Under the pieces are notes generated by a model. It saw only the letters and a list, made by a program, of their open reading frames with translations, made no database searches and was not told where the DNA came from. Made by a program: the position numbers and the translations under genes. Below, one piece after another: positions 1 to 64,000 of a stretch of 64,000 nucleotides of DNA (its first letter is position 1; every line of letters begins with the position of its first letter). The DNA comes from Macrostomum lignano (Eukaryota): positions 124,001-188,000 of the forward strand of contig NIVC01000728.1 of NCBI GenBank assembly GCA_002269645.1. Direction: 5' to 3'.

Positions 1-1205
1 GAGGCAGGGTGAGGCAGAGTGAGGCAGAGTGATGCAGAGTGAAGCAGAGTGAGGCAGAGTGAGGCAGAGTGAGGCAGAGTGAGGCAGAGTGAGGCAGAGT
101 GAGGCAGAGTGAGGCAGAGTGAGGCAGAGTGAGGCAGAGCGAATAGAGTGAGGCAGGGTGAGGCAGAGTGAGGCAGAGTGATGCAGAGTGAGGCAGAGTG
201 AGGCAGAGTGAGGCAGAGTGAGGCAGAGTGAGGCAGAGTGAGGCAGAGTGAGGCAGAGTGAGGCAGAGTGAGGCAGAGTGAGGCAGAGTGAGGCAGAGTG
301 AGGCAGAGTGAGGCAGAGTGAGGCAGAGTGAGGCAGAGTGAAGCAGAGCGAATAGAGTGAGGCAGGGTGAGGCAGAGTGAGGCAGAGTGAGGCAGAGTGA
401 GGCAGAGTGATGCAGAGTGAGGCAGAGTGATGCAGAGTGAAGCAGAGTGAGGCAGAGTGAGGCAGAGTGAGGCAGAGCGAATAGAGTGAGGCAGGGTGAG
501 GCAGAGTGAGGCAGAGTGAGGCAGAGTGAGGCAGAGTGAGGCAGAGTGAGGCAGAGTGAGGCAGAGTGAGGCAGAGTGAGGCAGAGTGAGGCAGAGTGAG
601 GCAGAGTGAGGCAGAGTGAAGCAGAGCGAATAGAGTGAGGCAGGGTGAGGCAGAGTGAGGCAGAGTGAGGCAGAGTGAGGCAGAGTGAGGCAGAGTGAGG
701 CAGAGTGAGGCAGAGTGAGGCAGAGTGAGGCAGAGTGAGGCAGAGTGAGGCAGAGTGAGGCAGAGTGAGGCAGAGTGAAGCAGAGCGAATAGAGTGAGGC
801 AGGGTGAGGCAGAGTGAGGCAGAGTGAGACAGAGTGAGGCAGAGTGAGGCAGAGTGAGGCAGAGTGAGGCAGAGTGAGGCAGAGTGAGGCAGAGTGATGC
901 AGAGTGAGGCAGAGTGAGGCAGAGTGAGGCAGAGTGAGGCAGAGTGATGCAGAGTGAGGCAGAGTGAGGCAGAGCGAATAGAGTGAGGCAGGGTGAGGCA
1001 GAGTGAGGCAGAGTGAGGCAGAGTGAGGCAGAGTGAGGCAGAGTGAGGCAGAGTGAGGCAGAGTGAGGCAGAGTGAGGCAGAGTGAGGCAGAGTGAGGCA
1101 GAGTGAAGCAGAGCGAATAGAGTGAGGCAGGGTGAGGCAGAGTGAGGCAGAGTGAGGCAGAGCGAATAGAGTGATGCAGAGTGAAGCAGAGTGAGGCAGA
1201 GTGAG
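1..1205. repeat. 10-bp minisatellite (GAGGCAGAGT)n with a recurrent variant block
   Basis: Direct reading; runs off the window start and lies in an intron of the ankyrin gene. Confidence 0.97.
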
Positions 1206-1232
1206 GTAGGTTCAATTCAATTTTTACTCTAG

Positions 1233-9478
<8,246 letters not shown>

Positions 9479-10195
9479 GCTCGAAATTCTCAATATTCGA
9501 GATAAGCATTGAAATTGCGTACATGTCCCCGAAGTCTACTGACAGTAGAAATACCCGAGTATTATCAATATTTTAACTGGTTAAGTATAATTTTAACACC
9601 TAGTTAACCTGCTTGTAGATAGAGCCTAGGGTGCTGCCATACGTGTTAATAATAGCTATTGACCTTGTAATTCCATGGGTAAGGAAGCTTATTGAAATTG
9701 TGTAAACATTTTTAGTAATTTTCATCGCTTTCTCTTTTTAGAAAACGTAGCCCTACGAGCTCGCTTTAAACAACGTGTCAGAATTCAGAAACTGAGCAAA
9801 ACACATAAATGACCTTTGTTTTTTTGCTTTACAAAAACTGTCATTTATCAGGGTGCCCTGTGTTGCGCGCATTGTCATTTGATTCTTTCTCTCTGCGATA
9901 AATTATCGACCAACTTCTAAACTTTTTTTATAGTTTTGAGAAGCAACCGACTTTGTACGTGAAAAAATGCCCAGTGATCTCTGAATTTGAATGTGCGATC
10001 AATCAATTAAAATAAATATATATATCATTTGCTGTCTGTTGCTGGTCAATTACGGCAGACCTAATGAGTAGTGATGAAAGTGCATGCTACACTTTTTAAA
10101 GAAAAATAGCTCAATTATTTAGCTGACTGAATTAAACTGGTACTGTAGTCTGAAGACAATTAATTCATCGTTATTTTAGTACTTTAAAACGTTAT

Positions 10196-10590
10196 ATGAG
10201 TCTTCCTGCACTCAGTCAGCACAGATTCGGGCAGACTAAAGGAACATGTCTTCCTGAACTCAGTCAGCACAGATTCGGGCAGACTAAAGGAACATGTCTT
10301 CCTGAACTCAGTCAGCACAGATTCGGGCAGACTAAAGGAACATGTCTTCCTGCACTCAGTCAGCACAGATTCGGGCAGACTAAAGGAACATGTCTTCCTG
10401 AACTCAGTCAGCACAGATTCGGGCAGACTAAAGGAACATGTCTTCCTGAACTCAGTCAGCACAGATTCGGGCAGACTAAAGGAACATGTCTTCCTGAACT
10501 CAGTCAGCACAGATTCGGGCAGGCTAAAGGAACATGTCTTCCTGCACTCAGTCAGCACAGATTCGGGCAGGCTAAAGGAACATGTCTTTC
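10196..10590. repeat. 48-bp tandem repeat (about 8 copies) overlapping the F-box stop codon
   Basis: Unit TCTTCCTGAACTCAGTCAGCACAGATTCGGGCAGACTAAAGGAACATG. Confidence 0.95.
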
Positions 10591-11692
10591 AGCACGTGAT
10601 CCAGCTGCCACCGCAGCATGGCTGTCCAGTCCTCTCTGCAGTTCGGCTGTCCTACCAGCCAAGCGTGGCCTTCAAGGTCGTCCAGACCAGCTCGTCGCAC
10701 CAGATGCCGAGCATCGGATCCGCTCTGGTACTTCGATTCGCCGACTATTGCCAGCAGCAGCGGCACTGGGTGCCGAGGTCGTCGACCTGGAACGGCGGCA
10801 AAGGGCGCCATGACCCGCCTGACAAGCTTGTCCAGTTTGTGTCGCTGAAGTTGGTTCGGCAGCAGCAGCAGCTGGACGGCGTGACACTCGGCCAGTAGAC
10901 GACGAGCTTCCCGACTGAGCTCGTTGATGGCGCCATCAGCAGCATCTGGGTTGGCATACGAACTCAGGAAGTCGGACAGCGCTACTCGGTTGCTGAACCA
11001 GCGATAGCGTCGGATGTCGGCCTGAGTTTCGCCGGGGTTTGAATTAGCCACGATGCTGTAGGCCACGCGGGTTAGCAGGGGGTCTGAAAAGGAAAAATAA
11101 TTTCGACAGATTTATCGTACAGAACAAAACACTGCATCTGTTGCAGTGGGTCACGCGCAGACTCCGAGTCTCAAGCCTCACCAACGCTGCAGCAGGCGTA
11201 GACGGTCTGGAGTTCAACAGTCGCACCACATCCGGCCGCATCAGCCAGTGACAGGCGCCCCTCAGGCAGAGTGGCGAACAGGCCCGGGTCCTCAGCCAGG
11301 GTGAGCACCTCCACGCCACGGATGTCCATGTGCAGGTAGCCCTGTCGCCTCGCTCGAGCCAAGCTGTCCACCAGCTGACGGCAGTCCGCCTCAGTTCCGG
11401 CCGCTCGCAGCTCCTCGCCAGTCAGCAGGAAGTCCAAGCCGCAGGAGCAGCAGAAGCCTGCGCCGCCCTGTGCCAGACTGTGCCCGCTGAGCGCCTGCCA
11501 GCCCCGGCTATCGATGAGGCGCAGGAGGCTGCGTCTTCGCGCGTAGGATAAAAAAAAGTGCGCCGAGCCGATCACGGATTCGAACTCGCGACTGGCGGCT
11601 GCGCAGGCCAGCAGGTCGGAGACTGCTGTCAGGCGCAGGAAAATCTTCGCCAGCAGCTCCGGGGGCAGCCTGGGCAAGCCGCTATTCGGCAT
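10572..11692 (-). CDS. F-box protein, 340 aa, 2 exons; C-terminal domain possibly FBXO4-like
   Basis: Exons 11692-11182 and 11083-10572 (phase 1; GTGAGG donor, ttttcag acceptor). N-terminal F-box motif LPRLPPELLAKIFLRLTAVSDLLACAAASREF. Confidence 0.8.
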
Positions 11693-11907
11693 GTTGGTCA
11701 ATCCAATCTGTTGACTCAAGTCCGACTGCAGTCGCGGCAGCTCATTATTTATTGCATGCCCGACCGTTCATCATTTTTGTTCTTTTTAATGAGCTCGACT
11801 CTCGAGTTGCGATTTTGTTTTACTGCTCATACTGCTTGTCGTTTGGGGAACGGATTTGGGAGGAGAAGTGAGTCTGAGCCTTACTAGGCCTCGGATGATT
11901 TACCGCT

Positions 11908-12045
11908 TCCTATATACTAAAAATGAGTTGTCTGTATGTGGGTAGGTATGCGATAGATTTCAGAAAAAATGGCTCAACCGATTTTCTTCAAACTGAGTGC
12001 ACTAATTTTGGTAAGGTAGCAGTGGCGTCGGTTCTCAAGCCATGA
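11908..12045 (+). mobile_element. Possible 5' end of a Helitron/HINE-like non-autonomous element preceding the 17-bp array
   Basis: TCCTATATACTAAAAATG...GTCTGTATGT...GGCTCAACCGATTTT resembles 5' termini of DINE-1/Helitron-like elements. No 3' hairpin/CTAG end found. Confidence 0.3.
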
Positions 12046-12046
12046 T

Positions 12047-14853
12047 AGTGTCACTGACTTGACTGTGTCACTGACTTGATTGTGTCACTGACATGATTGT
12101 GTCACTGACTTGATATTGTCACTGACTTGATATTGTCACTGACTTGATATTGTCACTGACTTGATATTATCACTGACTTGATATTGTCACTGACTTGATA
12201 TATTCACTGACTTGATTGTGTCACTGACTTGATATTGTCACTGACTTGATATTGTCACTGACTTGATTGTGTCACTGACTTGATTGTGTCACTGACTTGA
12301 TATTGTCACTGACTTGATATTGTCACTGACTTGATATTGTCACTGACTTGATTGTGTCACTGACTTGATTGTGTCACTGACTTGATATTGTCACTGACTT
12401 GATATTGTCACTGACTTGATATTGTCACTGACTTGATTGTGTCACTGACTTGATATTGTCACTGACTTGATTGTGTCACTGACTTGATATTGTCACTGAC
12501 TTGATTGTATCACTGACTTGATATTGTCACTGACTTGATATTGTCACTGACTTGATATTGTCACTGACTTGATATTGTCACTGACTTGATATTGTCACTG
12601 ACTTGATATTGTCACTGACTTGATTGTGTCACTGACTTGATTGTGTCACTGACTTGATATTGTCACTGACTTGATATTGTCACTGACTTGATATTGTCAC
12701 TGACTTGATTGTGTCACTGATTTGATTGTCACTGACTTGATATTGTCACTGACTTGATATTGTCACTGACTTGATATTGTCACTGACTTGATATTGTCAC
12801 TGACTTGATATTGTCACTGACTTGATATTGTCACTGACTTGATATTGTCACTGACTTGATATTGTCACTGACTTGATTGTGTCACTGACTTGATATTGTC
12901 ACTGACTTGATATTGTCACTGACTTGATATTGTCACTGACTTGATTTTGTTACTGACTTGATATTGTCACTGACTTGATATTGTCACTGACTTGATATTG
13001 TCACTGACTTGATATTGTCACTGACTTGATATTGTCACTGACTTGATATTGTCACTGACTTGATATTGTCACTGACTTGATTGTGTCACTGACTTGATTG
13101 TGTCACTGACTTGATATTGTCACTGACTTGATTTTGTTACTGACTTGATATTGTCACTGACTTGATATTGTCACTGACTTGATATTGTCACTGACTTGAT
13201 ATTGTCACTGACTTGATATTGTCACTGACTTGATAGTGTCACTGACTTGATTGTGTCACTGACTTGATATTGTCACTGACTTGATATTGTCACTGACTTG
13301 ATATTGTCACTGACTTGATATTGTCACTGACTTGATATTGTCACTGACTTGATATTGTCACTGACTTGATTGTGTCACTGACTTGATATTGTCACTGACT
13401 TGATATTGTCACTGACTTGATTGTGTCACTGACTTGATTGTGTCACTGACTTGATATTGTCACTGACTTGATTGTGTCACTGAATTGATATTGTCACTGA
13501 CTTGATATTGTCACTGACTTGATATTGTCACTGACTTGATTGTGTCACTGACTTGATTGTGTCACTGACTTGATATTGTCACTGACTTGATATTGTCACT
13601 GACTTGATATTGTCACTGACTTGATTGTGTCACTGACTTGATATTGTCACTGACTTGATTGTGTCACTGACTTGATATTGTCACTGACTTGATTGTATCA
13701 CTGACTTGATATTGTCACTGACTTGATATTGTCACTGACTTGATATTGTCACTGACTTGATATTGTCACTGACTTGATATTGTCACTGACTTGATATTGT
13801 CACTGACTTGATAGTGTCACTGACTTGATATTGTCACTGACTTGATTGTGTCACTGACTTGATTGTGTCACTGACTTGATATTGTCACTGACTTGATTTT
13901 GTTACTGACTTGATATTGTCACTGACTTGATATTGTCACTGACTTGATATTGTCACTGACTTGATAGTGTCACTGACTTGATAGTGTCACTGACTTGATT
14001 GTGTCACTGACTTGATATTGTCACTGACTTGATATTGTCACTGACTTGATATTGTCACTGACTTGATATTGTCACTGACTTGATATTGTCACTGACTTGA
14101 TATTGTCACTGACTTGATATTGTCACTGACTTGATATTGTCACTGACTTGATATTGTCACTGACTTGATATTGTCACTGACTTGATATTGTCAATGACTT
14201 GATTGTGTCCTTTAACTTGATTGTGTCACTGACTTGATTGTGTTCACTGAATTGATAGTGTCACTGACTTGATTGTGTCACTGACTTGATATTGTCACTG
14301 ACTTGATAGTGTCACTGACTTGATTGTGTCACTGACTTGATATTGTCACTGACTTAATATTGTCACTGACTTGATATTGTCACTGACTTGATAGTGTCAC
14401 TGACTTGATATTGTCACTGACTTAATATTGTCACTGATTTGATATTGTCACTGACTTGATTGTGTCACTGACTTGATATTGTCACTGACTTGATAGTGTA
14501 CTGACTTGATATTGTCACTGACTTGATAGTGTCACTGACTTGATTGTGTCACTGACTTGATATTGTCACTGACTTGATTTTGTTACTGACTTGATATTGT
14601 CACTGACTTGATATTGTCACTGACTTGATATTGTCACTGACTTGATATTGTCACTGACTTGATATTGTCACTGACTTGATTGTGTCACTGACTTGATTGT
14701 GTTCACTGACTTGATATTGTCACTGACTTGATATTGTTACTGACTTGATATTGTCACTGACTTGATTGTGTTCACTGACTTGATATTGTCACTGACTTGA
14801 TATTGTCACTGACTTGACTGTGTCACTGACTTGACTGTGTCACTGAATTGATT
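12047..14853. repeat. 17-bp minisatellite, 2.8 kb, two interspersed variants (TCACTGACTTGATATTG / TCACTGACTTGATTGTG)
   Basis: Direct reading; intergenic. Confidence 0.98.
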
Positions 14854-15489
14854 GTGCGCGTCATTCTTACTGTCTTACAAGTGCTACTCTGTCACCAACA
14901 TGGAAGTAACAAATTAACCCAATCTATTAGAAAATTCATATTTAATTGGTAACATATTTCAATTTGTTCTACTAACACATAACGCATAGAAATATTTTGT
15001 ATGCAATAAAATAATAATTTAATTTGCACGATTTATATGAGTAGTGCGTAGCGAATATAAAGGTAAAATTCACGAGATCAAGAGGGATGACACTGCTTCA
15101 AAATAAAATTTTTACAAACATTAAGTGAGAATTTTCTTTGGTTTCCTATGACACCCGGTGGGAGCTGTGTGCATGAGTGCGTGCCGGTGTACAGTATTGG
15201 CGCGCTTGTATGCTCAAGAGTTGCGTCAGCGTTGGCTGTGGGAGGATTTCGCCGAAGGCGTTGCGTCAGGGTGCCAACAGCCAGCCCTACTGTAATTATG
15301 GGTATTGTAAACCCCTTCGCTTTGAAGTGAATTTTTCTATAGATAAGAACTTTAAATTTTATTGCACTAAGTTAACAAATTCATGGTTTAATCCCCTTCC
15401 GCATGTCGTTTTTTAAGGGCCATGAGGATTTCCCGCGGGGGTTTCCAGTCGGAATTTCAAGTCAAATCCAATCGGATTTGAAATCGCTA

Positions 15490-16140
15490 GTCTAGTCTAC
15501 TCGTAGTTCTAATCTAGTCTACTCGTAGTTCTCTCATCTAGTCTACTCGTAGTTCTCTAATCTAGTCTACTCGTAGTTCTCTCATCTAGTCTACTCGTAG
15601 TTCTCTAATCTAGTCTACTCGTAGTTCTCTCATCTAGTCTACTCGTAGTTCTCTCATCTAGTCTACTCGTAGTTCTAATCTAGTCTACTCATAGTTCTAA
15701 TCTAGTCTACTCGTAGTTCTCTAATCTAGTCTACTCGTAGTTCTCTAATCTAGTCTACTCGTAGTTCTAATCTAGTCTACTCGTAGTTCTCTAATCTAGT
15801 CTACTCGTAGTTCTCTCATCTAGTCTACTCGTAGTTCTAATCTAGTCTACTCATAGTTCTAATCTAGTCTACTCGTAGTTCTCTAATCTAGTCTACTCGT
15901 AGTTCTCTAATCTAGTCTACTCGTAGTTCTCTCATCTAGTCTACTCGTAGTTCTAATCTAGTCCACCCATAGTTCTAATCTAGTCTTCTCGTAGTTCTAA
16001 TCTAGTCCACCCATAGTTCTAATCTAGTCTAGTCTAGTTCTAATCTAGTCTAGTGTAGTTCTAATCTAGTCTAGTGTAGTTCTAATCTAGTCTAGTGTAG
16101 TTCTAATCTAGTCTAGCGTAGTTCTAATCTAGTCTAGTCA
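15490..16140. repeat. 22/24-bp minisatellite CTAGTCTACTCGTAGTTCT(CT)AAT
   Basis: Direct reading. Confidence 0.93.
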
Positions 16141-16494
16141 AGTTCTAAACCTCGGGAAAACCTCGGGAAAACCTCGCTGCAGAAAAGCTTCCTGTGGAAA
16201 ATTTTCGTGTCTAGTTTTTTGAAGCCATGGTGTGTATTGACTGACTGCGAACTTGGAGCAACACTATTGAAGTCTGGCGAACTAACTGGGTTCAAACAAA
16301 ACTACTCTGGTTTGTCTATGGTAAAAAGCTGTTTTGACATGGCGCATCGAAAATTAAGAAAAAATCTCTACTTTGCTTTGGTTCTCGCTTATTAGTAGTG
16401 ATTGACACATCTACAAGTAGTTATATAGTAGTATAGTAGTACATTCCGACATTCCCAGCATATTAATAAATCGAGTTTCCACTTCACCAATTAA

Positions 16495-19411
16495 TCAGAC
16501 AAAACAGAGAAGGCGAAGAGCCAGCGGCACCGAAACCAGCGACATCAGCAGCGTCAGGACATTCGAACCTCGGAGTCGGAGAACTCCGCTAGAAGGCAGA
16601 GGCTGCCCCGCCGTCGCCGCTGGAACCTGCTGACTTCGGCGACTGCCTTCATCTCGACCTTCGTCTCCGGCCACTTCAAAACTCGAAGCGCCGATGTCGT
16701 CTTCCTCTCCAAAAGCGGCATTGTCCTTCAGGACACCAACGTCGCTGCTACCGCTTCTGCCGCTGCCGCCGTCGCCGCCGCCGCCTCGACCTCTGCCGTC
16801 GCCGGTCAGCCAATGAACGGCCAGGCCCAGCGGCCAGTTGGCCGAGTGGCCATCGATTTTGTCCGTGACGAACAGTCGCTGCTCCGGCGGGAAACCGTAG
16901 CCTTTGGACAGCAGGTTGGAGATGTGCACCAGGCCGATACAGGCATAGGGCGCGTACCGTCCAGTGCTGACTGGGCTGGCGCAGGCCGTCCGGGCAGCCG
17001 AGATCAGGTACGCTACGCTCAGGTTGGCAGGCACTGGCTGGGCGGCACTCGGCCACCGAGAGTAGTACGTGTTGGCCGAGTAGTAAAACGAGGAGACGGC
17101 CACGAACCGCTCCGAGATCGGCACGGGCAGCCTGGGAGTGGCCGAAGGAACCTCAAGCTATTATCGACTGTCTCACCTGTGCTCTCCCCTTATCTTATCT
17201 ATAAATCAGTCTCACCTGTGCTCCCCCCTTATCTTATCTATAAATCAGTCTCACCTGCGCTCCCCCTTATCTATAAATCAGTCTCAACTGTGCACCTCCC
17301 TTATCTATAAATCAGTCTCAACTGTGCACCCCCCTTATCTATAAATCAGTCTCACCTGTGCTCCCCCCTTATCTTATCTATAAATCAGTCTCAACTGTGC
17401 TCCTCCCTTATCTATAAATCAGTCTCAACTGTGCACCTCCCTTATCTATAAATCAGTCTCACCTGTGCACCCCCCTTATCTATAAATCAGTCTCACCTGC
17501 GCTCCCCCTTATCTATAAATCAGTCTCACCTGTGCACCCTGGCAGCCTGCAGCCGGTGCTCGTGCTGCTGTGAGCACAGGTCGTACCTTTCAGCGTCGTC
17601 AACCTGACTGTCGCCCTGCACCACAACCGTGATGGCACCGAAGCTGAAGTTGGCCGAGAAATTCGCCGCCAGGCAGGGCGTCACAAAGTGTCCATCGCCG
17701 CTATCCTCGCTGTGCCCGAGCAGGTCGAGCGTCACCTGAAATTGTCGGGGAAATTTTTTCGAAAACAATACAATACGCATTCACGCTACTGTAAGTAGCT
17801 AGAATTATAATGCTTAGATTTTTTAATAAACGTTATTTTGAAATGCTAAATTATCAATAAAATCTGCATCGCGGAGCAAATGTCTCAAATGTGTCACCAA
17901 AATCTGCCTCGCCTGGTTTCACAATAATTAGCCTCAACTGTGTCACAATAATTAGACTAAATTGTGTCACAATAATTAGCCTCAACTGTGTCACAATTAT
18001 TAGCCTCACCTGGTGTCACAATAATTAGCCCCCACCTGTGTCACAATAATTAGCCTCACCTGTGTCACAATAATTAGCCCCCACCTGTGTCACAATAATT
18101 AGCCTCACCTGTGCCACAATAATTAGCTGCATTTGTGCCACAATAATTAGCTGCATTTGTGTCACAATAATTACCTGATTACATATTATAATTAACCCTC
18201 TAAACGCACCTTGGACATGCCCAGAGTCTGGTAGCTATGCTGATGCAGCACGAACACTCTTCCCCCAGCGTCCGAAAATTCGCCACAAACTCATCGGACA
18301 TGGCCGGCCATTCCGGCTGGAAAACGATCTGCGTTGACCCGCCGCCCATGTCCAACAGTCCGTAGGTGTTGCCATGGCGACCCAGCGAATTCATGAGAAA
18401 GTTCACAGCCAGCCAGCCGTACAGAGCCTCCTCAGTGCCCGTCAGCACTCGGGCCGACACCGAACCCAGCCTCCCGCCCTTGCCTGCCGCGTCTGACAGC
18501 GCCCGCTTCGCCGCCTTCAACAGCCGCAGCTGGTCGGAGCGCTGAAGGCTGCGCAGGCCGGCCGTGGCCGCCAGGACCGCCTGTGGCGGCGGCGCCTCCG
18601 CTGGCACCCGCTCGCTGGCGAAGGCCAACAGCGGCGCCAGGTTGCCGGCCACCCGCTGGGGGAAATGGCGATAAGCGGACAGGCCCGGCCGGACGCTCTC
18701 GTAGTCTAGGCGGACCAGGCGGAGGCCGGCCGAGTGGCTGGGATCCGGCCGGAAGTGCATCACGTTGATCCGGGTGCCGGTGCTTCCGGCATCGAGTACC
18801 AACAGGTATTTGTCAGCAGCAGCGTTCGGTTGCTGCGTCGGTTGCTTGGCGGACTGTGTCGGTTGCTGGGTGGATGAAGTCGGTTGCTGGGTGGAATTCG
18901 GCGGTTGTTGGGCGGATGAAGTCGGTTGCTGGGCGGAATTCGGAGGTTGCTGGGTGGAATTCGGCGGTTGCTGGGTGGAATTCGGCGGTTGCTGGGTGGA
19001 ATTCGGCGGTTCCTGGGTGGAATTCGGCGGTTGCTGGGCGGATGAAGTCGGTTGCTGGGCGGATGAAGTTGGTTGCTGGGTGGATGAAGTCGGTTGCTGG
19101 GCGGATGAAGTTGGTTGCTGGGTGGAATTCGGCGGTTGCTGGGCGGATGAAGTCGGTTGCTGGGCGGATGAAGTTGGTTGCTGGGTGGATGAAGTCGGTT
19201 GCTGGGTGGATGAAGTCGGTTGCTGGGTGGATGAAGTCGGTTGCTGGGTGGATGAAGTCGGTTGCAGTGTGATATTCCGGTCAAATGTTTTCAGCAGTTT
19301 GCCATCTGATGGAGATGCCGGCTGAGACCCCCCAAACACTGATCCACCACCGAGGCTCAAGAGAAATAGAAAGCAGATCATCTGCTGGCCTCCAACAATA
19401 TTGGTTACCAT
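16495..19411 (-). CDS. GDA1/CD39-family NTPDase (apyrase) with N-terminal repeat stalk; 1-nt frameshift in the sequence as given
   Basis: Exons 19411-18210, 17735-17530, 17131-16495. Apyrase conserved regions DAGSTG, ATAGLR, TEEALYGWLAVN, DMGGGS, WPLG. Hydrophobic N- and C-termini. The HSY motif is in frame only if the C5 run at 18262-18266 is C6. Confidence 0.9.
17168..17537. repeat. 33-38-bp minisatellite containing the NTPDase intron-2 donor in most units
   Basis: Unit TATAAATCAGTCTCACCTGTGCACCCCCTTATC; the minus strand reads CAG|GTGAGA. Confidence 0.93.
17915..18175. repeat. 24-bp minisatellite AATTAGCCTCACCTGTGTCACAAT
   Basis: Direct reading; NTPDase intron 1. Confidence 0.9.
18830..19268 (-). 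repeat. 21-bp coding repeat (about 20 x QQPTSST/QQPPNST) in the NTPDase N-terminus
   Basis: In frame between the signal peptide and ACR1. Confidence 0.92.
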
Positions 19412-19694
19412 GGAGACGCTGTTAAGTTAATTGCAGGTAATTTCGTCGAAAATTTCTCTAACTGTTGCACTCGAAAATCTTCGACAGCAATGAATGCTTT
19501 TTTATTGAGAGAATGCAATTGTGGAAATATTTTCTGCGAGCTTCTGGTTGTTTGGCCGTCTGCTTTTTGCAAATGAAGAAGACTTTGGGGCTGTTCGCGT
19601 ATTTCCCTGCCACCGCATGGCTCTCAGGGAAGGATATGGGAATTATTTGTACAGTTTTAGCCTCCCAAAAAACAAAAAAAACTGCCGAGAAAAA

Positions 19695-19822
19695 ACCGCG
19701 CATGCGGCCTGCTGGTTCGAGGGGAATTGTGGTTGGGCAGGCAGGCAGCTGCCGGTGTCGAAAGCTTTGGCGCAACCGCAGTTTACCCTGCGGAATATCC
19801 GGGCGGGTAGATTGATTGGCCC
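19695..19822 (-). promoter_or_regulatory. Probable NTPDase promoter elements (NRF1-like CGCGCATGCG, CCAAT box)
   Basis: CGCGCATGCG near 19698 and GATTGG (CCAATC on minus) near 19814, 300-400 bp upstream of the ATG. Motif matches only. Confidence 0.3.
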
Positions 19823-20092
19823 AGATAAACTGCAGAATAAGTGCGCCTGCTGCAGCCAAGGTTTTGATATTTTAGAGGGGAAATGGGATCGCACTTTGAT
19901 TCAGTGCGTGTCTGACGCCACCGAGGAGGGGAGGAGATTTGACCTAAAATTTTTGTTAAATACCAAAAACTGAGGAGCTCACCAGGGGTTAATTGAACAC
20001 GGGAGTTGAAAAAATCTTGCAGCTGTGATTGACAGCACAGTTGGCAGGTGGCTTCTTGATGTGGCCGCTGCGGACAGTGTCCTCTTTATCGC

Positions 20093-20665
20093 ACTCCTCT
20101 CCTCTCCTCTCCTGTCCTCTCCTCTCCTCTCCTTTTTTCTGCTCTGCTCTCCTCTCCCTTCATCTCTCCCGTCATTTCCTCTCCTCTCCTCTCCTCTGCT
20201 CTTGCTCTCCCTCCATCTCTCCCATCATCTCCTCTCCTCTCCTCTCCTCTGCTCTTGCTCTCCCTTCATCTCTCCCATCATCTCCTCTCCTCTCCTCTCC
20301 TCTGCTCTTGCTCTCCCTTTATCTCTCCCGTCATCTCCTCTCCTCTCCTCTCCTCTGCTCTTGCTCTCCTCTCTTTTCCTCTCCTCTCCTCTCCCTGTAA
20401 TTTCCTCTCCCATAATCTCCCCTCCTCTCCTCTCCTCTCCTCTCCTCTCCTCTCCTCTCTTTTCCTCTCCTCTGCTCTGCTCTCCTCTCCTCTCCTCTCC
20501 TCTCCTCTCCTCTCCTCTCCTCTCCTCTCCTCTCCTCTCCTCTCTTTTCCTCTCCTCTGCTCTGCTCTGCTCTGCTCTCCTCTCCTCTCCTCTCCTCTCC
20601 TCTCCTCTCCTCTCCTCTCCTCTCCTCTCCTCTCCTCTCCTCTCCTCTCCTCTCCTCTCCCTTCT
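20093..20665. repeat. (CTCCT)n polypyrimidine pentamer array
   Basis: Direct reading. Confidence 0.95.
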
Positions 20666-21327
20666 CTTATTCAATCAAGTCACTTTACAGCCACGCCGAG
20701 GTTGCAGCTTAGTGAATCGCAGTCATACGCTCGAACATTTAGAGACGTGAACTTATTGCATCTGGTACGATGGCGGCTGTTCATTTACACATTTTTATCC
20801 AACGCCTGCTTCGACCGTCAGAGTCGCATGAAATGCTATGCGGATCTGACGGTTCAAGAATCTCTCAAGCTGCATCTCGGCAGTGTCTTCAAGCAGGAAA
20901 GACACGCGAAGACCATCTGGCAGGCCTGCATATACATTATCCATTTGCTAGTTAGCCCCGCAACGAAAATCTGAACAAGCCGAGTAATTGAAAATCCCAA
21001 TAGGCCCAAGATTGGGGTTCGGGATAATTGGATAGCGTTTGCAGGGAAGAACACGCACCTGATCCCTGCACTGCTGGTGCAGTTTAAGCTGACTTCCCCT
21101 AAGAATGAATCGGTCCGTATTTTTCGGCAGATAAAATCTATAGTAGGATTCCCTATATCCGGTCATCATGTACTTTTCCAAACCAACGACTTTCTTTATC
21201 TCCTTTGAAGATATAAGATCCTGTAATATTGTAATGGCCCTGCATCATTTTGAAAATTATGTATTTTGTTATACTCTGTGATGCTTTGTTAAACTTTGCC
21301 ATTCCTAATAGCTTGCAGCACAAATAA

Positions 21328-21645
21328 TACTGACACTACTGGCACTGCTGACGCTACTGACACTACTGACACTACTGACTGACACTACTGGCACTGCTGA
21401 CGCTACTGACACTACTGACTGACACTACTGGCACTGCTGACGCTACTGACACTACTGACTGACACTACTGACACTACTGACACTACTGATACTACTGACT
21501 GACACTACTGACACTACTGACTGACACTACTGACACTACTGACACTACTGATACTACTGACTGACACTACTGACACTACTGACACTACTGATACTACTGA
21601 CTGACACTACTGACACTACTGACTGACACTACTGACACTACTGAC
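21328..21645. repeat. 9/13-bp repeat ACTACTGAC(TGAC)
   Basis: Direct reading. Confidence 0.9.
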
Positions 21646-22025
21646 TTTCTATTGCGTAGCTTTTGTATTCAACACAAATATAAAATCAGGTCGCACCCTG
21701 TGTACTCGTACGAGAAAACGGAAACACACCAGAAGTGCAGATCTACCGAATTGCCATTTCAACGGCTGCTGATTGCCCCCCCCCAGCAACAGACCCCAGG
21801 CTTTTTGCCCGGGGAGTTCGGCTCCCCTCAACAGTTCGCTACGTGCCAGAACTTGTTATGTCAAGCAGTTCCTCTTGACTTTGAAAGGCGCTCTGTACGA
21901 CAGGTCTGTTTGACTCTCCGAGCCTTCATCTATTCGCATTTTACAAGTAAGACACTTCATCCTCTGGTCGCTAAGCATCTTAGGCAGCATTTGCAGTATC
22001 GGGCACTGAACTTCAGCTTTCCATG

Positions 22026-22865
22026 TATCACTGCTACAGCTTCATCAGTGTAACTCCTACAGCTTCATCAGTGTCACTCTTACAGCTTCATCTGTGTCAC
22101 TCCTACAGCTTCATCTGTGTCACTCCTACAGCTTCATCTGTGTCACTCCTACAGCTTCATCAGTGTCACTCTTACAGCTTCATCTGTGTCACTCCTACAG
22201 CTTCATCTGTGTCACTCCTACAGCTTCATCAGTGTCACTCCTACAGCTTCATCTGTGTCACTCCTACAGCTTCATCAGTGTCACTCTTACAGCTTCATCT
22301 GTTTCACTGCTACAGCTTCATCTGTGTCACTCCTACAGCTTCATCTGTGTCACTCCTACAGCTTCATCAGTGTCACTCTTGCAGCTTCATCAGTGTCACT
22401 CCTACAGCTTCATCTGTGTCACTCCTACAGCTTCATCTGTGTCACTCCTACAGCTTCATCTGTGTCACTCCTACAGCTTCATCAGTGTCACTCTTACAGC
22501 TTCATCTGTGTCACTCCTACAGCTTCATCTGTGTCACTCCTACAGCTTCATCAGTGTCACTCCTACAGCTTCATCTGTGTCACTCCTACAGCTTCATCAG
22601 TGTCACTCCTACAGCTTCATCTGTGTCACTCCTAAAGCTTCATCAGTGTCACTCCTGCAGCTTCATCTGTGTCACTCCTACAGCTTCATCTGTGTCACTC
22701 CTACAGCTTCATCAGTGTCACTCCTAAAGTCTCACCTGTGTCATTCGTACAGCATTTTCAGTGTCACTCCTACAACTTCATGTGTGTCACTCCTACAGCC
22801 TCACCTGTGTCACTCGTACAGCATTTCAGTGTCACTCCTACAACTTCACGTGTGTCACTCCTACA
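22026..22865. repeat. 23-bp minisatellite TGTCACTCCTACAGCTTCATCTG
   Basis: Direct reading. Confidence 0.95.
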
Positions 22866-23299
22866 ATCTTATCTGTCATTGTAATTTAAATTTTAAAGTA
22901 AGTTAAAGTTAGAGTTCATTTTTCGCAGCACACTACTTATTGATAGGCAAGTAGACAATTTTTTTCAAATTCAAAAAATAAATAGCAAAACTGATCCTTT
23001 TCTCAACTGAGATAATATTTTCCGAACGAAGTTAAAAGTACAGTCAAAGTTCAGGTGCTCAGCGTGAGGACTATAATTTCGTTGCCTGTGTGTTAGCCTG
23101 AGCCAGAGCACGTTGGCAGGCTGCCAGAATGATGAAGCCGCAGCTTCCGGGGTGATTTATATTTTTGCCTTGCCCTTTTCGCGTCAGCTAGAAATGAGAA
23201 AATAAAAATATTTGTTTTAGTCTTAATTGTTGAAATTCTTAGTTAAATTTCGGTTGCTAGGGTATCCTGAATATCGGCTAAGCCAGTGGCTTCGTTGCT

Positions 23300-26200
23300 T
23301 CACCAAAGATTTCTTCTTTTGCCGCGCAGGGGCTTGAATCCCCTAGCGTAGATTATGTCCTCGCTGGCCCACGGGATCTGGCTGCCGAACTGGATGTCTG
23401 CGGGTAATTTGTTGCGGGCGCTTATAAGGTGCTTTGGGGGCGCTTATCAGGGTAATTTGGGGGCGCTTATCAGGGTAATTTGGGGCTTTGTGGGCGCTTT
23501 TAAGGGTGCTTTGGGGGCGCTTATCAGGGTAATTTATGAGCGCTTGTAAGGGTGCTTTGGGACGCTTATCAGGGTAATTTATGAGCGCTTGTAAGGGTGC
23601 TTTGGGACGCTTATCAGGGTAATTTATGAGCGCTTGTAAGGGTAATTTGGGGCTTTGTGGGCGCTTTTAAGGGTGCTTTGGGGGCGCTTATCAGGGTAAT
23701 TTATGAGCGCTTGTAAGGGTGCTTTGGGACGCTTATCAGGGTAATTTATGAGCGCTTGTAAGGGTAATTTGGGGCTTTGTGGGCGCTTTTAAGGGTGCTT
23801 TGGGGGCGCTTATCAGGGTAATTTATGAGCGCTTGTAAGGGTGCTTTGGGACGCTTATCAGGGTAATTTATGAGCGCTTGTAAGGGTGCTTTGGGACGCT
23901 TATAAGGGTGCTTTGGGGGCGCTTATCAGGGTAATTTATGAGCGCTTGTAAGGGTGCTTTGGGACGCTTATCAGGGTAATTTATGAGCGCTTGTAAGGGT
24001 GCTTTGGGGGGGCTTATACGTAAGGGTGCTTTGGGGGCGCTTATCAGGGTAATTTGGGGGCGCTTATCAGGGTAATTTGGGGGCGCTTATCAGGGTAATT
24101 TGGGGGCGCTTGTAAGGGTGCTTTGGGACGCTTATAAGGGTGCTTTGGGAGCGCTTATAAGAGTGCTTTGGGGGGGGGGCTTATACGTAAGGGTGCTTTG
24201 GGGGCGCTTATCAGGGTAATTTGGGGGCGCTTATCAGGGTAATTTGGGGGCGCTTATAAGGGTAATTTGGGGGCGCTTATCAGGGTAATTTGGGGGCGCT
24301 TATCAGGGTAATTTGGGTTGTAAGGGTGCTTTGGGACACTTATAAGGGTGCTTTGGGGGGGGGCTTATAAAGGTGTTTTGGGGGCGCATAAAAATTTTGC
24401 TTTGGGGGCGCTTCTGAGGGTGCTTTGGGGGCGCTTATAAGGGTGCTTGGGGGCGCTTATAAGGGTGCTTTAGGAGCGCTTATAAGGGTGCTTTGGAGGC
24501 GCTTATAAGGGTGCTTTGGGGGCGCTTATAAGGTGCTTTGGAGGCGCTTATAAGGGTGCTTGGGGGCGCTTATAAGGGTGCTTTAGGAGCGCTTATAAGG
24601 GTGCTTTGGGGGGCTTATACGTAGGGTTATTTGGGGGCGCTTATATGATGTACTATATATATATTTACGTCGTATATGCTCTTTTATTTCTGAGCAATCT
24701 TTCAACGGATACAATTAACTCTCTCAGTGAGATTCCTATAATTGACGCTGTCATGCTTAATTGGTTACTAATTAATCCGCCACTGATAAAGCACTGGCTA
24801 CTAATCAATCCATACAATAATATTGTAAATTCTCACTATCTACATGCACACAGTCATGATTGGATTTCATAGAAAAGTACATTCTGTCCTAATTTGCCCA
24901 ATTACTCAATACTCACCGTAGGTTTTGTACCGTTTTTTCACCTGGCCCGTGGTCGTTTGCACTTTGTAGTTGAAACTGCCTGCAATTTAGGGAATAGGAA
25001 TGCTTCTCAAACAAACTTGCTCTTCTCAAAGTAAGGAAAGAGGTTGGGGGTCAGAGATCAGATGAAAGAGTTGCAAAAATTCCACATAAATTGAGATCTA
25101 TTTATAAAACCACGACTTCAAAAGTTGCGGTCAAATTATAAATTCCAATTAGTCAAGCTGCTTTGAAGAACAGGATGGAGTTAAAAGGAGAGGAGAGGAG
25201 AGGAGAGGAGAGGAGAGGAGAGGAGAGGAGAGGAGAGGAGAGGAGGGAGAGGAAAAGAGAGGAGAGGAGAGGAGAGGAGGGAGAGGAAAAGAGAGGAGAG
25301 GAGAGGAGAGGAGAGGAGAGGAGAGGAGAGGAGAGGAGAGGAGAGGAGAGGAGAGGAGAGGAGAGGAGAGGAGAGGAGAGGAGAGGAGAGGAGAGGAGAG
25401 AGAGAGCAGAGGAGAGGAGAGCAGAGGAGAGGAGAGGAGAGCAGAGGAGAGGAGAGGAGAGGAGAGGAGAGCAGAGGAGAGGAGAGGAGAGGAGAGGAGA
25501 GGGGAGAGAGAGGAGAGCAGAGGAGAGGAGAGGAGAGGAGAGGAGAGGAGAGGAGAGGAGAGGAGAGGAGAGGAGAGGAGAGGAGAGGAGAGGAGAGGAG
25601 AGGAGAGGAGAGGAGAGGAGAGGAGAGGAGAGGAGAGGAGAGGAGAGGAGAGGAGAGGAGAGGAGAAGAGAGAGGAGAGGAGAGGAGAGGAGAGGAGAGG
25701 AGAGGAGAGGAGAGGAGAGAGAGGAGAGAGGAGAGAGAGGAGAGGAGAGGAGAGGAGAGGAGAGGAGAGGAGAGGAGAGGAGAGGAGAGGAGAGCAGAGA
25801 GCAGAGGAGAGGAGAGAAGAGGAGAGCAGAGGAGAGGAGAGGAGAGGAGAGGGCAGGACAGGAGAGGAGAGGAGAGGAGAGGAGAGGAGAGGAGAGGAGA
25901 GGAGAGGAGAGGAGAGGAGAGGAGAGGAGAGGAGAGGAGAGGAGAGGAGAGGAGAGGAGAGGAGAGGAGAGGAGAAGAGAGGAGAGGAGAGGAGAGGAGA
26001 GGAGAGGAGAGGAGAGGAGAGGAGAGGAGAAGAGAGGAGAGGAGAGGAAAAAGTTGAAAGATGGGTAGCAGGCGGAGGTTCAGCAGAGGTCTAGCAATTT
26101 ATCGTGTTGTTTTTTGTTTCGCAGTAACCAGTTAATAAAAGTATCGCTATTGCTCTTTGAAGCGAAGTTGTCCCGTTAAAACTTTGATGCGCCCGTTGAA

Positions 26201-26315
26201 CTCGCGCGGTTGCCTCACCTTCTTCATCAGCATCCCGCTGCGTTTCCAACTGGAGGGCGCCAGCGGTAACCAATAACAACAGTAGCGTTGTGGCAAGTCT
26301 TAGATGAAGGAACAT
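23300..26315 (-). CDS. Small secreted prepropeptide (85 aa), candidate amidated neuropeptide precursor
   Basis: Exons 26315-26219, 24979-24917, 23397-23300, all phase 1 (donors GTGAGG, GTGAGT; acceptors ttgcag, ccgcag). Product: MFLHLRLATTLLLLLVTAGALQLETQRDADEEGSFNYKVQTTTGQVKKRYKTYDIQFGSQIPWASEDIIYARGFKPLRGKRRNLW. Signal peptide, KKR site and G-KR amidation signal. An in-frame upstream ATG exists at 26363. Confidence 0.75.
23402..24640. repeat. About 23-bp minisatellite GGGTAATTTGGGGGCGCTTATCA / GGGTGCTTTGGGGGCGCTTATAA
   Basis: Direct reading; intron 2 of the prepropeptide gene, abutting the acceptor. Confidence 0.93.
25185..26048. repeat. (AGGAG)n polypurine pentamer array
   Basis: Direct reading; intron 1 of the prepropeptide gene. 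Confidence 0.96.
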
Positions 26316-26884
26316 TTTTACCAGTTGCCTTTGATTTGACTGTGGAGAGGCTGAGAGTCGCATGGGGGGCAAAGTTCGAAATTTAGGGATTAAATTCTAT
26401 TCCAAAGTAGATCCTCTGCTCAAATCTGATTGGACGAGCCGTCATCAAGAGCTTCGAAGCTGATTTGTGACCAATGATGGAAATCGCTGCATCAAATATA
26501 ATCCAACAAACTGGTTGATGAACTGTCATAAATTTCAGCCAGGTTATTTACAGTTTAATCGGGGCGGATGCCAAATGATAAGCGCCAATTCACTTCAGCT
26601 CCTTTCTGAGTAAAACTTTTGAGAAAAAAAGCATTTTATATTTCTTCTAAATGAAATCCAGAATAGAAAATGATTTATTTAAAAAAAGCCGAGGGCAGAG
26701 AGAATAAAAGTCTCCCCAGACTATCGTAGTATTTTTTGAATAGCGAGAAAATTTAAAGCTAATAATTTCGTATCGGCCTGTGTGAAAATGGGGCTGCAAA
26801 TCACAGCATGGGAGGCTCTTGACTGGCTTTAACGAGGTCTTTTGGAACATAAGACTGATTTCTTGTGGAGAAAAGATTGATAGA

Positions 26885-27825
26885 TATAGTGAAAGGATAC
26901 TGACAGATAGAGTGACAAGAGAGTGACAGAGTGAAAAGAGAGTGACAGACAGAGTGAAAGGATAGTGACAGACAGAGTGAAAGGATAGTGACAGATAGAG
27001 TGAAAGGATAGTGACAGACAGAGTGAAAGGATAGTGACAGACAGAGTGAAAGGATAGTGACAGACAGAGTGAAAGGATAGTGACAGATAGAGTGAAAAGA
27101 GAGTGACAGATAGAGTGAAAGGTCAGTGACAAAAGGAGTGAAAAGAGAGTGACAGACAGAGTGAAAGGATAGTGACAGACAGAGTGAAAGGATAGTGACA
27201 GAAGGAGTGAAAGGATAGTGACAGACAGAGTGAAAGGATAGTGACAGACAGAGTGAAAGGATAGTGACAGACAGAGTGAAAGGATAGTGACAGATAGAGT
27301 GGAAAGAGAGTGACAGATAGAGTGAAAGGTCAGTGACAAAAGGAGTGAAAAGAGAGTGACAGACAGAGTGAAAGGATAGTGACAGACAGAGTGAAAGGAT
27401 AGTGACAGATAGAGTGAAAGGATAGTGACAGACAGAGTGAAAGGATAGTGACAGACAGAGTGAAAGGATAGTGACAGATAGAGTGAAAGGATAGTGACAG
27501 ACAGAGTGAAAGGATAGTGACAGATAGAGTAAAAGGATAGTGACAGACAGAGTGAAAAGAGAGTGACAGACAGAGTGAAAGGATAGTGACAGACAGAGTG
27601 AAAGGATAGTGACAGATAGAGTGAAAGGATAGTGACAGACAGAGTGAAAGGATAGTGACAGACAGAGTGAAAGGATAGTGACAGATATAGTGAAAGGATA
27701 GTGAATGAGGAAAGAAAAGAGAGTGACAGCAGGAGTGAAAAGAGAGTGACAGAAAGTGTGAAAAAAGGATGACATGAGTGAAAGAAGAGTGACAGAAGAT
27801 TGAGGGCAGAGTGACAGGAGTGAAA
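26885..27825. repeat. 23-bp minisatellite GACAGACAGAGTGAAAGGATAGT
   Basis: Direct reading; intergenic. Confidence 0.94.
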
Positions 27826-27869
27826 AAAGCCAGAAATGCACTAAACAACAGCAAATACGCGATCAGAGC

Positions 27870-29536
<1,667 letters not shown>

Positions 29537-30371
29537 CGTGCGGTTATCGGCAGTGTCAGCTGCTGGCTAAATATGTAACTATAGTGCTGCAAAAGGACTG
29601 CCTGCTTCGATTTAATATTCCTAACTTCCGCGTTTCTGGGCAGAGGTGGGCCACAGACTACAGGAATTACTAGTATATGGCAATACAAAACGGCCATACA
29701 TATTGCTCATGCTGATGTCTATGGTTGACACCCACACCCCATGGCCCATAATTCATCAACGCAGCTCATGCGCTCGTATAACTCAGCCACATAGTCTATG
29801 GTACAATCACAATAATACTTTGTGGGCGATGATGAAAAAGCCAGAGGGCGCCGAATATACCAACAATTCATACCTTGCTAATTTATTCTTAATAGCAACT
29901 ACAACTATATAGCTCAACTATAAGAGAGAAAATAAAGAAGCGCAACGAAGCAAAAAAACGAGAGAAAGAAGTGAGACTGCTGTCATATTCACGATTCACA
30001 ATGCTTAACTACAATGGGATTGCAGAGAAAGAAATGTCCGGTCTCTCATCGGACGGAACTTCAATTCGTGACGTTGTTCGATTTTTCATTTCCCGATTCT
30101 GATGACCTTCGAACGATACTAAGACACAAAAAAATTTTGCAACCTAAAAAAATTGCACTTTGAAAGTTCATGGAAGCGGGAATTTATGAATTTAGGGCTT
30201 AAGTTTTAACTTGAAAATTAAGTACAAGGAAATTTAAATTGGAAGGTTTTTAAACTTTATTTGAAACAGCAAGCATAAGATCTCACTCAATAGGGGTTAC
30301 TATTAGTAGCAAATATCAGCTTTTGTCAGCGTTTTTAAAGAGATAAATGAAATATTTAGTTCATGACAGAG

Positions 30372-32604
<2,233 letters not shown>

Positions 32605-32949
32605 GCAGAATGCTGCTGCAGAAAAGCCCAGATGTTACTGTGAAGGTTTGGTGCATCGATTGCCAGGCAGTCCCGCTTCATTTTTATTGAGGCCGGGTTG
32701 ATTTGCAGAGGAGTGGAGAAGGGAGGAAAGATGGGACGAGAGTCAGGAGGCAACCCCCATTTTAGCCGCACAACAATTCACGATTGTGCTCACCTAGACT
32801 CAGAGCTGTTCTCAAGCGTGCTTTCACAATCTTTCATCCTCTCTTGGACCGCACTGGATACTGTGAGTCTCAATGCTCAGCGGAGATGGGCTGAAAATCC
32901 CCTTATTCACCGGAAGTCGACTCCCTAGAGCACCGAGACTGCTGATTTT

Positions 32950-32964
32950 GTTGTCCTTAGCAAC
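32950..32964. promoter_or_regulatory. RFX X-box-like motif upstream of the Ly6 gene
   Basis: GTTGTCCTTAGCAAC fits the X-box consensus; about 350 bp 5' of the Ly6 ATG, with a second half-site (TAGCAAC) nearby. Confidence 0.35.
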
Positions 32965-33036
32965 GGACAATAGCAACCGGGCTCATTCTTGGCGCGTATT
33001 GTGTGGGCATGAACAAAAACTTGGCTAGTTTATGGC

Positions 33037-33902
33037 TCATATAGCTATAGCTCACTGACTATAGCTCACTGACTATAGCTCACTGACTATAGCTCACTGA
33101 CTATAGCTCACTGACTATAGCTCACTGACTATAGCTCACTGACTATAGCTCACTGACTATAGCTCACTGACTACATCTCACTGACTATAGCTCACTGACT
33201 ATAGCTCACTGACTACAGCTCACTGACTATAGCTCACTGACTATAGCTCACTGACTATAGCTCACTGACTATAGCTCACTGACTACAGCTCACTGACTAT
33301 AGCTCACTGACTATAGCTCACTGAATATAGCTCACTGACTATAGCTCACTGACTATAGCTCACTGAATATAGCTCACTGACTATAGCTCACTGACTATAG
33401 CTCACTGAATATAGCTCACTGACTATAGCTCACTGACTATAGCTCACTGACTATATCTCATTAACTATAGCTCACTGACTATAGCTCACTGACTATAGCT
33501 CACTGACTATAGCTCACTGACTACAGCTCACTGACTATAGCTCACTGACTATAGCTCACTGACTATATCTCATTAACTATAGCTCACTGACTATAGCTCA
33601 CTGACTATAGCTCACTGAATATAGCTCACTGACTATAGCTCACTGACTATAGCTCACTGACTATAGCTCACTGACTATAGCTCACTGACTACAGCTCACT
33701 GACTATAGCTCACTGACTACAGCTCACTGACTATAGCTCACTGACTACAGCTCACTGACTATAGCTCACTGACTATAGCTCACTGACTATAGCTCACTGA
33801 CTATAGCTCACTGACTATAGCTCACTGACTATAGCTCACTGACTACAGCTCACTGACTATAGCTCACTGACTACAGCTCACTGACTATAGCTCACTGACT
33901 AT
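33037..33902. repeat. 14-bp minisatellite CTATAGCTCACTGA
   Basis: Direct reading. Confidence 0.96.
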
Positions 33903-34383
33903 AAATTTTGGAACTTCTATATGAATAAAAAATCAGAACTAGAAATAATTACAATTCTTAGATAATCTGTCAATGTAAGCCAGAGTGCATAACACACAAA
34001 CGGACACATAATACATCGCAGTATATTTATTTATATGCAAGTCACAAGCCGCCGTCGAGCTCCCCCACATTGGCGCGGTGTGTCAGAACTGCGCAAGAGG
34101 TGATGAAAGTGCGAAATGTAGAAAAGACAACAAAATTATTTTTGTCGAGTACAAAAATACGTAATTCAAAAAGAAACAAATACAACAAGTACAGATTAAC
34201 AAAAAAATTTAAAAAATTCTCCTTGTCATTTTGGCCAGATACCGCCGGTTGGGTGCGTGCAAAATGGGTTGTTAGCAAAATAACAAAAATAAACATATTT
34301 GAAAATCATCTTTTACTGTTTCTCTGATTCATCTGGCACAATAAAACAAAAGAAAACAAAGAAAGCATGGGAAAACAAAGAGT

Positions 34384-41207
<6,824 letters not shown>

Positions 41208-42627
41208 GAATGGGCGGAAGAGACTGGGTGCCAACCCTTGCAGAGGTCAGCTGTGCTGCAGTTCAGCCCTGGCCGCCTTGGCTGGAACAGTTGTCAGGCA
41301 TGTGTGCACGCAAATCAAAGCCAGTGTTGCGGGGCGATGAGCGGCCAGACAAAGCCCGCCAATTATCTGGCGGCTAAAATTTCTCCAACAAAAAAGAAAC
41401 TTAAAGTGCGAGCCGAAGCAAGATGGAGAGAGAGAGAGAGAGAGAGAGGGGAGAGAATGGGCCAAGCCCGTTAACAGAGCGTTTCTTTCTTCTTCTCTCT
41501 CCATTTTACTCGCCATCTCGACACGTCTCTCGGCCGCAGCTCCCACAGCTCTCTCTCCGTAGCAGACCAGCTGTTCGAACGACTAGCGCTATGCCCCCCC
41601 CCCCGACGAATCGAGTAGGGGGGAGGGGTGGCTCACCGGGGGTTATGCAGTTGCCGAGTGCGTAAAAGCTCTGCGGCTGATTGGCTGCGGCACAAAAAGC
41701 AGTTTTTAGCAGACGCAGGCAATCCAAGGCGAAAGAAACCTCAAGGCAAGATGGAAAACGCGCAGAACTCGAATAAATGGTTGCAAATTGAAACATTGCC
41801 AAAAGCGTCTGCTTGTAGCAGCTTTAATTTCTTTTCCAAACAACGCGTTTTAGTCGAGGAGTTGTGAACAGACCGTGAGACCCTTACGAGTAGGCGATCT
41901 CTCTATCCACTCACCCCCTACCAGACTATGAACAGAACAGGTCTTCAAAGCTGTGTCTCCTCTCGACAACTCAACTCATTACAGAATACAAAAACTGCAA
42001 GAATTCCTAACAAAATATTGCATTGCTTGACAAACTCAGACCGGTCTGGCTAACAGACAGGCGCTAATGACGCTCTTCTCTTCTGCACTTTGCTGCAGCA
42101 GCAGCAGCAGCCCATTTAGAAATCAGATAAAAATTGTAAACAGAAAAATAGTTTTAAGTACCCGACAGACAAGGCGGTTTTCCTGTCATTATTCAACCTT
42201 TGTTTAATACCGTGTTTTGACAACGAACTAACCAAATCGTGCTAGAGTTTGGTTGTCTAAAAAGCAGCCAATTTAGTGCTCAAAAAAGTTCCAGGGCTCA
42301 GCAACACCTGACCTTAGACTGTCACATGTCACATGTCAATCAAGCATCATATCTAAGCGGACTTTGACTGCTTGTGGCAATATTTGGCTACAGAGAACAG
42401 CTCTTTTAGAAGAAATTATTTTATAAACTGGCGCGTACGTCACTCACCGAGCTCAGTTGGATTGCTTGTTAAAGTTGGTTGAGTCCCGAATAGCTGCTCA
42501 ACACGATGAAGCTTTGAGAGAAAGGGAGAGGCTGGGGACCAGTGACAACGCGGAAGTAATATCAGGGGCATCTCCACTCCCAGCCAGGTTGCACAGAGAA
42601 CTAAATAATGCAGACGCAAGATGGAGG

Positions 42628-42642
42628 GTTGCCATGAGCAAC
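42628..42642. promoter_or_regulatory. RFX X-box motif upstream of HUNK
   Basis: GTTGCCATGAGCAAC fits the near-palindromic X-box consensus GYTRYY-N1-3-RRHRAC; about 1.4 kb 5' of the HUNK ATG. Confidence 0.5.
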
Positions 42643-43025
42643 GCAGGAATCTGCGCTCCGCACGGGCGGTCAGCCCAGCGGCTAGCAGTATCCCCATGGG
42701 GAATGCTTAAGAACCAGGATCAGACACTCAGGATAGGCTAACCAAAATTAGATAGGTGCTTCCAAGTCTCCAAACCCTATTGTTTTGTAAACCATTGTTT
42801 CCCAGCCTTGGAAATTGGAGACAATTTAAAAAAGGTTTGAATCTCGGGACTTCAGCATACCGGTAGCTGGCTTACTTTATCTTACTTGTACTGCCGAAAC
42901 CTGCTTGTTCAGCCGCTATATTTTCTAGTTTAACTATCGAATGTGGGCTAGTCAAACTACTTATAGTAGTTCAACGTTGATTCAAACTTTTCAAATAAAC
43001 GTAAATAGAAAATAGAAAAAAGAAC

Positions 43026-43373
43026 AGAATCACCCCCGAGAAAATCGTCCCTGAGAGAATCGCCCCTGAGAGAATCGCCCCTGAGAGAATCGCCCCTGAG
43101 AGAATCGACCCTGAGAGAATCGCCCCTGAGAGAATCGACCCTGAGAGAATCGCCCCTGATAGAATCGCCCCTGAGAGAATCGCCCCTGAGAGAATCGACC
43201 CTGAGAGAATCGCCCCTGATAGAATCGCCCCTGAGAGAATCGCCCCTGAGAGAATCGCCCCTGAGAGAATCGCCCCTGAGAGAATCGTCCCTGATAGATT
43301 CGACCATGAGAGAATCGCCCCTGAGAGAATCGTCCCTGATAGATTCGACCATGAGAGAATCGCCCCTGAGAGA
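43026..43373. repeat. 15-bp minisatellite CCCTGAGAGAATCGC
   Basis: Direct reading. Confidence 0.93.
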
Positions 43374-44194
43374 GTCTGTCTATCTGACCAGACCCTTCCT
43401 TCGCATCAGCAAAGGATCGTGTCGCAGCAATTTGGAAATCCGGCGATAAATCTTGCGATAGGAGAAACTTGGAGCAGAAAGTCGGATTTTCTGCATCCAA
43501 TTTAATTGAAAATCTGCTATCTTCTGATATAAAGCTGCTCCCGAAGAAAATTTCCGCAGCGTCCTTGTACTTTAGCTGTCCATGAATCGACAGCTAATAG
43601 TTCAGGAAAAAGACAAGTTGGCAAAACCGTATGCACTTAAACAGATTCATTCACTCATTGTTTAATTTTTTAATTCACAGAAAAATTAATACATCACGTT
43701 TCGCTTTTAATAATAAGATAAAATAATGGAAAATACTGGGCCCTCATTTCAGACATAAACAGATAGATAGAATCTGAGAGAATTACGATCCTCATCCACT
43801 TGGTTCCCAGGCTCTTTTCTGCCTTCATCATTGTCCCAAGCTGGCATCCACAGGCGAATGGAGGAGCAGGCGGCGACCTCAGAGTCGGTTAATTAAGTCC
43901 CCCAATGCCGAGCAAATCAGAGCGCTCAAGAAACTTTAATATTAAATGTGCGGGGAGAGGGGGAACCAGGGAGGGAGCGGTTTGCTTGTGGTTCCGAGAG
44001 ATAAGAGGGAACTCCCTGATTTTAATCATGCCTTCTAGTAGCTCGCTAGATATTTCTTCTAAACAGAATTTGCCGCTGATCGAACCTCCGTCGATTGGGG
44101 ATCAGTGACTAACAATATCATCCCGAAAGAAGCTGCACTAAAAAGAAAATTCCTCGATGAACCGCACTGCATAAGAGAATCATCTCTGGGATAA

Positions 44195-45205
44195 AAATCG
44201 CCTTAGATATAGAATCGCCCCCGAGAGACACGCCCTGAGAGAATCGCCCCCTGATTAAATCGCCCCGAGAAAATCGCCCCTTAAGAGAATCGCTCTTGAT
44301 AAAATCACCCCTGAGAGAATTACCCATGAGAGAATCACCTCTGAGAGATTTACCCATGAGAGAATCACCTCTGAGAGATTTACCCATGAGAGAATCACCC
44401 CTGAGAGATTTACCCATGAGAGAATCACCCCTGAGAGAACTAACCCATGAGAGAATCTCCCCTGAGAGATTTACCCATGAGAGAATCACCCCTGAGAGAT
44501 TTACCCATGAGAGAATCACCCCTGAGAGAACTAACCCATGAGAGAATCACCCCTGAGAGATTTACCCATGAGAGAATCACCTCTGAGAGATTTACCCATG
44601 AGAGAATCACCCCTGAGAGATTTACCCATGAGAGAATCACCTCTGAGAGATTTACCCATGAGAGAATCACCCCTGAGAGATTTACCCATGAGAGAATCAC
44701 CCCTGAGAGAATTACCCATGAGAGAATCACCCCTGAGAGAATTACCCATGAGAGAATCACCCCTGAGAGAATTACCCATGAGAGAATCACTCACAAGAGA
44801 ATCACCCTTGAGAAAATTACCCCGAGAAAATCGCCCATTTATAGAATCTCTCCTGATAGAATTGCCGCTGAAAAATCGCTCTGAGAGAATCACCCCTGAT
44901 AGAATCGCCCCTGAGAGAATCGCCCCTGATAGAATCGCCCCTGATAGAATCGCCCCTGAGAGAATCGCCCCTGATAGAATCGCCCCTGAGAGAATCGTCC
45001 CTGATAGAATCGCCCCTGATAGAATCGCCCCTGATAGAATCGCCCCTGAGAGAATCGCCCCTGATAGAATCGCCCCTGAGAGAATCGCCCTTGAGAGAAT
45101 CGCCCTTGAGAGAATCGCCCTTAAGAGAATCGCCCTTAAGAGAATCGCCCTTGAGAGAATCGCCCTTAAGAGAATCGCCCTTGAGAGAATCGCCCCTGAG
45201 AGAAT
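44195..45205. repeat. 15-bp minisatellite of the same family with a 30-bp dimer block (GAGAGAATCACCCCTGAGAGATTTACCCAT)
   Basis: Direct reading. Confidence 0.93.
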
Positions 45206-45990
45206 CTTGAAGCAGAGCGCAGTCGGACGGTTAGGAGAACACAGAAAGTGCAGGCATACCAAAGTCTGGTGTTTGAGAGAGGCGACAGGCCCAGTTCGCG
45301 CATGCAGTACCAAATGTACAATCGATAAATGAAAGAGCTCCCATGCACAAAAGATTCAAATTGCCTTTGCGTGGGAAAGAATTTCTCTCGCGAGGTAATA
45401 CAGACTCCTTAACGACCCCAGTTGTGGATGGAATAATATTGAACATAAATTGGTTGTTTTTCGAGTTCTGACTGAGGCCAACATGCTACCCCGCTTGGCT
45501 AAACAGAGGCAGTGCGGGTTCGATTTTCCAAGCACCGGAATAATCGATTTAGAAAAAAAGACTGCCAGAGGTGGCTGGTGGCAGAGGCTTTGGAAATCCG
45601 ACCCGACTGCATCTTTCAATTCTGCTGGCGGGATAACTCATGTGAGTGTTTTGAGCAGCTGGGGGCATCTCACCTTGCCGTTTCTCTTCCATTGTATTTG
45701 TCTTCTATGGAGACGCATTGGAGAGGTGGGGAAAATTTTGATGAGGCGAAAAAGAAGACGCCTCTGAGGCCAGCGGTTTTGGGTTCCACGGGAGCGCGTG
45801 AGGATTTTCCCAGACTGGCGGCTCTAAGGGCCCTAAGCTGATCTCCTATTGGTCCGGCCTTGTTCCCCACTAAAACAGGCTATAAAATCCTGTGCGAAGA
45901 AGCCTAAGGCTTAAGGCTTAAATATCAACTGTCTACTGAACGCGGAGTTGCTCAAGTTTGATCAGAATAAAACTCACCCAGCTGCTCGGC

Positions 45991-48900
45991 ATGAACAAGA
46001 AATCGACGGACGTTGAAGCTCGGGTCGAAGTGGACGACAAAGCCGCTTCTGACGCTGCTAATGAAGTCAGCAACGATGCTGTTGCTGACGAGGAGTCCAC
46101 TGAACAACAGCAGCGACCGCAGCGGCCTGTGAGGCAGCGGCTCACCCGTCAGGAGCGGCGCCGTCAGAAGAAACTCGAACGGCGAAGGCGGCAGCTTCGC
46201 GAGGCGAAAAGTTTCTGCAAGAAGTTTATCGCCTTCATATTTAGCCACCTGGGCCTATCGGGCTTCATAGTGGCCTACACCTTTGTTGGCGGGCTGATCT
46301 TCCGGGCGATCGAGATGCCCGAGGAGCGGCTGGTCAAAGATGAGGCTGCCAGCTTCCGGAGGAGGACTACCGAACTGCTGGTCGAGCAGCAGCTGTCTGA
46401 GCTCTGCCCTGCCGAGTCGAACTCGAGCTCAGCGATCGGCTCAGCCTGCTCGGAGAGTCTCAACCGCCGACTCAGAGAGTTAGCCAACCAGACCGTGTCG
46501 GGCATCATCTCCAATGTCACCTGGTTGGTGAAGGAGAGAGGCTGGAACGGCAGCTTCGATGAGGAAGAGTTTACGTGGAATTTTGCTGGAGCCCTGCTGT
46601 TTGTTGTGACCGTGATCACCACAATAGGTGAGTAGCAGCAGTCTGCTTTCTGCTTGTATTTGCCAGCAATAATCTACCATATTAATACATTACTTTAATA
46701 TTTGTGCAAGCAAAAGTCACAAAAAGTGCACAAATGCAGCTTAAACTCGTACTACGCAGTAAAACAACCTGGCAACATTGGGAAGTCAATGATGATAGCA
46801 TAATTTACAAATCAATTAGCTAATTGAAAAAAAGATTATTTTTATTCGAATGAAATTAACTTCGAATTTCATCTAAAGCCAGCCTGGAGCGTGTTCGAAA
46901 TAGTGTACCGGAACTCGGCAGAATGCGATATTCGAGTATGAGCACTGATTATTTGACTGAGCAATGCGTCCCGTTTCCCTGCTCGTTCTCTGGCTGAGAT
47001 TCTGAGTACGAGTAACACATTATTGTGGGACTTGTGCCCGAAAATTGGTCGTGCGATTCACAGTTATGAGGGCCAAATCCCGAAGGCACAGAGAGTGTAC
47101 ATGCCTTACAGTTAGAAAGTCAGGGCCGCTGTACACCCCGTTCCAATCGTCCCGAATTCGACCGATTTAGCATGTGATCTTGGTTATAAAATTAGTGCTT
47201 TTGAATAATGTGAGGCCGTACTTATGTATAGGAAGTTGTAAAATCATCTCACATCATATTCACCGCGGCCTAAACACGATTGAAATTTTAGAACCAACAC
47301 AAGAGAACATGTTGACTAGCTTGTACTTGAAATTCCTGAGATGCAAAGCCCGAGACAAGATTACAGAAATCACCCCATCCCGTTAATCCCACCCACGACA
47401 TTCTGGGACTGGCTTGATCCAACTCTATAGCTCTTCGATATACTCGTGTGCGGAGCCAGTACTGGCTTATCGTCCTTAATCATGCTCAGAAAATAGCCCG
47501 CAGACAGATGAAGGAGAGCCGCGGAGGCCGCGATCGCAGTTCTGTTTGGTATCAGCTATGTTAGTAACGCTATATGCGCGATCGAATTTGCTTAGGAAAG
47601 CGTTAATACAGTTGCGCAGTTTTGAGTGACTAAGTCAAGCCTTGGGCGCCTGTCTGCTTTCTAGTGCTGTCCTTTTGTGTCTGGTTGTCATAATTGTAAA
47701 GTCATTTTCACTACTGTCTGTCTTTATCAGTTTGGTTATTCATTGTCACATACTGTCCACTTGTCCGTCAGTCTTTTACGGGGTAACGTCAGCCTGTCTG
47801 TCTATCTGCCTGTCTATTAGCAGCATACTGTCTGTGTCTGCCTGTCTATTAGCAGCATAGTGTCTGTGTCTGCCTGTCTATTAGCAGCATAGTGTCTGTG
47901 TCTGCCTGTCTATTAGCAGCATAGTGTCTGTGTCTGCCTGTTTATTAGCAGCATGGTGTCTGTGTCCGTCTGTCTGTCAATCACCCTTGAACTGCCCCCC
48001 TCCGCTTGCCCATTTCTGTCAACCCGTTTCGCACCCCAGTATATTTTCACAGGCCAATGCCATCTGTTAACGAACGCCAAAAGTGCAAACTCGACCGCGT
48101 GTGGGGAGAAATTAGAAATGGGAAGTTAATAAGACTACCAATCCCGACAGCCTTGACTAAGATTTAGCCGAAATCCCCTTCAATTTGAGCCGGGACTGAA
48201 ACTCGGCTCCCCACGGGAACACAAAATTGCCCCAAGAGGCCACTGAGCTGTAAGGAGCCGGGGAAGAAGCAGTCGGGATCTTGGCAAGCGATTGTCTTGG
48301 GCAACTGGCTCCTAAAATGCAGAACTTAGTTTCAAACAAGTGTTATTAGACAGTGAAAACTCTCAACATACAGTTGCTTTTTTCGAAACGAATTTTGCAA
48401 AGATTTTTTTGCATAGCGCTGAATGGAGTGGGGCTTCACCATGGCCAAGGCGAGTCGAGAAAAAATCAGAGCTAGAAATTCTTCTAGAAGCCAATCAAAT
48501 TACCCAACAACCGCCCGCACTGCCAGGCTACGGGCACGCAGCTCCGAAGTCCAAGCTCGGCATGATCTGCACCATCGTGTGCGCATTCTTCGGCATCCCG
48601 CTGATGTTCCTCTACCTGAACAACATCGGCGACTACCTGGCTGACGGGTTCCGCCTGCTCTACACCAACCTGTGCCGGCCCTATTTCAAAAGGTTCCGCC
48701 TGTGCGGCAGTCGCAACCAGCCTAAATCTCAGGGAGCGGCAGCGGGCGGCGGCGGCGGCGGCGGCGCTGCCGGAGGCGACCCGGCGGGCCAGGCCGCGGC
48801 TGCGAAGTTTGCCTTCGACATCATCCGCGTCAAAAAGCGATTTGCCCAGCCTCTGCTGCCGTCGGCCGCCGCCGGATTGGGCGTCCATCGCAACAGCCTT

Positions 48901-51900
48901 GGAGGCTTCGACGAAAGCCGAGGCCTCAGCGGTGGGGTCACCAAATCGGCGACGCTGCCGCCTGGGCTCCGGCTGAGCAGCTTCGACTCGCCGAAGCCGG
49001 ACCCGGACGATCCTCGGGCTCGCCGAGCGTTCGTCACCTCGCGGCTGCTCCCAGCTAAGCAGCTGAAGCCGCAGTCGCCGCCGCCGCCAGAGCAGCACCG
49101 CCAACTCCTGCAACGTAGCGCATCGACACCGCAGCCACGGCTGCGCGCAGCTGCCGCCTCGGTCTCCGAGGAGGGGGGCGAAGCCAACGAAGCACCGATC
49201 GTTGATTGGCGCTATTTGGGCGTCCCAGCTGCAGAGGGCAACAGTGGTGGTGCTTCTGCCGCCACCACGCCGACATCAGCGACCGGCCAACCGGCCCCTG
49301 CGGCAGCCGACAGCGAGAAATACCTTCAGCCGAGGCGCATCAGCTACATCAGCTTGGACGTCGGCGATTCGAGTAGCGACGACAGCAGCGGCGCAACTTC
49401 GAGCAGCTCCAGCTGCGAGGACGACGACAACAACGACAAGCCGAAACCCGCCAATGGCGACATTTACGACGCCGGAGGCCAGTCTCGTCGAGCTTCGTCG
49501 GACAAGCTCCGTCAACGTCTGCGTCACGTGACAGTGCCGCTGAGCCTGTCAATCGGAGTGATGATCGGATACGTTGTGCTCGGGGCTTTCATGTTCACGT
49601 TCTGGGAGACGGCCGATTACGTCAAGTGGTCCTACTTCTGCTTCATTACGCTCAGCACTATTGGCTTTGGCGACATTGTGCCAGGTGAGAATGATTCTTA
49701 AATACATTTTTTATCATTTTTAAGACACAGAAGACAGAAATGGAGATAGATATAAACCATACCCAGCAATGCATTGATGCTTTTTCAGTATGTATTTAGT
49801 CAGCCAAAATTAGTCAGTTTCTCATGGTCTATTTCTCGATGCTATATCTCTGACCCAATAGAGCACGAAGTCCAGTTACTTTAATTGAGAAATACCTGTA
49901 TCAAGGCAAAGCGCTTAATGATCCGTAAGCAGAAAGTCTACATTTTCTAGTTGAGAAAGAGAATAAAGAAATCTTTCTGTCGTGCCTGACTCATTCAAGT
50001 ACGTTCTAACTTATACGTAAAGAGTTAATATAATCCGTCTACGAGCTGGGTTGCCAAATGCAAGCATTCACAGGTAAGATCAACTTGTGCTTTGCCTATT
50101 CCAGTTCGATTTTATTGCGAGTATTGAAGCCTTCGAACGTTTGCTAACACATCTCGTACTAATAAAATACTTTGTAGGAGACACTGGTAAATTCCCGACA
50201 CCATTCTACTGTCTTGATGTCTCTGGACCCATTAATAAGTTCCTACGAATGTATTCTACATAAGTCTTCGATTCGAATTAATCACATCGGAATACGGCTT
50301 AAACAGGTCCTCTCCAGAATAATTTTATTTATTCTACTGACTGGGGATTCCCATCAGGACAGTAAAAAACTTTAAATGACCCATCGGGCGCAAGCGTATA
50401 TTTAGAAGCTATACAAACAAACAAAATTGTCAGCTCTTAGCTGATTAATGCGAGCGAGCTTCCATGAACGGGTCGCGTGCTGGTGCACAATTTGCGTTTC
50501 ACGAACGAACTCCTGCAGCGTGCGGTGCGCAGCGGTCCAAACCAAAGCTAACCCGGCCTCTGAACACTAACCTTCGGAGTTTACCGGAATTTTTTAGGAA
50601 AACTTTTGCCTCACTTGTATCCCAATTTGCGTGAACGACGGGGGAATAGCGAAATGAGCACGACCTGGCAAAGCAGGCACTTTTGCATCCGTCTTGCCTG
50701 GTTTGAGACTTCGTTAGAGAGACGCTTTTGATTGTAAAGGTAAAACAAAACTGAAAATGAACGAGGCGACTACGCAGTGCATGTAATTGAGGTCTCTATT
50801 GTTATTTTTGCAGTGGTTGGGGGCGGGGGGCAAAAGCAGCTGTTGCTTGTGCCTGTCTGCTTGTGTCTACGTCGGTATATGTGTCCAACTTCTTACAGGG
50901 ATTATCTCAATAGCTAAATAGGATCCGAGAATCAGCAGCAGCAGGCTTGTTTTGATTGGGAAGAAGAAGATTGAAGATTACTCAACGGGTCGACGTAAAC
51001 TATTTCACTGAGACATAGTTATATGCGATCATATGCATGTTTTTATGAACGCATTTAGCTGATGTAGGTGGGCAGGTTAGATAGGCATATTGGTTAGTTG
51101 ATTGGTTGGTCGGTTGGTTGGTTGGTTGGTTGGTTGGTTGGTTGGTTGGTTGGTTGGTTGGTTGGTTGGTTGGTTGTTTGGTTGGTTGGTTGGTTGGTTG
51201 GTTGGTTGGTTGGTTGGTTGGTTGGTTGGTTGGTTGGTTGGTTGGTTGGTTGGTTGGTTGGTTGGTTGGTTGGCTGGTTGGTTGGTTGGTTGGTTGGTTG
51301 GTTGGTTGGTTGGTTGGTTGGTTGGTTGGTTGGTTGGTTGGTTGGTTGGTTGGTTGGTTGGTTGGTTGGTTGGTTGGTTGGTTGGTTGGTTGGTTGGTTG
51401 GTTGGTTGGTTGGTTGGTTGGTTGGTTGGTTGGTTGGTTGGTTGGTTGGTTGGTTGGTTGGTTGGTTGGTTGGTTGGTTGGTTGGTTGGTTGGTTGGTTG
51501 GTTGGTTGGTTGGTTGGTTGGTTGGTTGGTTGGTTGGTTGGTTGGTTGGTTGGGGTTAGCATTGACATTAAAATAACAAATTTCTAGTAAATTATAAGCT
51601 AAGAGATACGTAGAACCCACGGTGGCCGGCAATGCAAGGAAGTTAGAAATACCAAATCATGAAGATGCAGCGTTTGCACGTGCTGCGCAGTTATTAACAA
51701 TAATGCCCATCCGTCAGCCCTCTTCGTTTCACAACTTTATCCGAGTGGCAAATTGTTTACTTCATCGAGGAGTCTACAACCTCGTTTGTAACATCCGCGA
51801 GTTTCTGTCTACATTTCTAATTCATCGTGTTCCATGGTACTTAGTTATCACTACGTGACCCTGAGAAATTCAGAAATTCGACACATCAATACCTTTTACG

Positions 51901-52624
51901 AGCATGGAAAAAATGGATTGAAACACGTCGATTTTTTGTGACGTGAAGTGACAAAGCTGAACTCTCTCATTAATGTGACGTTTGAATAATACAATACTTT
52001 AAAAAGAGTATTCTATCGTGACCAGAATGGACCTTGATCAGTTACGGTTGTTTAACTCAGTTCATGAAACACGAGGTACCTATAAATATTTTTAGTTCAA
52101 ACTTGGTAGCTTGTACACTATCACCTTAAGTTACGGCCAAAAAGCCTCAAGTAAACCTACCACCCGATTTGACATCTAAATGAGCCTAGATAACAGCCAA
52201 CTACTGAAGTTTTCTCCTACTCTTGATTTCTCGGACAGGCACCGAAGTGAACACGCAGAACCCCAAGGAGAAGCTGATAGCGACAACTCTGTACGTAGCC
52301 ATCGGTCTGTCAGTATTCGCCATGTGCTTCAAGCTCATGCAAGAGGAGGTTGTCCAGAAGGTGCGTCGACTTGGTCGAAGACTGGGCATAGTGGCTGTGG
52401 ACCCGGCTGTGGCGGCGGCAGCTGCCGCAGCTAAAGCGAAATCGTCTGCCTCATCGACAGCAGCGGCGCGACGGAAAGAGGCGCGACGGAAGCGACGTCG
52501 GAGGCGTCAGCGCCGACTGCAACGCCAGCGTCAGGAAGCTGACGCAGTCAAATCTGGTGTCGCGGCGTCAGCGACCGGGACAACTCCAACAACCGTTTTC
52601 AGTGTGAAATTTAGCGGTGATTAG
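45991..52624 (+). CDS. Two-pore-domain potassium channel (K2P/KCNK, invertebrate TWK-like), about 726 aa
   Basis: Exons 45991-46627, 48527-49684, 52239-52624 (phase 1). P1 TTIG|YG is split by the intron, P2 is STIGFG, and there are four TM helices plus a cap loop. A possible extra 5' exon 45483-45641 would splice in frame to 45982. Confidence 0.92.
47815..47965. repeat. 32-bp repeat, about 4 copies (ATTAGCAGCATAGTGTCTGTGTCTGCCTGTCT)
   Basis: Direct reading; K2P intron 1. Confidence 0.85.
51098..51553. repeat. (TTGG)n microsatellite
   Basis: Direct reading; K2P intron 2. Confidence 0.98.
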
Positions 52625-54395
52625 TAGCTGGTAGATTGCTTCAGTTCAAAGAGTGACCTACTCTAAAGGAATAGTGACATGCCCTTAAAGTTAGTGACCT
52701 ATCAGACCTACCTTGTGATCTATCCCTATCAGAGTTCCTTCCACAGGCAGACATTCAGTGACAAAAAGGGATAAAATGGGGATCTCGTGTGGACTTAAGG
52801 CTCTAGAATGGTGTGGACAGCCTATCTGTGATTGGACTCCGTGTATATATTAAGTTCAGTCAGAAGCTCACTGTATTTACGAGCTAGATTTGGCGTAAGC
52901 TTTTAAACTTAAGTCTATAAATTTAAAATGAAACAGTTTTCTCATTAATCGATTTTCACTCTTTGTTCTTAAATCGATTCTAGAGAGAAAACTACAGCAG
53001 GGCGTGGTTTTGTAGCCTCTTGGCTAGGTGTACATTCCTTAAGCGATGGCCTAAGACGGCGTTATTTCTGCCCCACTTTGGGCAACTCCCCTTACTCCCT
53101 TACCCCCATAAAGTATGTACACACACTGTACACCTCAAATGTACACTTTATAGCCCCAAACTGGCCAGCCCAAGGCCAGCAACCTCACTCCGCCTCCCCG
53201 TATCTGTCAGTCTCGCACAAGCGTCTCGGAGATGACCCTCCGATGCATTTATTTGCACTGAGAGGACAAAATTGTTTTAATAAATTAAATTAAAGTACAT
53301 GTTTTGTGCTTCAATTGTAGTTATCAATTATCAATGTATTCCCAGAGTTTCGGTTACCAGTTTCGGTTGTAGTTTGAAATGTTTCGTATTTTTGTCAACA
53401 AACATTAGAGCAGCAGACTGTCTGTACTCCTTAATCACGTGTTCGAAATAGTCAACGTGATGAATGAATTTCACTATAATTCCAGGCCATATAGTGACAT
53501 GAGAGACAAGCACAAGTACAATGTGTCTTCTCTCGCCTTTCTATAATTAATTATATCCTAAAATCTAGCTCATAAGTTTACTGATATCAGGCTGCTGGGG
53601 CCAATTTTATACAGCTGCTGTCAGAAATTTGTTTTCCTGGTTATTGCGTGTCGAACTGGCACCATTCTCGGCCTCCTGCACTCGAAATGAGATCACAAAG
53701 TCAGATAATATTTATAACTCTGTGACGCCCTACATGTCTGGCCGCTGAAACAACGGAAGTGCCAAAAAGTTGTCCAATTTTGTAAAAAATCTTGTTTTTT
53801 AAACCATGAAATACTTGCCAAAAAGTTATCTATATATAAATTCTGATAATGATACTTTAGGACTGCAACACCTTTCAGTGCATGAATTAAATGGACTTGT
53901 ATGACTGCCTTTCACAACGACTCGTTCATTTCTCAGCACCCCTCCACTTCATCCACAACAATAATGGTAAGTAAAAGCAAAATAAGTGTACAAACCAGAT
54001 ACGCTTCGTCTATGAATTAGAAGAAAAACGCAGGTTTTTTATTAAAATACACTTTAAACAGTCAGTATTTTATTTTTTATAGTTCAAACAGAAACTTCTT
54101 AAATAAACGACAAAGCCGAAAAACAGAAAATCAATAAGCGTCAAATTTGTTTATAAGATTGAAAATTGTATTTGGATATCGCAGTCTGTTTCACTCGTTA
54201 CCATCCATGCTTTACTACTGTAAGTAGACCAGCAGCGGCATTTATCAAAGTGAAAGGAGAAATATTTTACCTATTATGAATTAAACACGGGCGTGAGGAC
54301 GCTGAGAATTCGCAGCAGGCGGTCGGTTCTCGAGGGGCGGAGAGTTAGTAAAAATCAGTCTCAAAATAAATAGTGGCTGTCTAGCAGCAATGGAT

Positions 54396-57300
54396 CTACT
54401 TTGCGGCCACAGCTTTCCCGTTGGCGCCCCCGTTGCCACCGCCCCGAGCTTTGGAGCTCTGACGCGACTTCTCGTTGGCCATGGCCAGCCGCCGGATGTT
54501 GGCGATACAGCCGGAAGCGGCCAGCTGGAGCGCTTCATCGTCGGAGCCGACCAGGCCCAGGAGGTGGCGCACCACGCCGCACTCGTGCATGGTGATGCAG
54601 TTGTCGGGGTGTCGGCTGAGTTCGTGCAGAGCGCGGGCCGTGCTGCGGTGCACTTTGGGATCCTGGCATGGTTGGCGGGTGATTCTGTGAATTTGTGACT
54701 GAGGCAGCGATTCTGGAGGGTGAGTACTCAGGGTCTACTCAGGTCAGGAAACTGAGGGATATTCTCAGTTTCCCAGTCGACAATGAGCTTCTGATGTCTC
54801 CCTAGAGTATATAGAGTGGCCTCTTCAAAGCGGATAGAGTGACCGCACTATCCATAAAAAATAGTGTAATATCAACGAGGACAGAATGACCTCCTTCGGG
54901 AACAGGATGACGTCATAAAGATACTCATGGAACGACCACTAGTGAAATATACGTAACTTAATTTAACCTCCCATGAGGCTAAAGCAATCTCATCTATTAG
55001 GTACTGTAGAATAAGCCAACTCAGCGCTCACCTTTACGCGCAGGTAAGACACGAGCGGCGCCACGGCGCCCTCCTTGCCGAACACAATCCTGTTGTTGCC
55101 CCAGGCGCAGCAGCAAGCGATGGCCTCAGACAGGTGCCGCTTCAACTCCTCGTCTTGGGTGCGCGTCAGGCCGGCAAGCAGGGGAATGACACCGTGGTCG
55201 GTCAGAACGGCGAGGTTCTCTTCGTCTTTGGCGATGCTGGCGACAGCCGCACAGATTGCGGCGAGCACCTGCGTAGAGTGGAAGACTTCCCTTGATATCC
55301 CATGATACATTCCGGCCAATTTTTCATGCACAAGCCTCAAATGAACTTCGTCTGTGCACGGAATCAAAGCAGGGCTCGCTGCGCGAGAGTCAGACGCCTT
55401 TGCGTCACCGTTTCAAGGCAACTAACGTTAAAGCGAGTGGCAAAATTAAGCTGAGCTCCAGTCCATTCTTTTACGATTGGGTAGCAGGTCTGGGAGTTTG
55501 CGACCCCCCAGGCTTACCTTGATGTTGTCCGATCTGAGCAGGTGCACGATGAGCTCGAGGCCACCAACGTAGGATCTGACCATCTCGCCAGCGTCGTTGA
55601 CGTTGTCGATGCACGGACAGATTGCGTAGGCGGCGCTGGCCTGCACCTCCGGGTTCGGGTTCTTCAGCAGCGACCACAGCAGCCGGACGCCATCCATTCT
55701 GTCGATGATGGCCATGTTCTCTTTCTCTTGGGCGCAGCGGCCAACGGCTCTGGTAGTGTTCACCAACAGAGCCTGGTTGGTGCCCGTCAGCAGCTGCACC
55801 AGGGGACCAATGCCGCCGGCCTTGCGAATGGCGTGCCGATTCTCCTTCTCTGCCGCCATCTCGCCGAGGGCGCCGACTACGTTGACGAGGACCTGAGGAG
55901 GAGGGGGAAGGGAAGGAGGCGGAGTGCTTTGTCTTTCTCTTCATGCCGTGTCTCCGGTGCGTCATTATTCGGTACTGTCTTTCTCGTTGACTACTGTTTT
56001 TTATGGTCTTCGTGTCCTTCTTATGGACTACTGTCTTACTTATGGACTACTGTCTTCTCATGGACTACTGTCTTCTCATGGACTACTGTCTTCTCATGGA
56101 CTACTGTCTTCTCATGGACTACTGTCTTCTCATGGACTACTGTCTTCTCATGGACTACTGTCTTCTCATGGACTACTGTCTTCTCATGGACTACTGTCTT
56201 CTCATGGACTACTGTCTTCTCATGGACTACTGTCTTTCTCATGGACTACTGTCTTCTCATGGACTACTGTCTTCTTATGGACTACTGTCTTCTCATGGAC
56301 TACTGTCTTCTCATGGACTACTGTCTTTCTCATGGACTACTGTCTTTCTCATGGACTACTGTCTTTCTCATGGACTACTGTCTTCTCATGGACTACTGTC
56401 TTCTCATGGACTACTGTCTTTCTATGGACTACTGTCTTCTCATGGACTACTGTCTTTCTCATGGACTACTGTCTTTCTCATGGACTACTGTCTTCTCATG
56501 GACTACTGTCTTCTCATGGACTACTGTCTTCTCATGGACTACTGTCTTTCTCATGGACTACTGTCTTCTCATGGACTACTGTCTTTCTCATGGACTACTG
56601 TATTTCTTACGGACTACTGTCTTCTCATGGACTACTGTCTTTCTCATGGACTACTGTCTTTCTCATGGACTACTGTCTTCTCATGGACTACTGTCTTCTC
56701 ATGGACTACTGTCTTTCTATGGACTACTGTCTTCTCATGGACTACTGTCTTTCTCATGGACTACTGTCTTCTCATGGACTACTGTCTTTCTCATGGACTA
56801 CTGTCTTTCTCATGGACTACTGTCTTTCTCATGGACTACTGTCTTCTCATGGACTACTGTCTTCTCATGGACTACTGTCTTTCTATGGACTACTGTCTTC
56901 TCATGGACTACTGTCTTCTCATGGACTACTGTCTTTCTCATGGACTACTGTCTTCTCATGGACTACTGTCTTCTCATGGACTACTGTCTTTCTCATGGAC
57001 TACTGTCTTCTCATGGACTACTGTCTTTCTCATGGACTACTGTCTTCTCATGGACTACTGTCTTTCTCATGGACTACTGTCTTTCTCATGGACTACTGTC
57101 TTTCTCATGGACTACTGTCTTCTCATGGACTACTGTCTTCTCATGGACTACTGTCTTTCTATGGACTACTGTCTTCTCATGGACTACTGTCTTTCTCATG
57201 GACTACTGTCTTCTCATGGACTACTGTCTTCTCATGGACTACTGTCTTCTCATGGACTACTGTCTTCTCATGGACTACTGTCTTCTCATGGACTACTGTC

Positions 57301-60300
57301 TTCTCATGGACTACTGTCTTCTCATGGACTACTGTCTTTCTCATGGACTACTGTATTTCTTACGGACTACTGTCTTTCTTATGGACTACTGTATTTCTTA
57401 CGGACTACTGTTTTTCTTATGGACTACTGTCTTTCTCATGGACTACTGTCTTTCTCATGGACTACTGTCTTCTCATGGACTACTGTCTTCTCATGGACTA
57501 CTGTCTTCTCATGGACTACTGTCTTTCTCATGGACTACTGTCTTCTCATGGACTACTGTCTTCTCATGGACTACTGTATTTCTTACGGACTACTGTCTTT
57601 CTCATGGACTACTGTATTTCTTACGGACTACTGTCTTTCTCATGGACTACTGTCTTTCTCATGGACTACTGTCTTTCTTATCCTTCTCGTCTACTACCGT
57701 CCGTCTCTCATGACTTCTCAAATAGCTGGATGAATCATTCTAACATGCACTGTCTACAGCATGCAAAGGTTGTCGTGATTAATTTAAGTGAAATATCAAA
57801 AGTCGTCGCTCTCATAACTTCGGGGGGAGGCGAGAGGCTTAGTGAAAAAGTCTGTTACCGCGGTTCTTAAGCTGTGTTTAGGCTGATAGATTGGTATTGA
57901 TTAGCAGGTAGGTGACCACCTCGTGAAAGTAAAACTCCAGTTAGTAAAGCAGGTTCTTTGTTTTATATTCTTAACTTCCTCGGTTTTGCAGAGCCACAGT
58001 GATAATGGCTACCAACTGGGCATGCAGTGGAAGTGTACAGAGCAGAGCTGAGTTAAAATTTGAATTTCAAAGAAATATTCGGGGTAAAGGTGATCGAGGT
58101 GATTTTGAAATTTTGGTACAAAATATGGGTAAATTTGGTGATCTCCTGAATGACACACATTGTAACCCAGAGAGGTCAGCAACAAATCCGGGTCCATGCT
58201 CCACCATCTGTTCTGAAAAAAAATTATAATCATTGTGCAAGCATTTTCCCGTATTTTTTTTCTCTCCCACAGTATTAAACAACTTAAACAACTTGATTAT
58301 CTAGCAGGTCAGTAGAATGGTTAGAATAAATGGTTTACCATATAATAATGCAATAATGAAATGCAAAAGTTTTCATGCAACAAGGAGAAATGGCGAATGC
58401 AGTGAGTGGGGTAAAACAGTAGCATGCAATTCCTAAACTGTGTGAATTCTCCGCATCCAGTACACCTCCGTTTGGTGTACTTTAAGCATGTTATTGATTT
58501 GGCGATAGGAAATGCAGGACAAGCAAGCAAACATGCTGTTGACATTGGTTACATATGGAGGCCTGTGATAGGATCCAACTGGTTCCCATTGCTGCAATGT
58601 TTAGAATAATGTTTTGAGTCATATTTCATAGAGCGGGAGGATGCACACTTGCAGAGTCTTGTTTTGAACTAATATGGAATAAAAGCACTGCAAAGCATTA
58701 TCAACAGAAAACAGAGTTATAAAAGCAGGCTTAGACTCATATGGCTATATACGCTATAGCTTAATAAATGTCAGGATGAAAGCAAAGCAACACAAAGCAG
58801 GGGGTTTCTGTTATCGATTATGATAGTAAAATGGGGTTGTTCTTTTTAGATGCATCCTCGATTCGTGCTGCATTCGGCTTATAGAAATGCATGTAATACT
58901 TTTAGTCATTTATTTTTCTGAGAATAGCCCCACTAAGGAGACTTTCTAGTTGGTAGTCCTTGCTCACACACGCATTTGACTGCTACTCACCTCCTCTGGC
59001 TGGTCGCTGAGCAGCCGGACCAGCTTCTCAATAACGTTGAGCTCCTGGAACTTCCGAATATTTTTAGACGACATTGAGCACTTCCAAATGGCTCCGGTAG
59101 CCGCCGACAGCAGCTCTTTGTTGTCCGTTTTGTTGAGCAGGCCGACCATCGGCTCCAGGCCGTCGTAGGAGCGGACAAGATCTCGGGTTTCCTCTTCTTC
59201 AGCGCACTGAAATGTTTTTTCGAGGGGACTTGTAGTACCAAATAGTGGATCCCGGAATTAGGGAATAAACAAAAATTCACCTTAAAAATGGTGGACGCGC
59301 AGTGCATTTGCAGTTCGGCATTATCGCTCTTGAGGTTCTTCACCAGATCCTCAACCATGCCCTCGGTGCGGATGGCCACGCGGTAGTCGGGCTCGGAGGC
59401 GCACTCCTGCAGGGTGCCAACAACCGGGATCAGCATGTCCTCGTGGCGCGACTTCAGCAGCTTGCCGAGCAGAGGGATCACTCCAGCCCGTTTCATTGCG
59501 CGCTTGTTCTTGGTAGAGTTGCTCAGAGACCAGAGGGCCAGGGCGCCGCAGCGGGCTACCTCAATGTCGCGCTCAATCTCCGGCGAGGTTGGCCCGTTCA
59601 GGGCCGGACAATCAAGCAGCGACACGAGCTTGCGGATGCCGCCGTGCTGACGTACGATCCGTCTGGCCCGACGGAACTTGGCCACGTTGGCAATGGTCTC
59701 GGCTGCCAGGCATTTCAGATCCTTGCTGGGTTCTTTCAGGATATTCACCAGCGTCTGCAGGCCGCCAAGGTCGGCTATCGCCCGGCGGATCTGCGGATTC
59801 TGCGAGATCTCCTTCAGGATCTTCAGCGAGCCGATCTTGCAGCGGTTTTCCTCCGTTTCCAGCAAGTTAAGCAGCACTTCAAGGCCGCCAACATCGCGGA
59901 TGGCCAGCTGGCAGACCTCGGTGTTGAGCTGGAAGTCGCGCAGGGCGCACAGCGAAATAATTGTGCTTGTCTGGTTGCCGCCCTTCAGGTAGCGGACAAA
60001 CTTGCCGATTTGCCAGTACTCGCTCGGCAGGTCCGCGTTGCTCTCGTGTCGCCGTTCCACTGCGTCTTCTTCCTCATCGGTGCCGGACTCGGAGTCGCTC
60101 TCGTCCGACTGTTGAGCAGCTGCGGCCGCAGACTGGGGCTGACGGGCGCTCCGACGCTCCTGGCTCTGCTGCTCGCTGGTGCCGAGGCTGACCCAGCGCA
60201 GGGTCGGGTCCTTTTTGCGCTCCTCCGCCTCTTCCCTGGCCGCCTGCTGATCCGCGTCGCCCTCCTGATCCGGCTTTTCGGCTCCGTCGGCAGCCTCATC

Positions 60301-62129
60301 GGCAGCCGTCTCGCCGTCGCCGCTTTTTCTGCTGGTCCGCTCGCGGAAGTGGCGGCTCCGTTCGCGCAGCAGGGCAAACAGGCTGCCGTAGAGGTCGGAG
60401 CGGCGCTCGAAATCAACGTCGTTCGTGTCCTTGCTATAGCCCTGCAGTGAGAATGTTCCGAGGTCGTTGATCACAATCAGACAGTTACGATCGGGAGCGT
60501 ATGGGGTCACACGTTTAGTATTAATATTTCGTTTTTATGTATTTATCGACGCAAAGCAGAAACCTACCTTGTTGACGAACCAGCCCTTGGTGCCGGCGGT
60601 CACGCAAATAACGTCGGTGTCCTTCAAGTACACCAGAAAGTAGGCGATGTCGCCTTGCAGCTGGCGAAAATTCGGGGCCCGGTAGCCGTTGCTGAACACA
60701 TGAACGTAGCCTGCAAATCGGACGATGCGTAGAGCGCTTGGTGTGAGTACTTCCTCTGTCTATGGACCTTTGCTTCCTGGTGGTATTATGCTAAGGTACT
60801 ATAGTAGATCATTCTCTGGTACTTAAACTTTGCCATGATTTGCCATCTATTTCAAGACCAATATTCTAATTGGTCTTGAATCCATACTGGATTCATTCGT
60901 CCATTCGATTGTCTACATCCTGTATCGTTCGTTTGAGGCCATGGAGCTACATCGTCAAATCGGATCGCATCATTTAGAACACAATATGCGCACTTTACTA
61001 CTATTCAATTCCACAGATCAGCTAATGTCACAGTGTTCTCAAGCTGTAACTCACAGGGCACCGGCTCAATATCGCGCAGCGGCTGTTCATCCTCGGAGCC
61101 CGACAGCTCCTTCAGGCAGTCGAATTCGGCTTCAACGAGTCGCGGCGACAGGCGGGAATCCCTGCAAGCGGACGGTGTGGATATTGTTAACAATATTCGG
61201 GTGTACTACCAACCTCCTGCAGCACTTTGAGTAGCGAATCCGTTTAAAATCTTACTTCGACATCAGTCCCTGCACGGTGCGCAGCATTCGCACGTCCAAG
61301 TTGTGAAATTCCATCGCCATCTTCAGTACAACCTTCTTAGTCTCAAACTCCTCGTAGGTGATGTCCTCGCCTTGCAGGTCCTCCTCCGCTTGCTTGTAGA
61401 ACTCAACGTCGTCTTCAGTGTTGCATGCGTAGCGATTGCCAAGGATCTTCGACACCGGGTCCGAGTTGCCTAGAAATGGCAATGCAATGCGTTTTCAGTA
61501 ATCAAGTGCTGCACATCCTCAATATCTATCAGCTTATATGTTTGGTAACTGCAGCTATTTCAAATAGAAGCTCTCAGCATTCTAAGCACACTCAAGCCTA
61601 CCTTCCAAGCAGGCGCGAACTTCGGCCGTCTTCTTGCTCCGGCAGGCGTCCAAAACCAGCTGCAGCATGTCGAAGCTGTGGCACTCAACGTGCGCTACCT
61701 CTGACTCCTGCTTAGTCACCGTGAGTAGCTCGTCCAGTTGAAGGGTGTTCTCGGATTCCCTGCGAAGGCAAAAAACTCAAATTCTCGGAAAAGCGAACTG
61801 TTTATGCTCAGCAACTGCTGAGGTCACTTCTATGTTCAAGTGCGCTTAAACCTGGGTTCTAGGTTCGATAGCTATTGTATTTCAGAAAGTAGACGGTATT
61901 CTTCAACTCACGTCTCGGGGAATCTTTCGGTCTTTTTAAAGTCCTCGAACTTCACCGTGGAGTCCCAGACAAGAGGCTCGCTAAACTTCATCTTGCCACC
62001 GATTGGATTGTTTTTCGAGTAGCCATCGACCGCCTTGAGAATGTCAGTCAGGATGATCTGGTTGGATGGGCTGAAGTCTAGCTTACTATTGTCCAACCAA
62101 TCAGCGGCTTTGGTCAGTGTTAGACCCAT
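54396..62129 (-). CDS. ODAD2: Outer dynein arm docking complex subunit 2 (armadillo repeat-containing 4 / gudu), 1031 aa, complete
   Basis: Ten phase-consistent exons: 62129-61912, 61759-61602, 61469-61256, 61161-61055, 60710-60568, 60441-59281, 59206-58991, 55892-55518, 55268-55032, 54662-54396. [30 protein letters not shown]...[21 protein letters not shown] is the ARMC4 signature, followed by ARM repeats. Confidence 0.95.
56025..57680. repeat. 18/19-bp minisatellite CATGGACTACTGTCTT(T)CT
   Basis: Direct reading; ODAD2 intron 7. Confidence 0.97.
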
Positions 62130-63410
62130 GACTGGCACCAATTTTAATCTATTGCTGCAAATTTCATAGTGAAAAAGTTTGCACATGTAGATAGAAACAT
62201 AGTCGGCGAAAAAATTGCCATTAAAGCAAAAACTTAGCTACTTAGACCATCAGCTAAGTAAAAATGATTTGAATGTAGTCTTTGTATACTATCTTTTATG
62301 AAAGAAACATGAGGGTCTTTTATGAGAGTCACGAATTTATTATATTTTTATTATCTAAAAAGCGAGACTGATAAGAGTTGCAAATAAAACCCTTTTTAGT
62401 TAAATAAATTCTAAAATATAAAGTAAGAAAGATACAAATAAGAAATAAAGTTTTAGATGTCTTTAATTTTTCAGCTCCAAACAAAAAATATTTACCTGCA
62501 TTTTATTCATGAGGTGGGATCTCGAAACTAATATCAGTACTCAATACAATACAAAGAAATTAATCTTGCACTTAAATAAAAAATGGCTTCACTAATTCAG
62601 GAACATATCCAATACACTAAACATGCTGACTTAAAATATAAGAAAATGAAATATTATTCCAAGTTAGAAGTATATCATTATACCATAAAAATGTAAAGAA
62701 CAATATTCCTATCTAGATCATTATAGCAACCAGAAGGCTTTCTTAAAACCAAGCTAGAAAATAATTACTTGAAACTTCCAGTATAAAATCACAAAATTTA
62801 ATAATATCTCTAAATCAGAAAAATCAACCGCAGTAAAGTTGATGCTCACAAACAGACAACTAAGGAAATTATAAAAATGAACAAAAACCAAGAAATAACT
62901 CGCTTAAATGAAATATTGAAGGTAGCACTTTAACTAAGTGCTTCACTGTGACTGAATTCAGATTACAATTTCTTTGCAAATTGAATCCATCCTATCTTTC
63001 TCGGTTGTCCTGCCTACATATACAAAGACTGATTAAATTTTAGTTGGAGTCAATAAATATGTATTTTTTTACATTATTAGGGCTGCATTCAGATTTCTAA
63101 GCTCTTGAGCACAATGTTTTTAATATATTTGTTTTACGCTTTATAAAAATTCAGTTTTTTAGTGTATAAAGCCGTTGAAAAATAATTTTTTTTGTTTTTT
63201 TCTACACGTTTAATCCAAAAGCCACGTATATGTATATTTGTTTATCAATATCTATATGTATTATACATGTATATGTACAATGTTTTTTAGAGAGAAAGAT
63301 GATGTAAAACCAAAAGCTGTGCACCTGAATTATACAATCGTGTATTTCAGTTTAGTAACATGTAATTTTTATTAGGAAAATTGGAAATGCCGCATTTGGT
63401 TAGGCATAAT

Positions 63411-63626
63411 CAGTGGCGTAGCCAGGAATTTCAATTGGAGGGGGCGGGTTGGCTTGGTTTGCCATGCCTTATGCACTTATGCACTCATTTTAGCGTCGCA
63501 GGCACTCATTTTGGCGTCTCAGGCACTCATTTTAGCGCCGGAGGCACTCAATTGCCTCATGGTTTTTGGTACCTGCCGCGCCCAACCTCACCTCCAGGCG
63601 ATTGGGGGGGGGCCGCTACGCCACTG
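63411..63626. mobile_element. Non-autonomous hAT-type MITE, 216 bp
   Basis: Perfect 12-bp TIR CAGTGGCGTAGC...GCTACGCCACTG flanked by an exact 8-bp direct repeat GGCATAAT (63403-63410 and 63627-63634). Short internal repeats (gcactcatttt). No coding capacity. Confidence 0.9.
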
Positions 63627-64000
63627 GGCATAATATCTTTAAATAATTTTTATTTGTAATTGTACCAAAATAGAGGGTTATTGAAACTTTGTAATATTAA
63701 GTGAAAAAATAAAAACAGTCCTCCGGAATTAGAAATGATTAAAATTGAGACTAGTTCAATCATGCTTGAAGCTGCATTTCTGTCATGCTGATCAGAGTTC
63801 CGAGAATCAAAGTTAAATTACTGTGAGCTATTATTTTATTTTTTTAGTCAATGGTAATTAATAGATTATTGTCTATTGATTGATTAGTAGATGTCGATAT
63901 CAACACTTTTATGGTATGGCAGCCGTATCATTCCCGCATTAAACTAACGAAAAATCCGGCCAAAGCAGGGCCGCACGCCAACGCTTGGTGTCCTCGTCGA

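Follow-up and report, generated by a model that had tools for sequence, protein, structure and literature searches.

The tachykinin-related peptides of protostomes end in FxGxR-amide and none has been found in flatworms, and the natalisins, which end in FxxxR-amide (FxPxR-amide in Drosophila), are known from arthropods and tardigrades only (PMC6880623). Natalisins arose by duplication within the arthropod/tardigrade lineage, and their precursors hold mostly 2-15 paracopies of the peptide in insects and one in each of the two tardigrades examined (PMC6880623). Single-peptide amidated neuropeptide precursors of bilaterians, for example those of the PDF or DH31 type, are shorter than 100 aa, are encoded by a few small exons, and are laid out as a signal peptide, a spacer, a dibasic site, a peptide of about 30 aa, a Gly-dibasic site (Gly-Lys-Arg behind the peptide) and a short tail. 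Flatworms themselves have yielded orphan prohormones, among them the spp and npp precursors of planarians (Collins et al. 2010, PMC2953531) and further npp precursors (McVeigh 2009; Koziol 2016); these came to light through dedicated searches only, many of them have no relatives outside flatworms, and standard annotation often missed them.

In Macrostomum lignano, which is a flatworm, a 64-kb window (the whole stretch of DNA that was analysed, 64,000 nt) contains three small exons that probably encode a precursor of this general kind. It resembles the PDF-/DH31-type precursors in overall layout, in its length of less than 100 aa, in its few small exons, in the dibasic site ahead of the peptide and in the Gly-Lys-Arg behind it, and differs from them in that it shares no sequence similarity, that none of them has a matching C-terminal Arg-amide preceded by Pro at -2, and that its processing is predicted. 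With the flatworm orphan prohormones it has in common that it appears to be a small secreted precursor.

Gene structure

The three minus-strand exons, at 26315-26219, 24979-24917 and 23397-23300, are joined in phase through two GT..AG introns into a spliced coding sequence of 97 + 63 + 98 = 258 nt including TGA, a multiple of three, whose 85-aa translation is MFLHLRLATTLLLLLVTAGALQLETQRDADEEGSFNYKVQTTTGQVKKRYKTYDIQFGSQIPWASEDIIYARGFKPLRGKRRNLW followed by the stop. A hidden three-exon prepropeptide had been proposed here in the preliminary description of this DNA, and its exon positions, splice sites, phase and 85-aa translation were confirmed to the base. As that description also stated, exon 1 alone is visible among the open reading frames, where it is listed as read through into the intron (26091-26372). 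No further copies of these exons were found inside the window. The features of the locus are the following.

26316..26363, minus strand: 5' leader, with an upstream ATG in frame (26363-26361) and a stretch resembling an acceptor, ctctccacAG (AG at 26341-26340)
26219..26315, minus strand: exon 1, 97 nt, with the ATG at 26315-26313; codons 1-32 and the first base of Gly33
26315-26256, minus strand: part of exon 1 encoding the signal-peptide-like M1-A20, after which the acidic spacer begins
24980..26218, minus strand: intron 1, 1239 nt, aag/GTGAGG...TTGCAG/g, filled for the most part by a (CTCCT)n array (25186-26048)
24917..24979, minus strand: exon 2, 63 nt, in phase 1 at both ends, encoding the remainder of the spacer
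24938-24930, minus strand: KKR processing site in exon 2, followed from 24929 by YKTY, the first four residues of the 29-mer
23398..24916, minus strand: intron 2, 1519 nt, acg/GTGAGT...CCGCAG/a, filled for the most part by a 23-nt tandem array (23412-24645)
23300..23397, minus strand: exon 3, 98 nt, encoding D54-R78 of the 29-mer (ending at 23324) and Gly79 at 23323-23321
23320-23312, minus strand: K80-R81-R82 at the end of exon 3, then the tail NLW and the TGA at 23302-23300
23156..23161, minus strand: TATAAA, a possible variant poly(A) signal, 139 nt past the stop codon

The acceptor-like ctctccacAG in the 5' leader could be a candidate trans-splice site; the share of trans-spliced genes in M. 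lignano is 38.8% (PMC5730564). Around the locus, the window holds the genes below; a search made for the NTPDase at a strict threshold (1e-40) gave no match. Given the own stop of the upstream gene and the own ATG of the NTPDase, the peptide exons sit between two separately bounded genes.

11174-11719, minus strand: F-box protein
18203-19411, minus strand: GDA1/CD39 nucleoside phosphatase (NTPDase), with its own ATG and a hydrophobic start at 19411
ending at 27870, minus strand: upstream orphan gene, with its own stop
37842-41234, minus strand: protein kinase
45958-52600, plus strand: channel whose pore domains are of the Ion_trans_2 type, interpreted as a two-pore potassium channel
54990-60510, minus strand: armadillo-repeat protein

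Conservation among genomic copies

Two more copies of the locus in the Mlig_3_7 assembly, neither identical to the window, were reached through relatives of the upstream gene: L001 (NIVC01001561.1:86808-88397) and L002 (NIVC01000041.1:35217-37362). The occurrence of three copies is expected, because duplicated blocks make up 180 Mb of the DV1 assembly at an identity of at least 95% (PMC5730564). L001 and L002 each retain the full set of three exons and four splice sites together with an uninterrupted open reading frame of 85 codons, and no indel falls in an exon. Exon 2 is identical in both (63/63). Exons 1 and 3 are identical in L002 as well, and in L001 they carry one synonymous change (L14, TTA>CTA) and one synonymous change (I61, ATC>ATT) plus R82S, respectively. 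The R82S replacement falls in the tail past G-K-R, and the G-K-R itself is kept in 3/3 genomic copies.

Window copy: intron 1, 1239 nt; intron 2, 1519 nt; coding sequence taken as the reference
L001: intron 1, 639 nt; intron 2, 693 nt; coding sequence with 3 substitutions, 2 of them synonymous
L002: intron 1, 365 nt; intron 2, 1523 nt; coding sequence 258/258 identical

The introns thus span 365 to 1523 nt across the three copies and differ up to 3.4-fold in length. In anchored local alignments of unique sequence, with a flank of roughly 1.2 kb per copy, substitutions amount to 1.2% in the exons versus 3.2% in the unique flanks for L001, and to 0% versus 1.05% for L002, the flanks carrying in addition 7 and 6 indel events, respectively (one-sided Fisher p about 0.02 for exon versus flank divergence in each copy). 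Since the copies share 99.1-99.2% identity in the coding exon of the neighbouring gene, the peptide exons can be said to behave as coding sequence does. This test of selection is a weak one, because the three copies are only 0-3% diverged and some intronic stretches, among them roughly 250 nt following exon 2, show the same degree of conservation as the exons.

The copies also bear on both ends of the gene. The upstream ATG (26363) is open to the main ATG in the window copy only; in L001 and L002 its frame is closed by a TAA after 10 codons, and the start that is conserved is therefore the ATG of MFLHL. Past the stop, poly(A)-like hexamers are found at aligned positions 138/139 nt past the stop in 3/3 copies, being AATAAA in L001 (offset 138) and TATAAA in the window and L002 (139), and L001 has an additional ATTAAA at 74.

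Coding signals and chance expectation

When scored with a codon table for which about 2,940 codons of local coding sequence were used, the proposed frame has a codon log-likelihood of +13.3 bits, and the other five frames range from -3 to -46. Its GC3 is 0.65; local coding sequence has 0.73 and the window as a whole 0.47. The codon score is supportive and not decisive, because it is low for coding sequence, about 1.8 SD under the 41 +/- 15 bits of local coding chunks, and is reached by 27% of random stop-free windows.

A rule-based enumeration of signal-peptide-like first exons with a strong donor returned 1 candidate on the real strands, presumably exon 1 of this gene, and 1 in the reversed-sequence controls; when a G-dibasic terminal exon had to follow in phase, 1 pairing remained on the real strands and 0 in the controls. 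Under loose rules, chance can assemble architectures that combine a signal peptide with a G-dibasic site some 0.1-0.3 times per window. Set against its controls, the enumeration therefore places the architecture alone only weakly beyond chance. To this, the intact frame and splice sites in three genomic copies and the codon usage add evidence of moderate strength.

Homology searches and annotation

The 85-aa product had no match in a word-index search of proteins, a look-up of the exon 1 read-through frame gave no record, and phmmer against 1.84 billion protein representatives gave no homologue outside M. lignano, the sole true match (P0001) being UniProt A0A1I8JMK5 from M. lignano. Two other phmmer hits, a bacterial repeat protein (P0002) and a fish Ig-repeat protein (P0003), were rejected as repeat-amplified chance matches to the spacer region. 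For the precursor, no family was found in Pfam at E up to 10 and no match among PDB sequences, and a scan of metagenomes produced 263 pattern matches, 0 of which were confirmed. When the locus was first described, the peptide was not known to be among the described flatworm neuropeptides, and this held in the protein collections searched and in the supplements on planarian prohormones: none of the motifs PLRGK, PLRGR, KPLR and ARGF was found in 8 supplementary files of the planarian study (PMC2953531). The strings FKPLR and PLRamide and related ones occurred in no relevant paper searched, a scope outside which the catalogues of McVeigh 2009 and Koziol 2016 lie, and an occurrence of 'FXPLRamide' in the literature is apparently a misprint for FXPRLamide. 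Resemblances to allatotropin (...ARGF), NPY/NPF, DH31 and bradykinin/ornithokinin (GF-x-P-L/F-R, not amidated) were dropped as too short. The pyrokinin/PRXamide peptides, which end in F-x-P-R-L-amide or P-R-X-amide, were likewise rejected, the C-terminus here being P-L-R-amide and not P-R-X-amide.

The single database match is a chimeric model of this same locus from the older ML2 assembly, in which the upstream orphan gene is joined to part of exon 1 and to exon 2, and which continues past exon 2 out of frame into the downstream gene's repeat region. Its frameshifts can be attributed to the base accuracy of ML2, which is poorer than that of Mlig_3_7; ML2 also has fewer intact open reading frames (PMC5730564). 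The junction between exons 1 and 2 (EEG/SFNYKVQTT) is also used by this independent gene model. The gene is not seen as such in the list of open reading frames, as was first remarked from the sequence of the window, and no gene is annotated at the locus in NIVC01001561.1 or NIVC01000041.1 either. An explanation may lie in the default minimum open reading frame of TransDecoder, which is 100 aa, because at this setting an 85-aa product would be dropped. The coding calls of Mlig_3_7 were made with TransDecoder (PMC5730564).

Predicted product and processing

By a rule-based reading, M1-A20 resembles a signal peptide, with a basic n-region (R6), a hydrophobic core at L7-V16 and an AxA-type site (TAGA/L), with Kyte-Doolittle values of up to 2.68 in 11-residue windows. 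It is followed by the acidic spacer L21-V46 (26 residues, net charge -3) and by the 29-mer, which is flanked by dibasic sites at both ends, K47-K48-R49 before Y50 and R78-G79-K80-R81 at the other.

If the gene is transcribed and spliced in vivo as predicted, the signal peptide would be cut off after about Ala20, a prohormone convertase would cleave after K47-K48-R49 and after G79-K80-R81(-R82), and the basic residues would be trimmed by a carboxypeptidase. Gly79 could then serve as the amide donor for peptidylglycine alpha-amidating enzymes, yielding the single 29-mer Y50-R78 as a mature product predicted to be YKTYDIQFGSQIPWASEDIIYARGFKPLR-NH2, with a calculated [M+H]+ of 3461.80 (monoisotopic mass 3460.793; [M+3H]3+ 1154.605); the acidic 26-residue spacer (calculated mass 2956.405) and the 3-residue tail NLW would be left as by-products. 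Secretory vesicles would then release the peptide, and its receptor would most likely be a GPCR; this receptor and the cell type of origin are, like all the processing steps, predictions. Flatworms are known to possess prohormone convertase 2 and amidating enzymes, and the processing of planarian prohormones was reportedly treated by Collins et al. in 2010. A shorter product, GFKPLR-amide (calculated 715.449), had been suggested in the preliminary description to arise by trimming at the single Arg72. Monobasic cleavage usually requires a basic residue at -4, -6 or -8; these positions are occupied here by Ile, Asp and Ser, and trimming at Arg72 is therefore not favoured.

Alternative explanations

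On balance, we lean towards a real, unannotated small gene of M. lignano that encodes an orphan amidated-peptide precursor, the peptide being, as part of this explanation, lineage-restricted or fast-evolving and without an assignable family. It is conceivable, though rather unlikely, that no gene exists at the locus, that three short stop-free stretches happen to be bordered by chance GT/AG sites, and that their persistence merely reflects the youth of the duplications. The low divergence between the copies, the equally conserved intronic stretches and the modest codon score are consistent with such an origin, as are the failure of the above searches to find homologues and the locus being without an annotated gene, and in the controls signal-peptide-like exons appear by chance about once per strand-window. 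It would require, however, that a start with a hydrophobic core, two strong donors, two acceptors, the right phases and the flanking dibasic and G-dibasic sites all coincide. Codon usage that is positive in the proposed frame only, the 0 indels in exons, where about 1.2 kb of flank carries 6-7 such events, the substitutions (2/3 synonymous, the third sparing G-K-R) and the choice of the same exon 1-exon 2 junction by an independent gene finder also argue against it. A real transcript with another product, be it a non-neural gland peptide, an isoform that skips exon 2, or part of a longer trans-spliced unit, appears improbable. Exon 2 is symmetric, and since it is phase 1-1 and 63 nt long, its skipping would keep the frame but lose the KKR; multi-gene precursors make up about 7% of the transcriptional units of M. 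lignano (PMC5730564), and the old gene model fused these exons to both neighbouring genes. That model, however, comes from an assembly of worse base accuracy (PMC5730564), the upstream gene stops at 27870, and the NTPDase starts with its own ATG and a hydrophobic stretch at 19411, and a dibasic site exactly at the N-terminus of the peptide together with a Gly-dibasic site near its C-terminus is typical of substrates of convertase and amidating enzymes.

The likeness to tachykinins and natalisins that had been pointed out for the C-terminus did not translate into membership in either family, and we regard it as very improbable that the peptide is a flatworm member of this group (FxPxR-amide) acting on a tachykinin-receptor-like GPCR. 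F74-K-P-L-R78-G79, followed by dibasic residues, does match the natalisin pattern F-x-x-x-R-amide, as a pattern match alone, and also the FxPxR-amide form of Drosophila (PMC6880623). Among the 89 stop-free x5-G-dibasic sites in the six frames of the window, this site is the only one with FxxxR (1/89), a motif that was picked post hoc. From one monogenean, a tachykinin-receptor-like GPCR is reported (PMC9645230), with no tachykinin ligand known from flatworms (PMC6880623), and there is a slim chance that the peptide would be the missing ligand of such flatworm receptors, as a divergent FxPxR-amide of the tachykinin/natalisin type. As in protostome tachykinin-related peptides, there is a Phe at -5 and a predicted amidated Arg at the C-terminus; tachykinin membership nevertheless fails, because Pro replaces the required, family-defining Gly at -3, and no homology was detected. 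For natalisins, the similarity stops at five residues, an FxPxR match chosen afterwards among many known C-terminal motifs, and no homology was found at the level of the precursor sequence or in Pfam. The present precursor holds one long 29-mer, differing in peptide length and copy number from natalisin precursors with mostly 2-15 short copies, and its host is a flatworm, whereas natalisins have been reported from arthropods and tardigrades only, having arisen there by duplication (PMC6880623).

Implications

Knowledge of peptide signalling is not changed by this gene alone, which offers a concrete target that is cheap to check, consisting of two junctions, a single predicted mass and the loci of the three copies. 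Were the peptide to prove a ligand of tachykinin-receptor-like GPCRs, the FxPxR form would predate the natalisins of panarthropods or would have arisen independently of them. If the orphan precursor is expressed, one candidate signalling peptide would be gained for M. lignano, a flatworm used as a transgenic model whose neuropeptides are poorly catalogued, and it would indicate that precursors of less than 100 aa with repeat-bloated introns slip past the transcript-based annotation of this species.

Tandem repeats and neighbouring genes

Tandem repeats make up approximately 25 kb (39%) of window positions 1-64000 at a TRF score of at least 100, in comparison with the 15% reported for the M. 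lignano genome as a whole. These repeats fall into over 30 distinct arrays whose periods range from 4 to 48 nt, and many of the arrays lie within introns. Features at the neighbouring genes are as follows:

18837-19265, minus strand: 7-residue repeat QQPTSST/QQPPNST in the GDA1/CD39 phosphatase
28440-28749 and 31650-32483: long microsatellites, (AGAC)n and (TCTA)n
18200-29536: region covered by UniProt A0A1I8JMK5, named 'Myb-like domain-containing protein'

About 20 copies of the 7-residue repeat lie in the N-terminal region of the phosphatase (NTPDase), where a tandem array with a 21-nt unit within the ORF encodes them. The microsatellites adjoin or extend into ORFs of neighbouring genes; in the upstream orphan gene, for instance, the listed ORF continues through CLSV/YLSI repeats, which are spliced out in the annotated protein. 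A0A1I8JMK5 is chimeric and combines three distinct genes: it joins the upstream orphan gene to exons 1-2 of the candidate peptide gene and to the repeat region of the NTPDase. It also contains frameshifts of a kind typical for ML2, the older assembly.

Structure and upstream region of the candidate peptide gene

24917-24979, minus strand: symmetric exon 2 of 63 nt, in phase 1 at both ends
26316-26363, minus strand: 5' leader with a second in-frame ATG
26471-26482: empty site of a 5.8-kb non-LTR retrotransposon present at 13415-19225 of L001

Skipping of exon 2 would preserve the reading frame yet remove the KKR site, and would thus leave a precursor without the N-terminal cleavage site for the peptide.

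In the window copy alone, a start at the upstream in-frame ATG would give the peptide precursor 16 extra residues; in the two other copies of the locus, L001 (NIVC01001561.1) and L002 (NIVC01000041.1), a C>T change leaves this ATG opening just a 10-codon upstream ORF. Between the two ATGs lies an acceptor-like ctctccacAG that could be a trans-splice site.

Among the three copies, only L001 carries the retrotransposon, which is inserted 167 bp upstream of the ATG that starts the peptide precursor; the site is empty in the window and in L002. The element encodes ORF1 (506 aa) and ORF2 (1233 aa), the latter with endonuclease, reverse transcriptase and RNase H domains, and is flanked on both sides by a 12-bp target-site duplication, TTCCATAATTGG. 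This insertion may separate the L001 peptide copy from its promoter.
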